DNA from: Candidatus Saccharimonadia bacterium
GTDB lineage: Bacteria > Patescibacteriota > Saccharimonadia > UBA4664 > SCTI01
Assembly (NCBI GenBank): GCA_046597065.1
Contig: JBKJLI010000002.1
Span: forward strand, 52,071 to 116,070
DNA length: 64,000 nt
Direction: 5' to 3'
Shown here piece after piece: positions 1 to 64,000 of the stretch; the stretch's first letter is position 1, and the number at the start of each line of letters is the position of its first letter. The translations under genes and the position numbers were made by a program. The notes beneath the pieces were generated by a model. It did not search any database. It saw only the letters and a program-made list of their open reading frames with translations, and was not told where the DNA came from.

Positions 1-341
1 CTATTTTACGTCAACATAACGTCGTCACTGCTCGAAAACAGGGTTTAAATGTTCATTATTCCCTCACCGATTCCAGAATTGCCCAGGCCTGCGAACTTAT
101 TCGAGAGTTCTTGAAGGATCAGCACCGTGAAGATACAGAAATCGCGAACATTATCGCTAAAAGCGAGATGCAACTCTACCCGGTGGTACAAGATTCGGTC
201 TGCGGCATGCGCGTCAGCGTGTCGGATGCAGCTGCTTTCACCGATGGCGAAGGGCGCACGCATTATTTTTGCGCCGATGGTTGCTTAATTAAGTTTAAAG
301 CCGATCCAGCGCAGTACGCAATGAAGGTGGCATTAACATGA
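1..341 (+). CDS. ArsR/SmtB-family metalloregulator C-terminal part fused to a TRASH/YHS-like Cys-rich metal-binding domain (5' end lies outside the window)
   Basis: Frame from position 3 is open to the window edge. ...RKQGLNVHYSLTDSRIAQACELI... resembles the ArsR wing and recognition region. The C-terminal CGMRVS...YFCADGC fits a C-x23-C-x3-C TRASH-like pattern. The stop overlaps the next start (ATGA). Confidence 0.55.
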   Translation, partial: ILRQHNVVTARKQGLNVHYSLTDSRIAQACELIREFLKDQHREDTEIANIIAKSEMQLYPVVQDSVCGMRVSVSDAAAFTDGEGRTHYFCADGCLIKFKADPAQYAMKVALT

Positions 342-2446
342 ACCATGCTACTCACGACCAACATTCCCATATTATGGACCACGAGAACCTGTCGCGGTTG
401 CAAAAGTTTAAGATGAGCATGACGATGACCATGGGGATGGATCACACTGGTTTGTCGGGTCGTCAAATGGCAAAAATGATGGAGCTTGATATTCGAGCAA
501 AGTTCTTCTTCTCACTGATAATGTCGGTGCCTATAATTGCCTACTCACCAGTAGGGGAAAAGTTACTTAATATTAGCTTGCCAACGCCAATTCCGGCACC
601 CTGGATTCTGCTGATTTTAACCACACCGGTCTTTTTTTATGGTGGTTGGATCTTCTTATACTCCTCATATTTTGCGCTTAAGCAGCGCACGCTTAATATG
701 GCAGTACTGATTGCGGTCGGCATCACAGCGGCATATGTATTTAGTTTGGTTTTAACTTTTACCGGTGCCGAGGATTCATTTTACGAAGCGGCAGCGCTAC
801 TTATTACCTTTGTACTGTTTGGCCACTGGATGGAAATGAAATCCCGACGTGGCACCACTGATGCGCTGCAAGCATTATTTGATTTAGTCCCTCCAAAAGC
901 CCGTATCTTTCGAAACGGAATCGAGGAGCTTGTTGAGACATCGGAAATCAAGGTTGGTGATATTCTTATATTAAAGCCCGGCGACAAAGTACCGGTTGAC
1001 GGCAAAGTAATTTTTGGCGAAACTGCCATCGATGAAGCTTTAGTAACAGGGGAGTCTCTACCAGTTTTAAAACAACCAGGCGATATGGTGATTGCCGGTT
1101 CAATTAATCAGTCTGGTTCGGTTAGGTTTAAAGCAACCAAGGTCGGTGGTGATACCGCGCTGGCTCAAATTGTGAAGATGGTCGAAACCGCGCAGAATTC
1201 CAAAGCACCGGGGCAACGCTTGGCCGATAAATTTGCAGGGTATCTGGTAATTTTAGCGGTTGGGTCTGGATTGCTGACTTTTATAGTCTGGTATTTCATT
1301 TTGGGTCAGCCGCTGTTATTTGCTTTAACTTTAGCCATTTCAACGGTTGTAATTGCTTGTCCGGACGCGCTTGGGCTTGCCACTCCAACTGCCGTAGCTG
1401 TTGGCACTGGCTTGGGTGCTAAGCACAATATTTTAATTAAGGATGCAGCCACCCTTGAGCAAGCATCAAAAATACAGGTGGTGGTATTAGATAAAACCGG
1501 TACATTAACCGAAGGTCGGCCAAAGGTAACCGATGTAATGGTCGTAAATGGTTTTAGTGAAGTTGATGTTTTGCAACTTACCGCCGCGGCAGAGTCAGGC
1601 TCTAACCATCCATTGAGCCAAGCAGTATTGAACGCACTTTCTGAACGCAAACTTAAGGCTACGACCAATGTCAAAAAGTTCAATTCATTAGCCGGCCATG
1701 GCGTTGAGGCCGAAGTTGGTGGTAAAAAAGTACTGGTTGGCACACTTAAGCTAATGAGTGATCGAAAAGTTGAGCTACGTGCGGTTAAGTTATCGGTTGA
1801 TAAGTTACTACTTCAGGGCAAGACCTTAATGTTAATTGCTGTTAATGGCAAGATTGCCGGAGTCATAGCCGCCCAAGACCCAATCAAACCCACCGCCAAG
1901 CCTGCAATCGTGCGCATGAAAGAGATTGGTCTCGAGGTTGCTATGATCACCGGTGACAACCAAAAAACTGCCGAAGCGATCGGAAAAACTTTGGAAATCG
2001 ATCGTGTATTCGCAGAAGTCTTACCCGCAGATAAAGCTAATTACGTTAAAAAGCTCCAGAATGAAGGTAAGTTTGTAGCCATGGTCGGCGACGGAGTTAA
2101 TGACGCCCCAGCTCTTGCTCAGGCTGATATTGGGATTGCAATTGGTGCAGGTACCGACGTAGCTATTGAAACCGCCAAGGTGGTGTTGATGAAGTCTGAC
2201 CCAGCCGATATCTTGATTGCCATTAAACTTAGCAAGGCTACAGTACGAAAGATGAAACAGAATTTGGGGTGGGCTAGTATTTACAATCTTGCCGCCATTC
2301 CAATCGCGGCCGGTGTGCTTTATCCGGCTTTCGGTATTACCTTGCGGCCAGAGATAGCAGCGTTACTAATGTCGGTTTCCTCAATCATTGTGGCAACCAA
2401 TGCAGTATTGCTAACAAGGTCAGAAAAAGATTTAGTAAGTATATAA
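338..2446 (+). CDS. Heavy-metal (copper) translocating P1B-type ATPase, CopB-like, with a His/Met-rich N-terminus and CPD in place of the CPC transmembrane motif
   Basis: DKTGTLT, GDGVNDAPAL and the TGES-like actuator VTGESLP are present. Eight predicted TM segments. IACPDALGLATP replaces CPC. N-terminus is MNHATHDQHSHIMDHE...MSMTMTMGMDH. Confidence 0.9.
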   Translation: MNHATHDQHSHIMDHENLSRLQKFKMSMTMTMGMDHTGLSGRQMAKMMELDIRAKFFFSLIMSVPIIAYSPVGEKLLNISLPTPIPAPWILLILTTPVFFYGGWIFLYSSYFALKQRTLNMAVLIAVGITAAYVFSLVLTFTGAEDSFYEAAALLITFVLFGHWMEMKSRRGTTDALQALFDLVPPKARIFRNGIEELVETSEIKVGDILILKPGDKVPVDGKVIFGETAIDEALVTGESLPVLKQPGDMVIAGSINQSGSVRFKATKVGGDTALAQIVKMVETAQNSKAPGQRLADKFAGYLVILAVGSGLLTFIVWYFILGQPLLFALTLAISTVVIACPDALGLATPTAVAVGTGLGAKHNILIKDAATLEQASKIQVVVLDKTGTLTEGRPKVTDVMVVNGFSEVDVLQLTAAAESGSNHPLSQAVLNALSERKLKATTNVKKFNSLAGHGVEAEVGGKKVLVGTLKLMSDRKVELRAVKLSVDKLLLQGKTLMLIAVNGKIAGVIAAQDPIKPTAKPAIVRMKEIGLEVAMITGDNQKTAEAIGKTLEIDRVFAEVLPADKANYVKKLQNEGKFVAMVGDGVNDAPALAQADIGIAIGAGTDVAIETAKVVLMKSDPADILIAIKLSKATVRKMKQNLGWASIYNLAAIPIAAGVLYPAFGITLRPEIAALLMSVSSIIVATNAVLLTRSEKDLVSI

Positions 2447-2457
2447 ATGAGGAGGAA

Positions 2458-2901
2458 TTGAAAATGCAAAAAGAGTCACTACTTTATGGGATTATTGGCT
2501 TACTGGGTGGCAGCTTGTTTACTGTCGCTGTGGCGTCTTCAGCCGTTAATACTAATAACTCTGGCGTTATGCGAATGATGGGTATCCACACAAACAGCAA
2601 TACCAGCAACATGATGTCCGATGAATCAATGGGCATGGATAAAATGACCGAAAATTTAAAGGGCAAGAAGGGCGATGAGTTTGACAGGTTATTTATCTCC
2701 GAGATGATTATTCATCATCAAGGCGCTATAGATATGGCCAATATTGCCAAGCAGAACGCTAAGCATAATGAAATTAATAAACTAGCAAATGACATTGTAG
2801 CTGCTCAGACTAAAGAGATTAACGTGATGGAGCAGTGGCAAAGAGATTGGGGTTACCCAGCCAAGGATAGCTCTATGAATGGGATGCACTCGGGGTATTA
2901 A
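2458..2901 (+). CDS. DUF305 family protein (copper-resistance associated), signal/TM anchored
   Basis: Strong SD (AGGAGG) upstream. N-terminal hydrophobic segment. HHQGAIDMA motif typical of DUF305. Confidence 0.75.
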   Translation: MKMQKESLLYGIIGLLGGSLFTVAVASSAVNTNNSGVMRMMGIHTNSNTSNMMSDESMGMDKMTENLKGKKGDEFDRLFISEMIIHHQGAIDMANIAKQNAKHNEINKLANDIVAAQTKEINVMEQWQRDWGYPAKDSSMNGMHSGY

Positions 2902-2927
2902 GGAGGCGAAATAGGAGATTTACGAAT

Positions 2928-3089
2928 ATGCATACTCACTTGATTTGGATGATAGGCGGCTTCATCGCACTACTCATAGTTAGTAAATTCGTAGGAGTTA
3001 GTTTTTTCCTATTACTTCTTTTCTTCTGTATTTTTATGATGGGGGTTATGATTCTAGGGATGGGTGGTGGACCAGAAAGAAAGGGCTAA
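2928..3089 (+). CDS. Small hydrophobic membrane protein (53 aa, MHTH... C..MMG..GMGGG), not in the ORF track; DUF2933-like
   Basis: ATG preceded by AGGAG. Translation MHTHLIWMIGGFIALLIVSKFVGVSFFLLLLFFCIFMMGVMILGMGGGPERKG. Sits inside the copper cluster. Confidence 0.4.
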   Translation: MHTHLIWMIGGFIALLIVSKFVGVSFFLLLLFFCIFMMGVMILGMGGGPERKG

Positions 3090-3164
3090 TTATGTATAAA
3101 AAGTTATCTAGTGAGCTTTGGATCGAGGTAGATAGGATTAGTAAACTTTTGAAAGGATAACAAC

Positions 3165-3767
3165 ATGAAAGATAAAGCCTTTATCGGGGCAGCTCTCATC
3201 ACAACAGGACTTGTTGCAGCAATGATTGGGGTTTTTGTTTTTGGAAATGGGTCAGCACCATCTGCCAAGAATATTGATAGTGGTAAGCTAACTGGCTTGC
3301 AAGAAACCAACCCACCCTGGAAGCCAGAATCAGACAGTTTATCGCAGCGACTTTCACAGTTGGGTCTGCCAGCCGTTGGGAATGAGTCGTACCACCAGCA
3401 TGCTATTCTACAGATTTTTATAAACGGCCAGCCGGTGGAGGTGCCAAATGGCATAGGTCAGTATGGAGGTGGGATGTCATCACTTCACACTCACGATGCA
3501 TTGGGGGTGGTGCACATTGAGGCCGGGCAGGCGTATCCGTTCACGCTAGGGCAGTTCTTTAGTGTTTGGGGGGTAAAGTTTACAGATAACCAATTAGGTG
3601 CGTACAGGAATGATAACGATAAAACGGTGCAAGTATATGTGAACGGTGAAAAGGTCGCGGATCCAGTAAATTATCAAGTTAAGCAAAAGGATAAGATTGT
3701 CGTAGGCTATGGCACCAAAGCCCAAGTGCCGCCAATTAGTAGTGCGGAGTTCCCTAAAGACCTTTAA
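3165..3767 (+). CDS. Hypothetical secreted or membrane-anchored protein with His-rich motifs (YHQHA, HTHD); possible metal binding
   Basis: N-terminal TM/signal (FIGAALITTGLVAAMIGVFVF). SD GAAAGGA upstream. No family recognised. Confidence 0.55.
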   Translation: MKDKAFIGAALITTGLVAAMIGVFVFGNGSAPSAKNIDSGKLTGLQETNPPWKPESDSLSQRLSQLGLPAVGNESYHQHAILQIFINGQPVEVPNGIGQYGGGMSSLHTHDALGVVHIEAGQAYPFTLGQFFSVWGVKFTDNQLGAYRNDNDKTVQVYVNGEKVADPVNYQVKQKDKIVVGYGTKAQVPPISSAEFPKDL

Positions 3768-3790
3768 CAATTGAGCTATTAAGGAAAACA

Positions 3791-3865
3791 TGGTGATCCC
3801 AGGGGGATTCGAACCCCCGTTGCCAGGATGAAAACCTGGTGTCCTAACCCCTAGACGATGGGACC
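3791..3865 (-). tRNA. tRNA-Glu (anticodon UUC)
   Basis: Reverse complement GGTCCCATCGTCTAGGGGTTAGGACACCAGGTTTTCATCCTGG...GGTTCGAATCCCCCTGGGATCACCA shows a cloverleaf with anticodon loop TTTTCAT. Confidence 0.9.
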
Positions 3866-3997
3866 ATATAGGTAACGGTAACCGAGGTATTGTAGCTTAG
3901 CTGGTGGTCATTTTCAACCTGTAAGAGGCTTTTTTACTGGTTAAGCTTCCTGTACACTTAAACTTAATCAAATACCAAAAAAACGCCAAGGAGGTTT

Positions 3998-5407
3998 ATG
4001 GCACTGGCGCCCAACTTAAAACGTACCAAAATTTTGGCCACTATTGGCCCGGCTTCGAGTGATCACGAGGTCTTAGAGGCGTTAATAAGGGCAGGTGTCA
4101 ACGGTTTGCGACTAAATATGGCTCATGGGACACATGAATCCCATGCTGATGTAATTAAGCGGGTGCGAAAAATCTCGGAGGAACTGGGAAAGCCAGTTTC
4201 GGTTGTTGTCGACATTCAAGGCCCCAAAATCCGATTGGGCGAGCTTCCAAAAGACGGGCTGGTAATGACGGCTGGTAGTGAGGTTAGTTTAGCTTTAGGT
4301 GATAGCTATTCAGCCGGGGGGCACTTACCGGTTCAGCACGATATTACCAAGTATTTGCGCGTCAGCCATCCTATTTATTTGCGCGATGGCATGGTAAAGC
4401 TAGAAGTTATTAGTGTGGGCCGGGGTGTGGCTAAATGTAAGGTGCTTAATAATGGTGTGGTGTTTAGCCGGCAAGGGATTAATCTACCAGATACAGATTT
4501 GGGTGGTGACATTATCACCGATAAAGATGCTTCTGACATTGAGTTTGCGGCTAAGCACGACGCCGACTATGTAGCTTTAAGTTTTGTGCAAACGGGTAAG
4601 GATGTCGAAGGTTTAAAGCTAAGGCTAAAGCAACTGGGTGCCAACTGCGGCGTAATTGCGAAGGTAGAAACCAAGGCAGCGGTTGCCAATTTAATGGACA
4701 TCATTGTGGCGGCCGATGGTGTTATGGTGGCTCGCGGCGATTTGGCAACCGAAACCGAGCCGGAATCGGTGCCAATTATTCAGCAGCGCATTATTGAGCA
4801 CGCCAAAACCCATCAAAAGGTCTGCATTGTAGCCACTCAGATGCTAGAAAGCATGATTGATTCGCCGCAGCCAACACGCGCAGAAGTTAGCGATGTGTCT
4901 ACCGCGGTGATGCAGGGGGCCGATGCGGTGATGCTTTCGGGTGAGTCGGCGGTGGGTAAGTATCCGGTAGAAACGGTGCAGATGATGCGGCGGGTAATTG
5001 TTTATACCGAGCGAAATCGAGCCGAAAGTTTAACGGCGGCCGAGTTTGGTAGTCGTGGTCAGCGTAACGCCGTAAGTGCTGCAGCAATTGCGATGGCCGA
5101 CCAAATTGGGGCCAAGGTTATTTTGGCCGAAACATCTTCTGGCCAAACCGCACGCAACTTAAGTTCGTTTCGACCAGATGCCCTGGTAGTTGCAGTAACG
5201 CATCAGCGGCGGGTTTACCAACAAATGGGACTGGTATGGGGCACCCGTTCATATTTAATAAACGACCCCGAACAGGCGGCCGAAGAGACCATGCGGATGT
5301 TGCGTCAGGAGCACAACATAAAGGTTGGTGATGTAATTATTCGAGCCTGGGGCCGGCAACCCGGCGTGACCGGCGGCACCGATACCTTACAAATTCGGGT
5401 AGTTTAA
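3998..5407 (+). CDS. pyk: Pyruvate kinase
   Basis: 469 aa; MVARGDLA and other PK motifs; SD AAGGAGG upstream. Confidence 0.95.
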   Translation: MALAPNLKRTKILATIGPASSDHEVLEALIRAGVNGLRLNMAHGTHESHADVIKRVRKISEELGKPVSVVVDIQGPKIRLGELPKDGLVMTAGSEVSLALGDSYSAGGHLPVQHDITKYLRVSHPIYLRDGMVKLEVISVGRGVAKCKVLNNGVVFSRQGINLPDTDLGGDIITDKDASDIEFAAKHDADYVALSFVQTGKDVEGLKLRLKQLGANCGVIAKVETKAAVANLMDIIVAADGVMVARGDLATETEPESVPIIQQRIIEHAKTHQKVCIVATQMLESMIDSPQPTRAEVSDVSTAVMQGADAVMLSGESAVGKYPVETVQMMRRVIVYTERNRAESLTAAEFGSRGQRNAVSAAAIAMADQIGAKVILAETSSGQTARNLSSFRPDALVVAVTHQRRVYQQMGLVWGTRSYLINDPEQAAEETMRMLRQEHNIKVGDVIIRAWGRQPGVTGGTDTLQIRVV

Positions 5408-5449
5408 GTTTATGGTTGGCGAGCATAACCGTTTTGCTACAATAGCTAT

Positions 5450-6625
5450 ATGAAGCTAAAAACTATTCGCGATATCAACGTCCGGAACAAACAGGTTTTA
5501 GTGGGCGTCGACTACAACGTACCGATTGCCGATGGCATTGTTGGTGATCCGCTGCGTATTGAAGCCTCGTTTGAGACCATCCATTATTTACTAGATCACG
5601 GTTGCAGCCTAGTGTTAATGAGTCATTTGGGTCGGCCTAAGGGCAAGGTGGTGCCAGAAATGAGCCTGGCGCAAGTGGCAAAAAAGGCTAGTGAGATGTT
5701 GGGGCGAAGAATAACATTTGTGCCCGACTGCGTTGGGCCCCAAGCCCAGGCGGCGGCTAAAGATTTGCAGCCCGGTGAGATTTTGCTGCTAGAAAATCTA
5801 CGTTTTCACGCCGAAGAAGAGACCAATGACTCCGCTTTTGCCAAGCAGTTGGCCGATTTGGCCGAGGTTTTTATTGATGACGCCTTTGCCAACATTCACC
5901 GTAAACATGCCTCTGTGGTGGCTATTACAGAGTATTTACCAAGTGCGGCTGGTTTCTTGGTAGAAAAAGAGGTTAAGCATATTACTGGAGTGTTCGATCA
6001 TCCTGCTAAGCCGTTGGTTGCGATAGTTGCCGGAGCAAAGGTTTCTACCAAAATTGCCGTACTTGATAACTTAATGAAGTATGTCGATCGTTTAGTGATT
6101 GGCGGGGCTATGGCTAACACATTCATGGCAGCCCTTGGTAAAGAGGTCGGTAAAAGCTTGCATGAGCCGGATTGTTATGACGCCGCAAAGCGCGTAATTG
6201 CAGATGCGGCCAAGGCCAAAGTAGAGTTGTTATTACCAGAGGACTTAATTGTGGCTGACTCGCTAGAGCACGGTCCTGGCCACCGCGTTAAAATCGATGA
6301 GGTTGGCAAAAAGGACTACATTGTTGATTTAGGATCACACACCATCTCTAAAATTTTAAACCCCCTCGATTTCCACGGCACGGTTATTTGGAACGGCCCC
6401 TTGGGTATCACCGAAGTACCAGAGTTTGCGCACAACTCACGTCTGCTGGCCGATAACATTATTGAATCCGGCGCTCACTGCATTATTGGCGGTGGTGACA
6501 CAGCGGCTTTTATTGATGAGGCTGGATTGCACGATAAGTTCACCTGGGTTTCTACCGGCGGCGGTGCCAGCTTAGAGTTGATGGCTGGCAACAAGTTACC
6601 AGGTCTGGTTGCCCTCGAGCATTAA
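5450..6625 (+). CDS. pgk: Phosphoglycerate kinase
   Basis: 391 aa; PGK N- and C-domain motifs (LMSHLGRP, GGGDTAA). An extended -10 TGCTACAAT lies 7 nt before the ATG. Confidence 0.95.
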   Translation: MKLKTIRDINVRNKQVLVGVDYNVPIADGIVGDPLRIEASFETIHYLLDHGCSLVLMSHLGRPKGKVVPEMSLAQVAKKASEMLGRRITFVPDCVGPQAQAAAKDLQPGEILLLENLRFHAEEETNDSAFAKQLADLAEVFIDDAFANIHRKHASVVAITEYLPSAAGFLVEKEVKHITGVFDHPAKPLVAIVAGAKVSTKIAVLDNLMKYVDRLVIGGAMANTFMAALGKEVGKSLHEPDCYDAAKRVIADAAKAKVELLLPEDLIVADSLEHGPGHRVKIDEVGKKDYIVDLGSHTISKILNPLDFHGTVIWNGPLGITEVPEFAHNSRLLADNIIESGAHCIIGGGDTAAFIDEAGLHDKFTWVSTGGGASLELMAGNKLPGLVALEH

Positions 6626-6649
6626 GCATAACCGTGATATTATAGGCCC

Positions 6650-7429
6650 ATGAAGCACTTCACTATAGTGGGCAACTGGAAGATGCACCAAGCGCCGGAT
6701 CAGGCGGCCAAGTTGGTCCAGAATCTACAAAAAAAGATCAAACCAAGCACCCATGTAACCACGGTGGTGTGTCCGCCGTATATCGACATCCCTGCGGTGT
6801 TCGATAAGGTGGAGCCTGACACACTCAAAATTGGCGCTCAAAATATTCACGAGCAAGATGAGGGTAATTATACTGGTGAGATTTCGGGGCCAATGCTTAA
6901 AGGCCTGGCCGATTATGTGATAGTCGGTCATTCCGAACGTAGACGTGATGAGGCCGAAACCGATCTTAAGATTGCCGCAAAGCTAGCGGCGGCTGTACGT
7001 AATAATTTGACTCCAGTTCTGTGCGTAGGCGAGCGCTTAAATGATCGAGAAGACGGACATTCAAGTCGGGTAGTGGCAGATCAGCTTAGGGTTTGCTTAA
7101 GTGAGCTAACCGCCACCGAGGCTCGCAAAATCATCATCACATATGAGCCGGTATGGGCAATTAGCGATGGCGATGGTAAGGGCCATTTTGCGACGCCGGA
7201 TAAAGTTAAGCCAATGTTGAAAGTAATCCGAGAAACGGTCGAAGAGCTATTTAGCGAGGCTACAAGTTCGGAAATTGAGTTGCTTTACGGCGGAAGCGCA
7301 AATCCTGACAATGCGGCGGCTTTTTTAAAAATGGAGCACATTAACGGCTTACTGGTTGGCGGGGCTAGCTTGAACTATGAGAGCTTTGCCAAAATTGTGA
7401 ACATCGCTGAAAAATTGACTAAAGAGTAA
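6650..7429 (+). CDS. tpiA: Triosephosphate isomerase
   Basis: 259 aa; GNWKMH, AYEPVWAIS-like and LYGGS motifs. Confidence 0.95.
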   Translation: MKHFTIVGNWKMHQAPDQAAKLVQNLQKKIKPSTHVTTVVCPPYIDIPAVFDKVEPDTLKIGAQNIHEQDEGNYTGEISGPMLKGLADYVIVGHSERRRDEAETDLKIAAKLAAAVRNNLTPVLCVGERLNDREDGHSSRVVADQLRVCLSELTATEARKIIITYEPVWAISDGDGKGHFATPDKVKPMLKVIRETVEELFSEATSSEIELLYGGSANPDNAAAFLKMEHINGLLVGGASLNYESFAKIVNIAEKLTKE

Positions 7430-7441
7430 CCCTGAATTAGC

Positions 7442-7475
7442 GAGACCCCGCAGGACATGGGGCCTCGCGGGGTCT
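7442..7475. terminator. GC-rich imperfect palindrome between convergent tpiA and the minus-strand cassette (bidirectional terminator candidate)
   Basis: GAGACCCCGCAGG-ACATGG-GGCCTCGCGGGGTCT. A similar hairpin sits at 8771-8801. Confidence 0.45.
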
Positions 7476-7504
7476 ATTCAATGGGTTTAACCCATCTAAT
7501 CACC

Positions 7505-8710
7505 TCACTTTCGTTTTCTCAGGCGATCTTCAAGGTCGCTAATTGTGAGTCGTTGTTGCTCACTCCTGGTTTGGAGTGCGCTTAGACGCGCATCCTGGAT
7601 CCCAGAGTCTGCCTGGTGTCGAGCGCAGGCCGCATCTAGTTCGCCAACTCGCTTCTTAACGCGTCGCAGCTCATCGACTTTGAGCCTCAACTGACCCCTG
7701 AGCTCTTCAACCGTCTCTTCGGAACCGCCGCGAATGGCCCCGAGTTTTACTTCCAACCTGTCGACCTCGCCTTGAAGTCGATTCTTGGTTCGAGTATGTG
7801 CCTGCCGTTCTGTTTCGAGTGATGTTGCGAGCTCTGTAAGCCGCAACTTTTGGCTGGCAGCTTCGGCGCTATCTCCAACTGTTGCGCTAGCTTTAGCTTG
7901 TCTTAGCTCGCGTTCAAGGTCCAAAATACGACGTTCCAGAAGGGCGTTTTGCTCTTGGATCTCTCGATGATCATCAAAGCTCACCACCCGCCGGCTCTTG
8001 AGACCGACGATCTCACGGTCCTTCTCATCGAGCAGAGCCGTTAAGCGAGTGACTTCATCGTTTTGGTCTTTGGGGGTAGGTACTTCTTCGAGCTCATCAA
8101 GTAGCTCACGGATCTCGGCCAGTTTTGCTTCACAACTATATACAAGGCCTTCTAGATGTTCGTCGACTTCACGTTTAGTGAGTTCGATTCGCCCAAGCTC
8201 ACTTTTGATGGCGGCAAGAAGCTCAACATCGGGTGCCGACTTCAGTACTTCTAGCTGGGCTTCAAGCTCAAGCTGTTGAATCAGAATTTCCTTCAGCGTT
8301 TGCTTGGCCGCTTCGACTTCTGTTGCTAGTTTGAGAATCGATGCCTCAATGGCCGCGACTGAACGTGGTGAGTTAATTGTTGCCGCGGTTATATCGCTGC
8401 GGTCGGCCACGAGTACGGGTATTGTGGCGGATCCTTGCGCATGAAGGAATTGTAGACCAGAGTCTGTGAGCTTGATCCAATATGTGCGCTTGCCGATGAC
8501 TTTGCGCTCGAAGTGACCGTGTTTATGGTTGTGAACTAACAGTTGCCTTAAAGCAGAAGAAGGTGTGCCCATTAGTTCTGCCAGCTTTCGCGTGACACCC
8601 CCACTAGGATCGCTAAACTGATAGTTTGGCTGGCTATAAAGCACAGCCAGCATCTTTAGATACTGCGGGCTGCTGCGCATTACAACCTCCTGGGTTGAAA
8701 GTAGGTACAT
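7505..8710 (-). CDS. Hypothetical protein with an N-terminal winged-HTH-like domain and a ~300 aa coiled coil (KfrA-like architecture); high GC. The real start is probably the internal Met (MRSSPQY..., about 8678-8680), which has an AGGAGG SD
   Basis: ORF-track protein. N-terminal ~95 aa is globular (YWIKLTDSG); the rest is heptad-rich in E/L/R/K/Q. AGGAGGttgtaATG precedes the internal Met. Local GC is clearly above the flanks. Confidence 0.6.
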   Translation of the reverse strand: MYLLSTQEVVMRSSPQYLKMLAVLYSQPNYQFSDPSGGVTRKLAELMGTPSSALRQLLVHNHKHGHFERKVIGKRTYWIKLTDSGLQFLHAQGSATIPVLVADRSDITAATINSPRSVAAIEASILKLATEVEAAKQTLKEILIQQLELEAQLEVLKSAPDVELLAAIKSELGRIELTKREVDEHLEGLVYSCEAKLAEIRELLDELEEVPTPKDQNDEVTRLTALLDEKDREIVGLKSRRVVSFDDHREIQEQNALLERRILDLERELRQAKASATVGDSAEAASQKLRLTELATSLETERQAHTRTKNRLQGEVDRLEVKLGAIRGGSEETVEELRGQLRLKVDELRRVKKRVGELDAACARHQADSGIQDARLSALQTRSEQQRLTISDLEDRLRKRK

Positions 8711-8770
8711 CTTTACAAAGAATTAACTCATTGTTATGCCAGAAGCCAAATCTGTCAATCAGGTATATAG

Positions 8771-8801
8771 CATAAGACCCCACATGGCGCGGGGCCTTAT
8801 G
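8771..8801. terminator. GC-rich hairpin between the two genes of the high-GC cassette (attenuator or terminator candidate)
   Basis: CATAAGACCCC-acatggcgc-GGGGCCTTATG. Related in sequence to the hairpin at 7442-7475. Confidence 0.4.
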
Positions 8802-8804
8802 GGG

Positions 8805-9533
8805 TCAGTTGGTGAGGTTCAGCAAGGTGCGGATCGGCTGAATCTCGGGGAAGTTGCGCTGTTCGAAGTCGCAAGGGTTGGTAATGATCTTGCCGAACTG
8901 GCGAACGAAGCGGGTTATGTCGTGTGCTCCGAGGAGCTGCGACGGTCCCAGCGGCTCAAAGAACTTCCAGCGGGTAGGGTTAGGCAGCCCAGCACGGCGC
9001 AGCAGCTGGTTGAGCTGCTTGTGGCTCCCTTCGCTAATCGAGTGGTAGAGCTCTTCGGCCAATTTGTCGAGGAGCACCTGCATTCTCTGCTCGTAATCAC
9101 TGGGCCCGCGGCGCATTCTCTGCACCGCGTCGTCGTGATCCTGCCAGCGGAACTCATCGCGCCAGGTGGGGATCATGGCTGCAGACCGGCGGCCAGCATC
9201 GGTTGCCGGCAGCTTTGCCTTCAGCTGCCCAACCTTACGCTGTGGCGACGCCTCCTTAGAGTGGTGCAGCGACCAGCGGTCGATGGGGTTGGAGTTGATG
9301 CTGCTGATGTTGCCTCGGATGTACCTACGATCACGAGGCACTTCGAGCAAGCTAGAGTTGTCGTAGAACGTCTCGCTATCCTTCAGCACCTTACGCAGCT
9401 GGTTCTTGATGCGCTTGCGATGAGAGCGATTGCAGCTCTTCTTGGCCTCGGGATAGAAGCGGGTCTTCGTCTTGGTGTTGCACGCCAAGTGACGTACCTT
9501 ATCCTCGCCGTAGAGCAAGGTAACTCCTTTCAT
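8805..9533 (-). CDS. Hypothetical basic protein (242 aa), first gene of the high-GC minus-strand cassette
   Basis: Protein-like composition, against an Ala/Leu/Arg-rich antisense ORF on +. Preceded by a 3-codon uORF with a strong SD (GGAGGTGActtcATGAGTTCATAAactcATG). Confidence 0.55.
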   Translation of the reverse strand: MKGVTLLYGEDKVRHLACNTKTKTRFYPEAKKSCNRSHRKRIKNQLRKVLKDSETFYDNSSLLEVPRDRRYIRGNISSINSNPIDRWSLHHSKEASPQRKVGQLKAKLPATDAGRRSAAMIPTWRDEFRWQDHDDAVQRMRRGPSDYEQRMQVLLDKLAEELYHSISEGSHKQLNQLLRRAGLPNPTRWKFFEPLGPSQLLGAHDITRFVRQFGKIITNPCDFEQRNFPEIQPIRTLLNLTN

Positions 9534-9561
9534 GAGTTTATGAACTCATGAAGTCACCTCC
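9531..9561 (-). promoter_or_regulatory. Perfect 8-bp inverted repeat CATGAGTT-TATG-AACTCATG covering both the uORF ATG and the main ATG of the 8805-9533 gene, plus the GGAGGTGA SD
   Basis: Read directly from the sequence; operator or translation-control hairpin candidate. Confidence 0.35.
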
Positions 9562-9686
9562 AGATGTAGGGTACGAATACAATACCAAGTTATTAAACAG
9601 ATAAATACTCGTTTTGTCAATAATTGAATTAATAAATTTTGTCATATGTTCTGGATGTTTGTGACATCTGATCTTGGTACAATGGG

Positions 9687-11873
9687 GTGATGAGTATGTT
9701 GTTAAAAGATTTAAATGATCCGCAACGCCAAGCGGTGCTTCAAACCGAGGGGCCGGTGTTAATGTTGGCAGGAGCCGGTAGTGGTAAAACCAAGGCGCTA
9801 ACGCATCGGATTGCCCACTTGGTGGCCGATAAAGGTGTTTCGCCGGGACAAATACTGGCGGTAACCTTTACCAATAAAGCCGCTGGCGAGATGCGTGCGC
9901 GGGTGCTAACTCTACTAGGCAAACGGGTTGATAACCGTCATTTTTTGCCTTATATTGGCACCTTTCATTCAATATGCGTACGGATGTTGAGGCAAGATGG
10001 CGACCGGATTGGATTGAGTAAAAGTTTCAGTATTTTTGATGCTCAGGATTCACTATCGGCCACCAAGCAAGCCATGCGCCAAATTGGAATAGATGAAAAG
10101 CAGTTTTCGCCAAACTTAATATCTAACTTGATATCATCGGCCAAGAATGAACTGCTGGGCCCAGAAAGCTACGCAAAGCATGCCCATGGAGCCGCCCAAG
10201 AAGTGACAGCCAAGGTTTACCCACTGTATGAGCGTTTACTGACAGAAGCCGGCGCACTGGATTTTGATGATCTAATAATGAAAACGGTAAAAATGTTGAG
10301 CCAACCCGAACTGCTTCAAAAGTGGCAGCACCAGTTTGCTTACGTAATGATAGATGAGTATCAAGACACTAATCATGCCCAGTATCGGCTGGTAAAGCAG
10401 TTAGCCTTAAGTCATCGCAACATCTGTGTGGTTGGCGACGACTGGCAGGCTATTTATTCTTGGCGCGGTGCCAACTTTCAGAACATTCTGGATTTTGAAA
10501 AGGATTATCCCGATGCGGTGATTATCAAATTAGAGCAGAACTATCGATCGACCCAAAACATATTGGCGGCAGCCGATGCAGTGATCACTAAGAATCTGGT
10601 GCGCTCTAAAAAAGAGCTGTGGACCGATCAAGCCGACGGCGCCAAGGTGCAAGTAGTGACGGTTTATGATCAAAACCATGAGGCCGATACCATCTGTGAG
10701 TTAATTGATCGGCATGTAAGGGCAGGCGAATATAAGCTATGCGATTATGCAGTTTTATACCGAGTGGGCGCTCAGTCGCGGTCGCTAGAAGAGTCGCTAT
10801 TGCGACATAATCTGCCCTATAAGATTATTGGTGGTACGCGCTTTTATGAGCGCAAAGAGGTTAAAGACGCCCTGGCCTATCTGCGCTTTATCCATAACCC
10901 TGGTGATATCGTTAGTTTTAACCGCATTATTAATCTGCCGCCACGGGGCTTGGGCGACAAAAGCTTAGAGCGATTGGGGCAGTATCAACGCGGCCACAAT
11001 CTTAGCCTGTTAGATGCACTGCTGACTTCTAGCCAAGTCGAGAGCTTAACTCCTCGAGCACGGGAGGCTTTAATGCGTTTTTATGATCTGATTATGGGAT
11101 TACGAGGTGAAATCGAAAATCTTTCGATTGGCCAGTTGCTAGATCGGGCGCTTAAGCAAAGTGGATATATTGACTACTTAAACGACGGAAGTATTCCGGC
11201 GGCCGAGCGGTTAGAAAACATTGCCGAGTTGCTGCGAGTCTCTGAAACCTACAGCGAGCTAGGGCTAGAGGGCTTTTTAGAAGAGATTGCTCTGGTGTCA
11301 GACATCGACAACTACTCTACAGATGCTGATGCCGTTACATTGATGACGCTACATGCTGCCAAGGGGTTAGAGTTTGAGGTGGTGTTTATGCCCGGAATGG
11401 AGGAAGGGATCTTTCCTCATGGTCGTAGCGCATTTGATCAGTCCCAGCTCGAGGAAGAGCGGCGGTTGTGTTATGTGGGTATGACAAGGGCAAAACAGCG
11501 TTTGGTAATGCTTCATACCCAATCGCGCCTGCTTTATGGAGGGGTTCAGCATAATCCACCTTCGCGATTTTTGCTCGATATACCGGCGCAGCTACGTGAG
11601 GGCGATACGCTTACGGCTGGATCTACGGTTACAGCTCCTAGCCCAGAGCGGTTTGTGGGGGGTAACCCGTTTAATGATCTAGAGTTTGAAGGTTTAAGTG
11701 ACGGCTTGGCTCCAGAGAAAGCTAATCTAAAGCCAGGCGATCAAGTTAGCCATGCCAAGTTTGGAGAAGGCCTGGTGGTGTCGGTGGTTGGCGATGAACT
11801 TACGGCGACATTTGTGGGGGTTGGTACTAAAAAACTTAGTCTGTCGTTTGCACCGATTCAAAAGTTAAAATAA
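9687..11873 (+). CDS. uvrD: ATP-dependent DNA helicase UvrD/PcrA
   Basis: 728 aa; Walker A AGAGSGKT; helicase motifs (DEYQDTN, GDDWQAIY, VTLMTLHAAKGLEF). Promoter-like TTGTGACA...TGGTACAAT 8 nt before the start. Confidence 0.9.
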   Translation: MMSMLLKDLNDPQRQAVLQTEGPVLMLAGAGSGKTKALTHRIAHLVADKGVSPGQILAVTFTNKAAGEMRARVLTLLGKRVDNRHFLPYIGTFHSICVRMLRQDGDRIGLSKSFSIFDAQDSLSATKQAMRQIGIDEKQFSPNLISNLISSAKNELLGPESYAKHAHGAAQEVTAKVYPLYERLLTEAGALDFDDLIMKTVKMLSQPELLQKWQHQFAYVMIDEYQDTNHAQYRLVKQLALSHRNICVVGDDWQAIYSWRGANFQNILDFEKDYPDAVIIKLEQNYRSTQNILAAADAVITKNLVRSKKELWTDQADGAKVQVVTVYDQNHEADTICELIDRHVRAGEYKLCDYAVLYRVGAQSRSLEESLLRHNLPYKIIGGTRFYERKEVKDALAYLRFIHNPGDIVSFNRIINLPPRGLGDKSLERLGQYQRGHNLSLLDALLTSSQVESLTPRAREALMRFYDLIMGLRGEIENLSIGQLLDRALKQSGYIDYLNDGSIPAAERLENIAELLRVSETYSELGLEGFLEEIALVSDIDNYSTDADAVTLMTLHAAKGLEFEVVFMPGMEEGIFPHGRSAFDQSQLEEERRLCYVGMTRAKQRLVMLHTQSRLLYGGVQHNPPSRFLLDIPAQLREGDTLTAGSTVTAPSPERFVGGNPFNDLEFEGLSDGLAPEKANLKPGDQVSHAKFGEGLVVSVVGDELTATFVGVGTKKLSLSFAPIQKLK

Positions 11874-11897
11874 CGCCATTTATACCGCTTATGCTCC

Positions 11898-11926
11898 TTG
11901 ACATATATACCTGTAACGCTTACTAT
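11898..11926 (+). promoter_or_regulatory. Sigma70-like promoter TTGACA-17-TACTAT upstream of the RpfB-like gene; CTTATGCT motif abuts the -35
   Basis: Read directly from the sequence. Confidence 0.45.
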
Positions 11927-12166
11927 GTTTAATAGGATTTTCCAGATGTGGAGTCCCTAAAATACAAAGCCAAAATCGGTCGCTACTGACTAACTCGTGA
12001 GGCTTACATTTTAAGCAATCTCAGCACAGCGCTTCAAGCGCCTGCCGGCAGCAGTTTCCGTAAAATCCTGTCAGCTGTAGTAGGCGTTGCGTTTAGCATC
12101 ACTATTTTAGGACTTATAACGGGTTTAATCCCGCCACCAAAGTCGGCCCTGGCCGACTCATCGGCC

Positions 12167-13213
12167 GTGGTTAGCATTTATGCTGATGGCCAAAAACGGA
12201 TCGTTACATCGAACGCTCACAGCGTTGGTGAGGTACTTAAAGACAATAAAGTTGAAATATCCGAAGGTGATTTAATTGAACCAGATGTAAATACGTCGGT
12301 TTCCGAGGGCTTCTTTAATATTAATGTCTACCGGGCGCGGCCGGTAGTGGTGATTGACGGTCAGCGCGAGCTAAAGCTAAAAACGGCTTTGCAAAGCCCT
12401 AGTTTAATCGCTAAAACCGCTGGCTTAACGACTTATCCCGAAGACACTTATCGTGTTGATAACATCGACAACTTAGCTCAGCTGGCAACGGTTGGGCAAA
12501 AGATAACCATTGATCGGGCGACTCCGGTAATAATTCGTAGCGATGGCATAGACCAGCTAATTCGCACTCAACAGGCAACGGTGGGCGGCTTGCTTGATGA
12601 GCGCGATGTAGCATTGGGTCCTCAAGATGAGGTAGTGCCCCCTCGCGCAACGGCTATCACAGCCAATCTGGTGGTTACGATCAATCGGGTGCGTGTGGCA
12701 GTGGTTAAACAGACAGATGCGATCGCTCGAGCAGTGCAAACTGTTAAAGATGCCGGTTTGGCAGCTGGAGTTACCCAAGTAAAGACCGAAGGCAATGATG
12801 GTGAGCGGGTGACAACCTACCGTATTCATTATCAGAATGGCATTGAGCAAAGCCGCGACAAGCTGGATCAAGTTGTTACAAAGCAGCCTGCTACTAAAGT
12901 TGTTGTAGTAGGGATTCTCATAAATTACGGCGCCGACCCTGTTGAGCTGGGTCGACAACTGGCTGCTGAACGCGGCTGGACCGGCGATCAATGGACGGCA
13001 TTATATAGCTTATGGCAGCATGAATCGGGCTGGAACCCGGCTTCGCGCAACTTCTTTAGTGGCGCCTGTGGTATCCCTCAAGCCTATCCATGCAGCAAGA
13101 TCACCGATATGTCTACGGCAGGCCAGATAACCTGGGGTCTTAATTATATCGCCGGCAAATATGGTACCCCGGCCAACGCCTGGGCCTACTGGCAGCGAAA
13201 TCGCAGCTACTAA
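12167..13213 (+). CDS. RpfB-like cell-wall protein: DUF348 repeats + G5 domain + C-terminal transglycosylase-like domain. The true start probably lies upstream, since an in-frame TM segment is encoded before the called GTG
   Basis: VSIYADGQKRIVTSNAHSVGEVL (DUF348); TEGNDGERVTTYRIHYQNG (G5); LWQHESGWNPASRNFFSGACGIPQ. In-frame upstream ...FRKILSAVVGVAFSITILGLITGLIPPP with no ATG/GTG/TTG. Confidence 0.8.
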   Translation: MVSIYADGQKRIVTSNAHSVGEVLKDNKVEISEGDLIEPDVNTSVSEGFFNINVYRARPVVVIDGQRELKLKTALQSPSLIAKTAGLTTYPEDTYRVDNIDNLAQLATVGQKITIDRATPVIIRSDGIDQLIRTQQATVGGLLDERDVALGPQDEVVPPRATAITANLVVTINRVRVAVVKQTDAIARAVQTVKDAGLAAGVTQVKTEGNDGERVTTYRIHYQNGIEQSRDKLDQVVTKQPATKVVVVGILINYGADPVELGRQLAAERGWTGDQWTALYSLWQHESGWNPASRNFFSGACGIPQAYPCSKITDMSTAGQITWGLNYIAGKYGTPANAWAYWQRNRSY

Positions 13214-13277
13214 ATTCATCATCATCTAATTAAGTTTTAATTACGGCTCAGGCGGGAGTCTAAGCTAAACTAGGGTT

Positions 13278-14108
13278 ATGGATTTAACCGACCCTAAACA
13301 GTTAAAGATTGCCATGGAATTGGCCGGTCTACGCGCTCATAAGAGCTTGGGCCAGCATTTTTTGGTCGACCGTGAGGCATTAAAGGCGGTCATGGCGGCT
13401 GGTCGGGTTGGTCCCGATGATGTAATTGTCGAAATTGGGCCAGGCCTTGGGGTTATGACCACCGAACTGGCGGATCAAGCCGGCAAAGTTATCGCGCTGG
13501 AGCTTGATAATAACTTAGTTGAACTGCTTAAGCGGGACGCTCCAGCCAACCTGGAAGTGCGCCACCAAGATGTTTTGGATCTAGATTTTAGCACTCTACC
13601 CAAGGGTTATAAGGTGGTTGCCAATATTCCTTATTACCTCACTTCGGCAATATTTCGGCGTTTTTTAGAGAGCAGCAATCAACCTAAGCTAATGTCACTA
13701 CTAATCCAAAAAGAGGTGGCGCAGAGAGTTACCGCAGAACCGGGAAAAATGACGGTACTGGCGCTGAGTGTGCAGTATTACGGACAACCTAAATACATTC
13801 AGACGGTAGAACGGTTTAGCTTTTGGCCGGCTCCTAAGGTAGATTCAGCAATTTTACAGATTGAAGTTTTTGACCAGCCGGCCTTTCCTGCCGATCCTCA
13901 AAGATTGTTTCGATTAATTAAGGCGGGATTTGGCGAGCGCCGCAAAATGCTCAAAAACAGCCTTGCTGGGGGGTTGAATATCAGCATAGAGCTAGCTACC
14001 GAACTAGTTGCTGCCGCCGCGCTGGCACCCACTACCCGAGCCCAGGAACTGGCAATGTCTGAATGGGAGCGATTATATAGTCAGGCAACTAGTAGTCAAC
14101 TAATTTAA
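13278..14108 (+). CDS. rsmA: 16S rRNA (adenine1518/1519-N6)-dimethyltransferase RsmA/KsgA
   Basis: 276 aa; KSLGQHFLVD, IGPGLG, NIPY motifs. Confidence 0.9.
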   Translation: MDLTDPKQLKIAMELAGLRAHKSLGQHFLVDREALKAVMAAGRVGPDDVIVEIGPGLGVMTTELADQAGKVIALELDNNLVELLKRDAPANLEVRHQDVLDLDFSTLPKGYKVVANIPYYLTSAIFRRFLESSNQPKLMSLLIQKEVAQRVTAEPGKMTVLALSVQYYGQPKYIQTVERFSFWPAPKVDSAILQIEVFDQPAFPADPQRLFRLIKAGFGERRKMLKNSLAGGLNISIELATELVAAAALAPTTRAQELAMSEWERLYSQATSSQLI

Positions 14109-14147
14109 GGTTTGCTTGCAGCAGATCATAAGCGCTATCATTAAGTT

Positions 14148-15986
14148 ATGATTAAACGCTGGCTAAGTACAGTTTGGTTAGCGCTGTTAATGCTGGTTTG
14201 GGCTTGGCCATCTACTGGCGGAGCGGCCGGTGATTTTAGCTATGCGACTTCGGTTACCTACCGTGTGGATGGTGCTGGGCTTACCAACGTCGAAGAGCAC
14301 TATGAAATCACCAACAACACCCCGCGTCTGTATTTAAGTAAGCTACAGCTATCAACCCCAACAAATGATGTCGAGGGCGTTAATGCTAGCTATGATGATG
14401 GCGGCGATCTGCCTGTAAGCTCATCCGAGCAAACCAGTGATCGCGCCGGCGGCTATAAGTACCAACGTCTAACCATCGCATTTCCCAAACAGCGGTACGG
14501 CCAGGGCAAAAAATGGTCGTTTACGCTCCGCTATCAAACCAAGGATTTAGTTGATAGTAAGGGGGGCTCACATACAGTCTACATACCCCAGATCGAACCG
14601 GCCGATGGAACCGACCGCTATGACGTCACAGTCGTGGTTCCAGAAAACTTTGGTGGCGCACATTTTAGTGGCGCAAAACTGGCCTCGAGGGGAAAGACCG
14701 CCGGTGAACAGTTTTTTCACTTTAGCCAAGACGAGTTGGTTAAGAATTCTTTGGCGCTGGCGTTTGGCGACATAAATCGGTACAAGTTAAACTTTAATTT
14801 TCCGCTAAAAAATGACTCACCCTTTACACGTACCATGACAGTGGCTTTGCCACCCAACCTAAACAATCAAAACGTTTACGTTAACTCATTATCTCCCGCC
14901 CCCCAGGGCACTCGTGTTGATGCAGATGGTAATACCTTGGCCGATTACAGTGTTGGAGGCGGCCAAAGCTTGATCGTTAAAACCGATGTGGTTGGCGAGG
15001 TTAAGCATCGCGACTATGACCTTTCTAAATCCGGTAAAAAGGGGGATTTACCGGCCGATTTAGTACGCCGTTATACCGGGCAAACTCAGTATTGGCAGGC
15101 CAATCGTGACATATCGTCGGCTGCGGCAAGTGTCAGTAACCCAAAAAAACTGGTGGCCGAGAATGTTAGGGCCATGTATCAGTACGTTATCGACCGGCTA
15201 AGTTACAATAACGATAAGATCGCCTTTAATGTTCGGCAAGGATCGGCCAAAGCCTTTAGCGATCCAAGCAACTCGGTTTGTCTGGAATATGCTGATTTAC
15301 TGGTTGCCATGTTGAGATCGCAAGGTATTCCGGCGCGGATGCCGGTTGGGTATGGCTATAGCGGTAATCTAAAACAATCTTCATTGGTTGCAGACTCGCT
15401 GCACTCTTGGGTTGAGGCATATGTTCCGGGTGTAGGATGGATGACACTAGATCCTACTTGGGGCGAAAAGTTTGATGACTTTGGCCAAAGCGACCTTGAT
15501 CATATGGCTTTTAGCATCTGGGGCTCAAGCGATGATCGCCCCAATGCGGTGATGGCCGGTAGCAGTGACCAAAATTATCAGTATGAGCAGACTGAACTTA
15601 GCTATATTTATACCGCACCACCAATGCCAACTGGTTCACGCGTCGAGGCCACTAGATATCCAATATTGCCATGGATTGCAATTGATCAAATATCGGCTAT
15701 TGGGCAGTCTCAGGTGGTTGTAAATAATGCCGCGGTTACGATCGGCAATGCCCAAGTCGGCTTAGGAGATTTGGCACCCTCTCAACACGCCGTGCGCTAT
15801 CAACTACACCTTGGCTCGGATTGGCTGGGGGCGCCAAACCTAAAATTATTGGTAGCGGGCAACTCGATTGCTAGTGGAAAGGCTAAGCTTAATTATTTGG
15901 GCCTTGGCTTGTTGCCAGTGTTGGTATTTGGTTTGATATTGTTATTACGTCACTATCGCAAACCACCGCCAGAGCTCGACCGCTAA
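14148..15986 (+). CDS. Transglutaminase-like (Cys-His-Asp) domain protein, signal peptide and C-terminal TM anchor
   Basis: CLEYADLLVAMLRSQGIPAR...HSWVEAY...LDPT transglutaminase core. C-terminal LGLGLLPVLVFGLILLL. Confidence 0.75.
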   Translation: MIKRWLSTVWLALLMLVWAWPSTGGAAGDFSYATSVTYRVDGAGLTNVEEHYEITNNTPRLYLSKLQLSTPTNDVEGVNASYDDGGDLPVSSSEQTSDRAGGYKYQRLTIAFPKQRYGQGKKWSFTLRYQTKDLVDSKGGSHTVYIPQIEPADGTDRYDVTVVVPENFGGAHFSGAKLASRGKTAGEQFFHFSQDELVKNSLALAFGDINRYKLNFNFPLKNDSPFTRTMTVALPPNLNNQNVYVNSLSPAPQGTRVDADGNTLADYSVGGGQSLIVKTDVVGEVKHRDYDLSKSGKKGDLPADLVRRYTGQTQYWQANRDISSAAASVSNPKKLVAENVRAMYQYVIDRLSYNNDKIAFNVRQGSAKAFSDPSNSVCLEYADLLVAMLRSQGIPARMPVGYGYSGNLKQSSLVADSLHSWVEAYVPGVGWMTLDPTWGEKFDDFGQSDLDHMAFSIWGSSDDRPNAVMAGSSDQNYQYEQTELSYIYTAPPMPTGSRVEATRYPILPWIAIDQISAIGQSQVVVNNAAVTIGNAQVGLGDLAPSQHAVRYQLHLGSDWLGAPNLKLLVAGNSIASGKAKLNYLGLGLLPVLVFGLILLLRHYRKPPPELDR

Positions 15987-16010
15987 CCTGTTTTTGGCTA
16001 CAATAAGCCC

Positions 16011-17453
16011 ATGTCTAAGTTTTTCATCACCACGCCAATCTACTACATAAACGATAAGCCACACATTGGCCATGCCTATTCGACGTTTGTTGGCGACGCT
16101 TTGGCACGATGGCACCGCCAGCAGGGTGACGAGGTTTTGTTTACAGTTGGTACAGATGATAACAGTCAAAAAACGGTCTTGGCAGCGGCTGATGCCAAAC
16201 AACCCACAGCTGCATATGCCGATAAAATGGCCAAGTTGTGGAAGGATACTTGGGATGAGTCGGGAATCAGCTACAACCGCTTTATACGCACCACTGAAGA
16301 CGATCACAAGCAGGCGGTTTACGCACTTATAGCCAAGGCCGAGGCGGCTGGTGATATTTATAAGGGTGAGTATGAAGGTCTGTACTGTGTAGGGCATGAA
16401 GCTTACATGCGCGAAGATGAGCTTATTGACGGAAAGTGTCCGGAGCATGGCAAGGCACCGGAACATCGAAAAGAACCCAATTATTTTTTTAAGCTTTCGA
16501 AATATCAGCAGAAATTGCTAGATCATATCGAAAAACACCCCGAGTTCATGCAGCCAGAATCGCGCCGCAACGAGGTAGTGGCTTTCATAAAACGCGGGCT
16601 CGATGACATTAGTATTTCACGCAAGGATCCAGAGTGGGGAATTCCGTGGCCTGGCGACAAGAGCCAAGCAGTATACGTGTGGTTTGATGCTCTGGTTAAT
16701 TATTTAACGGTTACGGGTTACCCCAAAGCCGGTTTTGAAAAGCTGTGGCCGGCCGATGTCCATATTGTGGGTAAGGATATTATAAAGTTCCATGGCATCT
16801 ACTGGCCGGCAATGTTAATGAGCGCCGGTTTGCCGCTACCTAAAGCGGTGTTTGCGCATGGCTTCTTTACCATCGAAGGTCAGAAAATATCCAAGTCTTT
16901 GGGTAATGTGATTGATCCAGTACAGCTAGCCGGCGATTATGGCGTTGATGCTCTTCGTTATTATCTGCTGCGTGAAATTAGTATGGGTAATGACGGCGAG
17001 TTTACCCACGCTCGTTTTCGCGAGGTTTATGAAACCGAGTTAGCCAACGAGCTAGGTAACGCCGTGCAGAGAGTCGCGGCAATGATTAGCAAGTACTTGG
17101 GCGGAACTGTAGGCGTGGCAGCCCCCAGTGCACATGATACCGGCCCGATTCGTGAGGCAATGGGGCGATTTAGAATCGATCAGGCCCTTAATGAGATATG
17201 GGTGCATGTACGCGGCATCAACCAGTACATAGAGGAGGCTAAACCCTGGGAGCTGGCTAAAACCGACAAAGACCAGTTGGTTCAAGTGCTAGAGCAGGCG
17301 ACAGCCGATCTGCTTCAAGTTGCTCGTTTGTTAATGCCGTTTATACCTGCCACCAGTGAGCGTATTATCAAGACTTTTGAAGATGGTCGGGTGCACCCCG
17401 AGGTTGGTATTCTGTTTCCGAAGTTTGAAGATAGTGTAAAACCAAAAGCCTAG
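16011..17453 (+). CDS. metG: Methionyl-tRNA synthetase (short form)
   Basis: HIGHAYS (HIGH) and KISKSLGN (KMSKS) motifs. Extended -10 TGGCTACAAT 9 nt before the ATG. Confidence 0.95.
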   Translation: MSKFFITTPIYYINDKPHIGHAYSTFVGDALARWHRQQGDEVLFTVGTDDNSQKTVLAAADAKQPTAAYADKMAKLWKDTWDESGISYNRFIRTTEDDHKQAVYALIAKAEAAGDIYKGEYEGLYCVGHEAYMREDELIDGKCPEHGKAPEHRKEPNYFFKLSKYQQKLLDHIEKHPEFMQPESRRNEVVAFIKRGLDDISISRKDPEWGIPWPGDKSQAVYVWFDALVNYLTVTGYPKAGFEKLWPADVHIVGKDIIKFHGIYWPAMLMSAGLPLPKAVFAHGFFTIEGQKISKSLGNVIDPVQLAGDYGVDALRYYLLREISMGNDGEFTHARFREVYETELANELGNAVQRVAAMISKYLGGTVGVAAPSAHDTGPIREAMGRFRIDQALNEIWVHVRGINQYIEEAKPWELAKTDKDQLVQVLEQATADLLQVARLLMPFIPATSERIIKTFEDGRVHPEVGILFPKFEDSVKPKA

Positions 17454-17456
17454 GTC

Positions 17457-18272
17457 GTGGAGCGACCATTGACACAACCTAAGCCTCGCTTAACCTTACG
17501 ACCAGATGGCTCGCCGCGACTGATCGACACTCATGCACACCTGCATTTTAAGCAGTTTGCAGGAGAAGTCGATGCGGCGATTAAGCAGGCTGAGGAGGCT
17601 GGCGTCGACCGAATTATAACTGTGGGGGTTGATACTGCCGATAGCCGCAAGGCGGTGGAGCTGGCGGCGCGTTATGAGAATATTTGGGCGACGGTGGGAG
17701 TGCATCCGCACGCCGCCGCCGAGTATCCGCAAGGCGCCAATTATTTGCGCGACCTGGCGGCCGAGCGTAAGGTAGTAGCCATCGGCGAGTGTGGTTTGGA
17801 TTACTTTAAATCAACAGCTAGTAAAGCCGAGCAAGCGGTGGCATTGCGCGGCCAAATTGAGTTGGGGTTAAAGCTCGAGCTACCAGTAGTGTTCCATGTG
17901 AGGGAGGCGTTTGATGATTTCTTTGCCATCATTAGAGGCTACACCGGCGTACATGGAGTGGTGCATAGTTTTAGCGGAGGCGAGGCAGAATTAGACCAGG
18001 CACTGTCAGCTGGGCTGATGGTGGCGCTAAATGGCATTATGACTTTTACCAAAGATTCGAGCCAGCTAGAGGCCGCCAAAAAAGTGCCGGCTAGTAGCAT
18101 GATTTTAGAAACCGACTGCCCCTTTTTAGCACCACTGCCATACCGCGGCAAAACCAACCAACCGGCGTATACGGCTGACATCGCCGGGTTCTTGGCCGGC
18201 CTACGGGGTGAGTCGCTTTCCGAGATTGCCGGATATACCACCGCTAATGCCGAAAGGTTGTTTGGGCTGTGA
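17457..18272 (+). CDS. tatD: TatD-family metal-dependent hydrolase/DNase
   Basis: LIDTHAHL and TIM-barrel hydrolase motifs. Confidence 0.85.
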   Translation: MERPLTQPKPRLTLRPDGSPRLIDTHAHLHFKQFAGEVDAAIKQAEEAGVDRIITVGVDTADSRKAVELAARYENIWATVGVHPHAAAEYPQGANYLRDLAAERKVVAIGECGLDYFKSTASKAEQAVALRGQIELGLKLELPVVFHVREAFDDFFAIIRGYTGVHGVVHSFSGGEAELDQALSAGLMVALNGIMTFTKDSSQLEAAKKVPASSMILETDCPFLAPLPYRGKTNQPAYTADIAGFLAGLRGESLSEIAGYTTANAERLFGL

Positions 18273-19453
18273 GTAAACGGGTGTATCTAGATTATGCTGC
18301 CGCCACACCAGTTGATAAACGCGTGCTTAAGGCCATGCAACCTTATTTAAGTGATCGCTTTGCCAACCCCTCGTCGCTGCATAGTGACGGCCGGGCTCAG
18401 CGGGCGGCATTAGAGCAGGCCCGTGCGCAAGTGGCTAAGGTCTTAGGCGCCAAGCCAGCCGAAATAATCTACACCAGTGGCAGTACCGAGGGCATAAATT
18501 TAGCAATCCAGGGTATTGCCAGCCAGTACCCAGGAGGAAGAATAGCGATTAGTGCCATAGAGCACGAAGCGGTCTGGGAGCTAGCTGATCACTTTGAAAC
18601 CAGTGGTCGACCAATCAAAGTGGTGACGGTAGGGGAGAGCGGCTTGGTTTCGTCAGATCAAGTCAATCAGGCGATTGATGATCACACGGTATTACTATGC
18701 GTTCAGTATGTTAATCATGAGATTGGTACAATCCAGCCGGTGGCTAAGATTGCACAGGTAGTCGCCGAAATTCGTGAGGATCGAGCGGCTCGCGGCATAA
18801 TCATGCCACTGTACTTTTTTTGTGATGCTGCTCAGGCTAGTTTAATGAGTTTAGCGGTAGCTAGGTTGGGCATCGACATAATGTCACTTGGAGCCAGCAA
18901 GCTGTATGGCCCAACTGGAAGCGGTGTCCTTTATGTAAAAACTGGCACCCCTTTGCAGCCACTCTATTACGGCGGGGGGCAAGAAGCTGGCTTACGCAGC
19001 GGAACCGAATCGGTTGTCGGCGCAGTTGGGCTGGCCGAAGCATTAGAGCTGGCGGCGAGTGAAAGGGCTAAAGAGACCAAGCGCCAGCAAGCACTAACGG
19101 TTTGGCTTTGGCGTGAACTTAACCATAGAGTTGATGGGTTGGTTTTTAATGGCGATAAAAGGCAGCGCTCGGCTGGTAATCTTAATTTTAGCGTTCGTGG
19201 CGTTGGGGGTGAGGCATTGCAATCATATTTAGATAAAGCCGGTTTTGCGGTGGCCACTGGCTCGGCTTGTAGCGCCGGGAATGGACGACCGTCTAGGGTG
19301 CTAATGTCGATTGGATTAAATGATATTGCGGCCGATAGTAGCATACGCCTATCTATAGGTCGGCCAACCTCTAAATCTCAGCTAACAGATTTTATAGGGG
19401 CTTTTGTTAAATCCGTAATCCGCCTGCGCGAACTATCGCAAAAGGCCTCCTAA
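18269..19453 (+). CDS. Cysteine desulfurase (class V aminotransferase, IscS/NifS-like)
   Basis: 394 aa; PLP-fold motifs; active-site region SGSACSAG. Confidence 0.85.
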   Translation: MSKRVYLDYAAATPVDKRVLKAMQPYLSDRFANPSSLHSDGRAQRAALEQARAQVAKVLGAKPAEIIYTSGSTEGINLAIQGIASQYPGGRIAISAIEHEAVWELADHFETSGRPIKVVTVGESGLVSSDQVNQAIDDHTVLLCVQYVNHEIGTIQPVAKIAQVVAEIREDRAARGIIMPLYFFCDAAQASLMSLAVARLGIDIMSLGASKLYGPTGSGVLYVKTGTPLQPLYYGGGQEAGLRSGTESVVGAVGLAEALELAASERAKETKRQQALTVWLWRELNHRVDGLVFNGDKRQRSAGNLNFSVRGVGGEALQSYLDKAGFAVATGSACSAGNGRPSRVLMSIGLNDIAADSSIRLSIGRPTSKSQLTDFIGAFVKSVIRLRELSQKAS

Positions 19454-19467
19454 AGTATAATTTAAGC

Positions 19468-20067
19468 ATGAGACGATTCCAGATTGTGTTAGTGATGATG
19501 GGTTTACTGCTAGTGGCAGTGGTAACCTTGATTGTAGGCATCGGTTTTTACTTATCACCGCAGGATGATTTGCGACCAGCCGACATGATTGTGGCGGTTA
19601 GTGGCGGCGAAACTCAGCAACGAGCAGCCGAGGCCATTAAGTTATATAAGGAGGGCTATGCTCCTAAGCTGCTATTTTCGGGTGCTGCAGTTGATAAATC
19701 CGGACCATCCAATGCCGAAGCAATGCGTATGCAAGCGCTTAAATCGGGCGTATCAAGTAGCGCCATTATTGTTGAAGAAAATTCCAGAAACACCACCGAA
19801 AACGCGCTGGCATCCGCCCCAATTATTAAATCGGCTGGCGCCAAAACAATAATTCTAGTCACCTCGCCCTACCATCAGCGCCGCGCCAGCCTCAATTTTA
19901 AGAAGGTTTTGGGTAATGATGTAACGGTGGTTAACCACTCGTCGGTTGATAGTGCCTGGCGCAAAAACTCCTGGTGGAGCGATCCTTATACCCTTAACTT
20001 AACGTTCGGCGAGCTCCAAAAAACCGTTTACGTAGTATCGACTAAGCCCGATGAAAGCCCCAAATAG
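19468..20067 (+). CDS. DUF218 (ElyC/SanA/YdcF family) membrane-anchored protein
   Basis: N-terminal TM; IVAVSGGE...NSRNTTENA motifs. TATAAT lies 7 nt before the ATG. Confidence 0.7.
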   Translation: MRRFQIVLVMMGLLLVAVVTLIVGIGFYLSPQDDLRPADMIVAVSGGETQQRAAEAIKLYKEGYAPKLLFSGAAVDKSGPSNAEAMRMQALKSGVSSSAIIVEENSRNTTENALASAPIIKSAGAKTIILVTSPYHQRRASLNFKKVLGNDVTVVNHSSVDSAWRKNSWWSDPYTLNLTFGELQKTVYVVSTKPDESPK

Positions 20068-21188
20068 TGCGGGTATACGTTGGCTTAAGTGGCGGAGTTG
20101 ATAGTGCCGTAACGGCGGCTTTGCTGCAGCAGCAAGGCTTTGATGTAACGGGTGTGTACATGAAAAACTGGACGCAGGATTTACCCGGCGCAAAGTGCCC
20201 TTGGGCAGAGGATTTGGCCGATGCCCGGGCGGTAGCAACACATCTCGATATCCCATTTAAAGTTTATGATTTCGAGCGCGAATATAAGCAACAAGTTGTG
20301 GACTATATGGTGGCCGAGTATCAAGTTGGGCGCACACCTAATCCAGATGTAATGTGCAACCAAGAGATTAAGTTTAAACTGTTTTTAGATGCCGCTATTT
20401 CCGATGGAGCAGACATGATCGCGACCGGTCACTACGCCTCTATTAAAAAAGGCGAACTGTTTAGGGGAATCGACGACAACAAAGACCAGACCTACTTTTT
20501 GTATCGTGTCACGGGGGCAGCGCTAGCTAAAACACTGATGCCAATTGGTGATTACACCAAGCTTGATGTACGCGAACTTGCTAAAAAGTTCGGGCTACCA
20601 AACGCGACTAAAAAAGATTCACAGGGAATTTGTTTTGTTGGTCCGGTTGGAATGAAAGCTTTTTTACAGCAGTACGTTAAAACCAAGAGCGGCGACATTC
20701 TTGATAAAGGGGGTAAAAAGTTGGGCGAGCATGCTGGTGCGATTTTTTACACCATTGGTCAGAGGAGCGGCTTAGGGATTGGCGGCCCCGACGGCCCCTA
20801 CTTTGTGGTCGGCAAAAATTTGGATCGCAATGAGGTGTATGTTACGAGCGACCCGGCCGATTTAGAGTTGCAGAGTGATCGGGTAAGTTTGGGTGACTTA
20901 CACTGGATTGGTGGGGCGCCTATTGAGGACAAAGAGTATCTAGTGCGCTTTCGCCACCGCGGGGAGCTGCAGGAATGTGGAGTGGCTCCAGATAATAGCG
21001 GTTACGAGTTACATCTTCAAAAACCAGCCCACGCCCTGGCCTCTGGCCAGTCGGCGGTAATCTATGATGATCGCAAAGTTCTGGGGGGCGGGATAATCTA
21101 TGCCAATGTGGCCAAGGACGAAGGCACACATTGGGTCGAAGAGTCGGAGTTTCCAGACTATCATAAGGGGGCAGCCGGTTTGGCATGA
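20067..21188 (+). CDS. mnmA: tRNA-specific 2-thiouridylase MnmA
   Basis: PP-loop GLSGGVDSAV, CN motif and C-terminal domain. Confidence 0.9.
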   Translation: MRVYVGLSGGVDSAVTAALLQQQGFDVTGVYMKNWTQDLPGAKCPWAEDLADARAVATHLDIPFKVYDFEREYKQQVVDYMVAEYQVGRTPNPDVMCNQEIKFKLFLDAAISDGADMIATGHYASIKKGELFRGIDDNKDQTYFLYRVTGAALAKTLMPIGDYTKLDVRELAKKFGLPNATKKDSQGICFVGPVGMKAFLQQYVKTKSGDILDKGGKKLGEHAGAIFYTIGQRSGLGIGGPDGPYFVVGKNLDRNEVYVTSDPADLELQSDRVSLGDLHWIGGAPIEDKEYLVRFRHRGELQECGVAPDNSGYELHLQKPAHALASGQSAVIYDDRKVLGGGIIYANVAKDEGTHWVEESEFPDYHKGAAGLA

Positions 21189-21253
21189 AGAAGCCCCAGG
21201 GGGCTCTCCACTCAGAACCTGAGTTTTGAGCCCACTAGGGCTGGGGTCGGAAG

Positions 21254-21391
21254 TTAATCCGGCGGTTGGTCATTCGCGTGGTTGTTCTGGGGTGGGTAGC
21301 TCGGATCGCCCCAGCTCCACCACACGAAGAGCAGTCCGTGAAGTACGATACCGGCCAAGATGGCAAGCACAATCGCTTCCGCGTTACTCAT
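21254..21391 (-). CDS. Possible small membrane protein (45 aa) in a high-GC spacer, not in the ORF track
   Basis: Translation MSNAEAIVLAILAGIVLHGLLFVWWSWGDPSYPPQNNHANDQPPD. The SD is weak. Confidence 0.2.
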   Translation of the reverse strand: MSNAEAIVLAILAGIVLHGLLFVWWSWGDPSYPPQNNHANDQPPD

Positions 21392-21429
21392 GGTTACTCG
21401 TTTCTCTCGAGTGGGTTATGGGGATCTGC

Positions 21430-21831
21430 TTAGCCCAGAAATACCAGGCCATACTCCGCCAACTTGGCCTCGACCTCGTTGATTGAGTGGTTGCCCATGT
21501 TGGGAATCATCTCCATGTCGTGACGTGAAAGTTCGATCAGCTCTTGGACGGTTGAGATGTGAGCACGCGAGAGGCAGTTGTAAGCCCGCACGCCCAATTC
21601 AAGCTCTTCGAGCCGAGTGTCGCCAAGAGGCTTATCAAAACTCCGGTGCGCTTCGGGTAGTTGGACTCCTTGGTTGCTGAATACACGTGGCATCACGTCG
21701 ATCGTGAGTGTGTAGCCGAGTTGAGTTCCTTGTAGGGCAGCCTTGATTCTTTCAATCTGCTCATAAAGATCATTCGGTTCACCGACAAGAGTTCCGTCTA
21801 TACTACCCTTTACTTCGAGTACAATCTGCAT
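21430..21831 (-). CDS. Standalone RNA polymerase alpha-subunit C-terminal-domain (alphaCTD)-like protein with a ~55 aa N-terminal extension
   Basis: LEELELGVRAYNCLSRAHISTVQELIELSRHDMEMIPNMGNHSINEV matches the alphaCTD helix-hairpin-helix. SD GGAAGGA upstream. GC above the genome average. Confidence 0.65.
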   Translation of the reverse strand: MQIVLEVKGSIDGTLVGEPNDLYEQIERIKAALQGTQLGYTLTIDVMPRVFSNQGVQLPEAHRSFDKPLGDTRLEELELGVRAYNCLSRAHISTVQELIELSRHDMEMIPNMGNHSINEVEAKLAEYGLVFLG

Positions 21832-21980
21832 AGCAGATCCTTCCAGTGAGTTCTCTTAATCCGAAGACTTAGCAATAACAAAGTACCATAAAAGTATAGT
21901 AAGTCAAGCAGAAATTAGTAAATTCTTACTGAAGTGCAACATAAGCAGTAAAAACTATCGCGCAGTAGGAATAATACCTC

Positions 21981-22090
21981 ATGACAACCGATCAAATCCG
22001 CTCAAAAATATTTAGAGTTTATGCAGGCAAAGGGGCATACGATAGTGTCATCGGCTCCGGTGTCGGGTAGCATAGTTGCAGCTGAGGCGA
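21981..22090 (+). pseudogene. Degenerate duplicate of the alaS 5' end (about 85% identity over ~110 nt, frameshifted), followed by a fragment resembling the 5' half of the adjacent tRNA
   Basis: atgacaaccgatcaaatccgctcaaaaatatttagagtttatgcaggcaaagg... against the alaS start atgacaaccgatcaaattcgctcaaaatttttagagttcatgaagctaaaagg. The 22108-22147 fragment resembles tRNA positions about 22230-22270. Confidence 0.6.
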
Positions 22091-22145
22091 TCAAGAGGTA
22101 AGATAGACTTACTTCGCGGGCGATCCCGTCAACTCAGACGGCATT

Positions 22146-22173
22146 TAAAAAAAGACGCATCAAGCGTCTTTTT
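22146..22173. terminator. Bidirectional rho-independent terminator (AAAAAAGACGC-atcaa-GCGTCTTTTTT)
   Basis: Perfect 7-bp stem flanked by an A-run and a T-run; sits just downstream of the minus-strand tRNA. Confidence 0.65.
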
Positions 22174-22185
22174 TGTTGGGAATGA

Positions 22186-22275
22186 CTGGCGGTGGAAGTG
22201 GGATTCGAACCCACGAGAGACCTAGATCTCTGATCACTTCGCGGGTGATTCCGATAAACCACTCCGGCATTCCAC
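22186..22275 (-). tRNA. Type-II tRNA (long variable arm, G73; Ser-like) with an anomalous anticodon loop CCGCGAA: C33 and apparent anticodon GCG. Either a variant or a pseudo-tRNA
   Basis: Reverse complement GGTGGAATGCCGGAGTGGTTTATCGGAATCACCCGCGAAGTGATCAGAGATCTAGGTCTCTCGTGGGTTCGAATCCCACTTCCACCGCCA. Acceptor, D, T and 18-nt variable arms all fold. The loop is non-canonical. Confidence 0.65.
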
Positions 22276-22351
22276 CGGATGAGCCAGCCAGACCCACAAC
22301 GAGTATTTCAAATCAAGATTAAATCCCGGTTAAACTGATACAATAATTCTG

Positions 22352-24157
22352 ATGACAACCGATCAAATTCGCTCAAAATTTTTAGAGTTCATGAAGCTAA
22401 AAGGTCACACCATCGTGCCGTCGGCGCCGGTGTGGTTGGCTGATGACAAGTCAACGCTGTTTACCAGCGCCGGCATGCAGCCAGTGGTTCCATACCTATT
22501 GGGCAAAAAACATCCTGGTGGCAGCCGAATTGCCAATAGTCAAAAATGTATCCGCACCGATGATATCGAGGAGGTGGGGGACAACCGCCACTTAACTATG
22601 TTCGAAATGCTCGGAAACTGGAGTCTGGGAGATTATTTTAAGAATGAGTCAATTGCATGGAGTTTTGAATTTTTAACGGCTAAGCAGTGGTTGGGGCTTG
22701 ATCCAAAGCGCCTTTATATAACGGTTTATGAAGGCGACGTTCAAGTACCACAAGATGATGAGGCGGCGGAAATTTGGGTAGAGCAGTTTAAGGCCGTAGG
22801 CATTGAGGCTAAACTAGGTGGCCGTATCCAAACCCGCGGTGCCAGCGATAACTGGTGGGCTTTAGGCCCAACTGGACCCTGCGGACCAGACACCGAGATA
22901 TTTTATTATATCGGCAATGATGAAGATCCAAAATTTGCCGATAGCGATGAGTTTATCGAAGTTTGGAACAACGTATTTATGGTTTACGACCGCCAGGGCG
23001 AGGGCGACTTACGCGACTTGCCAGCCAAAAATGTAGATACCGGTATGGGGCTAGAGCGTATAGCGGCGGTGGTTCAAGGTGCCTCAAGTGTTTTTGATAC
23101 CGATCTAATGCACCAGATCATATTGCGAATATTGGGGGTGGCCGGACACCACTTTGAGCCGGTCTTTCGCGAAACTGATCACGATTTGGGTCGGGCGGCG
23201 CGGATTATTACCGATCACTTGCGCAGTGGGGTGTTTATGGCGGCCGATGGTGTGGTACCAAGCAACACCGATCGTGGTTATGTCATGCGCCGGCTGCTGC
23301 GCAGAGCTATCCGCCAGGGGTTGGTGCTAGGTATTCGCAGCGATCTTTTCGTTCAGGTCGCACCAAATATTATCGAGTTGTATAAAGCTGCATTCCCGGA
23401 GCTAGGCCAGAATCAGCAGACAATTATTGCTACCCTAGAAAAAGAAGAGCAGCTGTTCCGTAAAACTCTAGATAATGGTGTGCGCGAGCTAAAGAAGTTA
23501 GCGGCTGATGGCTTGAGTGGGCGAGATATATTTACGCTGTTTGATACTTATGGCTTTCCTCCAGAACTATCGGTTGAAGACGCAATCAGAGAAAGTATAG
23601 TTGTTGATTCGGGCTGGCAAGACCAGTTTAATCGTTTAATGGATGAACAAAAGCAGCGTTCACGTACAGCGGGAGCGGGGGAGTTTAAGGGTGGCTTGGC
23701 CGATCATGAACCAGCTACAGTACGACATCATAGTGCCACCCATTTAATGTACCAGGCACTAAGACAGGTTTTAGGCAAAGAGGTGGTGCAGCGCGGTTCA
23801 AACGTTAACTCTGAGCGTTTGAGGTTCGACTTTTCGCATGATACTAAGCTTACGGATGATGAAAAGCAGCACATTGAAGCAATCGTAAATGAGCAGATTA
23901 AAAATGACTTAAAAGTTTGGTTCGAAGAGCACCCCACCGATGAGGCTTTTAAGTTGGGGGCTAAAGGTGCTTTTGGGGATAAGTACGGTGATACGGTAAA
24001 GGTCTATTTTATGGGCAAAGACGGTGATGAGCCATTTAGTGTTGAGATTTGTGGCGGACCTCACGTTGATCGCACTGGCGATATGGGGCACTTTAGAATT
24101 CAAAAAGAGGAATCATCGAGTGCCGGAGTGCGCCGCATAAAAGCTAAATTAGAGTAG
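22352..24157 (+). CDS. alaS: Alanyl-tRNA synthetase, short form (catalytic and editing regions, no C-terminal C-Ala domain)
   Basis: 601 aa; class II AlaRS N-terminal motifs; editing-domain HSATHLM...CGGPHV. Extended -10 TGATACAAT 8 nt before the ATG. Confidence 0.9.
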   Translation: MTTDQIRSKFLEFMKLKGHTIVPSAPVWLADDKSTLFTSAGMQPVVPYLLGKKHPGGSRIANSQKCIRTDDIEEVGDNRHLTMFEMLGNWSLGDYFKNESIAWSFEFLTAKQWLGLDPKRLYITVYEGDVQVPQDDEAAEIWVEQFKAVGIEAKLGGRIQTRGASDNWWALGPTGPCGPDTEIFYYIGNDEDPKFADSDEFIEVWNNVFMVYDRQGEGDLRDLPAKNVDTGMGLERIAAVVQGASSVFDTDLMHQIILRILGVAGHHFEPVFRETDHDLGRAARIITDHLRSGVFMAADGVVPSNTDRGYVMRRLLRRAIRQGLVLGIRSDLFVQVAPNIIELYKAAFPELGQNQQTIIATLEKEEQLFRKTLDNGVRELKKLAADGLSGRDIFTLFDTYGFPPELSVEDAIRESIVVDSGWQDQFNRLMDEQKQRSRTAGAGEFKGGLADHEPATVRHHSATHLMYQALRQVLGKEVVQRGSNVNSERLRFDFSHDTKLTDDEKQHIEAIVNEQIKNDLKVWFEEHPTDEAFKLGAKGAFGDKYGDTVKVYFMGKDGDEPFSVEICGGPHVDRTGDMGHFRIQKEESSSAGVRRIKAKLE

Positions 24158-24239
24158 AAAAAACCCGCCACTGGCACATACATGATGTGCACTTGGGCGG
24201 GGTCGGGGTACGACCAGACGTGGAATTTCTGGTCGTACC
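24158..24239. terminator. Two adjacent GC-rich hairpins between convergent alaS and the minus-strand 89 aa gene; the first is bidirectional (A6...hairpin...T6 on the minus strand)
   Basis: AAAAAACCCGCC...GGGCGGG, and GGTACGACCAGA-cgtggaatt-TCTGGTCGTACC (12-bp perfect stem). Confidence 0.5.
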
Positions 24240-24308
24240 CCCGGCGGGTGCCGAGTAGCCGAAGGGCTAGTAGTAGATCTCGGCGCGGGTTCTGCTTTGG
24301 GCAGAAGT

Positions 24309-24578
24309 TCAGTTGAGCTTACGCCGACGATTGGCGTGCCGACGATGAGCCGGGTGCTCGATGGTCTCGATGACCCTGGAGCCGGATGCGCGCAGGCGCT
24401 GCAGCTCATCGCTGACCTCGGTGATCGTGCCGCCGTAGCGGCGATCGTCCTCGATGACAACGCGACGCACTTCACGACCACCAAGGAGAGCCCGAAGCTC
24501 GTCGATGATGGTGATTGCCGGCTTGCCGTGGTTACTGGGGAGCAAAACACTCGGCTCAACAGCTGCTGCAGTGGTCAT
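24309..24578 (-). CDS. Hypothetical 89 aa protein with a basic C-terminal tail; high GC
   Basis: Strong SD AGGAGGAAcctatcATG; terminator downstream. Antisense + ORFs were rejected. Confidence 0.6.
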   Translation of the reverse strand: MTTAAAVEPSVLLPSNHGKPAITIIDELRALLGGREVRRVVIEDDRRYGGTITEVSDELQRLRASGSRVIETIEHPAHRRHANRRRKLN

Positions 24579-24785
24579 GAGATAGGTTCCTCCTGGAGGG
24601 GGTGTTCAGGATTGGGCAATTATAGCGTATATCGTTAACAATGTCAAGACATAAAAACGCAAAATAGCAAACATAGCAGGGTAGAAGTGACTAACAGCAA
24701 AAATTAAAAAACACTTGCATAAGCATAAGCGTTTCTGCTTTACTAATGCTAACAGTAGTACAAAAACAAAAAACAGGAAAAGCAA

Positions 24786-24938
24786 ATGCTGATAAATGCA
24801 GCCACCAAAGGTGGTTCGGCGATTATTGAGTTAGTGATGGCAGCAACCATCATTTTGAGTGTAGGCGCTAGCGTCTACTTTGTGCAGCACTCAGTTGGTG
24901 CAAATCGCCAAGCCGTTGCCCAAATCTCATCAAACTAG
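24786..24938 (+). CDS. Putative Flp/type IV pilin-like prepilin (50 aa, class III signal peptide G|SAIIE), not in the ORF track
   Basis: Translation MLINAATKGGSAIIELVMAATIILSVGASVYFVQHSVGANRQAVAQISSN. SD AGGAAAAG upstream. Confidence 0.45.
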   Translation: MLINAATKGGSAIIELVMAATIILSVGASVYFVQHSVGANRQAVAQISSN

Positions 24939-25045
24939 TCCCCTCTCGCCTAATTAACATAGAAAACCCCCGCATGACCTGAAGGTGCTTATGGTCAAAG
25001 CCGGGTGATCGCGGTACAATACAAAGGTGAAATTGACAGGTCAAA

Positions 25046-26308
25046 ATGGCTCTTAAACTAGTTGATAGATTCCGTAAAAAGTCCGACAAGGGCCGCTATT
25101 TAGTAGCGCTCGATATCGGGACCGAATACGTGAAGACTTTAATTGGCGAGATTGTCGATAACCAAGTCAACATTATTGGTGTGGGTCGTCAGCATCAGCG
25201 CTTAACCGATATGCAGTCGGGAGCTGTAACCGACATTGCCGGAGTGGTAGACAACTGCGATAAGGCGTTGAAGCAAGCCGAAGAGATGTGCGGCGTGGTT
25301 GCTAAAGATGCGGTGATCGGAATTGCCGGTGAGTTGGTAAAAGGTAGTTCAACTACTATTAAATACAAGCGCACCGATCCACAGAGTCGAATCGAGATGC
25401 CAGAGCTGCGTAAGATTTTAGAGCGGGTACAAGACAGAGCCTTTGAGCGGGCTCGTGAAACCTTGGCCTGGGAAACCGGCCAACAAGAGATTGACGTTAA
25501 GATGGTAAACACCGCTATTGTAGACGTGCAGATTGACGGCTACCGGGTTACAAACCCAATTGGCTTTCAGGGCCGTGACGTGTCGATTCAACTGTTTAAC
25601 GCATTTGCGCCAATGGTGCATATTGGTGCGTTGCAACAAGTGGGCAATAATCTAGATCTGAATGTGATAAACATTGCAGCCGAGCCGTTTGCAGTTGCCA
25701 AAAGTGTCGGCGGCGAAGACAGTAGCGACTTTAGTGCCATTTTTATAGACATTGGTGGCGGTACCACCGACATTGCCCTGGTAAACAACGGCGGGGTAGA
25801 GGGCGCCAAAATGTTTGGCATTGGCGGACGCTCATTTACCAAGCGCATTTCCCAAGTTGCCGGCGTCAGTTTTGAGCAGGCCGAGGAAATGAAGATTGAT
25901 CATTCGGCCGGCAGGCTGGCGCACGTTAAAGACAAAGCTGCCGTTGAAGAGGCAATCAATGCCGATATTAATGTTTGGCTTTCGGGCGTTGAACTAAGCC
26001 TTGCCGAGTTTGATAAGGTTGATCACTTGCCTGCAAAAATTCTGCTGTGTGGCGGCGGCACTGCCTTACCTGAGATTAAAAAAATTCTTCAAGGTGATTG
26101 GTACAAACGACTCCCCTTTGCCCGCAAACCGATCGTTAGCCACATTGAGCCAGAGCAAGTCTCTCGAGTGATCGACAAAACCGGCAAGCTGACCAGCTTT
26201 GCCGATATTACACCGATGGGCTTGGCTAACTTAGGGCTAGATGTCATTAATATCGGTGGACTTAGTGATAATATGTTGCAAAAACTAAGTAAGACGCTGC
26301 AAACTTAA
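25046..26308 (+). CDS. ftsA: Actin-like ATPase of the FtsA/PilM family (FtsA-like cell-division protein)
   Basis: LVALDIGTEYVKTLIGEI...IIGVG; IFIDIGGGTTDIALV phosphate-2 motif; about 420 aa. Confidence 0.7.
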   Translation: MALKLVDRFRKKSDKGRYLVALDIGTEYVKTLIGEIVDNQVNIIGVGRQHQRLTDMQSGAVTDIAGVVDNCDKALKQAEEMCGVVAKDAVIGIAGELVKGSSTTIKYKRTDPQSRIEMPELRKILERVQDRAFERARETLAWETGQQEIDVKMVNTAIVDVQIDGYRVTNPIGFQGRDVSIQLFNAFAPMVHIGALQQVGNNLDLNVINIAAEPFAVAKSVGGEDSSDFSAIFIDIGGGTTDIALVNNGGVEGAKMFGIGGRSFTKRISQVAGVSFEQAEEMKIDHSAGRLAHVKDKAAVEEAINADINVWLSGVELSLAEFDKVDHLPAKILLCGGGTALPEIKKILQGDWYKRLPFARKPIVSHIEPEQVSRVIDKTGKLTSFADITPMGLANLGLDVINIGGLSDNMLQKLSKTLQT

Positions 26309-26311
26309 ACC

Positions 26312-27970
26312 ATGGCACAAGAATCATCCCCAGGCGTAATTTATTTAGAAGTCGACGAGGACATTACCTCGGCGATTGATAAGCTGACCAAGGATAGTGC
26401 CGACAAGATACAGGTGGTTACGGCCAAGCGCTCAACCTTGTTCCAATCGGTTATTAATTTAAGGCTGCTAAAAAAGTCGGCGGCCGACGTTAAAAAAGAG
26501 TTGATTTTAATCACCACCGATCGGGTATCAATCAATCTGGCTTCACGAATTGGTGTGCCGGTGGCGCACCAAATTGGCGAGCCACCGATTCCGGCAGCTG
26601 CGGCCGTTAGTGGAGTCGCTGCTGCCGGCGCAGCCATGGCGGCTGGTGCCGATGACGAGATTGACGGCGGTACCATAAGCGAAAAGGATCCTGAGCCGGT
26701 AAAACCTGCACCCAAGCCAGTTAGTGAGCCAGATGTCTCTCCGGATAAGCCAGTTGCAACCGGTGCAGCGGTGGGGGCGGCTTCGGCCAGCGCAGCCAAG
26801 TCGGGCAAGGCCAAAGTACCCAATATAAGCACTATGCAGAAGCGAATTCTGTGGATCGGCTTGGGTCTTGTGGTAGTAATTGGACTTATAGCGGCAAACT
26901 TCTATTTTGCCAGCGCCAAGGTAACGTTGTTTGCCAAAGGCTCGCAGCTTAATTCGAGTTTTAATTTTACCGCTGATCCGCAGGCGAAGCAGTCTAATAT
27001 TTCTGCCAACCTACTGGCAGCTACGCAGATATCCAGCAACAAGACTCTAAATGCCAGTGTGCAGGCAACTGGCTCTAAAGATAACGGCACCAAAGCTAGC
27101 GGAACCATGACGGTATCGAACTGCACTACCAATGCTCAACCGCTGGTTAGTGGTACACGTTTTGTATCTCCAGATGGAAAAGTCTTTCGATCGACGGCGG
27201 ATGTGAGTGTACCGGCGGCTACTTACCCAATTGGCGTTTGTATTGCCGGTAAAAAAAGCGTTGAAGTTTCTTCGGATGCCAATGGAGACTCCTATAATTT
27301 GGGCCCAGCTGATTACACGATCCCTGCACTAAGTAATCCTGCGGTGACTGCCAAAGGTGGACAGATGGCTGGCGGAACCAGCAAAATTGCCAAGGTTATA
27401 ACTCAGGGCGATGTAGACAAGGCCAAGCAAACGGCGCTAGATGCCGATAAGCCCGGGTCACTTAAAGAAATTCAAGATAAGGCCGGCAATGGCCAGGTTG
27501 TGCTTGATGCGTCACTGCAGCAAACAGTCAACAGTACTAACCCAAATCCAGATGTGAATGCCGAGGCGGCCAGTGGATCGGTAGCCGTACAGGTTACCTA
27601 TACTGCCCTAGCTGTCAAGAAATCGGAGCTGTCGGATTTGGCCAAAGCCGAGGAGCAGCAACAGGTTGGTGCCAACAAGCAAATATATGACGATGGCAGC
27701 GGCAATTTGCAGTTGATTTCAAGTGGTCCTCCCGATGCTTCGGGCGCCCAAAAGTTTAGCGCCAAAGCTACCGCTTTCGCCGGCACTAAGATTGATACCA
27801 CCGCCCTAGCCAAGCAGATCAAGGGTAAAAAGTATGGTGAAGCGGTGGATATTGCCTCTAGTCAGCCGGATATCGATAAGGCCGAAATTGTCTTAACCCC
27901 GGGTTGGGCTACTAGTATGCCAAGCTTTCCCAGCCACATCCACATCGAGATCAAGGCCTCGAGCCAGTAG
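26312..27970 (+). CDS. Bitopic membrane protein: ~95 aa cytoplasmic N-terminal domain, Ala/Pro-rich linker, one TM, large extracellular Ser/Thr/Ala/Gln-rich domain. Possible partner of the FtsA-like protein
   Basis: TM ILWIGLGLVVVIGLIAANFYFA at about residues 175-196; low-complexity AAAAVSGVAAAGAAMAAGA stretch. Confidence 0.55.
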   Translation: MAQESSPGVIYLEVDEDITSAIDKLTKDSADKIQVVTAKRSTLFQSVINLRLLKKSAADVKKELILITTDRVSINLASRIGVPVAHQIGEPPIPAAAAVSGVAAAGAAMAAGADDEIDGGTISEKDPEPVKPAPKPVSEPDVSPDKPVATGAAVGAASASAAKSGKAKVPNISTMQKRILWIGLGLVVVIGLIAANFYFASAKVTLFAKGSQLNSSFNFTADPQAKQSNISANLLAATQISSNKTLNASVQATGSKDNGTKASGTMTVSNCTTNAQPLVSGTRFVSPDGKVFRSTADVSVPAATYPIGVCIAGKKSVEVSSDANGDSYNLGPADYTIPALSNPAVTAKGGQMAGGTSKIAKVITQGDVDKAKQTALDADKPGSLKEIQDKAGNGQVVLDASLQQTVNSTNPNPDVNAEAASGSVAVQVTYTALAVKKSELSDLAKAEEQQQVGANKQIYDDGSGNLQLISSGPPDASGAQKFSAKATAFAGTKIDTTALAKQIKGKKYGEAVDIASSQPDIDKAEIVLTPGWATSMPSFPSHIHIEIKASSQ

Positions 27971-27973
27971 CCC

Positions 27974-28369
27974 ATGGCTGTGATTGGCATTGATTATGGT
28001 TCGAAACGAATCGGCGTGGCTGTCAGTTTAGACGGTGAGCGCCCACAGCGCCGGGCTATATTAACCAATGATGAGGGCCTGAATAAGGCTCTAAGAGCGG
28101 CTGTGATCGAGATTGGGGCCAATACCTTGGTAGTGGGGCTTCCACGTAATTTGGACGGCGAGGACACCGCTCAGACAGCCCTGGTGCGTAAATTTGCCTT
28201 AGAACTTGAGTCTTCATTGGGCATCGATGTGGTTTTACAGGATGAAGCCGATACCAGCAACTTGGCGCGTGAGAGGCTGGAGCATCAAGGAATGCGGGGT
28301 GACGAATTATCTGCCGCGCTTGATTCGGAGGCAGCGGTGATTATTTTGGAAGATTATCTTGGAGCCTAA
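27974..28369 (+). CDS. ruvX: Holliday-junction resolvase-like / pre-16S rRNA nuclease RuvX (YqgF)
   Basis: MAVIGIDYGSKRIGVAVS... RNase H-like fold motifs. Confidence 0.85.
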   Translation: MAVIGIDYGSKRIGVAVSLDGERPQRRAILTNDEGLNKALRAAVIEIGANTLVVGLPRNLDGEDTAQTALVRKFALELESSLGIDVVLQDEADTSNLARERLEHQGMRGDELSAALDSEAAVIILEDYLGA

Positions 28370-29360
28370 GCGCTGGATGGTTTGGCTTGGTAGCTTTTTA
28401 CTGATTGTTGTATCCATCATTGTCCTTTTGATGCTGTGGTATCAGCTTCAACTGCGGCCAGTTAATGCAAAGAGCCGCCAGTCGGTTAGCTATACTCTGG
28501 TTGCTGGTACAAAGGTTGATAGGATAGCCGAGCAACTGTATGCCAAAAAATTGATCCGCAGCCAGCAAGCCTTTGTGCTGTTTGTAAGTACAACCGGCCG
28601 CCGCAGTAGGCTGCAGGCGGGTAGTTATGAATTGAGCCCAGCCAACAGTAGCCAAGAAATCGCCGAGATTATCGTTGGTGGTAAGGTGGCAGCCAACCGC
28701 TTGGTAGTGCCAGAGGGGATTACGTTGGCAAAGTTTAAGCGGGTAGCAGAGGAGTATGGGGTCGGCCAAACCGATTTAGTAGAGGCGTTGAACACCAGTT
28801 ACTCAAACAGCTTTTTAGCCAGCCGACCGGCCGGTTTAACTCTTGAAGGCTATCTATTCCCAGATAGTTATGAGTTAACTAAACCGGTGCAAGCCAAGTC
28901 ATTGGTGCAGGCAATGCTCGATAATTTTGGACGTAAATTATCCGCCAGCGATATCGAAAAGCGATACTCTCAGCAGGGGCTGACTTTGCATCAGGGCCTT
29001 ACCTTGGCATCGATTGTTGAAAAGGAGGTATCAAATGATACCGATCGGGCAATGGTAGCTCAGGTGTTCTTAAATCGCCTAAAGATCGGCCAGGCCTTAC
29101 AATCTGATGTGACGGTTGATTACGCCTCCTCGTTGGCTGGAGTTAAATTTAATTTAAGCATTGAGTCTCCATATAACACTTATCGCACTAAGGGCTTGCC
29201 CCCAAGCCCAATCTGTAGCCCCAGCCTTAGTTCGATGCAAGCGGTAGCCCGCCCCCGCCCGAATGATTACCTGTACTTTTTGGCCGATAAGCAGGGTAAA
29301 ACGCATTTTGCCAAGACATTAACCGAGCATGAACAGAACGTTCAAAAGTACCTGCGCTAA
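28359..29360 (+). CDS. mltG: Endolytic murein transglycosylase MltG (YceG family)
   Basis: N-terminal TM and YceG-like domain (SYELSPANS...GLPPSPI...YLYF). Confidence 0.85.
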   Translation: MEPKRWMVWLGSFLLIVVSIIVLLMLWYQLQLRPVNAKSRQSVSYTLVAGTKVDRIAEQLYAKKLIRSQQAFVLFVSTTGRRSRLQAGSYELSPANSSQEIAEIIVGGKVAANRLVVPEGITLAKFKRVAEEYGVGQTDLVEALNTSYSNSFLASRPAGLTLEGYLFPDSYELTKPVQAKSLVQAMLDNFGRKLSASDIEKRYSQQGLTLHQGLTLASIVEKEVSNDTDRAMVAQVFLNRLKIGQALQSDVTVDYASSLAGVKFNLSIESPYNTYRTKGLPPSPICSPSLSSMQAVARPRPNDYLYFLADKQGKTHFAKTLTEHEQNVQKYLR

Positions 29361-29466
29361 CCATAAGCGTAATTTATTAAGCAATATTTTGTCAGAAAAG
29401 TCACTAAAAACTAAAATTACAGTATAAATCTTGACTTAAAGCCTTTACAGAGCCAAAAAAGCTTGG

Positions 29467-29495
29467 TTGACAGTCATCTAGGGGCTTGCTAGTAT
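29467..29495 (+). promoter_or_regulatory. Sigma70-like promoter TTGACA-17-TAGTAT; its upstream flank plus -35 (CTTGGTTGACAGTC) is identical to the promoter at 60775-60788
   Basis: Read directly from the sequence. Confidence 0.5.
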
Positions 29496-29502
29496 TCATT
29501 TT

Positions 29503-29903
29503 GTACATTGATAAACGTAAGCGGTTTCCGACTGTCTAACAGATGGGATCACTTATGCTTATCGGTTGCCTATGCGGCTATCGTACGGAGAATTAACCTA
29601 AGGTCGAACTTCTCCCTCCTTGTAAAAACGCAAGGGAAAGACAGCCAAGTAGAGCCCACATTAAGTCCCGGCACTCGGGATGTGGGGTGGAGAAAGCTCA
29701 TTAGTAGAGAAGTTAGCAGTTCATTGCCTAGCCTCGGCTTCGGCAATCGGAACGCCAATTCCACTTCAAAACTAAAACTCAACCAAATAACCCCCTTGCA
29801 GCAGAGTCGCAAAATTACCGATCCTGCCGCACTGACCCCAATTGGTCAGACCTTGAAAGCTACCAGTTCGGTAGCGGCTAAGGTAACCTCGGTCCCTCGC
29901 ATT
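29503..29903 (+). ncRNA. Long (~400 nt) structured 5' leader of the LysM-CHAP hydrolase gene; candidate cis-regulatory RNA, possibly a ydaO/c-di-AMP-type riboswitch
   Basis: Between promoter and first plausible start. Multiple hairpins (TCCCGG-cac-TCGGGA, ATTGCC...GGCAAT). Segments CCGACTGTCTAAC and GTACGGAGAATTAACC recall ydaO conserved blocks as I remember them. Contains CACTTATGCTTAT. Confidence 0.3.
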
Positions 29904-30878
29904 ATGGCCCACGCGGCTGTTATTGCAGTGGTTGGAGCCGTGGTACTGGGGGGTTCAACCGGCCATTCGGCCCGACTTAGCCCTCTAGCCAATACCAGTA
30001 GTGGTTATGGCTCGGTGCTTGAAAAGGCTGCTGCTGTTGAAGTGGCTGCCAAGGTAGCCGAACAAACTGATCTGTTGGTAAGCACCGACGTTTCCTCCAC
30101 CGCCAAAACTTTGAATGCCTCGGTAACAATGCCGACGGCAGATGATGGCACCTTAGCTTCGCGCCAGGTTGTTGAAACAGCCGGCAATGCCACGCGTGGC
30201 ATTATTAGCTATAAGGTTGTGGCCGGCGACACGCTTTCTAGTGTAGCGGCCCAGTTTAATATCACCACTGATACCGTTCGCTGGGCTAACGGGCTCAAGG
30301 CCGACTCTAATTTAACTCCAGGTCAGGCGTTATCGGTACTCCCTATTTCTGGGCTACAACACGTTGTAGCTGCCGGCGACACCGCCGAAAGTCTTGCTTC
30401 TAAATTTCAATCCAACCCAGATCAGATAATTGCCTTTAATAATGCAGAGGTTTCCGGCCTCAAGCCAGGTAGCACAATTGTTGTGCCCGACGGCGTGATT
30501 GTAGAAGCCGCTCCTACACCAGTAGCCGCCGCACCGGTAAGGGTGGCGGTTAGTGCACCAATCCGCTTTAGCGGCGGGGCTAACGGGTACTCGTATGGTT
30601 ACTGCACCTATTATGTGGCTAGTCGACGATCGGTATCGGGCAGTTGGGGAAACGCCTACAGCTGGCTGTATGCTGCTCAAGCCGATGGCTACGGCGTTGG
30701 TAGTGCTCCACGACCAGGTGCCATTGCTTGGACCGGCGCCGGTTACTATGGCCATGTAGCCTACGTAGAGAGCGTTAGCGGCGGAATGGTGACCGTTTCC
30801 GAAATGAACTATAACGGCAACTGGAACCGCGTAACCAGCCGTACTGTATCGGCCTCTAGCTTCCGCTACATTTACTAA
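29904..30878 (+). CDS. Peptidoglycan hydrolase: N-terminal TM, two LysM domains, C-terminal CHAP domain. Start uncertain; the in-frame ORF opens at 29508
   Basis: LysM YKVVAGDTLSSVAAQF and VVAAGDTAESLASKF. CHAP Cys...His region YGYCTYYVA...GHVAYVESV. Confidence 0.8.
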   Translation: MAHAAVIAVVGAVVLGGSTGHSARLSPLANTSSGYGSVLEKAAAVEVAAKVAEQTDLLVSTDVSSTAKTLNASVTMPTADDGTLASRQVVETAGNATRGIISYKVVAGDTLSSVAAQFNITTDTVRWANGLKADSNLTPGQALSVLPISGLQHVVAAGDTAESLASKFQSNPDQIIAFNNAEVSGLKPGSTIVVPDGVIVEAAPTPVAAAPVRVAVSAPIRFSGGANGYSYGYCTYYVASRRSVSGSWGNAYSWLYAAQADGYGVGSAPRPGAIAWTGAGYYGHVAYVESVSGGMVTVSEMNYNGNWNRVTSRTVSASSFRYIY

Positions 30879-30941
30879 AATCAACCACATATCAGAAAAC
30901 CGCTCCTTATCGGGGCGGTTTTCTTTTATACTGATGGAGAT

Positions 30942-32207
30942 ATGTTTACCGATCGTGTTGAAATTCTAATCCAAGCCGGACGTGGTGGCGATGGCCGCCT
31001 GAGTTTTCGTACCGAAAAATACCGACCAAAGGGTGGTCCCGACGGTGGCGATGGTGGTCGCGGTGGAAACATTGTTTTTAGGGTTGATCATAACCTTAAC
31101 ACCCTATCTGCCTTTCGACATAAAAAGCTGCTTAAGTCAGAGCCCGGTGCCATGGGTGGCACCAATCGCCGCCATGGCAAGAATGGTGAGGATTTGATTG
31201 TTAAGGTGCCCCAGGGCACCCTGGTGACCGAGCTTGAAGGAGGAGTAGTGGCTGATTTAAGCGAGTCACAGCAAGAGCTAGTGGTGGCCAAAGGTGGTCG
31301 CGGTGGCTTTGGCAACGCCCACTTTACCAGTTCGGTACGGCAGGCTCCGCGAGCGGTAGAAGTGGGTGAAGCCGGACAGCATTTAGCGGTTACTCTAGAG
31401 CTAAAACTGGTGGCCGATATTGGATTGGTAGGCTTGCCCAATGCCGGCAAGTCAACTTTGTTATCGGTAATAAGTAATGCTAAACCAGAAATTGCCGACT
31501 ATCCCTTTACTACTCTGGTGCCAAATCTGGGTGTGGTAGATATTGATGGCGACTCGGTGATGGTAGCCGACATCCCCGGTTTAATTGAGGGGGCCAGCCA
31601 GGGCAAGGGCTTGGGCGATGACTTTTTACGCCACATTGAGCGCACGGCAGTGATTCTGCATCTGATTGACGCTCACAGCCAGGACGTGGCGGCCGATTAT
31701 AAAACGATTCAGGGGGAGTTAAAAGATTACGCTATAGACTTAACAGCAAAACCTCAACTGGTAGCGCTAACCAAATGCGAGGGTGTTGATGTTAAGGATC
31801 TAAAAGCCAAGCAACTAACGCTAAAAAAAGCCTCAAAGCAAACCATCCAAACGATTTCGGCAGTAGCCGGGCAGGGCGTGACTGAGCTGTTGCGATCGGC
31901 TATGCCTCTTGTAATTGCCGAGCGTCAGCGCCGCGCAGAGCTCCAGGCAGTTGAGGCTGTTCACGTGTTCGACGAAGCCTCTCAGCCAGAACTGTGGCGG
32001 GTGACTTGTGAGGGTCGTATATTCAAGGTTCGGGGAGATAAAATTGAGGGTTTTGCTCGCCGCACAAACTGGGATAACGACGAGTCGGTTGATCGCTTGC
32101 GCGACATTATGCGCAAACAGGGGATTGCCCGCGAACTGCAGCGTTTGGGTATTGAGCACGAGGACATCATCGAGATCGCCGGCCATGAACTGCAGTGGAT
32201 CGGCTAG
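30942..32207 (+). CDS. obg: GTPase Obg/CgtA
   Basis: Obg fold with Gly-rich GGDGG repeats; G1 GLPNAGKST; DIPGLIEGA. Confidence 0.95.
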   Translation: MFTDRVEILIQAGRGGDGRLSFRTEKYRPKGGPDGGDGGRGGNIVFRVDHNLNTLSAFRHKKLLKSEPGAMGGTNRRHGKNGEDLIVKVPQGTLVTELEGGVVADLSESQQELVVAKGGRGGFGNAHFTSSVRQAPRAVEVGEAGQHLAVTLELKLVADIGLVGLPNAGKSTLLSVISNAKPEIADYPFTTLVPNLGVVDIDGDSVMVADIPGLIEGASQGKGLGDDFLRHIERTAVILHLIDAHSQDVAADYKTIQGELKDYAIDLTAKPQLVALTKCEGVDVKDLKAKQLTLKKASKQTIQTISAVAGQGVTELLRSAMPLVIAERQRRAELQAVEAVHVFDEASQPELWRVTCEGRIFKVRGDKIEGFARRTNWDNDESVDRLRDIMRKQGIARELQRLGIEHEDIIEIAGHELQWIG

Positions 32208-32247
32208 TCGAGGCTTCTGCTAGTTTGATACAATCCAGGAGTACCAC

Positions 32248-32323
32248 GGGGATATAGCTCAGCTGATAGAGCGCTGCATTCGCATTGCAGAGGTCGAGGG
32301 TTTGATTCCCTCTATCTCCACCA
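32248..32323 (+). tRNA. tRNA-Ala (anticodon CGC)
   Basis: GGGGATATAGCTCAGCTGATAGAGCGCTGCATTCGCATTGCAG...CCA; G3:U70; anticodon loop TTCGCAT. Confidence 0.9.
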
Positions 32324-32327
32324 GGAA

Positions 32328-32729
32328 TTATTCTTCAATTGGCCAGAAATCGGGTATAAAATCAACGTCGTCCATGACATTTTCGCTATGCGTAGAGATG
32401 ATTAAAAGCTCAACGTCTTCGGGGCCATCATTCCAGGTTGATTGGGCATTGCCGGGGTCTATCCGCAAAATGTCGTTCGGGCCTAAATCGATAATGTCGT
32501 CATTTACCTTCACTTGCACCTTGCCGGAAATTACAAAAATTACCTCTTCTTGGGTTTTATGCAAATGTCCACGGCTTCCCTTGCCTCCAGTCTTGGCTGG
32601 CATGTGCCGGTGAGTTAGGGCGACTTGCCTAGATTCAAGCGGTTTTTTGATGGTTTTGAAATGGCCGGGGTAGTCGCCAGAAATGTCGGGCACCTGGCTA
32701 AGGGATAATTTTTTGTAGCCTTTTTGCAT
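32328..32729 (-). CDS. Cupin-domain protein (start taken at the internal Met with AGGAGG SD; ~133 aa)
   Basis: Cupin-like beta-barrel motifs (HRHMPAKTGGK...EEVIFVISGK). SD AGGAGGccgatATG. Confidence 0.7.
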   Translation of the reverse strand: MQKGYKKLSLSQVPDISGDYPGHFKTIKKPLESRQVALTHRHMPAKTGGKGSRGHLHKTQEEVIFVISGKVQVKVNDDIIDLGPNDILRIDPGNAQSTWNDGPEDVELLIISTHSENVMDDVDFIPDFWPIEE

Positions 32730-32806
32730 ATCGGCCTCCTGTTTTAAACTAGTATGCGTTAGTTGGCGATCAAGTTCGAGCATAACCATTATGTTACAAT
32801 CGCGGT

Positions 32807-32968
32807 ATGGCAAGAAACTTTCTAGATGAAGATGAGCATAAAAAAAGCGTTGGCTATACCGACGGCTTTCGTTTTGGCTTCGGCTTCTTCATCGCTAACT
32901 TGATCGGTATCACCATGGTCATAGCACTGGCGGCCGGCATTAATATATTGCTGCTGCACGCTCGCTAA
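32807..32968 (+). CDS. Possible leaderless small membrane protein (53 aa), not in the ORF track
   Basis: TGTTACAAT lies 6 nt before the ATG. Translation MARNFLDEDEHKKSVGYTDGFRFGFGFFIANLIGITMVIALAAGINILLLHAR. Confidence 0.3.
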   Translation: MARNFLDEDEHKKSVGYTDGFRFGFGFFIANLIGITMVIALAAGINILLLHAR

Positions 32969-33014
32969 CTGGTTGCATCCAGTTGTGATTTTTGGTAGAT
33001 TTACTTGGTTCCAC

Positions 33015-33087
<73 letters not shown>

Positions 33088-33090
<3 letters not shown>

Positions 33091-33104
33091 TTGCACTTAT
33101 GCTT
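33088..33104 (+). repeat. Copy 1 of the CCATTGCACTTATGCTT motif (overlaps the tRNA-Ala CCA end)
   Basis: 17/17 identical to the copy at 45643-45659; 16/16 core shared with 33708-33723. Confidence 0.8.
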
Positions 33105-33148
33105 TCCTTTGATAGTATGGGATTAATAACCTCAAAGGAATAAAAACG

Positions 33149-33664
33149 ATGAGTAATCCAGAAAAAGATACCCAAGTCCCTTCAAGTGGTGAGTCGACTA
33201 CGGATTATTCTCAACTCATGGAACAGGCTAAAGCTGAGAATAGAGGCGCAGAAGACTTGGCAGATGCAACTTCGCCTCGCGAAAAAGCGATCGAGGCAAT
33301 TATTGATGAGAGGGTTGCCGAATTTAAGGATAAAAATCCTAATGCAACTGAACAAGCCATTGATGGGGTCCGCAGGGCACAAGCCAGTGTCATCAGCAGG
33401 CTAATGGAAATGGGGGATCCAGATACACAAATACACCAGTTGTACGCAGATAGGTACAAAGAAAACGCTGAACATTGGAGGCAAAAACTTGAAGCTGGCG
33501 GCTTAAGTGGGGTCGAAGAGGCAAAAGGTAGAGAAGCATTAGCTCATTTTGAGAAAGAAGCACAAGATCGTCAGGACATGGCAGATGGAAAACGCGTAGG
33601 ATCAGGCGACCACGATATTGAGGCAAGTCGCTTGAAGATGCAGGGGATAAATCGAAAAAGATAG
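33149..33664 (+). CDS. Hypothetical acidic/charged protein (171 aa) flanked by two copies of the ATTGCACTTATGCTT motif
   Basis: SD AAAGGAA upstream; no recognisable domain. Confidence 0.5.
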   Translation: MSNPEKDTQVPSSGESTTDYSQLMEQAKAENRGAEDLADATSPREKAIEAIIDERVAEFKDKNPNATEQAIDGVRRAQASVISRLMEMGDPDTQIHQLYADRYKENAEHWRQKLEAGGLSGVEEAKGREALAHFEKEAQDRQDMADGKRVGSGDHDIEASRLKMQGINRKR

Positions 33665-33707
33665 AAATATTTTGGTTTCAATTTAAATAGATTGCAGAAT
33701 CTCGATC

Positions 33708-33724
33708 ATTGCACTTATGCTTAT
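33708..33724 (+). repeat. Copy 2 of the motif (CATTGCACTTATGCTTATGATAG), followed by TTATAA and the ATG of the next gene
   Basis: Exact 16-mer shared with copies 1 and 3. Confidence 0.8.
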
Positions 33725-33738
33725 GATAGAATTATAAG

Positions 33739-34512
33739 ATGTTAAAGAGACTTCTTCGTATCAGATTATCGGTTATGGCGGCGATATTCTTCGGCTTCTT
33801 TATTCTGCTCTTATCATTTGTAAAACAACAGCAACTTACTGCAGGTCAGTTGGCACTATTTTCGGTAAACTCATTTTTGTTCGGCTATTATTTTAACCCA
33901 TTGCTGGGCCGAGCCGAAAATCGCGTGGCTTCATTAAACCGCGCGACTAGGCAGGAAGCCATGACATTACTAGATGTTCTAACACAGGCGCATTTAATTA
34001 GCCAAAAGGCTCGCCATTCGTTAAAAATTCGCATCAAAGTGTATCTTGAAAGTATTATTGATAACACCAATTTGGGCGCCGATAACGTTTACTACGATGA
34101 GCTGCTGTTTTGGAGCAAGCAAACTAAAGGCGAAGACCCGGCGGTGATGGGTTCAATTTACGACAAACTATCTAGCACTCAAGATAATCGTGATACTATG
34201 GCCAACTTATTTGCGACCAAAATTTATAGCCACGAATGGCTGGTGGCGGGTGTGCTTTTCCTAATTACGGTCTACTTTTCGGTGCAGACGCAGTTTGGAG
34301 ATTCGATATTTTTTGAGCTTATGCTGGCAGTGCTTTGTACCGGACTGTGCATGCTGATGGCAATTCTGCTAAAGTACGCCACATTAACACATAAAGAGGC
34401 TAAAAGGATGTGGACCCCGCTAAAAGAGCTCGACAAGCTACATTTAGATGATGTAACGGCAGAAGAGTCGAGTAAAATAAAGGCTCTTATCGACGCACAG
34501 CCGGTATCATGA
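33739..34512 (+). CDS. Hypothetical integral membrane protein (257 aa)
   Basis: Several hydrophobic segments; no motif recognised. Confidence 0.5.
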   Translation: MLKRLLRIRLSVMAAIFFGFFILLLSFVKQQQLTAGQLALFSVNSFLFGYYFNPLLGRAENRVASLNRATRQEAMTLLDVLTQAHLISQKARHSLKIRIKVYLESIIDNTNLGADNVYYDELLFWSKQTKGEDPAVMGSIYDKLSSTQDNRDTMANLFATKIYSHEWLVAGVLFLITVYFSVQTQFGDSIFFELMLAVLCTGLCMLMAILLKYATLTHKEAKRMWTPLKELDKLHLDDVTAEESSKIKALIDAQPVS

Positions 34513-35819
34513 GTGAAAAGTTAAAAAAGTTTTTCCGACTGGCGGTGGCTCGGGTTCTATTTTGGCAGCTTCGACGATTAATTAAGCAACAGCAGATAAA
34601 GGTGGTTGCCGTTGCCGGTAGTGTCGGAAAGACAACTACCAAGCTGGCTATTGCCAAGGTTCTTGAGGCAAAATATCCGGGCAAAGTGTTGGCTCATTCT
34701 GGCAACTTCAACATGGAAATAAGCGTTCCGCTGTCGGTGTTCGACCTGCCACTGCCGCGATCGCTGATGAACCCGCTGGCATGGGTTATGCGCTGGTGGC
34801 AAATAGAGGGCATTATCAATCGAGAAAAGTATCCTTATAAATACGTTGTTGTAGAGTTGGGAATTGACCGAGTTGGACAGATGGGGTTTTACGCCTCCCA
34901 GCTAAAGCCCGATGTTGGCGTGCTTACAGCAATTGCCCCAGAGCATATGGAGTATTTTGGCAATATAGAAACAGTTGGTCGAGAAGAGTTTGGAATCATT
35001 CCAGCCTCTAAAGTGGCGTTGCTAAACGGTGAAGACACCGAAATTGCCAAATTGCTACAGGATTATCATGAACCCATCCAAACTTATGGAGTTAAAAATG
35101 GTGTGTTTCATTTTAAGGACATACAGCGCAGCCATGATCTTAAATTAAGCGGTGAATTATCCTTAGCAGAAGGCAAAATAAGGGTTAAAACTCAAATAAT
35201 CAGTGCAACTGGTTTGGCGGCGCTAGCGGCGGCGGCCGGAGTGGGCGAAGAGTTGGGTTTGGATTTTGCAGAGATAAAGCAGGGGATAGAATTATTTGCC
35301 CCAGTATCCGGCCGTATGCAGTTGCTTCTAGGCAAAAATGACTCACTAATTTTAGATGATAGCTATAATTCAAGCCCAAATGCCACCAAGGCAGCAATCG
35401 AAACGTTGTTGGAATTACAAACCAGTGGCCGGAAAATTGCCATACTTGGCAGCATGAATGAGCTAGGTGAAACTAGTGCTAAAGCTCATCGTGCTCTGGG
35501 CAAACAGGCAGCCAAAGTAGATTTATTGGTGACGATCGGCAAGGAGGCGGGAAAGCACTTAGTCGCTGGGGCGGCCGAAAATGGAGAAAAAGCCGATCAC
35601 ATTCACAGCTTTGACTCCCCCTTTGCGGCTGGACGCTTTGTAGTAGGGATCTTGCAGCCAGGGGATGTTGTAATGGTAAAGGGCTCGCAAAACCGAGTTT
35701 TTAGCGAAGAAGCCGTCGCATTACTACTAGCAAAATCCGCTGATCGCAGCAAACTGGTGCGCCAGGGCACTGAATGGATGAAAATAAAACGCGAGCAGTT
35801 TGAGGATGCTGATGAGTAA
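34509..35819 (+). CDS. murF: Mur ligase family, MurF-like (UDP-MurNAc-tripeptide--D-Ala-D-Ala ligase)
   Basis: VAGSVGKTTTKLAIAKVL P-loop; LLDDSYNSSPNATKAAIETL motif. Confidence 0.75.
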   Translation: MSEKLKKFFRLAVARVLFWQLRRLIKQQQIKVVAVAGSVGKTTTKLAIAKVLEAKYPGKVLAHSGNFNMEISVPLSVFDLPLPRSLMNPLAWVMRWWQIEGIINREKYPYKYVVVELGIDRVGQMGFYASQLKPDVGVLTAIAPEHMEYFGNIETVGREEFGIIPASKVALLNGEDTEIAKLLQDYHEPIQTYGVKNGVFHFKDIQRSHDLKLSGELSLAEGKIRVKTQIISATGLAALAAAAGVGEELGLDFAEIKQGIELFAPVSGRMQLLLGKNDSLILDDSYNSSPNATKAAIETLLELQTSGRKIAILGSMNELGETSAKAHRALGKQAAKVDLLVTIGKEAGKHLVAGAAENGEKADHIHSFDSPFAAGRFVVGILQPGDVVMVKGSQNRVFSEEAVALLLAKSADRSKLVRQGTEWMKIKREQFEDADE

Positions 35820-36393
35820 ACCAATCGAGCGCTTTACCCTGCAATCGATGAATCAGCGACTAGGCGCCGACGAGGCTAAGCGCTACTGTCTGCCATTATG
35901 CTTCTACATGTTGCTACGTGCGGCAGATAAGATTGATCCAAATTTTAGCCACATCGATTTTTGCGCCGATATCAGTCGTGAAGCCTTTAGCACAACTAAC
36001 TCCGATTGGAGTCGACCGGCAATGTCTAAACTGGTGCGAAAAAAGTACGGCGTCGACGTAATTTCGTGGCATCTTAAGGGCGGTGGCAACATAGAGCCAA
36101 TGGTAAAGTCGGGCTACGTAGATTCTACGGTTGAAATTGAGTTTTTTCAGCGACAGATTTTAGATAAAAGTGTTGAACAGGTGGTGCGTTCGGGTATGCC
36201 GGTGATCGTAACCATGTCGGGCGGCTTTGACCACGGTGGTAGTAACATTCATGCGATTATTATCGCAAGTTGGAGCGATGAGGAGGTTGTGATAGTTGAT
36301 CCAGATGAACGTAACCCTAAAAATCGATATCAGCCGGACTATATTCAACGATTTATTAGCACAAATGGCGCCGGAACCATCATCCTGCCCTAG
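35800..36393 (+). CDS. Hypothetical protein with a papain-like Cys...His...Asp arrangement (C39/BtrH-like peptidase fold?)
   Basis: RYCLPLC near the N-terminus; HAIIIASW...DPDERNP near the C-terminus. Start uncertain. Confidence 0.4.
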   Translation: MRMLMSKPIERFTLQSMNQRLGADEAKRYCLPLCFYMLLRAADKIDPNFSHIDFCADISREAFSTTNSDWSRPAMSKLVRKKYGVDVISWHLKGGGNIEPMVKSGYVDSTVEIEFFQRQILDKSVEQVVRSGMPVIVTMSGGFDHGGSNIHAIIIASWSDEEVVIVDPDERNPKNRYQPDYIQRFISTNGAGTIILP

Positions 36394-36429
36394 CCTCAAT
36401 CTGTCAGGCTTCTGGTACAATACGAAGCA

Positions 36430-38850
36430 ATGAACAAGTATGATCCCAAGGCTCTAGAGCCCAAGTGGCAGCAAATCTGGGCCGACACCAAGCTGTTCCA
36501 GGCTACCGAAAAGCCGGGCGCCGATAAACGTTATATTATCGACATGTTTCCCTACCCATCGGGCGTCGGTTTGCATGTGGGCCATGTGCGCAACTTTTCG
36601 ATCAGTGACACCTTTGCGCTGTATCAGCGGCAGTTGGGCAAGAACGTTATCCGCACGGTTGGGTTTGATGCCTTTGGTTTGCCCACCGAAAACTACGCCA
36701 TTAAAACTGGTATTTCGCCGCAGCAAGCCACAACCGATCAGGTAAAGGTATTTAAGGGCCAGCTAGAACGGTTAGGCATGAGTTACGACTGGGAGCGCGA
36801 GGTGCTAACCAGCGATCCAAAGTACTACCGCTGGACGCAGTGGATCTTTTTACAGCTGCTAAATAAAAAACTGGCCTACCAAAAAGAGAACTTACAATGG
36901 TGGTGCGAGCATGACCAAACGGTACTGGCCGATGAGCAGGTGGTAAATGGTCGGTGCTGGCGCTGCGAAAACCCGGTTGTTAAAAAATCATTAAAGCAGT
37001 GGTTCTTTAAGATTACCGACTATGCCGATGAGCTGCTTGAGGGCTTGGAAGATCTAGACTGGCCGGAAAAGATTAAATCTCAACAGCGCAACTGGATTGG
37101 TCGCAGCGTTGGGGCTGAGATTAAGTTTGCGGTTGATGGTTCGGAAGCTGAGATAAGTGTTTTCACAACTCGGGTGGATACGCTGTTCGGCGCGACCTTT
37201 ATGGCGCTGGCACCCGAGCATGAGCTGGTTCAGAAGCTGACTACCGCCGATTATAAATCTGAGGTTGAGGCCTACGTTAAATCTACTGATGCCAAGACCG
37301 AGATTGAGCGGATGAGTACCGATCGTGAAAAAACCGGGGTGTTTACTGGCGCTTATGCTGTTAATCCCGCTACCAAAGCCAAAATTCCGATCTGGGTGGC
37401 CGACTACGTGCTGGCCGGTTACGGTAGTGGCGCGGTGATGGCGGTGCCGGCTCATGACGCTCGCGACCACGAGTTTGCGACCAAGTTTAAGCTGCCAATT
37501 CGCAAGGTGGTCGAGTCAGAGGAAGAGAATTACCTCGGCGAGGGCCCATTGGTTAGCTCTGGGGAGTTTTCTGGAAAGCAATCATCTGAGGCCCGCGAAT
37601 CAATGACCAAAGCCTTTGGCGCCGAGCGCGTTAACTACAAAATGCGCGATTGGCTAATAAGCCGCCAGCGTTATTGGGGCGCGCCGATCCCAGTAGTTCA
37701 CTGTAAAAACTGCGGTGTTGTTCCGGTGCCCGAAGATCAGCTACCGGTTGAGCTGCCACCGCTGGAGTCTTACGAGCCGGCCGGCGATGGCCGCTCGGCG
37801 CTGGCGCGGGCCACGGACTGGCTGCACGTTGACTGCCCCAAGTGCGGTGGCAAGGCCGAACGCGAAACCGACACCATGGATGGCTACGCTTGCAGTAGTT
37901 GGTACTTTTTGCGCTATCTTGATCCGCACAACTCCAACGAGGCATTTAATAAGCAGATTGCAGACTATTGGATGCCGGTGGATATCTACGTTGGTGCCGA
38001 CCACGCGGTTGCCCATTTACTGTATGCCCGTTTTTGGACCAAGTTCTTTGCCGATCAAGGCTTGCTAAGCGTGCGCGAGCCGTTTAAGGGGCTGCGCTAT
38101 AATGGCTACATTTTGGCTCCAGACGGGACAAAAATGAGTAAGTCTAAGGGCAATGTGGTCGACCCACTCGATTTGATTAACCAGGGTTACGGCGCCGACG
38201 CTTTGCGACTTTATGAGCTGTTTATCGGTCCATACGAACAAAACATTAACTGGAACCCAACCGGCATTGATGGCACCAAGCGCTTTATAAACCGAGTGTT
38301 TGCGCTAGTTCAAGATCACTTGGCGGCTCAGGGCGCTAGTTCGACTACAATCCCCACTCTCGAAACTGCCTTAGCGCAAACGGTGCATCGGGTCACAAAG
38401 AAAGTGACTATCGACCTAGAGTCTTTTACCTTAAACACCCCGATCGCGGCCATGATGGAGGCGGTTAATGAAATGTACAAACTTAAAGTCGACCTACCGC
38501 TTGGCAGTGAGGCCTGGGAACGGGCGTTGCGCCAACTCGTCCAAATCCTAGCTCCATTCGCCCCACACGTTACCGAGGAGCTATGGCAGCAGCTTGGTGG
38601 CGAGGGCAGCGTGCACGTAGCAGCATGGCCAAAATGGGATGATCAATTGGTGAAAGAAGAACTGGTTACGGTCGTCGTCCAGGTAAACGGTAAGGTCCGT
38701 GCAACTCTGGAACTGCTGGCAGGTGCAAGCGAAGAGGATGCGACGAAAGCCGCTCACGCGAATGAAAATGTTAAGAATATGCTCCAGGGTAAAAAAATCG
38801 TCAAGACAATTTATGTTAAGGATAGAATTTTAAACTTGGTGATCAAGTAA
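36430..38850 (+). CDS. leuS: Leucyl-tRNA synthetase
   Basis: PYPSGVGLHVGHVRN (HIGH) and KMSKSKGN. Extended -10 TGGTACAAT 10 nt before the ATG. Confidence 0.95.
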   Translation: MNKYDPKALEPKWQQIWADTKLFQATEKPGADKRYIIDMFPYPSGVGLHVGHVRNFSISDTFALYQRQLGKNVIRTVGFDAFGLPTENYAIKTGISPQQATTDQVKVFKGQLERLGMSYDWEREVLTSDPKYYRWTQWIFLQLLNKKLAYQKENLQWWCEHDQTVLADEQVVNGRCWRCENPVVKKSLKQWFFKITDYADELLEGLEDLDWPEKIKSQQRNWIGRSVGAEIKFAVDGSEAEISVFTTRVDTLFGATFMALAPEHELVQKLTTADYKSEVEAYVKSTDAKTEIERMSTDREKTGVFTGAYAVNPATKAKIPIWVADYVLAGYGSGAVMAVPAHDARDHEFATKFKLPIRKVVESEEENYLGEGPLVSSGEFSGKQSSEARESMTKAFGAERVNYKMRDWLISRQRYWGAPIPVVHCKNCGVVPVPEDQLPVELPPLESYEPAGDGRSALARATDWLHVDCPKCGGKAERETDTMDGYACSSWYFLRYLDPHNSNEAFNKQIADYWMPVDIYVGADHAVAHLLYARFWTKFFADQGLLSVREPFKGLRYNGYILAPDGTKMSKSKGNVVDPLDLINQGYGADALRLYELFIGPYEQNINWNPTGIDGTKRFINRVFALVQDHLAAQGASSTTIPTLETALAQTVHRVTKKVTIDLESFTLNTPIAAMMEAVNEMYKLKVDLPLGSEAWERALRQLVQILAPFAPHVTEELWQQLGGEGSVHVAAWPKWDDQLVKEELVTVVVQVNGKVRATLELLAGASEEDATKAAHANENVKNMLQGKKIVKTIYVKDRILNLVIK

Positions 38851-38899
38851 CGGCTTGTAAACCAGATCAAAATCGGGTATAGTCGGGCCTAAGAGTGCA

Positions 38900-39325
38900 A
38901 TGCAAATCGACATCAACCATCTATTAAGAGCCGAGACGGGCGTACGTGATACTTACGAGATTGACGGCGAGCGTCCGGATCTAGAGGATGTGGTGTTGAA
39001 AGCTCCGATCACCGGATCGATCACCGTTATGCGGACGCGAGATGGTATCGAGATGAACGGCCGTTTAAGCGCGACCGTTGAAATAGAGTGTGATCGTTGT
39101 TTGCGCCCTTTCGAGTATCAGCTCGAATATCCTCTGGCGGCTTGTTTTGCTGAAAAGCCGGATGAGGATCAGTTTGCGATTGATCGTTACGGCAAAATCA
39201 ACATTGATGAGGCCGTTCGCCAAGACTTACTGGTTCGACTGCCCCAGCAACGGCTTTGCCAAGAAGACTGTAAGGGCATAGAATTAACTAACCAGCAGCA
39301 TAAGGAAACTCATGGCCGTACCTAA
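38900..39325 (+). CDS. YceD/DUF177 family protein (large-subunit rRNA accumulation protein)
   Basis: CxxC...CxxC pattern; conserved position upstream of rpmF. Confidence 0.8.
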   Translation: MQIDINHLLRAETGVRDTYEIDGERPDLEDVVLKAPITGSITVMRTRDGIEMNGRLSATVEIECDRCLRPFEYQLEYPLAACFAEKPDEDQFAIDRYGKINIDEAVRQDLLVRLPQQRLCQEDCKGIELTNQQHKETHGRT

Positions 39326-39482
39326 GAAACGTACTTCTAAGACCCGTAAGGGCAATCGTCGTAGCCACGACGCAATTACCGCACCACACTTACAAACCGC
39401 CAGCGATGGTATATTAGCTCCTCGCCGCCTGCACAAGGCAATCAGTTTGGGGCTGACTAAATTTGTGCGTAAGGGCCGCTAA
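39312..39482 (+). CDS. rpmF: 50S ribosomal protein L32 (56 aa), not in the ORF track
   Basis: Translation MAVPKKRTSKTRKGNRRSHDAITAPHLQTASDGILAPRRLHKAISLGLTKFVRKGR. Confidence 0.85.
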   Translation: MAVPKKRTSKTRKGNRRSHDAITAPHLQTASDGILAPRRLHKAISLGLTKFVRKGR

Positions 39483-39485
39483 ACA

Positions 39486-39944
39486 ATGGCCTCAAATCGT
39501 CATCTTGGGCGGATAGTGGCGATGCAGACACTTTATGAGTATGACTTTCGTGAAGAGGCCGATGCCGATTTGGACAAAAAGGTGGTACTAGATCGAAACC
39601 TAGGCGAGTTCGATGATGCCATTGATGATAAGAACTTTGTTCATGATTTGGTTTCGGGCGTCGAAGAGCACCAAAAAGCGATTGACGGTATTATTGCACC
39701 AGCAGCACCGGATTGGCCGGTTGACCAGATTGCCAAGATCGATAAGGTGATTTTACGCATCGGTGTCTATGAGCTGTTAATTAAGCGTGATGTACCCCCA
39801 AAGGTAGCCATTAATGAGGCGGTTGAACTGGCCAAAGCCTTTGGTGGCGAGAACTCAAGTAAATTTATTAATGGTGTCTTAGGCACCGTATATCGTGGAA
39901 GTGATGTCTACCAACCAGAAGAAGAAACGCAAAAGTCCGCCTAA
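39486..39944 (+). CDS. nusB: Transcription antitermination factor NusB
   Basis: [10 protein letters not shown]...[10 protein letters not shown] NusB-like motifs. Confidence 0.75.
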
Positions 39945-40389
39945 AGCCCCACGCACTAAAGCGGTAAAAGAGTTTACCGCTGGCGGTATGGTTTTTCGTC
40001 GTACCGGTACCGGCAGCATTGATATATTGATGATCCAGGATCGACTGGGGCGGTGGACGATACCTAAGGGCCACGTGGAAGAGGGTGAGAGCTTAGAGCA
40101 AACGGCAGTGCGTGAGGTGGGGGAGGAAACCGGGTTAACCAAACTAGCGATTAAGGACAAACTTGATAAGATTCACTTCTTTTATCGCAAAGAGGGCAAA
40201 CTTATTTACATGACTACGCACGTATTTTTAATCGAGGCACTGGGTGATACCAACGCATTGGTGCCCGAAAATAGTGAGGGGATTGTTGATGCTAAGTGGT
40301 TCCCATACGCCGAGGCGCTAAAGCTAATTGAGTATAAGGATACGGAGCGACTGTTTAATTTGGGTCTGGCCAAATTGGAGTTGTCATGA
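39895..40389 (+). CDS. NUDIX hydrolase
   Basis: Nudix box [22 protein letters not shown]. Confidence 0.8.
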
Positions 40390-41096
40390 GCGAAATGGTT
40401 GAGACTTTAGATACAGATGTGTTAGCAACAGAGCTAGGCTTCGAATTTAATGATCCAATGATTTTACGCCAAGCCATGACCCACCGCTCTTATTTAAATG
40501 AACATCCTAAAACCGGGCTAGAACATAACGAGCGGCTGGAGTTTTTGGGCGATGCGGTGCTAGAGCTAGTCGTTACCGATTACTTGTATCGAAATTACCC
40601 CAATGCCGAAGGGGATTTAACCAACTGGCGCAGTGCTTTGGTAAAAACTGAGTCTTTGAGTGCGGTGGCTGAAAGACTCGATTTTGATCGGTTTCTAATG
40701 CTGAGCAAAGGTGAAAGCAAAGGCAACGCTCGTAGCCGTGCATTAATTCATGCCAACTGTGTAGAGGCAACCATCGGCGCAATTTATATGGATCAAGGTT
40801 ATGAAGCTGCAAAAAAGTTTGTCACCAACCACATCATCAGCACTCTACCGACTATCTTAAAGGATGGAACTTGGGTTGATCCTAAAAGTCGATTTCAAGA
40901 AGTGGCTCAAGAACAAGAAGGCCACACGCCACACTATCGGGTACTCGAAGAAACCGGACCAGATCATGATAAAATATTTATAGTGGGTGTGTACGTGGGC
41001 GAGCGTCTGTATGGTAAGGGGCAAGGCTCCAGCAAGCAGGCCGCCCAGCAACAGGCTGCTGCCGTTGCTTTGAAAAGCCTCAAGCCATCCAAATAG
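40386..41096 (+). CDS. rnc: Ribonuclease III
   Basis: ERLEFLGDAVL signature; C-terminal dsRBD. Confidence 0.9.
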   Translation: MSEMVETLDTDVLATELGFEFNDPMILRQAMTHRSYLNEHPKTGLEHNERLEFLGDAVLELVVTDYLYRNYPNAEGDLTNWRSALVKTESLSAVAERLDFDRFLMLSKGESKGNARSRALIHANCVEATIGAIYMDQGYEAAKKFVTNHIISTLPTILKDGTWVDPKSRFQEVAQEQEGHTPHYRVLEETGPDHDKIFIVGVYVGERLYGKGQGSSKQAAQQQAAAVALKSLKPSK

Positions 41097-41190
41097 TCTA
41101 ATACTTGCTAAGCGTAAGCGCTTTGTGGTATTACAGAGTTGCAAGACGGCTACATGCCGACCCCGTGTACATCGAAAGAAAGGTGTCACC

Positions 41191-41907
41191 ATGCCCGAAT
41201 ATCGCCGTTTGGTGGTTGTTGCGGGCACCGGTGTGCCTCCTATAGCTGCCCCACTGCTTTACAGGCAGTTTGCCCGGCTGTCGCCAGTTTCAAAGGTGTT
41301 TGCTTTGCCCCGGCTGGGGCTTGGCCATAGTCATGATGCCGCGCTTGATCTGGCTCCGCGAATCCATGAGTATCTGGCGGGTGAAGGCGACGTACTGGGT
41401 GATTCCCAGGGTGGCTACCCGGCTATCAACTATGCCTACAACCACCCCGATGAGGTCCGCCATCTAGTGTTGCTGTCGGTACCGCTAGATGGAACCGGTG
41501 CGGCTCGAATCATTGATACCGCCGGTACGCGCTGTATGCGCCCTGGTAGCCGCTATATCGACAAGATTCGTGGTATGGCTAAGGAGCTGGCCGAGTATCA
41601 GGGCGGCCCCAGGATCATCTGTATCTCCAGTGGCCATGACTACCTGGTGCCCTGGGAATCGGCGTTTTTGCACGCGCACGCCGATAACCCGAGAGTTGTA
41701 AACATTTGCGTGGGGCATTCCGGTACAAAGCCGCCTCATCCGTCGGTTCGGGTCGTGCCAGTTAGGTACGGCGCCGTTCACATGCACCTCTCGGAAGTTT
41801 TTCTACGCGGCACCAGCGGCGTGGTGGCGGTTGAGCTCGGTTATGCCGCCCCAGTGGCCGACGCAAGCTTCGATCTGACCGCCAAGCCAGAACTGGTGCC
41901 GGCGTAA
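41191..41907 (+). CDS. Alpha/beta-hydrolase (GDSQGG nucleophile motif), high GC; start taken at the SD-preceded ATG
   Basis: GxSxG motif GDSQGG; later Asp and His. GC is clearly above the flanks. A terminator hairpin follows at 41913-41965. Confidence 0.7.
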   Translation: MPEYRRLVVVAGTGVPPIAAPLLYRQFARLSPVSKVFALPRLGLGHSHDAALDLAPRIHEYLAGEGDVLGDSQGGYPAINYAYNHPDEVRHLVLLSVPLDGTGAARIIDTAGTRCMRPGSRYIDKIRGMAKELAEYQGGPRIICISSGHDYLVPWESAFLHAHADNPRVVNICVGHSGTKPPHPSVRVVPVRYGAVHMHLSEVFLRGTSGVVAVELGYAAPVADASFDLTAKPELVPA

Positions 41908-41968
41908 GGATCAAAGGGTTCCCTTTCTGGCATGGATGCTAGGAAGGGAACTTTTGCTTTTCACCTGG

Positions 41969-41997
41969 TTGACAGATAAGGCCAAAATCGGTAAAAT
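41969..41997 (+). promoter_or_regulatory. Sigma70-like promoter TTGACA-17-TAAAAT for the rpsP operon
   Basis: Read directly from the sequence. Confidence 0.5.
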
Positions 41998-42031
41998 CTA
42001 ATCCGTTGCTTAAGAGATTTAATCTGAATTA

Positions 42032-42532
42032 ATGTTAGTTATTCGCCTGGCCCGTGGTGGTCGAACCAAATATCCGGTATACCGCATTGTTGCGGCTGAG
42101 TCTTCACGTGCATCGACCGGTAAGTTTGTCGAGATTCTAGGTCAGTACAACCCCCATACTAAGGAATTATCACTTGATAAAGAGCAGATTGCCCGTCGAC
42201 TGGGTCATGGTGCTCAGCCATCAAATTCGGTGGCCAAGCTTTTAAAGCGTGAAGGCGTTAAGTTGCCTGAATGGGTAAAGCTAGAAACCAAGAATAAGGC
42301 CCCTAAAAAGGAGCCGGTTGTTAAGGAAGCAGCGCCGGTAGCAGCAGAAGCATCTACCGAAGAGCCAGTTGCTGAAGAAGTAGCAGAGGCACCGGCCGAA
42401 GAAACTGTAGTTGAATCACCTGCCCAAGAACGAGTAGCCGAGGTCGCTACCGAAAACGCCGCCGAGGTGGCTGAAAACGCTGAACCACCAGCCGAGGATC
42501 AGCCTGCTACCGAGACCACCGAAGCCGCCTAG
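42032..42532 (+). CDS. rpsP: 30S ribosomal protein S16 with an Ala/Glu/Pro-rich C-terminal extension
   Basis: MLVIRLARGGRTKYPVYRIVAAESSRASTGKFVEILGQYNP. Confidence 0.9.
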   Translation: MLVIRLARGGRTKYPVYRIVAAESSRASTGKFVEILGQYNPHTKELSLDKEQIARRLGHGAQPSNSVAKLLKREGVKLPEWVKLETKNKAPKKEPVVKEAAPVAAEASTEEPVAEEVAEAPAEETVVESPAQERVAEVATENAAEVAENAEPPAEDQPATETTEAA

Positions 42533-42596
42533 CATTTTGCTCGCGCCCTCGACCCAAAGTACGCTATTATATCCACAACAGTAACGGCGAGGCAAT

Positions 42597-43031
42597 ATGG
42601 CAGATTTACGCGAAGATTTTGTTAATTATGTGGTAAAGGCGCTGGTAACCAAACCAGATGCAGTAGTTTTAAAAAGAGTCGAAGACGATAAGGGTGAGTA
42701 TCTAGAGCTTACCGTTGATTCGGCCGACATGGGTAAGGTAATTGGTAAGGCTGGCGCAACCGCAAAAAGCTTGCGTACCTTGCTGCGCGGTGTTGGAGCA
42801 AAAGAGGACTTACCTCCATTGCCAATCAAAATTGTTGATCCTGAGGGCAGCGATTTTAAAAAGCCGGTAAAAGATGAACAAGTGGCTGAGCAAGCAGCCG
42901 ATGACGTTGATGCTGCACCCGAGCCAGAGGATGCCCCCAAGGCTGTGGTAGTGCCGGAGGCCGACGATCACAACGAGCTTCATGAACGAACCAAGCGCGA
43001 GGCCGAGGAGTTGGCCGACCTCGAGCTTTAA
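42597..43031 (+). CDS. KH-domain RNA-binding protein (YlqC/UPF0109-like) with an acidic C-terminal tail
   Basis: VIGKAGATAKSLRTLL KH motif; conserved rpsP-KH-trmD context. rimM is absent. Confidence 0.8.
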   Translation: MADLREDFVNYVVKALVTKPDAVVLKRVEDDKGEYLELTVDSADMGKVIGKAGATAKSLRTLLRGVGAKEDLPPLPIKIVDPEGSDFKKPVKDEQVAEQAADDVDAAPEPEDAPKAVVVPEADDHNELHERTKREAEELADLEL

Positions 43032-43046
43032 GCGACAACTGCGAAT

Positions 43047-43721
43047 ATGAGAATAGACATAATCACCTTGTTCCCCGACATGTTCAAGGGCCCGTTCGAT
43101 ATGAGTATGCTGTGGAAGGCTCAAGACAAGGGGCTGGTTAAATTAGCCTTTCATGATTTACGCGATTTTGGCTTAACCGAACGTCGAACGGTTGATGATA
43201 AGCCTTATGGCGGTGGTGACGGCATGCTCTTAAAGGTTGATGTGGTAGTGGCGGCTATCGAGCACGCAAGAAAGCTTAACCCTAAGGCTACGGTAGTACT
43301 GTTATCACCGCAGGGCCCAAGGTTTGAGCAATCTAAAGCTGTTGAGTTATCCGGCCAACCGGGTTTGATTATGGTGGCTGGTCATTATGAAGGATTTGAT
43401 GAGCGGGTCGTAAAATATGCCGATTGCGAGCTGTCGATTGGAGATTATATATTAACCGGAGGCGAACTTGCTGCCATGGTAGTTATAGATGCCGTAGTGC
43501 GGTTACTACCGGGTGTGCTTGGGGGCGAGCAAAGCGCCCACATAGAATCGTTTAGTGATGAATTATTGGAATACCCACAATATACTCGGCCGGTTGAGTT
43601 CCGGGGCGATAAAGTACCCGATGTACTGCAAAACGGTAACCACGCCGACATTATGCGTTGGCGCAGCGAGCAGGCTCAAGTTAAGACCCGCCAAAACCGC
43701 CCTGATCTTATAAAAGAGTAG
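43047..43721 (+). CDS. trmD: tRNA (guanine37-N1)-methyltransferase
   Basis: MRIDIITLFPDMF...; SPOUT-fold motifs. Confidence 0.9.
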   Translation: MRIDIITLFPDMFKGPFDMSMLWKAQDKGLVKLAFHDLRDFGLTERRTVDDKPYGGGDGMLLKVDVVVAAIEHARKLNPKATVVLLSPQGPRFEQSKAVELSGQPGLIMVAGHYEGFDERVVKYADCELSIGDYILTGGELAAMVVIDAVVRLLPGVLGGEQSAHIESFSDELLEYPQYTRPVEFRGDKVPDVLQNGNHADIMRWRSEQAQVKTRQNRPDLIKE

Positions 43722-43724
43722 TTA

Positions 43725-44828
43725 TTACTGCAAGGATTGGAATATTTGCTGGCTAGCGTTTGTAAATGCCTGTGGTGCACTGCCTAGGTTTCCCCAAGGT
43801 CCACTCATTATCGAGACCACATAGGCACCCTTGGGGCCATAGACAATACCGGCGTCGTGAACCAAGCCGTTTAAGTCGCCGGTTTTATGGGCAATGCTAG
43901 TACCGGCGGGAAGCCCGGTTGGTAATCGATCATTAACTATTTGAGCTTTTAATAAGCCAATAAAATTAGTGGTACTGTTTGGGCTTAAGGCGGTGCCTTC
44001 GTATAACTTTTTAAGCAGAAGAGCAACGTCGCTGGCGCTGGTAATTTCGTTGCTATGGGCTTGTAAGCTAGTGTGAGCATAACCGCTAGTACGCAAGGCA
44101 GCATTTTGGCGCTCCCAGCCAACCAAGGTTCCTAATGCCTCGCCACAGGTGTTATCTGAAACCGTGATCATAGTATTAAGGCAATCAGCTACATTTTTTC
44201 CGGTTCCGGGAACGGCCGAACCATAGGTTAGCTTACCGCTATCGATCGCGCGGTAAACCGACTCGGCCACAAACAGTTTGTATAAACTAGCGCTTATCAT
44301 GGGGGCGTCGGCGTTACTGCTGGCAGTTGCCCCAGATGCAAGATCGTAAACGCTGATGCTTACGGGCGCACCAAAGCTGGCGGCAATTTTGGTGATGCTC
44401 GACTGCAAACGGGTTTGAATAACCGATGCGTTACTTGTGGTGGTTTGATCTGCGGGTACGGTTGCGGCGGCTGCAACAGGAGTAGCTGTTTTGGCATTGG
44501 CTTTAACTGCCGACTGCCCTCGGACGTTATAAATAAATAACCCAACACCAATAGCAGCCACCAAAATGGTTGCCGCCATTAGGTAGCTTAAAATTGGGCG
44601 GCGAGCGGCCTCGTAAGTAGCGGCCTCAACTGCAGGTGCAAGTTGAGGCATAGTTATCGCCGCCGGAGTAATTGAGCTTTCGGCTTCAATAATCCTACGA
44701 ATACCATCAATAGCCATGACTGGTCTAGGCCGCTGTAAAGGCCGCACTAAACGCACTGGAATTATATGAACTCCAGCATCAACAGGTTGCACCAGACTCC
44801 GGCGCGAAATTCCATCAACCGCTAACAT
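43725..44828 (-). CDS. Class A beta-lactamase-like / serine hydrolase family protein, membrane anchored (start probably internal)
   Basis: SxxK (SLYK), SDN (VSDNT) and KTG (HKTGD) motifs; TM segment ILSYLMAATILVAAIGVGLFIY. Confidence 0.75.
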   Translation of the reverse strand: MLAVDGISRRSLVQPVDAGVHIIPVRLVRPLQRPRPVMAIDGIRRIIEAESSITPAAITMPQLAPAVEAATYEAARRPILSYLMAATILVAAIGVGLFIYNVRGQSAVKANAKTATPVAAAATVPADQTTTSNASVIQTRLQSSITKIAASFGAPVSISVYDLASGATASSNADAPMISASLYKLFVAESVYRAIDSGKLTYGSAVPGTGKNVADCLNTMITVSDNTCGEALGTLVGWERQNAALRTSGYAHTSLQAHSNEITSASDVALLLKKLYEGTALSPNSTTNFIGLLKAQIVNDRLPTGLPAGTSIAHKTGDLNGLVHDAGIVYGPKGAYVVSIMSGPWGNLGSAPQAFTNASQQIFQSLQ

Positions 44829-44912
44829 GCTTCTATTTAACCACTAGCGGGATACCTGGCGCAAACCTAGCTAAGCTATGTACAATGAAAGTAAGTTAAC
44901 GAGGCCCATATT

Positions 44913-45515
44913 ATGTTTACCGTTCCTGATCTAACATTCGACTTTGACGCTCTTGAACCGCATATCGATGCAAAAACCATGGAGATTCATCATGATAAGC
45001 ATCATGCGGCCTATGTGCAAAAACTTAATGATGCATTAGAGGGTTTTGATGACCTGCTTAAACTCGATGTTGCTGAGCTGTTAGTAAATAATCTCGAAAA
45101 GGTTCCTGAAGCCAGGCGGACTGCCGTTAAAAATAATGGCGGCGGCCACCTAAATCACACCATGTTTTGGACGCTGCTTAGCCCCAATGGAGGTGGTGAG
45201 CCAGATGGCGAACTTGCCGATGCCATCAATAAAGACTTTGGTAGCCTAGATGAGTTTAAAGCCAAGTTTAAAGAGGCAGCCGTGGGTCGATTTGGTAGTG
45301 GTTGGGCATGGCTATGTAAAGACTCCGATGGCCTTCACGTTTGCAGCACCGCCAATCAAGACAATCCACTATTGGATGGTCATACTCCCATCTTGGGATT
45401 AGACGTTTGGGAGCACGCCTACTACCTTAAATACGCCAATAAGCGCCCCGATTATGTAGATGCATTTTGGAATGTGGTCAACTGGGATGAAGTTGCCAAG
45501 CGTTTCGCGGCCTAG
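44913..45515 (+). CDS. sodA: Fe/Mn superoxide dismutase
   Basis: [14 protein letters not shown] motifs. Confidence 0.9.
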
Positions 45516-45570
45516 CCAACTCCTTGAGGCGAGGGCGATAATTTGTTAACATAGCCAGGTTCAAATCTGA

Positions 45571-45645
45571 TGGGGCGTGGCCAAGTGGTAAGGCGCTTGA
45601 TTCTGGCTCAAGAGATCGTAGGTTCGAATCCTACCGCCCCAGCCA
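45571..45645 (+). tRNA. tRNA-Gln (anticodon CUG), U1-A72 start
   Basis: TGGGGCGTGGCCAAGTGGTAAGGCGCTTGATTCTGGCTCAAG...GGTTCGAATCCTACCGCCCCAGCCA. Confidence 0.85.
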
Positions 45646-45660
45646 TTGCACTTATGCTTA
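45643..45660 (+). repeat. Copy 3 of the CCATTGCACTTATGCTTA motif (overlaps the tRNA-Gln CCA end)
   Basis: Identical 16-17-mer to copies at 33088 and 33708. Confidence 0.8.
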
Positions 45661-45700
45661 AATAATGGCATCATCATAATGATATAAAGGGTAGATAGGT

Positions 45701-45991
45701 ATGCATCTGTACACAGGGACAATTGGACGTCTGGCTTTCCTCGCGGGCTATGTCGTATTTTTTGTATGTGCGGCTTTTGTGGCTTACTTAGTTAGAACCG
45801 TTGATCCATCATTTACGCCCTTAGCATTTATATTTGGACTCATTGCTGTTCCACTAGTCTTTTCTCTTCTTATTAGGCGCCTAAATGATATAAATATTTC
45901 GGGCTGGCTGGCGCTTTTAATTTTGATACCAGGCATTAATTTAATTTTCATTCTTGGGCTAATATTTTGGCCCGGCCAATCTTCAAATTAG
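45701..45991 (+). CDS. DUF805-family small inner-membrane protein
   Basis: RRLNDINISGWLALLILIPG motif; two TM segments. Confidence 0.65.
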   Translation: MHLYTGTIGRLAFLAGYVVFFVCAAFVAYLVRTVDPSFTPLAFIFGLIAVPLVFSLLIRRLNDINISGWLALLILIPGINLIFILGLIFWPGQSSN

Positions 45992-46154
45992 ATATATCAA
46001 TTTTATGATCAAGAATTAAATCAACGGCTAGTCTTTCCCTGATCGTAATCTCGACATCAAAATTTGCTAAGTCATAGCTTAAATTATTTGTTGAAATATT
46101 TACTAATAACTCGCGACTGCTCATTAATATAAATAATTGATATTATATGGGTAA

Positions 46155-46643
46155 GTGAAACAACCTGCGCAGCCTAAATATGTTTACGAATTGGCCGAAC
46201 CGGCTGGTAAGAATTTTGATTCAAAATTTAAGCCGGAATTAACGCCCAAGAAAATGCTTAAACTGGGTGTTTTTGGGGGCTCATATTTAAATGATAGTCA
46301 GGCTGAGTTTCCAGCAGACTGGTTTAGGGATGCTAGGCTCAGCGACCACGGCCCAGATGCAAAATACAACTATTATGAGGTAATTGCCAGCCAACCTTTG
46401 GCTATTTGGCAGCAAAAGGGCTGGATTCACCAAGCAGATCCCATCGGTTGGTTTCAGTGGTACTGTCGCTATTATTTGGGTCGAAGATTAGGGCAAGAAG
46501 ATCAGCGACAAATAAAGCGCTGGTATGCTATGCGTCGACATATTAGCCAGGTAAAAAAGAACTGTTTTAGCTGCGACCAGAATTGCCGCCCCAAGCAGCG
46601 CCAGGCATTACTTCAATGGGCTTATGACAGTAGGAAAATATAA
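46155..46643 (+). CDS. Hypothetical protein (162 aa, GTG start), Trp/Tyr/Cys-containing, AT-rich context upstream of the rhodopsin
   Basis: No motif recognised (GVFGGSYLND, GWFQWYCRYYLGRR, CFSCDQNC). Confidence 0.45.
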   Translation: MKQPAQPKYVYELAEPAGKNFDSKFKPELTPKKMLKLGVFGGSYLNDSQAEFPADWFRDARLSDHGPDAKYNYYEVIASQPLAIWQQKGWIHQADPIGWFQWYCRYYLGRRLGQEDQRQIKRWYAMRRHISQVKKNCFSCDQNCRPKQRQALLQWAYDSRKI

Positions 46644-46763
46644 TATAAGATTCTATTAATAAACAACGCCCAGCTCTGTTTCATGGGTTTTCTTAATCTA
46701 TTAATTTTACTTTAAAGATACCGCCCTAAACGGGAGTAACTGCAAGTCTGATACAATATTTTT

Positions 46764-47531
46764 ATGAATAAAATATCTGACGCCCAAATCAAGCCGCTTA
46801 GAATTTGGAATCTGATAGCCGGTTCGTTACATTTAGCATCTTTAATTGCAGTAGTAGCTTTATCTAACAGCTTTTCTCTCCCGGTAACCGCGACATATAT
46901 GACCGGCCCTCCCGGTTCGACGTTTTCTAATCCAATACTTCTGTTTAACAATAATGTTAGCTTTACAATTGCCTTGTTCTTGGGGCTGTCGGCTTTTTTC
47001 CACTTCTTAGTTGCGTCTAAGCAATTTTTTCCAAGATATGCCGTCAGCTTAAAGCAAAATCGTAATATGTTCCGCTGGGTGGAATACTCATTAAGTTCTT
47101 CGGTAATGATTTTATTAATCTCACAATTAAATGGCATTAGTGACTATGCCGCACTTTTGGCAATCTTTGGCGTAAATGTATCGATGATATTATTCGGCTG
47201 GCTGCAAGAAAAATATGCAAATCCGGGCGATGGCCAATGGCTTCCGTTTATATTCGGATGTATTGCCGGTATTGTTCCATGGTTAATAATCGTTGTTCAA
47301 ATGATTTCTCCGGGTGGCCCGGCTGATGCACAGTATCCAAACTTTGTTTACGCCATTGTATTTTCACTGTTCGTTCTGTTTAACTGCTTTGCCTTGGTTC
47401 AGTACAAGCAGTATCAGGCAAGGGGAAAATGGGCCAACTATTTACGGGGCGAAAAAACCTACATTGTTTTAAGCTTAGTTGCTAAATCATTGCTTGCTTG
47501 GCAAATATTTGCCGCCACTCTAGCAAGTTAA
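46764..47531 (+). CDS. Heliorhodopsin (7-TM retinal protein; Lys in TM7, Glu in TM3)
   Basis: Seven hydrophobic segments. Blocks resemble my recollection of archaeal HeR: LSNSFSLP, LSAFFHF, FRWVEYSLSSSVMI, ILFGWL, IAGIVPWLII, VQYKQY..GKWANYL.GEKTYIVLSLVAKSLLAWQIF. Leaderless: TGATACAAT 7 nt before the ATG. Confidence 0.8.
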   Translation: MNKISDAQIKPLRIWNLIAGSLHLASLIAVVALSNSFSLPVTATYMTGPPGSTFSNPILLFNNNVSFTIALFLGLSAFFHFLVASKQFFPRYAVSLKQNRNMFRWVEYSLSSSVMILLISQLNGISDYAALLAIFGVNVSMILFGWLQEKYANPGDGQWLPFIFGCIAGIVPWLIIVVQMISPGGPADAQYPNFVYAIVFSLFVLFNCFALVQYKQYQARGKWANYLRGEKTYIVLSLVAKSLLAWQIFAATLAS

Positions 47532-47583
47532 AAAACTTCTATAATATATAATTGCTATTGGATTGTATTTGAAAGGCGCCCCC

Positions 47584-47605
47584 GTAGGGGCGCCTCTTGG
47601 TTGGT
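47584..47605. terminator. GC hairpin AGGCGCCCC-cgta-GGGGCGCCT between the convergent heliorhodopsin and the minus-strand high-GC gene
   Basis: Perfect 9-bp stem; weak U-tracts. Confidence 0.45.
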
Positions 47606-47617
47606 TCCCGCTAGGCA

Positions 47618-48199
47618 CTAATTGATGGTGTATGAACCATCAAAGTGCCCAATCAAGCTAACTCCCATGTTGTGCGCATCCACGCGGACGCATCCGAATG
47701 GTGTTGGAAAACAGCGCTTGAAGTCAACCTGGACCGAGGATCGGTGGCCGCCTTGCGGATATCCCTTGTAGTAGTAATAACCGTTGCTTTGGCTACCCAT
47801 CCCTTCGTCGTTCCATTGAAGAAGTGCACCGATTGTGGTGACTCCGTACTGGATCTTTGGAGCGGGTGTTTGGGTCACCCTATGTGACTTGCGGCTGTAG
47901 CACCACGTCTTGGTGAGCCTCACCCAGAACATGGTACCGGCCAGGGCGTGAAACTTGCGATACGCCCAGTGGGTGGCACATGCCTCGCGCTTATTGCGAG
48001 AGGCTGCCTGTGCTTGCCCGACGGTAGTGCTGATGTACAACAGCTGTCCTTTCTTGATCCAGGCAGCAGACGGGTGCTTGGGCGTCGCACCTTGTGAAGT
48101 GGAATCACTTCCGCTCCCAAGCACGAACCCGATCACGTAGACGACCGTCATGATCACCAAGATCCAGATCAGGATCTTCTTCCAGTTCCAGTCTTTCAT
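47618..48199 (-). CDS. Hypothetical secreted or membrane-anchored protein (193 aa), high GC
   Basis: Strong SD AGGAGGAGG; N-terminal TM/signal; no family recognised. Confidence 0.6.
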   Translation of the reverse strand: MKDWNWKKILIWILVIMTVVYVIGFVLGSGSDSTSQGATPKHPSAAWIKKGQLLYISTTVGQAQAASRNKREACATHWAYRKFHALAGTMFWVRLTKTWCYSRKSHRVTQTPAPKIQYGVTTIGALLQWNDEGMGSQSNGYYYYKGYPQGGHRSSVQVDFKRCFPTPFGCVRVDAHNMGVSLIGHFDGSYTIN

Positions 48200-48448
48200 A
48201 AGGTACCTCCTCCTTGAGGAATGGATAAGCAGTATTGTACAATATATGCAATATAAGTCAATAATTAGATATTGTTTGCGGCAAAAGTTTTATAACGAAC
48301 CATGATCTCGCCGAGCAATCGCTCCTGTCTTGCACGGCCAAAATTCTACTAGCCAGCTATGGAAATGCCCCACGCGCGGCGGAGCGATATCGTATCTAAA
48401 AAGGGTAAAAAAGAGCCCACTGCGGGGCTCTTTATCCTGCAGTGGGCT

Positions 48449-49081
48449 TTATGCGAGCTGGAGTTCTTGCTCGCGCTCTCGATCGTACGGCTCGATGGCT
48501 TCGGGGCCTTCTGGCCCATCATCTTCGGGCTCTGGGTCGTCCTGATCATCTAGGCCTGGACCGCCCCCGCCGCCGCCTCTCAAGTAGAAGGGCACGGTGA
48601 AAAAGAATATCGCGCCAGTAATGAAGATGGCAGCGATTACAGGGTAGAAAGCGTTTCCCCACCATGTGTTATATGGACTCTGGTAGACCTCGTCGTCCTG
48701 CTTGGTAGCCGCAGCCTTTTCGTAAAAGAGATCATCGCCTGTGGCTTGGTTTGAGACCCATGCATGTAGACCCATGCCGGCAGAAACTTCTGGCTCCACT
48801 GGCTGGTCGTAATAGTCCCAGACCTTCCCGGTTCGTGTGGTGACCTCGATGGTGGCCAACCGGTAATGCTCATCTTTAGTCAGCGAGATATTGATCTTTT
48901 TTAGCGCAGATACGTTTAGCACCCGCGCTGTGATCTGCTTGCCGTACCGGTGGTGCTGAACTTGGTTACTATGCGTAACCCAAACGACGAGCAGCACCAA
49001 AGAAACAACGAAGGTTGCTCCTAGTAGCTTCCAGCGAACTGGCGACATGCGCATTCGGAACACCTCCAATTTGATTTTCAA
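48449..49081 (-). CDS. Hypothetical membrane protein (two TM, acidic Gly/Pro/Asp/Glu-rich C-terminus), high GC
   Basis: TM segments LLGATFVVSLVLLVVWV and FYPVIAAIFITGAIFFFTV; a terminator-like hairpin sits at about 48405-48430. Confidence 0.55.
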   Translation of the reverse strand: MKIKLEVFRMRMSPVRWKLLGATFVVSLVLLVVWVTHSNQVQHHRYGKQITARVLNVSALKKINISLTKDEHYRLATIEVTTRTGKVWDYYDQPVEPEVSAGMGLHAWVSNQATGDDLFYEKAAATKQDDEVYQSPYNTWWGNAFYPVIAAIFITGAIFFFTVPFYLRGGGGGGPGLDDQDDPEPEDDGPEGPEAIEPYDREREQELQLA

Positions 49082-49176
49082 GGTTGGCTAAATGATTACA
49101 CAGGATGCAGTCATCTGCAAATCAACATTATAGGGCTAGATTTTTAGATCAGGCTGTGTCATTATAGTGTTAATTA

Positions 49177-51033
49177 ATGTCTGCGCCCCGGGCGCATTTT
49201 TATTTGATGCAAAAATCTGAGTACATCCGAAATATTGCAATAATTGCGCACGTTGACCATGGTAAAACTACCTTGGTAGATGGTCTGTTAAAGCAGTCCC
49301 AAACTTTTCGTAGCAACCAGGCCGAGATGGCACAGTCTCTAATTATGGATAGTGGTGATCAAGAGCGTGAACGAGGTATTACTATTACCGCCAAGGTAAC
49401 GGCGGTTCAGCATGGTGATCATCGAATCAATATTATTGACACACCCGGCCATGCTGACTTTAGTGGCGAGGTAGAGCGAACATTAGGTATGGCGGATGGC
49501 TGCTTACTTATCGTTGATGCTCAAGAGGGGCCAATGCCCCAAACTAAATTTGTGCTGCAACAGGCGCTGGCGCGTGAGCTTAAGCCAATTGTAATCATCA
49601 ACAAAATTGATAAGCAGGCGGCACGGGTGCCAGAGGTCGAAGAGGAGCTGGCCGACCTGTTTTTAGAGCTAGCCGTTCATGAAGATCAGCTGCATTATCC
49701 GGTATATTACGCGATTGCCCGCGAGGGTAAGTCATGGGAAAAGAATCCTGCCGACCCTACCGAAGCGGCCGATTTAGAGGCAATATTTAAAGCTATTATC
49801 GATCATGTACCCTCGCCCAAGGTTGAACAGGACATGCCGCTGCAAATGCTGGTAACAGCCCTGGCCTTTGATAGCTATAAGGGCAAGTATGCCATTGGGC
49901 GCATAAACCGTGGTTCGGTGAAAGCCGGCGATCAAGTGGCGGTTTGTAAGAAAGACGGGAAAGTGGCAAAGCAAAAGATCGAAGCCGTGTTTATGAGCCA
50001 TGGTTTAGATAAGTTTACGGTCGATGGCGGAACGGCCGGCGACATTGTGCAGCTTACCGGCTTGGGCGATATTCAGATTGGCGAAACGGTAGCAGATGCA
50101 ACCAGCCCCGAGGCACTACCAATCCTTGAGGTTGAAGCCCCAACACTAAAGATTTATGTTGGCCCAAACACCAGCCCATTTAAGGGCCAAGAGGGCGACT
50201 TTGTGACCGGCCAACAGATAGGCGCAAGGCTTTATAAGGAGCTAGAAACCAACATTGGCCTGCGAGTTGAAGATGGCGGCTTAGGCTACTTAGTCAGCGG
50301 CCGCGGGGAACTGCACTTAAGTGTACTCGTCGAAACAATGCGTCGCGAGGGTTTTGAGCTTGAAGTTGGGCGCCCACAGGTAGTTACACGTGAAAAGGAT
50401 GGCAAGACCGAGGAACCACTTGAAGAACTTATTATCGAGGTTCCGGCCGAGCATGTTGGAGCGGTGCAAATGGAGCTGGGCCAAAGACGCGCCGAGCTAA
50501 AGGAGCAGTTTGCTAGTAGCAAGGGCGTCACTAAGCTGGTTTATACTCTTCCCACAAGAGTTCTTTTGGGGTTACGCAATATCCTGCTAACGGCCACCAA
50601 GGGTACAGTTATTATGAACTCGATAATTTTGGGGTACCAGCCAATGGGGCCGGCGCTTAGGCAGCTGCGAAATGGTGTACTAATTGCGTTTGAATCTGGT
50701 ACCACCACGCCCTACTCACTCGAAAACGCCCAACAGCGCGGCACCACTTTTGTGGCACCTGCTGTAAAGGTTTATGCTGGTCAGATTGTAGGCTTGAACT
50801 CACGCGGCGACGATATGGAAGTTAACGTCTGCAAAGAAAAGCACCTAACCAATATTCGATCGAGCAGTAGCGATGGTGTTGTACAGCTAACGCCACACAT
50901 AATTTTTAGCCTAGAAGAGTGCCTAGACTTTATCGAGAACGACGAGCTGGTAGAGGTTACACCCAAGAGTCTGCGCCTACGCAAGCGCGAGCTAGAGGCA
51001 AACGCGCGCAAAAAGGCGGCTAAGCGCGGGTAA
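49177..51033 (+). CDS. typA: Translational GTPase TypA/BipA
   Basis: AHVDHGKTTLVD, DTPGHADF, NKIDK; EF-G-like domains. Confidence 0.9.
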   Translation: MSAPRAHFYLMQKSEYIRNIAIIAHVDHGKTTLVDGLLKQSQTFRSNQAEMAQSLIMDSGDQERERGITITAKVTAVQHGDHRINIIDTPGHADFSGEVERTLGMADGCLLIVDAQEGPMPQTKFVLQQALARELKPIVIINKIDKQAARVPEVEEELADLFLELAVHEDQLHYPVYYAIAREGKSWEKNPADPTEAADLEAIFKAIIDHVPSPKVEQDMPLQMLVTALAFDSYKGKYAIGRINRGSVKAGDQVAVCKKDGKVAKQKIEAVFMSHGLDKFTVDGGTAGDIVQLTGLGDIQIGETVADATSPEALPILEVEAPTLKIYVGPNTSPFKGQEGDFVTGQQIGARLYKELETNIGLRVEDGGLGYLVSGRGELHLSVLVETMRREGFELEVGRPQVVTREKDGKTEEPLEELIIEVPAEHVGAVQMELGQRRAELKEQFASSKGVTKLVYTLPTRVLLGLRNILLTATKGTVIMNSIILGYQPMGPALRQLRNGVLIAFESGTTTPYSLENAQQRGTTFVAPAVKVYAGQIVGLNSRGDDMEVNVCKEKHLTNIRSSSSDGVVQLTPHIIFSLEECLDFIENDELVEVTPKSLRLRKRELEANARKKAAKRG

Positions 51034-51139
51034 ATTCTTCGTTCTTATGCTTGCTCTAAATCTGTAAAAATAGTATAACTACACAAGTCTTAAGTGGCCC
51101 AAACCACTTTGTACCCTACAACGAGGAAGCGAGTCTTTA

Positions 51140-52018
51140 ATGTCCGGCATTGTGAAGTGGGCAAAAGCAGTACTGGGCATCCGCAACAAAGCGGAGGGTC
51201 CAAAGCAGTTAAAGGAGCGGAGCCGAGACATGCGCCCGGCCGAGTTCTTCGACCAGTTCCATGAACGCGCCCGAAATAAGGGTGTAAATCCGACCTATCG
51301 GATTGTCTGGACCTTGTTGTGGCCGGTTGTGGTGTTGTTTTATCGCACCGAGCACTGGTGGGTTGAGCGGGTACCTACCAAGGGTCCGCTGATCTTTTCG
51401 TGCAACCATCACTCAAACATGGATCACTTCTTGATCGCTTTGCGCGCGCCGCGACCGGTTCGCTTTCTGGCCAAATCAGAGCTGTTCTCTGGCATTGTCG
51501 GCTGGATCATTTCGCATGGCGGAGTGTTCCCAGTTCGGCGAGGCTGGAAGGATAGAGAGTGGCTGGTTACTGGTCTTGCGGTTCTGGCTAGGGGCGAAGA
51601 CATTCTGATGTACCACCCCGGCGGTCGTGCCCGGCCGGGTGACGGCGATAAGGCCAAGCCTGGAGTTGGCGAGCTAGCGCTCGTTAGTGGCACTCCAGTG
51701 GTGGCGGTTTACATCCACAACTCTGAGCATGTTCGTGAAGGAGGTTTGCCTCCTCGAATCACGGTCTGTTTTGACAAGCCGGTCAACTACGGCCTGGTTG
51801 ATAATCCGTCTGATGCAGCCAAGCAGTTGGTTGCCGACGACGTCAAGGCTCGTGTTGATGCCCTGCAGGCTGATTTCTTGCTGCGCTGGGTGCGTGGTGA
51901 GCGTCCGGCCTGGAAACAAGGGGCAGTACGTGTCGCGATCTACTACGCGCTGACTTACTTTGGTTTGCGCAAGCTGCAGGGCATGATCGACTGGGCCGCG
52001 AAGCCTCGTGGTCTTTAA
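51140..52018 (+). CDS. 1-acyl-sn-glycerol-3-phosphate acyltransferase family (PlsC-like), high GC
   Basis: NHHSNMDHF (HX4D) acyltransferase motif; SD GAGGAAG. GC estimated above 60% in sampled stretches. Confidence 0.75.
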   Translation: MSGIVKWAKAVLGIRNKAEGPKQLKERSRDMRPAEFFDQFHERARNKGVNPTYRIVWTLLWPVVVLFYRTEHWWVERVPTKGPLIFSCNHHSNMDHFLIALRAPRPVRFLAKSELFSGIVGWIISHGGVFPVRRGWKDREWLVTGLAVLARGEDILMYHPGGRARPGDGDKAKPGVGELALVSGTPVVAVYIHNSEHVREGGLPPRITVCFDKPVNYGLVDNPSDAAKQLVADDVKARVDALQADFLLRWVRGERPAWKQGAVRVAIYYALTYFGLRKLQGMIDWAAKPRGL

Positions 52019-52048
52019 CAACTCTGTTCCGGCAGAAGGGAGGTTGAA

Positions 52049-52237
52049 GTGCTGGCAATTGGTGCAGTAGTAGGTGGGGTGGCTATTTTGCTGTTTACGC
52101 TTTCGGTGCATCTTCGAGATCATCGTCGGGCTACAAACGGCAACAGCCCATCAAGCTTCAAACGTGTCGCCTGCGATCTCGCAGGAAGTGTCGGGCTGCT
52201 GTTTTTTTGCATCGGCATCGGTGCCATTCTGTTTTAA
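52049..52237 (+). CDS. Small membrane protein (62 aa, GTG start with GGGAGG SD)
   Basis: Two hydrophobic segments; a terminator lies downstream at 52272-52296. Confidence 0.4.
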   Translation: MLAIGAVVGGVAILLFTLSVHLRDHRRATNGNSPSSFKRVACDLAGSVGLLFFCIGIGAILF

Positions 52238-52271
52238 CAACCCCAAAGGTTTCGACAATGTCGACGTTCTT

Positions 52272-52296
52272 GTCCCGCGCGGTAGCGGGACTTTTT
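52272..52296 (+). terminator. Rho-independent terminator GTCCCGC-gcggta-GCGGGAC + TTTTT
   Basis: Read directly from the sequence. Confidence 0.6.
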
Positions 52297-52324
52297 AATT
52301 GGGAATGATTTTGAGGCGTATAAT

Positions 52325-52627
52325 ATGGGCATGATAATTGGCGAAAAACAAAAGTTATGGTTTAAGCGGCGTCGATATGGCTACGGCTGGACACCGGTTG
52401 TATGGCAGTCTTGGCTGTTAGTATTACTATATTTGAGCGTTGTTATAGTGGGGGCGGTTAGTCTAACCGAAGCCCGAGTTCCGGTACATAACAGCGATAT
52501 TATTATTTATCTAACCTATGTCTTATTGGCGACTGGGGCACTTATTAGGATTGCGATGTTGCGAGGGCCTAAACCTAAGTGGCGTTGGGGCAAGCACCCC
52601 GACGATGATCCAAAGCAAGATTTTTAG
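52325..52627 (+). CDS. Small membrane protein (~100 aa)
   Basis: Two TM segments; TATAAT abuts the ATG. Confidence 0.4.
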   Translation: MGMIIGEKQKLWFKRRRYGYGWTPVVWQSWLLVLLYLSVVIVGAVSLTEARVPVHNSDIIIYLTYVLLATGALIRIAMLRGPKPKWRWGKHPDDDPKQDF

Positions 52628-53886
52628 CGCAGGCTAAGAGTTACTAGCGCTTCAAGATGGAGGGTTTGGGGGTAGAAATCAAATCCGGTAGCGGGGCCAG
52701 GGCTGTAGGCTGCGGTTAGCAGTGCAATATCGCGACCTTGCGTAATAGGATTACATGACAAATAGATAATGCGCTGGGGGCGGTAGTGCAGTAAGCGTCG
52801 GATTACTCGCGGGTGCAAGCCGGCGCGTGGCGGATCGAGTACAACAGTATCGGCGCCATCAAGTAAAGAAAAGTCCATTTGCTCTGCAGGCGTAAGATGA
52901 GCTTGATAGTTTTTGATCTTATTGGTTATGGCGTTATGGTTAGCAGCTGCTACTGCCGATACTACTATTTCAATTGCTGTAACGCGCTCGGCGGTCTTGG
53001 CGAGCACCAGACCGATGGCGCCAACGCCACTATATAGTTCGACCAACTGCTTAGTATCCATAGCGGCTAACTTTATTTTTTCTAGAGCTTTAATGAACAT
53101 CGGAGTGTTGGTTTGAAAAAAGCTGTCAAAAGCGTAGTCGATTTTAATTCCGTCGATTATTTCGGTGAGCTGACTGCTGCCCGGTGCAAACAACAGTTTT
53201 CCGGGACCGCCACCACTTGTCGGCTTGGCAATAACCAAGTCGGCGCCATCAATCGGTGGTAGTGACCCCCAGTCGTAGCGTTTTAAATCGGTTGAAAGTA
53301 TCAGCAGTATTTTTTGATTGCTCTGGCTTTGGCGCACAGTAATTGTGGCATTATCAAAAGGCGTTTTGGCATTATTAAGGTTTTTGACCAGTTGAAGTGC
53401 GGCATGGTTCATGGCTTGGCTCCCCAGCACACAGCCATCATCAAGAGCTAGCAGCGTTTGCCAGTTGCCTCGTGCATGAAAACCTAACTCTAGTTCGCCA
53501 TTATGGCGCGTAAGGGCAAAGTCGAGTCGGTTACGATAGCCAGTGATATGGTCGGCTTTAACGAAATCTTCAACAACTATTTCTAAGTGATGCTGGCGAT
53601 AAGCTTCGCTAAGCATGTCGCGCTTGAGTTTAATCTGGTAGTCGTAGTCAACCCCTTGCCAAGGCGAACAGGCTATGGCGTGATCCTCGCTGGCGGGATG
53701 ACGGTGCGCAGAAGGCTCGGTTATTTTATTTAGGACTGCTTCGTTATAGCTCTTTTTTTGCTTGGTTATGGAAACTTCGGCGGTTTCGCCAGGCAGCGGC
53801 CCAACCGCAAAGGTCGCCTTACCATCAAGACGGCCCAAAGCTCGACCTTCGGGTACTATTTTTTCAAACTCAATAATATGTTTCAT
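52624..53886 (-). CDS. 23S rRNA (uracil-C5)-methyltransferase, RlmD/RumA family (TRAM + class I MTase); start taken at MKHIIEF
   Basis: TRAM region GRALGRLDGKATFAVGPLPGE; VLDPPRAGL; C-terminal nucleophile region. TTGTACAAT 8 nt before the ATG. Confidence 0.8.
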   Translation of the reverse strand: MKHIIEFEKIVPEGRALGRLDGKATFAVGPLPGETAEVSITKQKKSYNEAVLNKITEPSAHRHPASEDHAIACSPWQGVDYDYQIKLKRDMLSEAYRQHHLEIVVEDFVKADHITGYRNRLDFALTRHNGELELGFHARGNWQTLLALDDGCVLGSQAMNHAALQLVKNLNNAKTPFDNATITVRQSQSNQKILLILSTDLKRYDWGSLPPIDGADLVIAKPTSGGGPGKLLFAPGSSQLTEIIDGIKIDYAFDSFFQTNTPMFIKALEKIKLAAMDTKQLVELYSGVGAIGLVLAKTAERVTAIEIVVSAVAAANHNAITNKIKNYQAHLTPAEQMDFSLLDGADTVVLDPPRAGLHPRVIRRLLHYRPQRIIYLSCNPITQGRDIALLTAAYSPGPATGFDFYPQTLHLEALVTLSLR

Positions 53887-53933
53887 TAAATCTATTGTAC
53901 AAGGCGACAGAGGCTTAGGGTACAATATCTGCT

Positions 53934-55154
53934 ATGGCATTAACCTGGAACATCCTAGCAACCCATGGCGCTGCCCGCCGCGGGCAGATCAAAACTCTTA
54001 ATGGGGTTATTGAAACGCCGGCCTTTATACCGGTCGGCACAGCTGCGACCGTTAAAACTTTAGATATAAATGACTTAGTGCAGCTAAAAGCCCAAGCGGT
54101 TTTGGCCAATGCGTACCATCTTTATCTGCGACCGGGTACTGATGTGGTTAATAAGTTCGGGGGCATAGGTAAGTTCATGGGTTGGGACGGCCCAACCTTT
54201 ACCGATAGCGGAGGGTTTCAAGTTTTTTCGCTGGGTTTTGGCTTAGAGCATGGTGTCAGTAAGATAAGCAGTATTTTTCCCGATGAAGACACCGCCGAAA
54301 GGCGCGTAAGTAAACCTAAGTTAATGAAGGTCGACGAAGAGGGCGTATCGTTTCGCTCTCACTTAGATGGTTCGTCGCACCGCTTTACGGCCGAGACTTC
54401 GATCGCGATTCAAGAGCAGTTAGGGGCTGATATGATCTTTGCGTTCGATGAGTGTACCTCCCCCCTTCACGATGAGCGCTATACCGCCGCCGCCTTGCAG
54501 CGAACTCACCGCTGGGCCGAGCGCAGCCTGACTGCTTGGGCCAATCGCGAGGGGCAGTCTTTATATGGAATAGTGCAGGGTGGTGCTTTCCGGAATCTGC
54601 GCGAAACCAGTGCCAAGTTTATTAGTGAGCTGGATTTTCCGGCACATGCTATTGGAGGATCTTTAGGGCGCAATAAGCAGGATATGTATGACATTTTAGA
54701 GTGGACAAATCCACTGCTAGACTCAGCTAAACCGCGACATCTATTGGGAATTGGTGAGATTAGCGATTTGTTCGCTGGCGTCTCTCGTGGCATAGACACC
54801 TTTGATTGCGTTGCTCCAACACGGATGGCGCGCAATGGGGCGGTTTACATCGGCCCTAAAGCTGGTGGCAAGCCTGAAAATAAGTTTCGCTTAAATATTG
54901 CTGCTGCTCGTCACGCCAACGAAGCTGGCCCCATTGATGCTAATTGTGCGTGTTATGTTTGCCAAAATCACACTCGGGCCTACCTGCGACACTTGTTTAA
55001 CGCAAACGAGATGCTGGGTATGCGCCTGGCGACTTATCATAACCTGCATTTTATTTTCGAATTGATGAGTCAGATTCGCGAGTCGATCGAAAAGCAGACG
55101 TTTATGAAGCTGGCCAAGCACTGGGGTGTTGAAGCCGAAGTACAAGCGTTATAA
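53934..55154 (+). CDS. tgt: Queuine tRNA-ribosyltransferase
   Basis: TIM-barrel Tgt motifs (TDSGGFQVFSL, FDCV, zinc site CACYVCQNH). Confidence 0.9.
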   Translation: MALTWNILATHGAARRGQIKTLNGVIETPAFIPVGTAATVKTLDINDLVQLKAQAVLANAYHLYLRPGTDVVNKFGGIGKFMGWDGPTFTDSGGFQVFSLGFGLEHGVSKISSIFPDEDTAERRVSKPKLMKVDEEGVSFRSHLDGSSHRFTAETSIAIQEQLGADMIFAFDECTSPLHDERYTAAALQRTHRWAERSLTAWANREGQSLYGIVQGGAFRNLRETSAKFISELDFPAHAIGGSLGRNKQDMYDILEWTNPLLDSAKPRHLLGIGEISDLFAGVSRGIDTFDCVAPTRMARNGAVYIGPKAGGKPENKFRLNIAAARHANEAGPIDANCACYVCQNHTRAYLRHLFNANEMLGMRLATYHNLHFIFELMSQIRESIEKQTFMKLAKHWGVEAEVQAL

Positions 55155-55157
55155 TAA

Positions 55158-56150
55158 GTGGTAGTGAATAAGATTAGAAACCGGTTAAAGACGCTACCAG
55201 CGACCATCAGCGATGGACATAAAGCCAACCCTAACCTGTTTTGGGTCCGAGTTTTGTATATTGCTGCGTTGGTTTATGTGGTGGTTTTTTGGCGTGCAAT
55301 CTGGACCCCAGACCTACTGTTTTTGATGCTACTGGGAGTTTTCTTTTTGTATGGCTTGGGTCGACAGTTTATGTTCCAGTTTGGGCCATTCATCTTCTTA
55401 CTGTTGGCATATGATAGCTTGCGCAGTATCGCGCCATTTTTAAATCACCGCGTACATTTTACCGAAATGATCGACTTTGACCGCTGGTTAACCGGTGGCA
55501 TACTTCCAACTACGGCTCTGCAGAACTGGTGGTGGCAGGGGCATTTGAGCTGGTACGATATCTATTTTTACACCCTATATATGCTGCACTTTGTGGTGCC
55601 TCTAACCGTCGGTATCTTAATTTGGAGACTACGTTCGGCTCACTTTAACCGCTTTGTAGTGGCATTCTTAACCCTGTCTTATGCTGGTTTTATTACCTAT
55701 ATTTTGTTTCCAGCAGCACCGCCGTGGATGGCATCGGAAATGGGGTTGATACCGGCTTTACATAAAATATCCACCGATGTGTGGTGGTCGGTGGGGGTTC
55801 ATGATTACCCCTCGATTTACCGTACGCTTAGCCCGAATTTAGTGGCTGCTGTGCCATCACTACACGCGGCTTACCCAACTTTAATCTCGATGTTTGTTTG
55901 GCGAGCATTTGGCTGGCGTTGGGGTGTGGCCACATTGTGGTATCCAATATCGATGTGGATAGGGATCATCTATATGGGGGAGCATTATGTTGTTGATGCG
56001 TTATTGGGTATCGCTTATGCCGTAACTGCTTATGTACTAACGATGTGGCTTTTTCGTCGCTACGGCGCGCATGCGCGCACCTTACAAGGTCACGCCAAAA
56101 GGCATTGGCATCGCCACTTTGGCGACCGCCGGGCATCAGCTACGGATTAG
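55158..56150 (+). CDS. PAP2-superfamily membrane protein (PAP2_3 / inositolphosphotransferase-like)
   Basis: Multi-TM; VPSLHAAY phosphatase motif 3 region. Confidence 0.65.
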   Translation: MVVNKIRNRLKTLPATISDGHKANPNLFWVRVLYIAALVYVVVFWRAIWTPDLLFLMLLGVFFLYGLGRQFMFQFGPFIFLLLAYDSLRSIAPFLNHRVHFTEMIDFDRWLTGGILPTTALQNWWWQGHLSWYDIYFYTLYMLHFVVPLTVGILIWRLRSAHFNRFVVAFLTLSYAGFITYILFPAAPPWMASEMGLIPALHKISTDVWWSVGVHDYPSIYRTLSPNLVAAVPSLHAAYPTLISMFVWRAFGWRWGVATLWYPISMWIGIIYMGEHYVVDALLGIAYAVTAYVLTMWLFRRYGAHARTLQGHAKRHWHRHFGDRRASATD

Positions 56151-56513
56151 TTTTTGAGCCAGCTTGAGTAACTCCTCGGCCTCGACATCATCTATCGGGG
56201 TGACGTTTTTACCGATGGTTTCAACAATAGTGCCATCGGTTTGTAACAATATATGTCGATAAAGGCTATTTGCGCGATCGTCAATGCTAATTTCGGCTTG
56301 CCAACTAAAGCCAACTTGGGCAGCCGGAGTAGTCAGGTTTACCTCTACACTTCCACCGCCTACAATCGGCATAGAGGCGGTTGTGTATGCAGTATGACCG
56401 GGTAAGTCGTAGTCACCTCCCTCAACCGCTGTGGCATTGGCACCAGCAGTGAACTGAATGGCCCAGTTTAAGAATCGACTAAAAATGGGACTGTTGTTTG
56501 CATCTAAAGACAT
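56136..56513 (-). CDS. Hypothetical protein (125 aa)
   Basis: ORF convergent with and overlapping the PAP2 gene end; no motif recognised. Confidence 0.4.
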   Translation of the reverse strand: MSLDANNSPIFSRFLNWAIQFTAGANATAVEGGDYDLPGHTAYTTASMPIVGGGSVEVNLTTPAAQVGFSWQAEISIDDRANSLYRHILLQTDGTIVETIGKNVTPIDDVEAEELLKLAQKLIRS

Positions 56514-56612
56514 GCCGACATGATAGCAGTTTGGTATTTAATATTCATGTAGTCAAAGATTGACAACATGCATTTAGAGGACTATTTTTAAAGCAATAAG
56601 GAGGCAGTTGTT

Positions 56613-57008
56613 ATGGATATTAATTTAGGATCGGTATTGTTGGCTGCAGTCATCAACATGGTGGTGGGATACATCTGGTATGCACGTAAAGTTTTTGGTA
56701 ATGCTTGGATGCAAGATATTGGCAAAAAGTCGATGGAGCTAAGTAACCCTGGGCCGGGTTACGGCATAATGATATTGGCATCACTATTAATTGCCTACGT
56801 GTTGGCCGTTTTCGTTGGGTATGCCGATGCAGTTGGGTATGTAGAGGGAGCTAAAATTGGGCTTTTAGCCTCAATTGGTTTGGTTGCCTCAACACAGGCC
56901 GCCAACTTTGTTTATGAGGGCCGACCTCAAAGACTATTTTTGATAAATGCCGGGTATCCGGTTGTATCGATGACGATTATGGCCGGCGTTATCTCGGCCA
57001 TGCGCTAG
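56613..57008 (+). CDS. DUF1761-like small membrane protein
   Basis: SD AAGGAGG; NMVVGYIWYARKVFGNAW motif; four hydrophobic segments. Confidence 0.5.
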   Translation: MDINLGSVLLAAVINMVVGYIWYARKVFGNAWMQDIGKKSMELSNPGPGYGIMILASLLIAYVLAVFVGYADAVGYVEGAKIGLLASIGLVASTQAANFVYEGRPQRLFLINAGYPVVSMTIMAGVISAMR

Positions 57009-58000
57009 CTGCGACTTTTTGGCAGCTGAATCGGTTTTATATTTGCGGTTACCCCCGGCTGGGGGTCGATGCAGTCACTTAGCGCTTTTTTAAGCATAAA
57101 TTCATTTAAATCACGACCGATCATAACAAGCTCGGTTTTTGGCTCCTTATCTATCCACTCCGACCAACTGAGTTCGGTGCGATTACCAACAATTTGGAGT
57201 CGGTAGCAGCGATCCTGGCCTTTGGCGCCAAAACTTATCTGTCCTTTGGCGCGGTAGACTGCGGTTGGTAGCTGGTTATTGATGAAGTTTTGGAATGCAA
57301 TCGGATCAAATGCCTTTAGGCTGCTAAAGCTAACTGCGGTGTACTGCTCGTGAAGATGTCGGTGTTGATCGTGCATGAGGTTTTGGTTTGAATCATCAAT
57401 TGTGGTATCAGTATCCAAAACCATACGAAGATCTACCGCACCATTTTTGGTTGTTATGATTCGTGCTCTGGGGCTATGCTTTGAGATTAAAGAATCGAGC
57501 TGCTTTAACTGCTCGGGCGTGGAAATGTCGGCCTTATTAATCACCAAGTATTGACTGTTTTCAATCTGCTGGATGGTAATGGCCTGGCTATCTTCACTTA
57601 AAAAAGCGTTGATGGGGTCAAGTACGGCCACGATAGCGTCGAGCTGGGTTTTAGCTCCACCGCTAGTTTTAAGTGTGCTTGCCAAATCGACGGGTTCGGC
57701 TAGCCCACTGGCTTCAATAATAATGTGATCAATATCACTGCCAGGGTGCGTAAACTGGTCAAGCGCTTCGTTTAGCTCTAAAGTGTCTAAATTGCAGCAA
57801 ATGCAGCCATTAGTTAGCTCCATGGTGTCATCGGTTTGATCGGCTACAAACTGCGCATCCAAATTGATATCACCAAAATCATTTACCACTACACCCAACT
57901 TAAGGCCGTGGTTATGGCTTAGCCAGTAATCTAAAAGTGTGGTTTTGCCGGCACCAAGAAAGCCAGTGATCGCGGTGATGGGTATTGGCCGTTGTCTCAT
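57005..58000 (-). CDS. COG0523 CobW/YciC-family metallochaperone GTPase
   Basis: Walker A GFLGAGKTTLL; CICCNL (CxCC) motif; C-terminal domain. Confidence 0.8.
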   Translation of the reverse strand: MRQRPIPITAITGFLGAGKTTLLDYWLSHNHGLKLGVVVNDFGDINLDAQFVADQTDDTMELTNGCICCNLDTLELNEALDQFTHPGSDIDHIIIEASGLAEPVDLASTLKTSGGAKTQLDAIVAVLDPINAFLSEDSQAITIQQIENSQYLVINKADISTPEQLKQLDSLISKHSPRARIITTKNGAVDLRMVLDTDTTIDDSNQNLMHDQHRHLHEQYTAVSFSSLKAFDPIAFQNFINNQLPTAVYRAKGQISFGAKGQDRCYRLQIVGNRTELSWSEWIDKEPKTELVMIGRDLNEFMLKKALSDCIDPQPGVTANIKPIQLPKSRS

Positions 58001-58080
58001 AGATTAATTATAGCTGAGCTAACTACAACAGTTGGCATCGACGCCGGATGGTTTATACTAAAAACCGTAAGAAAGCGCTT

Positions 58081-58467
58081 ATGATAAAAGTAATGATAGT
58101 CGAAGACGACAGCGAGATTAGAAATCTGTATGGTTTCTCATTGAAGCAAAATGGCTTCGATGTAATTGAAGCCGCCGATGGAGCGATTGCTGCCAAGCAA
58201 CTTGATGCTAATAAACCGGACGTGATTTTGCTAGATATGCTCATGCCCGGCATATCCGGGTTAGATTTTTTGCGTAACAACAATGTTCATCATCGTTATC
58301 CCGCTACCAAAATCATCGCCTTTAGCAATATTGAGACCCCAAGGGTGGTCGAAGAGGCTAAGAGTTTGGGTATCACCAGCTACTTTTTAAAAGTTAATGT
58401 AACCCCACATCAAATGGTTGATATCATCAAGGGTATGATGGGCGGAAAGCCAGCGGCTAAAGTCTAA
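58081..58467 (+). CDS. Single-domain response-regulator receiver (CheY-like), no output domain
   Basis: VMIVEDD...DVILLDMLMPGISG...K motifs. The alternative upstream ATG at 58048 is less likely. Confidence 0.75.
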   Translation: MIKVMIVEDDSEIRNLYGFSLKQNGFDVIEAADGAIAAKQLDANKPDVILLDMLMPGISGLDFLRNNNVHHRYPATKIIAFSNIETPRVVEEAKSLGITSYFLKVNVTPHQMVDIIKGMMGGKPAAKV

Positions 58468-58468
58468 A

Positions 58469-59536
58469 TTGAAAACCCAGCTTGAGCTTAAGGCGGCAAT
58501 AGATGAGCGCTTAGAAAAGTTGTTTACCGATCGAGTAGTTGCCGCCAAACTGATTGATCCGGTTTATTCCGAGCTGATTACTGAAATGGGACGATTTATT
58601 GCCCGCGGCGGTAAGCGCCTGCGACCATATTTGACATACTTGGCATACTTTGGCTACGGTGGCAAAAACGAAGATGCGATTTTAGAGCTTGCGGCGAGCC
58701 AAGAGTTGTTCCATAACTTTCTACTGATTCATGACGACATTATAGATGGCGACAGTCGGCGCTATAGTGGCGACAACATTACCGGCCGCTATGTAAAGAT
58801 CCTGGGCAAGGGTGGTTTGTCGCAGGCTGATAGCCAGCATTATGCCGTGGCTGTGGCTTTACTGGCTGGTGACGTTAATGCTGCTTTGGCTTTTGAGGCT
58901 ATAGCCAACAGTAATTTTGATGATGGCCTAAAAGTGACTGCCACAGCTCGCATGGCCAGAATGATCTTCGAGATAGTAGGGGGTGAGCTGCTAGATGTTT
59001 TGTTGCCTATGGAACCATTTACTAAAATTACCGAGCCAAGGTTAAACCAAGTAATTAGTTACAAAACCACGTCATACAGCTTTGAAGCACCTTTGCAGCT
59101 AGGTGCATTGATGGCTAAAGCTGAAGACGCCGAACAAGACGCAATTAGCCAGTTTGCAATGCCCCTGGGAGCGGCCTTTCAGATCACCGATGACTTACTT
59201 GGCATGTTTGGTGAAGAGGCAATAACTGGCAAGTCGATCACAACCGACTTAAAAGAAGGTAAACGAACATTGCTAATCCACTTTGGGCTTGAATTGGCGA
59301 AAGGCATGGATTTAATTGTATTAAAGCAAAATTTGGGCAACAAAGCTTTGAGCGAATCCGATCACAACGCAGTTGTTGCAGTTCTTGAGCATTGTGGTGC
59401 ACGCGCTAAAACGGAGGCATTGGCCAACAACTATGCTCAAATTGCTAAAGATCGTTTGTCACTCCTAAGTGTTACTTCTGAAGTAAAAGCGAGTTTGGGT
59501 AAGCTGATTTTGGCCTGCGTTAATCGCCAAAAATAA
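58469..59536 (+). CDS. Polyprenyl (isoprenyl) diphosphate synthase, trans-type
   Basis: FARM LIHDDIIDGDSRR and second DDxxD-like ITDDLLG. Confidence 0.85.
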   Translation: MKTQLELKAAIDERLEKLFTDRVVAAKLIDPVYSELITEMGRFIARGGKRLRPYLTYLAYFGYGGKNEDAILELAASQELFHNFLLIHDDIIDGDSRRYSGDNITGRYVKILGKGGLSQADSQHYAVAVALLAGDVNAALAFEAIANSNFDDGLKVTATARMARMIFEIVGGELLDVLLPMEPFTKITEPRLNQVISYKTTSYSFEAPLQLGALMAKAEDAEQDAISQFAMPLGAAFQITDDLLGMFGEEAITGKSITTDLKEGKRTLLIHFGLELAKGMDLIVLKQNLGNKALSESDHNAVVAVLEHCGARAKTEALANNYAQIAKDRLSLLSVTSEVKASLGKLILACVNRQK

Positions 59537-59596
59537 AACAGGTGTAGTTGGGCTATTGCCAACTTCGCTATAATAGATATAGTAAGGAAAAATTCT

Positions 59597-59854
59597 ATGA
59601 GCAAAGTTAAAAACATCAAAATTTATAGCACCCGTACTTGCGCTTACTGCCATGCTGAAAAGGAGTATTTAAAGCAACATAATGTCGCATTTGAAGACAT
59701 TCGGGTCGACGAAAACGAGCAGGCGGCCCAAGAAATGGTAGCTATGAGTGGGCAGATGGCCGTGCCATTTACGGTTATTACCAAAGAGGATGGCTCGGTT
59801 GAGAGGATTTTGGGCTTTGACCAGCCGCGGATTGCCGCAAGTTTAGGTCTGTAG
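59597..59854 (+). CDS. Glutaredoxin-like / NrdH-type redoxin (CxxC thioredoxin fold)
   Basis: CAYCHAEK active site; 85 aa; TATAAT and SD upstream. Confidence 0.7.
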   Translation: MSKVKNIKIYSTRTCAYCHAEKEYLKQHNVAFEDIRVDENEQAAQEMVAMSGQMAVPFTVITKEDGSVERILGFDQPRIAASLGL

Positions 59855-59855
59855 C

Positions 59856-60773
59856 TTGGCCGAGATCTACGACGTTGCGATTATTGGCGCCGGCCCAACC
59901 GGCTTGGCGGCGGCTGTCTATACCACCCGCGAGGACTTAAGGACCGTTGTTTTAGATAAGGGTATCGCTGGTGGTCTAATCGCAACTACAGAAATGGTTG
60001 ATAACTACCCTGGTTTTCCCGAAGGCATTGGCGGCTTAGAGTTAGCCGAGCGATTGGGTAAGCAGGCCGAGCGCTTCGGGGCCGAGGTAAAGACTTTTAT
60101 TGGCGTGAACGGGTTAAAGGCTGTTGGCGGATTAATCCAAGTGCAAACTGCCGGTGAGCCTATACAGGCACGTAGTGTATTAATTGCCACAGGATCAAGC
60201 TATAAACACTTAGAAATCCCAGGCGAAAAGGAGCTGGAGGGCCGTGGCGTGCACTTTTGCGCCACTTGTGATGGCCCGCTATATCGCGGCAAGCATTTAA
60301 TTGCAGTTGGTGGAGGCAACTCCGCCTTGCAAGAGAGTCTGTTTTTGGCCAAGTTTGCGAGCAAGCTTACGGTTTTGGTGCGTGGCCCCCAGTTTAAGGG
60401 TACCGAAGAGCTGGCTGAACGTTTACAGAAATTAGCCAATGTTGAGGTGCATTTTAACAGCGCCATAAAGGAGGTGGTTGCCCAAGATGGTAAGTTTGAC
60501 TCGGTCAAACTTAATAACGGTGGTAGCGTTAAGGCCGACGGTTTATTCGTATTCATTGGGTTGTTGCCAAATTCCGGTTGGCTACATGGCTCAACCACCC
60601 TCGATGACAGTGGGTTTGTTAAGGTAAATAATAAGTTCGAAACCAATCTAACGGGTGTGTTCGCGGCCGGTGATGTGGTTGAAGGTGCAGTTGGCCAGCT
60701 CGCTAGCGCGGTAGGCGAGGGCGTAGCGGCGGCATTATCAATTAGAGAGTATTTAAACAACCAAAGCAGTTAA
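59856..60773 (+). CDS. trxB: Thioredoxin-disulfide reductase
   Basis: GAGPTGLAAA FAD motif; redox CATCDG; GGGNSA NADPH motif. Confidence 0.9.
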   Translation: MAEIYDVAIIGAGPTGLAAAVYTTREDLRTVVLDKGIAGGLIATTEMVDNYPGFPEGIGGLELAERLGKQAERFGAEVKTFIGVNGLKAVGGLIQVQTAGEPIQARSVLIATGSSYKHLEIPGEKELEGRGVHFCATCDGPLYRGKHLIAVGGGNSALQESLFLAKFASKLTVLVRGPQFKGTEELAERLQKLANVEVHFNSAIKEVVAQDGKFDSVKLNNGGSVKADGLFVFIGLLPNSGWLHGSTTLDDSGFVKVNNKFETNLTGVFAAGDVVEGAVGQLASAVGEGVAAALSIREYLNNQSS

Positions 60774-60779
60774 TCTTGG

Positions 60780-60808
60780 TTGACAGTCCAAACTGGCAGG
60801 CGTAATGT
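60780..60808 (+). promoter_or_regulatory. Sigma70-like promoter TTGACA-17-TAATGT sharing the 14-mer CTTGGTTGACAGTC with the LysM-CHAP promoter
   Basis: Read directly from the sequence. Confidence 0.45.
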
Positions 60809-60814
60809 GGAGCT

Positions 60815-60942
60815 TGTGATTCATCTAAAAAACAATTTACCAATTAAGCGTCAATTGTTTGCGTTCGTCCTACCCCCTAGGAAACGCTGAGGTCTCACGT
60901 TCGTTTATTCGCCGGTGGCCTCACAAGAGGCCGTTTTTATTT
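60815..60942 (+). ncRNA. Candidate small RNA (~125 nt) between the promoter and a rho-independent terminator (GGCCTC-acaa-GAGGCC + T-run), immediately upstream of a tRNA-like element
   Basis: No ORF. Internal inverted repeat AACAATT...AATTGTT; duplicated GCGTTCGT; terminator at about 60914-60942. Confidence 0.3.
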
Positions 60943-61024
60943 CGGGGTGTGGCTCAGCCCGGTAGAGCACTTCTGTTAATTTTTTTGGCAGAGGCGGTCG
61001 CAGGTTCGAATCCTGCCACCCCGA
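60943..61024 (+). tRNA. tRNA-like element: initiator-like acceptor/D-arm (CGGGGTG..GCTCAGCCCGGTAGAGC), intact T-arm, but a 13-15 nt anticodon loop (TTAATTTTTTTGG). Intron-containing or degenerate tRNA; no CCA encoded
   Basis: 7-bp acceptor CGGGGTG/CACCCCG; T-arm GCAGGTTCGAATCCTGC. The anticodon stem CTTCT/AGAGG encloses an over-long loop. Confidence 0.4.
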
Positions 61025-61063
61025 TAAGTACATCGCAGCTACAACCGTGTCACGGAGGTGACC

Positions 61064-61456
61064 ATGCCAGAGGCAGTCGTTGCAGACTCACAGCACCCAT
61101 TCCGGTCAGATGGCTGGGACAGCTTGCCGCCCAGGATGGCCTGCAAGTTCAACCCAAGCAACGAGGCTGGCCCAGAGTCCATCAAGGCATTCTTGTGCCT
61201 GCCGGGCGTTACCGTTTCATCGTTGAGTATGAGGCGTGGGGTGGATTTCCGATGGACGATTAGCCTCGAAGTTGAGACCGGTTTGATCCGATCCTTGGCT
61301 GATCAAGCCATGATCGATGGCATCGGATTGCTCAAGCTTCGCGGCGCATCGTTCACAGATCCGTTTACGATCGTCGATCATCGCATTCTGCGCAGATGGG
61401 GACAGTTTCCTCTGGGTGGCTTGCCCATGCTTCCACCAATACCGTGGCAGCATTAG
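61064..61456 (+). CDS. Hypothetical protein (~131 aa), high GC, directly downstream of the tRNA-like element
   Basis: Strong SD GGAGGTGAccATG; hairpin and T-rich stretch downstream. Confidence 0.5.
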   Translation: MPEAVVADSQHPFRSDGWDSLPPRMACKFNPSNEAGPESIKAFLCLPGVTVSSLSMRRGVDFRWTISLEVETGLIRSLADQAMIDGIGLLKLRGASFTDPFTIVDHRILRRWGQFPLGGLPMLPPIPWQH

Positions 61457-61545
61457 ACGTACTGGTACTCCTGCGGGCATTACGCTCGCAGGGGTACAAC
61501 CCCTTTGTTATACTGACAATGATAAATACAGGAAATTATTAGAAT

Positions 61546-62067
61546 ATGCTTAGACTCTCCTACGGCAACAAAGCCCCCGAAATTGTGAATGTAGTGATAG
61601 AAATTCGTAAAGGCGAGCGCAACAAGTATGAGCTCGATAAAGAAACCGGCATGCTAACTTTAGATCGAGTTGGCGGTACCACCATGGGCTTTCCGACCGA
61701 TTACGGCTATGTTCCCAACACGATGTGTGAGGATGGTGATGCCATCGATGTGCTGGTAATAATTGATGAGTCCTTGCCCGATGGAGTTTTAGTTAAGGTG
61801 CGCCCTGTTGGCGTTTTGAGGATGGTTGATACAGGAGAGAAGGACGAAAAAATCATTGGCGTAGCGGCAAATGATGAAACTATGGGACATGTGAAATCGG
61901 TTGACGATCTCGACCCCAACTTTCGCCAACGGATTGAGCATTATTTTTCACATTACAAGGATTGGAAGAACGATTGGAAGGGAGTCGAAGTCCACTTTAA
62001 TGGTTGGGGCGATGCGGAGGATGCTAAAAAGGTGATTCAAGAATCGATCGACCGCGCTCAGGCCTAG
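61546..62067 (+). CDS. ppa: Inorganic pyrophosphatase (family I)
   Basis: 173 aa; DGDAIDVLV and metal-binding Asp cluster. Confidence 0.9.
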   Translation: MLRLSYGNKAPEIVNVVIEIRKGERNKYELDKETGMLTLDRVGGTTMGFPTDYGYVPNTMCEDGDAIDVLVIIDESLPDGVLVKVRPVGVLRMVDTGEKDEKIIGVAANDETMGHVKSVDDLDPNFRQRIEHYFSHYKDWKNDWKGVEVHFNGWGDAEDAKKVIQESIDRAQA

Positions 62068-62145
62068 TCTATTTCGGGTGGCGATTGCACTATAACGCTC
62101 ATGCTTATATGATATAGATAAGTAAAAATAGGCAAAACAAAAAAC

Positions 62146-63153
62146 ATGGCAATCAAACTGGCAATCAATGGTTTTGGCCGCATTGGCCGCAACGCTTTTA
62201 AGATCGCATGGGCTAACCCAAATATTGAGGTTGTTGCGGTAAATGATATTACCGACACCAAAACCTTGGCGCATCTACTTAAGCACGACTCCAACTACGG
62301 TCTTTATCACCAGGAAGTTGGCTTTGATGAGCATAATCTGATTGTTGATGGCAAAAAAGTACTAGTTTGTGCCGAAAAAGATCCATTAGCACTACCTTGG
62401 AAGGATCATGACATAGATGTAGTTATCGAGAGTACCGGTTTTTTCATTAAAAAAGAGGACGCCGGCAAACATTTAACCGCCGGTGCCAAGCGGGTGGTCA
62501 TATCGGCTCCAGCTAAAAGTGATGATGTACCTACTTATGTGATCGGCGCGAATGAAGATCAAATCACTGCCGCCGATACGGTGGTTTCCAATGCCTCCTG
62601 TACTACCAACTGCATTACACCGGTTATGGTTGTCTTAGAGGAGAACTTTGGCATCGAAAAGGCCTTGATGACTACAACTCACTCTTATACGGCTAGCCAA
62701 AGATTGCAGGATGCTCCAGCTAAAGATTTGCGTGAGGCTCGTAATGCGGCCGAAAATATTGTCCCGACAACAACCGGTGCATCAAAAGCCGCCGCTCTAG
62801 CCTTCCCTCCACTTAAAGGAATCTTCGATGGCTTGAGCGTAAGAGTTCCAACCCCGGTAGTCAGCCTAAGCGACATCACTTTTGTGAGCAAAAAAGATAC
62901 TACCGTTGATGAGGTAAACACCGCGTTAAATAAGGCTTCTGGAGAAGCGCGGTTTAAGGGAATTATTGCCTATACCGAGGACGAGCTGGTTTCAACCGAT
63001 TATCGCGGCGATAGTCACTCAGCCATTGTCGATTCCAAGCTAACCAACGTTATAGGGGGCAATTTGGTGAAGGTTGTAGCCTGGTACGACAACGAGTGGG
63101 GCTATTCTAACCGTCTGGTTGAGCAGTGCGTAAACGTTGGAAAGACCATCTAA
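62146..63153 (+). CDS. gap: Glyceraldehyde-3-phosphate dehydrogenase
   Basis: NGFGRIGR; active-site ASCTTNC. Confidence 0.95.
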   Translation: MAIKLAINGFGRIGRNAFKIAWANPNIEVVAVNDITDTKTLAHLLKHDSNYGLYHQEVGFDEHNLIVDGKKVLVCAEKDPLALPWKDHDIDVVIESTGFFIKKEDAGKHLTAGAKRVVISAPAKSDDVPTYVIGANEDQITAADTVVSNASCTTNCITPVMVVLEENFGIEKALMTTTHSYTASQRLQDAPAKDLREARNAAENIVPTTTGASKAAALAFPPLKGIFDGLSVRVPTPVVSLSDITFVSKKDTTVDEVNTALNKASGEARFKGIIAYTEDELVSTDYRGDSHSAIVDSKLTNVIGGNLVKVVAWYDNEWGYSNRLVEQCVNVGKTI

Positions 63154-63596
63154 TGAAAATCTTTATCGGCGCCGACCATGCCGGTTTTGAGGTTAAGAAT
63201 CAGATAAAAGAACATCTGGTTCACCGCGGCTTTGATGTTACAGATATTGGTGCGCATACTTTGGTTAACGATGACGACTATCCACCGATTGCCTTTGAGC
63301 TAACCACCAAAATATTGGGCGAAGATGATGCCCGGGGCATTCTAGTGTGCGGCAGTGGCGAGGGCGTCTGCATGGCCGCCAATCGAGTGCGGGGTATCAG
63401 AGCGGCCCTAGTTTGGGGGCAAGAGCAGGCTCGTGAAACTCGTCGAGATAATGAAAGTAATGTACTATGCTTAGCTTCGCGCTTAACTGACTTAGAAACG
63501 ATATTGTCGATCGTTGACAACTGGATTGATGAACCGTTTTCCAAAGAGGAGCGTCACAAACGTCGAATTCAACAAATTGAGGAAATTTATGGCTAA
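63126..63596 (+). CDS. rpiB: Ribose-5-phosphate isomerase B (RpiB/LacAB family)
   Basis: MKIFIGADHAGFEVK...; GICMAAN-like motif. Confidence 0.85.
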   Translation: MRKRWKDHLMKIFIGADHAGFEVKNQIKEHLVHRGFDVTDIGAHTLVNDDDYPPIAFELTTKILGEDDARGILVCGSGEGVCMAANRVRGIRAALVWGQEQARETRRDNESNVLCLASRLTDLETILSIVDNWIDEPFSKEERHKRRIQQIEEIYG

Positions 63597-64000
63597 AGTA
63601 GTGCCAACCGTACTAGCTGAAACGCCGGAACAGTACGCTTCAATGTTTGAGCGCGCTAGTGGCTTAAGCAATCGAGTGCACGTCGATATTTGTGATGGTA
63701 TATTTGCCGACAACACCACTATTGGTTTGGCCCAAGTAAACGTTGAAGAGGGTGTTGAACTTGATTTACACTTGATGCTTAAGGAACCACAGGCTCAACT
63801 AGAAACGGCTCTAAGTTTAAAGCCCAATTTAATCATCCTTCACGCGGAATCAGAGGGCGATATCGCTGCAATGATTGAGCAAATTAGGAGTTTGGGGATC
63901 AAGGCGGGAGTGGCTTTGCTACCAGAAACCAAGGTAGAACAGGCTGCTGAGTTGATTCGAGCGGCCGACCACGCACTTATTTTTACCGGCACATTGGGCC
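63589..64000 (+). CDS. rpe: Ribulose-phosphate 3-epimerase-like TIM-barrel protein (3' end outside the window)
   Basis: HVDICDGIFADN resembles the Rpe HxDxMDG motif; open to the window end. Confidence 0.6.
   Translation, partial: MAKVVPTVLAETPEQYASMFERASGLSNRVHVDICDGIFADNTTIGLAQVNVEEGVELDLHLMLKEPQAQLETALSLKPNLIILHAESEGDIAAMIEQIRSLGIKAGVALLPETKVEQAAELIRAADHALIFTGTLG

Follow-up and report, generated by a model that had tools for sequence, protein, structure and literature searches.

Why does one short sequence recur at the 3′ ends of different tRNA genes in a Saccharimonadia genome, and does it serve the genes that follow it or mark the places where DNA has come in? In the window (the whole 64-kb stretch of DNA analysed here), a sequence-only reading had noticed an exact direct repeat of 16-17 nt in three copies, and had proposed that it was either a highly conserved promoter module or the att-like repeat of a small element targeting tRNA 3′ ends. 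A mismatch scan of both strands of the window located ATTGCACTTATGCTT at positions 33090-33104, 33708-33722, and 45645-45659, always on the + strand and with 0 mismatches. Copies with one or two mismatches were absent from the window, and the four matches with three mismatches equal the expectation from shuffling and can be regarded as noise. The exact block common to the three copies measures 16 nt (CATTGCACTTATGCTT) and grows to the claimed 17 nt in copies 1 and 3, which carry CCA where copy 2 has TCA. By our own arithmetic, three exact copies of any 15-mer would be expected ~3e-4 times in 128 kb (both strands), in line with the earlier judgment that chance cannot account for them. Copies 1 and 2 are identical at 21 of 23 nt in a repeat search (TCTC(C/G)A(C/T)CATTGCACTTATGCTT), so that the repeat extends into the tRNA tail. 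ARAGORN and Rfam both confirmed that copies 1 and 3 overlap the CCA of tRNA-Ala(GGC) and tRNA-Gln(CTG), respectively. Copy 2 lies 618 nt, not 617, downstream of copy 1. Likewise, a start codon follows each copy, at 44, 16, and 41 nt from the last base of copies 1, 2, and 3 instead of the 19-45 nt initially claimed. The window has a GC content of 48.8% and a strong bias of genes towards the + strand. The repeats and the tRNA genes that they accompany are the following:

32248-32332, + strand: tRNA-Ala(CGC), then box 2, GGAATTATT (32324-32332), after its CCA (ARAGORN and sequence)
33015-33090, + strand: tRNA-Ala(GGC) with encoded CCA, putative anchor of the insertion site (ARAGORN; Rfam RF00005, 65.3 bits)
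33082-33104, + strand: proximal, attL-like junction, composed of the tRNA tail TCTCCACCA and box 1, TTGCACTTATGCTT (repeat search); its TTGCAC (33091-33096) is a likely -35
33700-33722, + strand: distal, attR-like junction, composed of a decayed tRNA-Ala tail, TCTCGATCA, and an exact box 1
45571-45645, + strand: tRNA-Gln(CTG) with encoded CCA (ARAGORN, Rfam), in a syntenic place (S16-KH-TrmD...SOD) in loci L182 and L066
45643-45659, + strand: box 1 copy 3, CCA + TTGCACTTATGCTT, an exact match adjoining tRNA-Gln(CTG)

A cupin gene is encoded on the - strand beyond tRNA-Ala(CGC) and its box 2.

Copies 1 and 2 indeed enclose a single long + strand ORF, of 171 aa, which is acidic as had been remarked (pI 5.05, with 35 D+E versus 26 K+R). 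The features of this segment and of its right flank are:

33105-33722, + strand: 618-bp candidate cassette, absent in L130 (alignment); its boundary can equally be placed at 33089-33706 owing to the repeat
33149-33664, + strand: ORF171, presumed cassette cargo, an acidic orphan with AAAGGA upstream (homolog, Pfam, and PHROG searches; codon GC3)
33739-34512, + strand: ORF257, a conserved membrane protein with a weak Bestrophin-like match, adjoining the box in L130 (97 homologs)

The empty site that the sequence-only reading had proposed to look for, lacking the segment between the repeats, exists in L130, a relative whose ORF257 ortholog is 80% identical. There, the 3′ half of tRNA-Ala is followed by CCAATGCACTTATGCTT and then by atgatagaattataagATG, the sequence upstream of the ORF257 ortholog reading tRNA-Ala...CCAATGCACTTATGCTTatgatagaattataagATG, and the alignment passes from tRNA-Ala-CCA through a single box to the ORF257 ortholog, without ORF171 and its 618 bp. 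Since a single box in L130 connects the tRNA of copy 1 with the sequence flanking copy 2, the 618 bp represent an indel bounded by the repeats. We tentatively favour a gain of the ORF171 segment here over its loss in L130, because ORF171 is an orphan of atypically low GC3 (0.378 versus 0.499 +/- 0.034 in core genes). It has no homolog besides itself among 5.8 billion proteins and no match in Pfam or PHROG. More distant ORF257 orthologs (L131, L132, L227-L229) were examined to polarise the indel, and their synteny is not conserved, so that the direction of the change rests on the orphan status and low GC3 of ORF171.

Downstream of copy 3 lies the following region:

45660-47550, + strand: low-GC islet comprising a DUF805 gene (45701-45991), ORF162, and ORF255 (GC 0.40 versus 0.49 in the window)

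The DUF805 gene, assigned by a Pfam match, has a GC3 of 0.34, and the islet is probably acquired DNA; reading its ends, we found no right-end module. The tRNA-Gln gene and its box are identical in the window and in the syntenic loci L182 and L066 (Patescibacteria group bacterium UBA6017), and the DNA past GCTT is unrelated.

Beyond the window, the box is enriched in Saccharimonadia. With one genome per species, the 16-mer is present in at least 119 places, 11 of them in Saccharimonadia/Patescibacteria assemblies, and a metagenome scan retrieved 93 matches to the exact 16/17-mer, including ~28 genuine Saccharimonadia instances; the remaining matches in genomes and metagenomes are unrelated singletons in other phyla. 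The exact box occupies ~35 distinct Saccharimonadia loci, a sample collected via the box with CA or CCA attached and, consequently, biased towards CCA contexts. In these loci, it directly follows the CCA of at least seven tRNA species (Ala-GGC, Ala-TGC, Gln-CTG, Glu-TTC, Tyr-GTA, Lys-TTT, and Arg-TCT), it is found 10 nt downstream of tRNA-Gly-CCC, and elsewhere it follows a conserved pseudo-tRNA “right arm” (AGTTCGAAC-N18-CCA). Its orientation is nearly always that of the tRNA. Real tRNAs can be followed by any of three boxes, namely box 1, box 2 (GGAATTAT), and an inverted box 1. The inverted form lies between tRNA-Gln(TTG) and its terminator, and box 2 occurs after tRNA-Asn in L189 and L056 as well as after four pseudo-tRNA right arms. 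When orthologous tRNAs are compared, the box is 100% conserved and the sequence from the next base onward is unrelated, a sharp boundary with no gradient that is found also at tRNA-Tyr (L094, L151, and L163) and tRNA-Lys (L156 and L219). The last two loci, moreover, contain direct repeats of tail plus box that are clearer than those of the window, with GGGCCCTCCATTGCACTTATGCT.

The box-bearing loci carry further copies of the box with one or two mismatches (12 versus 0.2 expected), which build up into arrays behind tRNAs such as tRNA-Gln, -Lys, and -Asn. Successive boxes delimit single-gene cassettes, many of them with their own terminator and promoter. The array of L098 has about 5 cassettes and, between its five junctions, genes for an EEP nuclease, a MazG-like protein, two hypothetical proteins (one of them accompanied by a MazE/Doc pair), and small membrane proteins; that of L134 contains Fic/Doc, DUF218, PLD-like, and cupin genes. 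The cargo of the arrays is of accessory type (EEP nuclease, MazE/Doc pair, MazG-like, TM2, and PLD-like proteins). The MazG-like cassette is shared by L098 and L134, where the proteins are 88% identical and the neighbors differ on both sides, and the homology between the two loci stops exactly after ...GGCCAGCCA. This exact end at CCA amid different neighbors implies that the cassettes are discrete units bounded immediately after CCA.

Upstream of the distal box copies lies a conserved arm, AGTTCGAACnnCGTnCACnAnGnCCAG-CCA, which agrees in its last 6-9 nt with the tail of the local tRNA. The distal copies are not merely decayed tRNA 3′ halves, since GTTCGAA and CCA are separated by 19 nt in all modules versus 14 nt in real tRNAs. 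Searching ccccagCCA sites devoid of a tRNA with ARAGORN, we found neither tmRNA nor tRNA. A position weight matrix (PWM) of the right arm alone recovers more copies, far above background, each of which ends in CCA followed by box 1, box 2, or inverted box 1. The cassette of the window is atypical in this respect, as its right end lacks the AGTTCGAAC arm and agrees with the tRNA tail at just 8 of the 11 nt preceding TTGCAC.

Comparison of these loci thus demonstrates an indel with its empty site, arrays, and an exact boundary of the putative cassettes at CCA. The att-like reading is better supported than the promoter reading and explains more of the evidence. The empty site in L130 and the arrays of tail plus box uphold it; what did not stand is the idea of one small element, the repeat being instead a junction found throughout the lineage. 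On balance, we lean towards the view that the box is an att-like cassette junction at tRNA 3′ ends that has been co-opted as part of a promoter. In such a system, CCA + TTGCACTTATGCTT (box 1) would be the invariant junction of a tRNA 3′-end insertion hotspot in this Saccharimonadia lineage. Accessory cassettes of 0.3-1.8 kb, usually with one gene, would start with the box and end with the conserved right arm, of which the last 6-9 nt copy the acceptor tail and CCA of the local tRNA. A cassette inserted beside a tRNA would generate direct repeats of tRNA tail plus box, and repeated insertion would build arrays. ORF171 would represent one such cassette at tRNA-Ala(GGC), and at tRNA-Gln(CTG) the box would be followed by the low-GC islet. 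The exchange itself might be a site-specific recombination with crossover at or near CCA, catalyzed by an enzyme encoded elsewhere in the genome, and the box might persist as the core site of this trans-acting enzyme.

A search for the enzyme covered the window and the loci. Among the 146 ORFs situated within 3.5 kb of the boxes, none of the 25 commonest of 131 Pfam families is a recombinase, nor did Pfam detect one in two whole arrays. Probes for XerD, lambda Int, Hin, and gamma-delta had no phmmer match among all ORFs of the window and loci (314 kb), a search of limited sensitivity that covered partial genomes. No recombinase having been found there, the insertion mechanism and the trans-acting enzyme are inferred. 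Homology-driven exchange after natural transformation is a possible alternative route.

Could the repeats instead be the scars of classical islands or prophages that encoded their own integrases in tRNA genes and have since been reduced to a gene or two, the shared 14-mer being the att identity block of one element family? A site at tRNA 3′ ends, direct repeats that include the tail of the tRNA, an empty site, and accretion in tandem all agree with tRNA-targeted integrases (10.1101/2020.12.28.424599). However, neither an integrase nor a fragment of one was found at the ~35 loci, and one flank serves at least seven tRNA species. The units are, in addition, uniformly tiny and carry a single gene each, and their possession of a terminator, a leaderless promoter, and a conserved right arm gives them the look of organised units, not of decayed ones. 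Viral contigs yielded 8 matches to the box, all in coding or unrelated contexts and none in a meaningful one, and we accordingly rejected a phage or prophage att site. We consider this origin very improbable.

The putative cassette junction also has to be reconciled with the promoter-like features of the box, for which three regions of the window are relevant:

32973-33001, + strand: likely tRNA-Ala(GGC) promoter, with TTGCAT (32973-32978), a 17-nt spacer, and TGgTAGATT (32993-33001) (sequence reading)
33110-33118, + strand: extended -10 TGaTAGTAT, 16 nt past TTGCAC; predicted ORF171 promoter (sequence; cross-locus enrichment)
33724-33741, + strand: TGaTAGAAT (33724-33732), 6 nt, and ATG (33739), the predicted leaderless promoter and start of ORF257 (conservation)

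Judging from the TTGCAT promoter of tRNA-Ala, this organism employs TTGCA(C/T) hexamers as -35 elements, and TTGCAT or TTGCAC appear as -35 at other promoters of the window as well (including 62085 and 21939 on the - strand). Copy 1 has the arrangement TTGCAC-N16-TGaTAGTAT. Across the loci, a -10-like hexamer at a spacer of 16-17 nt is present in 10 of the 35 instances, 5 of them with TG, compared with ~1.5 and ~0.2, respectively, at other offsets, a significant enrichment. The promoter reading thus probably holds for copy 1, and it holds statistically across loci. It fails for copy 2, where TTATAA, at 17 nt, is a poor -10 and the good TGaTAGAAT lies just 12 nt from TTGCAC. Copy 3, with TTGCAC-N17-TGgCATCAT (45666-45674), might be a weak promoter. 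A generic consensus promoter scan called no -35/-10 pair at any of the three copies. In about one third of the 35 instances, the box is followed at once by AAA, a strong hairpin, and a T run, that is, by a terminator, and a promoter makes no sense there. TTGCAC likely doubles as a -35 in about a third of the instances, including copy 1. A sigma-54 promoter was rejected on inspection, as TTGCAC-N5-GC has the wrong GG/GC spacing.

Homologs of ORF257, the gene downstream of copy 2, are labelled Candidatus Saccharimonadia by their sources, which, together with the assemblies that carry the 16-mer and the synteny with L182 and L066, assigns the window to a Saccharimonadia (CPR) bacterium. Orthologs keep the MLKxLL N-terminus of ORF257. 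Although the ORF257 proteins of the window and L130 share only 80% identity, the stretch from TGaTAGAAT to ATG is identical in both. The same apparently leaderless layout, TGnTAnAAT-N6-7-ATG, is found at many genes of the window, many of them with TGnTACAAT. The promoter of ORF257 is predicted to be independent of the TTGCAC of the box. In four lineages, ORF257 orthologs have diverged box remnants at their 5′ end, even where there is no tRNA, and in L131 and L228 the ATG within the box is the start codon of the ORF257 ortholog.

Such remnants would be expected if the box were above all a transcriptional control element, in which the -35 TTGCAC is fused to CTTATGCTT and a conserved factor uses the latter as its operator or promoter-proximal site. 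Copies 1 and 2 would then enclose ORF171 simply because every gene has a copy of its own, and the indel could have arisen by ordinary recombination between promoter copies. The arrangement at copy 1, the -10-like hexamers enriched at a spacer of 16-17 nt and often accompanied by TG, and the use of TTGCAT/TTGCAC elsewhere in the window point the same way. So does the right half of the box: CTTATGCTT alone occurs 23 times versus 2.4 expected, ~10-fold enriched in promoter regions away from tRNAs, and 17 of these 23 occurrences outside full boxes are intergenic, co-oriented with the gene, and placed 3-18 nt upstream of -10 elements. This very range of distances between CTTATGCTT and the -10, however, speaks against a control element, as do the roughly one third of instances that run directly into a terminator and have no -10, and the inverted box between tRNA-Gln(TTG) and its terminator. 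Nearly all copies, even those distant from tRNA genes, are, besides, preceded by CCA and a tRNA-like tail or right arm, which a promoter does not need, and in decayed copies the TTG of the -35 is the most variable part and CACTTATGC the least. As a full explanation, transcriptional control seems unlikely to us; an operator-like role of the box, as a rival to the cassette junction or as a layer added to it, is a live possibility.

The position of the box immediately behind tRNAs would also fit yet another role, in which the host conserves it within the 3′ trailer of the pre-tRNA, either for processing or cleavage there or to insulate what lies downstream from the strong tRNA promoter. Box and tRNA would then be mere, perfectly conserved homology anchors for gene gain by natural transformation with homologous or illegitimate recombination and no dedicated recombinase. 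The box starts exactly past CCA at many tRNAs, it is flanked by the tRNA on one side and an intrinsic terminator on the other in the class of loci with terminators (class T) and is hence transcribed, and it is identical at orthologous tRNAs whose terminators have diverged; the failure to find a recombinase in the window and loci would also be accounted for. The strict conservation of the box at seemingly empty sites, as in the tRNA-Tyr, box, and terminator combination kept in three genomes, suggests in fact a host function outside the cassette model. A trailer signal would nevertheless leave unexplained the inverted copies, the conserved non-tRNA right arm at its fixed 19-nt spacing, the exact boundary of cassettes after CCA in unrelated contexts, and the coupling to -10 elements at 16-17 nt. 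There is no matching Rfam family, and inspection disclosed no complementarity to tRNA leaders. We regard this possibility as quite improbable.

Several other candidates were considered and rejected. In the window and 18 loci, only tRNAs reached the Rfam gathering score, plus one LOOT RNA elsewhere in L197, which argues against a known RNA family. A DNA uptake sequence would be very dense, occur in both orientations, and have no link to particular gene ends, whereas the 64 kb contain just 3 copies, each of them on the + strand and at the tail of a tRNA or pseudo-tRNA. A small protein encoded on the reverse strand from GTGCAATGG (MQWLG...) was dismissed because the ORFs stop after 1-45 codons and are unconserved. 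The reverse-strand ORFs of L144, L197, and L209 have an acidic C-terminal motif in common. We found no paper on the motif in a relevant context and no published work on tRNA islands or promoters of Saccharibacteria.

How would cassettes inserted at CCA compare with known systems? Williams reportedly distinguished, in 2002, sublocation classes of integration into tRNA genes. The tycheposons of Prochlorococcus combine tRNA-targeted integration with tandem accretion (10.1101/2020.12.28.424599). Like them, the box units are inserted at tRNA 3′ ends and flanked by repeats of partial tRNAs (10.1101/2020.12.28.424599), newcomers would push older units distally, the cargo is flexible and accessory in a streamlined genome, and relatives retain empty sites. 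The 3′-end site, the direct repeats containing the tRNA tail, and the empty site by which tRNA-targeted islets are recognized are thus all present, and an integrase was not found. In contrast with tycheposons, the box units showed no integrase within them or nearby and are single-gene cassettes of 0.3-1.8 kb. Their identity block reaches 14 nt past the tRNA and is common to at least seven tRNA species, instead of one integrase per tRNA, and there are three alternative boxes after CCA and a conserved pseudo-tRNA right arm.

Integrons build attI/attC cassette arrays, clusters of attC without an integrase included. The box arrays resemble them in being mostly co-oriented and made of single genes with one short recombination module each, in sharing the same cassette between different arrays, and in growing beside a fixed anchor able to supply transcription. 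Unlike integrons, they show neither a foldable attC hairpin nor R''/R' inverted cores, and neither IntI nor any other tyrosine recombinase was detected in the window or the loci; they are anchored at the 3′ end of a tRNA, and many box cassettes have their own terminator and promoter. RNAalifold, applied to 13 aligned modules, predicted a 3-bp stem of -0.66 kcal/mol with no covariation, which ruled out an attC-like hairpin, and we saw no inverted-repeat core or palindrome in the junction module. The apparent absence of a linked integrase, a box shared by multiple tRNAs, the pseudo-tRNA arm, and tiny self-contained cassettes set this system apart from both tycheposons and integrons.

The pdif modules of Acinetobacter plasmids are small gene modules that depend on Xer (PMC6449649, PMC5790767). 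They share with the box units small modules without a recombinase, lying between short conserved sites and presumably moved in trans by a host enzyme, and differ in that their 28-bp XerC/XerD sites have two inverted arms, which box and tail do not. Phmmer detected no Xer-like ORF in the window and loci. A Xer/dif site would comprise two inverted 11-bp arms about a 6-bp centre. On inspection of the alignments, the tRNA tail and TTATGCTTAAA are not inverted repeats, and we rejected a Xer/dif-like site; at most, TTATGCTTAAA may bear a weak resemblance to a XerD arm.

Some sigma-70 promoters have an extended -10, and mobile elements can create hybrid promoters where they end in a -35 that faces outward. 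The box is comparable in that the end of the inserted unit would give half a promoter, TTGCAC and TGnTAnnnT being separated by 16-17 nt in about a third of the cases. It differs from a plain -35 in its conserved block of 14-16 nt, which is kept even where a terminator follows, and at copy 2 the -10 lies at the wrong distance. Within the cassette junction that we favour, the TTGCAC of the box would act as the -35 for incoming DNA that carries TGnTAnnnT 16-17 nt downstream, at copy 1 and possibly at copy 3, and not at copy 2.

A broader proposal, tentative and in our eyes more doubtful than the junction itself, is that Saccharimonadia (CPR) possess an undescribed integron-like cassette system. 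It would use tRNA 3′ ends as anchors, each cassette lying between a box of one of three types after CCA and a pseudo-tRNA right arm of 27 nt that terminates in CCA. Exchange after CCA would depend on an unconventional mechanism or on a recombinase whose gene lies elsewhere. The box would serve as a portable -35, and the whole would rank among the main ways in which these ultra-small, naturally competent symbionts gain genes.

CPR bacteria, including Saccharibacteria, have tiny genomes, and how they acquire genes is little understood. If correct, a cassette junction at many tRNA tails would provide a concrete mechanism for their flexible gene pool of toxin-antitoxin pairs, nucleases, small membrane proteins, and orphans. 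The box and right arm would then be a search key for accessory DNA in metagenome-assembled genomes, and the junction might offer a safe-harbour or integration site in Saccharibacteria, which have recently become tractable. The succession of box, terminator, TGnTAnAAT, and leaderless ATG would likewise represent a natural compact design of promoter and insulator. Should the box prove to be the operator of a regulator, it would point to a lineage-wide regulon.

Besides box 1, the conserved 16-mer that follows the CCA end of tRNAs, a second sequence conserved 3' of CCA, (A)GGAATTAT (box 2), was found in the window:

32248-32323, tRNA-Ala(CGC)
32324-32332, box 2, directly after this tRNA
adjoining box 2, minus strand, cupin gene

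Box 2 is also present 3' of tRNA-Asn in two other genomes (loci L189 and L056), and four pseudo-tRNA right arms, the conserved CCA-terminated right ends of cassettes, likewise carry it behind them (in loci including L144, L134, and L098). Box 2 looks like an alternative start of cassettes, the small accessory gene units inserted at tRNA 3' ends, and the adjoining cupin gene may be cassette cargo.

Directly behind the third copy of box 1, which follows tRNA-Gln, begins a low-GC stretch (45500-47500; GC 0.40 versus 0.49 for the window) that encodes a DUF805 protein (GC3 0.34) and two unannotated ORFs. A right-end module was sought for this stretch and none was found; it is probably acquired DNA. 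An independent 12,609-bp assembly of positions 33037-45645, the Logan contig SRR31159421_590157 (L128/L129), stops, by coordinate arithmetic, precisely with the CCA of tRNA-Gln, a single base short of the box, which may reflect alternative post-CCA sequences in sample SRR31159421.

Beside boxes in several genomes, on the opposite strand, a PLD-like nuclease gene recurs; the small ORF that precedes it has a C-terminus that is acidic (in L144 and L209, of the type LLDE[DN]DEG):

L197, 12405-13011
L093
L202
L134, 3017-3472

Because it recurs beside boxes in several genomes, this arrangement may represent either a cassette that turns up repeatedly or a module of the defence type. A 371-bp segment bracketed by 35-nt direct repeats (89% identical) resembles a further insertion that duplicated its target; the repeats correspond to the duplicated 5' end of the gene that begins at 22352:

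21978-22012 and 22349-22383, the two repeats
between them, minus strand, an unusually long (90 nt) tRNA-Arg(GCG) and its terminator

A further tRNA, at 60943-61024, is predicted by Rfam (52 bits) and not called by ARAGORN. It is similar to tRNA-Gln, with 78% identity to 45601-45640, has a T run around the anticodon region and does not encode CCA. Either a pseudogene or a tRNA of unusual type may be present here.

The right half of box 1, the 9-mer CTTATGCTT, is ~10-fold enriched outside full boxes, with three such sites in the window and 20 more in related loci:

29552
51044
24721, minus strand

These sites are for the most part intergenic and in the same orientation as the downstream gene, with -10 elements 3-18 nt downstream; one is located within a 5' UTR. 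Box pieces are also reused in two ordinary-looking promoters:

62085-62113, TTGCAC-N17-TATGAT, with ATGCTTAT in the spacer
21939, minus strand, GCTTATG immediately 5' of TTGCAC-N16-TAATTT, the box halves being in permuted order

Between the cupin gene and the promoter of tRNA-Ala(GGC), a 53-codon ORF (32810-32971), below the 60-aa threshold used for ORF listing, encodes a small hydrophobic protein and has a leaderless layout (TGtTACAAT-cgcggt-ATG). Many genes in the window have TGnTACAAT or TATAAT 6-7 nt upstream of their ATG, without a Shine-Dalgarno sequence (for example, at 5450, 16011, 19468, 22352, 36430, 46764, 53934, and, on the minus strand, 57005). This organism appears to commonly use leaderless mRNAs transcribed from extended -10 promoters.

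Follow-up and report, generated by a model that had tools for sequence, protein, structure and literature searches.

The window, by which we mean the whole 64-kb stretch of DNA analysed here, carries an ORF identified as a heliorhodopsin (HeR) gene. The ORF lies in a block bounded by a tRNA-Gln gene on one side and by typA on the other. Its upstream neighbours are, as the initial annotation of this DNA had noted, genes for a DUF805 protein and for a 162-aa protein; the latter gave no family match in Pfam, NCBIfam or the PDB. The features referred to in the text are as follows.

44913-45515: superoxide dismutase (SOD) gene, 1.25 kb upstream of HeR
45571-45645: tRNA-Gln gene
45701-45991: gene for the DUF805 protein (Pfam E 3e-12)
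46749-46757, plus strand: extended -10 element TGaTACAAT (TGATACAAT), 6 nt upstream of the HeR ATG
46764-47531, plus strand: heliorhodopsin coding sequence, an ATG-started ORF of 255 aa plus stop
47082-47084, plus strand: GAA codon of Glu107, putative Schiff-base counterion in helix C, at the position of 48C12 E107
47484-47486, plus strand: AAA codon of Lys241, retinal Schiff-base lysine in helix G by alignment to 48C12
47574-47595: GC-rich hairpin with a stem of 9 bp and a loop of 4 nt, in the gap where HeR and the 193-aa gene converge
47618-48199, minus strand: 193-aa gene, convergent with and downstream of HeR; GC 0.54, GC3 0.68 (highest of 59 genes)
48449-49081, minus strand: second convergent gene; GC 0.54, GC3 0.61 (top three of 59 genes)
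58469-59536: polyprenyl synthetase gene
59856-60773: thioredoxin-reductase-like gene

Gene identity and transcription

The ORF had been proposed as a probable heliorhodopsin gene, and profile and structure-database searches bore this out. The Pfam Heliorhodopsin model (PF18761) was matched over positions 1-242 of 242 with an E value of 9.4e-92 and 307.2 bits (cutoff 26.7), and the HeR equivalog of NCBIfam (NF038020) scored 315.7 bits, well over its cutoff of 100. The family recovered was therefore heliorhodopsin, over the full model, rather than a non-rhodopsin 7-TM family, and the type-1 rhodopsin model PF01036 gave no match at E ≤ 0.01 in the Pfam scan of the ORF. In a sequence search of the PDB the best match was HeR 48C12 (6SU3/6UH3/9LJJ; E ~1e-103), to which residues 6-253 aligned without a gap on residues 6-253 with 63% identity, followed by the archaeal TaHeR (E 3e-54) and a eukaryotic HeR. 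All the sequence blocks that had been quoted as typical of heliorhodopsins were found in the 255-aa translation, namely LSNSFSLP, LSAFFHF, WVEYSLSSSVMI, GIVPW and GKWANYLRGEKTYIVLSLVAKSLLAWQIF. The same locus is present on a Logan contig, where an independent gene call gave a 255-aa product with the same neighbours. The protein collection search showed that an identical HeR sequence was already public (NCBI and Logan), and that the other clusters in the collection were at most 86% identical to it. Judged by these matches, the ORF at 46764-47531 is a genuine heliorhodopsin gene. An antisense ORF at 46712-47137 was rejected, since it has no support and overlaps the frame of HeR, which is strongly conserved.

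The start codon is closely preceded by the extended -10 element. Six bases lie between the last T of the hexamer and the ATG, making the A of the ATG the seventh base downstream, which accords with the distance of 7 nt given earlier. No Shine-Dalgarno (SD) motif was present at -18 to -4 of HeR, and the promoter was not listed by a two-hexamer promoter scan because it has no -35 match. The same arrangement was observed at related loci. A TAnnnT hexamer was located 4-10 nt upstream of the start in 18 of 21 Saccharibacteria HeR loci, mostly with a gap of exactly 6, and the upstream TG was present, by eye, at most of the 21; an SD motif was found at none of them (0/21). The hexamer occupied the same position in 27 of 53 actinobacterial HeR loci, nearly all with a gap of 6. 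Within the window, the gap between TAnnnT and the start was exactly 6 nt in 11 of 59 genes, compared with 2.1% of all ATGs (binomial P 3.4e-8). Since the promoter geometry was conserved across HeR loci and enriched among the genes of the window, a leaderless mRNA is the best reading, with a transcript whose first base would be the A of the ATG or one beside it. The annotation of HeR as a leaderless gene with its own promoter was thereby strengthened. By the same counts, the leaderless layout is a habit of this genome and not a peculiarity of HeR. A literature search on leaderless genes in Saccharibacteria found nothing relevant. For specialists, the conservation of this leaderless promoter geometry across the 48C12-like clade, in two phyla, may be of interest.

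Downstream of HeR, the region 47529-47615, which includes the hairpin, folded as RNA with an energy of -27.2 kcal/mol (z -2.2). The hairpin is followed on the plus strand by UCUUGGUUGGUU and was not flagged by a simple terminator scan. It probably acts as a bidirectional intrinsic terminator for HeR and the 193-aa gene, in which case HeR would be monocistronic. In this arrangement HeR would be transcribed alone, as a leaderless message from the extended -10 promoter that ends at the GC hairpin.

Functional residues, topology and predicted fold

As there is no gap in the alignment to 48C12, its residue numbers can be applied directly to the window protein. We compared 40 positions, chosen among those named as functionally or structurally important in 48C12 (PMC7049168), and 38 were identical. 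The exceptions were position 26, which is Gln in 48C12 and Ser here, and position 179, which is Tyr in 48C12 and Gln here. The lysine noted earlier in the middle of helix 7 is K241 and corresponds to the Schiff-base lysine of 48C12, while the glutamate noted in helix 3 is E107, at the counterion position. Glu107 was invariant in 75 of 75 homologues. The helix-7 motif is S237-L-V-A-K241, thus SxxxK, the form given for heliorhodopsins in PMC9166423, and not DxxxK, and both its K and its S were invariant in the 75 homologues; for the lysine, whose conservation had been named as a check, this amounts to 22/22 Saccharibacteria and 53/53 actinobacterial sequences. Around K241, the RSB-stabilising residues S237, E107, S111 and S76 are shared with 48C12, as are the residues of the Schiff-base cavity (H23, H80, N101, Y108, N16, E230, R104 and Y92). 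Identity to 48C12 extends to the hydrophobic barrier (L12, L96, L227), the E149 region, the retinal pocket (M141, I142, F206, F72, M115), P40, P172 and D127, the fenestration residues I170 and F203, and also Q216, Y226, W105 and Q213. The polar and charged residues among the checked positions matching 48C12 were invariant in the 22 Saccharibacteria and 53 actinobacterial homologues. Moreover, 90 of the 255 columns were at least 97% conserved in an alignment of 81 sequences. As far as the sequence alignment tells, the Schiff-base cavity and the retinal pocket are essentially unchanged relative to 48C12.

The distribution of charges between the loops was highly uneven. Lys and Arg residues numbered 11 in the N-terminus and the B-C, D-E and F-G loops (3+4+1+3), compared with 0 in the A-B, C-D and E-F loops and the C-terminus. 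These loop charges predict a cytoplasmic N-terminus and a C-terminus outside, that is, the inverted topology, in line with the earlier expectation of an N-terminus inside. Inverted topology is a defining trait of the heliorhodopsin family. The AF2 model was built from a shallow alignment of 27 sequences and had low confidence (pLDDT 62.8), and the pocket was therefore judged from the 48C12 sequence alignment only. The model contained seven long helices and an A-B loop element, which, together with the gapless alignment to 48C12, agrees with the seven helices described before. A structural search with Foldseek placed the solved HeRs first for this low-confidence model, with 48C12 and TaHeR at TM scores of 0.71-0.75 and E values of 1e-13 to 1e-8; type-1 rhodopsin structures followed at E ≥ 8e-3 and 10-14% identity.

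Comparison with known systems placed the window protein close to 48C12, which was recovered on a freshwater actinobacterial fosmid (structures 6SU3, 6SU4, 6UH3 and 9LJJ). The two proteins are equal in length and differ in host, which is actinobacterial for 48C12 and a CPR bacterium here. TaHeR (Thermoplasmatales, PDB 6IS6) belongs to the same family and has the same key residues, but is archaeal, only ~39% identical to the window HeR, shorter and gapped in the A-B loop region, and wider in its fenestration, with A200/F172 in place of F203/I170 (PMC7049168). Subfamily 2 HeRs, which are mostly viral, are characterised by Glu202, the loss of Asn138 and Pro172, and a retinal pocket altered by His at 162/166 (PMC7049168). 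In the 48C12 alignment none of these features was found in the window HeR, which has L202, N138, P172, F162 and C166. Type-1 rhodopsins have an Asp counterion, a DxxxK motif and an N-terminus outside, whereas the window protein has E107 and S237. Among them, the SacR rhodopsins (PMC9296517) resemble it in having a Saccharibacteria host, in being retinal proteins without blh and in the proposed origin of their retinal, which would come from actinobacterial hosts and be taken up fast from outside, but they are outward proton pumps with an Asp-type (DTS) motif and the opposite topology.

Heliorhodopsins of Saccharimonadia have been counted previously, with 80 occurrences, SLVAK as the commonest motif of CPR heliorhodopsins, and assignment to HeR from the reversed orientation with the N-terminus inside (Chiriac 2022, PMC9166423). 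The window HeR has the phylum-level host, the SLVAK motif and the predicted N-inside orientation in common with these proteins, and it differs in being at most 86% identical to other clusters and in a neighbourhood that is not shared. Since HeRs in Saccharimonadia are already published (PMC9166423), the gene is a correct and fairly ordinary find. On its own it matters little, given the curated profiles, crystal structures and published Saccharimonadia census that exist.

Relatives and genomic setting

The best matches of the TypA protein encoded in the window were 78-86% identical and named Candidatus Saccharimonadia or Saccharimonadales. The closest HeR loci were likewise found in Saccharimonadales MAGs (76-84% identity), including a complete chromosome of 840 kb, which sits well with the reduced genome assumed in the initial annotation. 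The next tier, at 62-73% identity, consisted of HeRs from freshwater Nanopelagicales/Planktophila Actinobacteria. A neighbour-joining tree was calculated from 81 sequences, a sample biased towards the query, with TaHeR as root and 100 bootstraps. The window HeR fell within the main Saccharibacteria clade. This clade was nested inside the actinobacterial HeRs in 95 of 100 bootstraps, its own support being 40/100, and the actinobacterial HeRs were monophyletic in 0 of 100. A second, small pair of Saccharibacteria sequences (L063, L067) branched apart from the main clade. The nested phylogeny points to a transfer between Actinobacteria and Saccharibacteria and suggests an old one from Actinobacteria into Saccharimonadales, the direction being tentative.

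Eight positions cleanly separated the Saccharibacteria from the actinobacterial HeRs, and Q26S and Y179Q were among them. The two substitutions were present in 20-21 of 21 Saccharibacteria, and Q and Y were kept in 51 of 53 Actinobacteria. In 48C12, Q26 is part of the Q26/S242/W246 surface cluster, which rearranges between states and has been proposed as a signal relay, and Y179 is located in the dimer interface (PMC7049168). These clade-specific changes at Q26 and Y179, and the nesting of Saccharibacteria HeRs among actinobacterial ones, may likewise interest specialists. It is conceivable, though we lean against it, that the Saccharimonadales HeR came from freshwater Actinobacteria of the host phylum, that it uses retinal and perhaps a xanthophyll made by the host, and that Q26S and Y179Q mark a re-tuned oligomer or partner contact. 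If so, an epibiont would have borrowed both the gene and the chromophore with which it senses light, and a genome of ~900 genes with a solitary HeR would offer an unusually small search space for the output of heliorhodopsin.

The gene is located in an AT-rich stretch, as had been stated: GC was 0.31-0.43 across 45.85-47.6 kb, versus ~0.49 for the window. HeR itself has a GC of 0.41, 8 points below its surroundings, and a GC3 of 0.41. Across 25 other Saccharibacteria-clade HeR loci, mean HeR GC equalled the GC of the flanks. Otherwise the window holds few genes beyond those for glycolysis, aminoacyl-tRNA synthetases and translation. The two genomes closest by TypA carry wholly different accessory genes upstream of typA, and the downstream side is partly syntenic. 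To examine whether the HeR neighbours are conserved, 15 window proteins were compared by tblastn with 80 HeR loci, and the ORFs of 26 Saccharibacteria-clade loci, one of them the window, were clustered all against all. No conserved HeR neighbour was found in either set, with two exceptions: the 162-aa protein recurred at a single locus, L004, and in four loci HeR had a small YdeI/OmdA gene beside it. In the 25 other Saccharibacteria-clade loci the neighbours changed almost every time. A homologue search with the 162-aa protein returned a huge, highly conserved and unnamed family whose members are not confined to HeR loci. Because the content upstream of typA differs in relatives and the neighbours are not conserved, HeR can be classed as accessory and its region as variable. 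A search for att-like repeats and repeats of the tRNA-Gln 3' end across 45400-49300 yielded only short AT-rich repeats at chance level.

The genes immediately downstream of HeR had been described as convergent, high-GC and acquired. The first two attributes were confirmed, with GC and GC3 as listed above; as to the third, the composition of both genes would suggest a foreign origin. The 193-aa gene at 47618-48199 (minus strand) has a strong SD motif, unlike its leaderless neighbours.

Chromophore supply and possible functions

Pfam scans covered ~60 ORFs of at least 90 aa, within a 64-kb window of a genome of roughly 0.8-1 Mb. Among these ORFs no beta-carotene dioxygenase (blh), CrtI, CrtB or lycopene cyclase was found, in keeping with the earlier remark that the 64 kb hold no blh/crt genes, nor was any type-1 rhodopsin gene; the sole isoprenoid gene in the window is the polyprenyl synthetase. 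Rhodopsin-bearing Saccharibacteria without blh have been described and a supply of retinal from Nanopelagicales hosts proposed (Jaffe 2022, PMC9296517), and HeRs take up retinal fast through a small opening, TaHeR being described as doing so in organisms without a retinal pathway (PMC9296517). With no retinal pathway nearby and none in the published Saccharibacteria rhodopsin genomes, the chromophore is probably external. The putative dependence on external retinal implied in the initial annotation thus fits both the 64-kb window free of blh/crt and the published genomes (PMC9296517). The idea of a borrowed retinal is already published for the type-1 rhodopsins of Saccharibacteria (PMC9296517).

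Taken as a whole, the locus is best explained by a functional 48C12-type (subfamily 1) HeR in Candidatus Saccharimonadia (TM7, CPR), a reading that we consider likely. The 63% identity to 48C12 leads us to infer that the protein would bind retinal, pass through a slow photocycle and transport no ion. By homology to 48C12, all-trans retinal would be bound at Lys241 and isomerised by light. The Schiff-base proton would then pass, without being released, into a water-filled cavity inside the protein, with E107, H23 and H80 as its lining, and no ion would be pumped owing to the hydrophobic interior of the extracellular half, to which the lack of pumping by 48C12 has been attributed (PMC7049168). 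Through contact with another protein, the long-lived activated state would then signal light or exert regulation. The chromophore would come from the surroundings or a host and enter by the lateral opening common to HeRs. A solitary conserved photoreceptor in a small genome, with 64 kb that hold neither pathway nor partner, would leave a narrow set of partners and chromophore sources, and the modest value of the gene lies in offering a clean minimal-genome test case for what heliorhodopsins do.

Four other explanations were weighed, and all were rated below that of a 48C12-type light signal. The protein might be a two-antenna light harvester, with an exogenous xanthophyll at the outward-facing lateral site in addition to the retinal, working in energy or light capture and not in signalling. 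The six-position motif proposed for the carotenoid site (preprint 10.1101/2025.11.27.691015) is complete and clade-invariant here (F162, C166, G169, F206, N207, A210), the same preprint proposes such a role for most heliorhodopsins, and an epibiont on carotenoid-producing Actinobacteria would have access to the pigment (PMC9296517). However, the hypothesis is built for HeRs on docking and motif counts in that preprint, which in the sections consulted reports no carotenoid-bound HeR structure or energy-transfer measurement; the harvested light would have no evident use, given that 48C12 does not pump (PMC7049168); and a two-antenna role is compatible with a sensory one. We regard it as unlikely. 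Light-driven or light-gated proton transport, as in the viral V2HeR3, is an established activity of one viral HeR (PMC9448325), but the features of subfamily 2 (PMC7049168) are absent, L202, N138 and P172 are clade-invariant, and the protein is 63% identical to the non-pumping 48C12 (PMC7049168), so that this role appears very improbable. As to a decaying or functionless passenger of the variable region, transient in a cell that cannot make retinal, the region does differ between related genomes and holds no conserved neighbours, and the GC of HeR is 8 points below that of its surroundings. Yet the frame is intact and full-length, with 90 of 255 columns at least 97% conserved in the 81 sequences, no catalytic or pocket residue has been lost, related loci share the promoter geometry, and the homologues number thousands, among them a whole clade of Saccharimonadales that are 76-86% identical. 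Purifying selection leaves such a pattern, and the passenger explanation is hardly credible.

The remaining explanation bears on the partner of a 48C12-type light signal. HeR could regulate a specific enzyme or transporter by binding directly to it in the light, or trigger an oxidative-stress response. Partners have been shown experimentally for AbHeR, TfHeR and OcHeR, the examples being glutamine synthetase, photolyase and an ABC exporter (PMC9529153, PMC9769723, PMC11109279), and for the HeRs of monoderms and CPR bacteria a part in oxidative stress has been suggested (PMC8612252, PMC9166423). The SOD gene 1.25 kb upstream and the thioredoxin-reductase-like gene would suit the latter role, but SOD was near HeR in 0 of 25 other Saccharibacteria-clade loci. 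In one relative (L001) a DUF2177 gene, which belongs to one of ten published neighbour groups, lies directly downstream of HeR. Here, none of the ten HeR neighbour groups of Kim et al. 2024 (PMC11109279) adjoins the gene, which has its own putative promoter and terminator, and the neighbours vary in nearly every locus. A specific regulator is, moreover, a narrower form of the 48C12-type signal and not a true alternative to it, and we hold it to be quite improbable. The initial annotation had spoken of an unknown signalling partner, and the published partner types were indeed not nearby: no glutamine synthetase, photolyase, ABC transporter or histidine kinase was found by Pfam among the ~60 ORFs of the 64-kb window. 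With no conserved neighbour, no partner was inferred, and the partner is not identifiable from the HeR locus. The window HeR falls into the 'helR alone' class, which is the majority class (PMC11109279).

Promoter-like elements at gene starts

The spacing of TAnnnT elements relative to start codons was analyzed for the 59 genes of the window. At 11 of them such an element is separated from the start codon by a gap of exactly 6 nt (P 3.4e-8), frequently as TACAAT or TATAAT. A Shine-Dalgarno-like motif of any kind was found at only 17 of the 59 starts. Examples of the first kind are as follows.

Gene starts with TAnnnT at a 6-nt gap: 5450, 16011, 19468, 22352, 36430 and 53934; 57005 (minus strand)

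Judged from these 59 starts, the genome as a whole seems to use promoters of the leaderless type habitually. A literature search on leaderless promoters in Saccharibacteria gave nothing relevant.

Genes surrounding the heliorhodopsin gene

The heliorhodopsin (HeR) gene lies between the following genes.

46155-46643, plus strand: 162-aa protein, directly upstream of HeR
47618-48199, minus strand: membrane-anchored protein, convergent with HeR
48449-49081, minus strand: membrane-anchored protein, convergent with HeR

The 162-aa protein showed no match in Pfam, NCBIfam or PDB, and belongs to a very large, strongly conserved family with at least 8000 homologues, the best 120 of which share 61-100% identity with it. 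The named members come from Saccharibacteria and one other CPR group. In one other genome, at locus L004, a relative (10775-11260) also directly adjoins HeR, on the side opposite to the window arrangement. A 14-nt near-repeat, TATAATATA(A/T)(G/A)ATT, was found just past the stop codons of the 162-aa gene (46639-46652) and of HeR (47540-47553), so that HeR is bracketed by the two copies. The near-repeat is AT-rich and may be due to chance.

No family match was obtained for the products of the two convergent genes, whose GC3 values were 0.68 (47618-48199) and 0.61 (48449-49081). The former is preceded by a promoter match, TTGACT-16-TACAAT, and carries a strong ribosome-binding site, AAGGAGGAGG, in contrast to its leaderless neighbours. 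The product of the latter ends in a C-terminal tail that is Gly-rich and then highly acidic.

Heliorhodopsin loci in other genomes

In four Saccharibacteria loci, the gene directly downstream of HeR is a small member of the YdeI/OmdA family (Pfam PF13376, E 6e-15); three further loci have such a gene no more than 10 kb from HeR. The four adjacent copies are listed below.

L003: 10781-11038
L005: 1485-1805
L006: 3061-3375
L026: 1022-1282

At locus L001, HeR is followed by DUF2177 and DUF1295 genes; DUF2177 is a frequent HeR neighbour (PMC11109279).

In the alignment, residues 26, 69, 117, 122, 156, 158, 171 and 179 cleanly separated Saccharibacteria from actinobacterial HeRs. These eight positions include Q26S, in the surface cluster Q26/S242/W246, and Y179Q, in the dimer interface. 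Loci L011 and L013, labelled Burkholderiales and Acidimicrobiia, have HeRs that fell inside the Saccharibacteria clade of the neighbour-joining tree. They share three flanking gene families and the same HeR start, TGtTAAC-N6-ATG, and are probably mis-binned Saccharibacteria contigs.

Other genes and tRNAs of the window

Further features of the window are as follows.

21430-21831, minus strand: 133-aa ORF (PF03118, E 5e-20)
22187-22276, minus strand: tRNA-Arg(GCG), 90 nt (ARAGORN)
58048-58467, plus strand: stand-alone response-regulator receiver domain gene
58469-59536, plus strand: polyprenyl synthetase gene
60943-61024, plus strand: tRNA, 82 nt (Rfam, 52 bits)

The receiver gene abuts the polyprenyl synthetase gene, which is the sole isoprenoid gene within the window. 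A histidine kinase was not detected anywhere in the 64 kb. The match of the 133-aa ORF is limited to the RNA polymerase alpha C-terminal domain. The tRNA at 60943-61024, which is absent from the ARAGORN calls, overlaps an ORF (60859-61263) that matches no known family and is likely to be spurious. As read from the sequence, tRNA-Arg(GCG) has a long variable arm, an encoded CCA and C rather than U at position 33. It scored below the gathering score of the Rfam tRNA model, and is perhaps unusual or degenerate.
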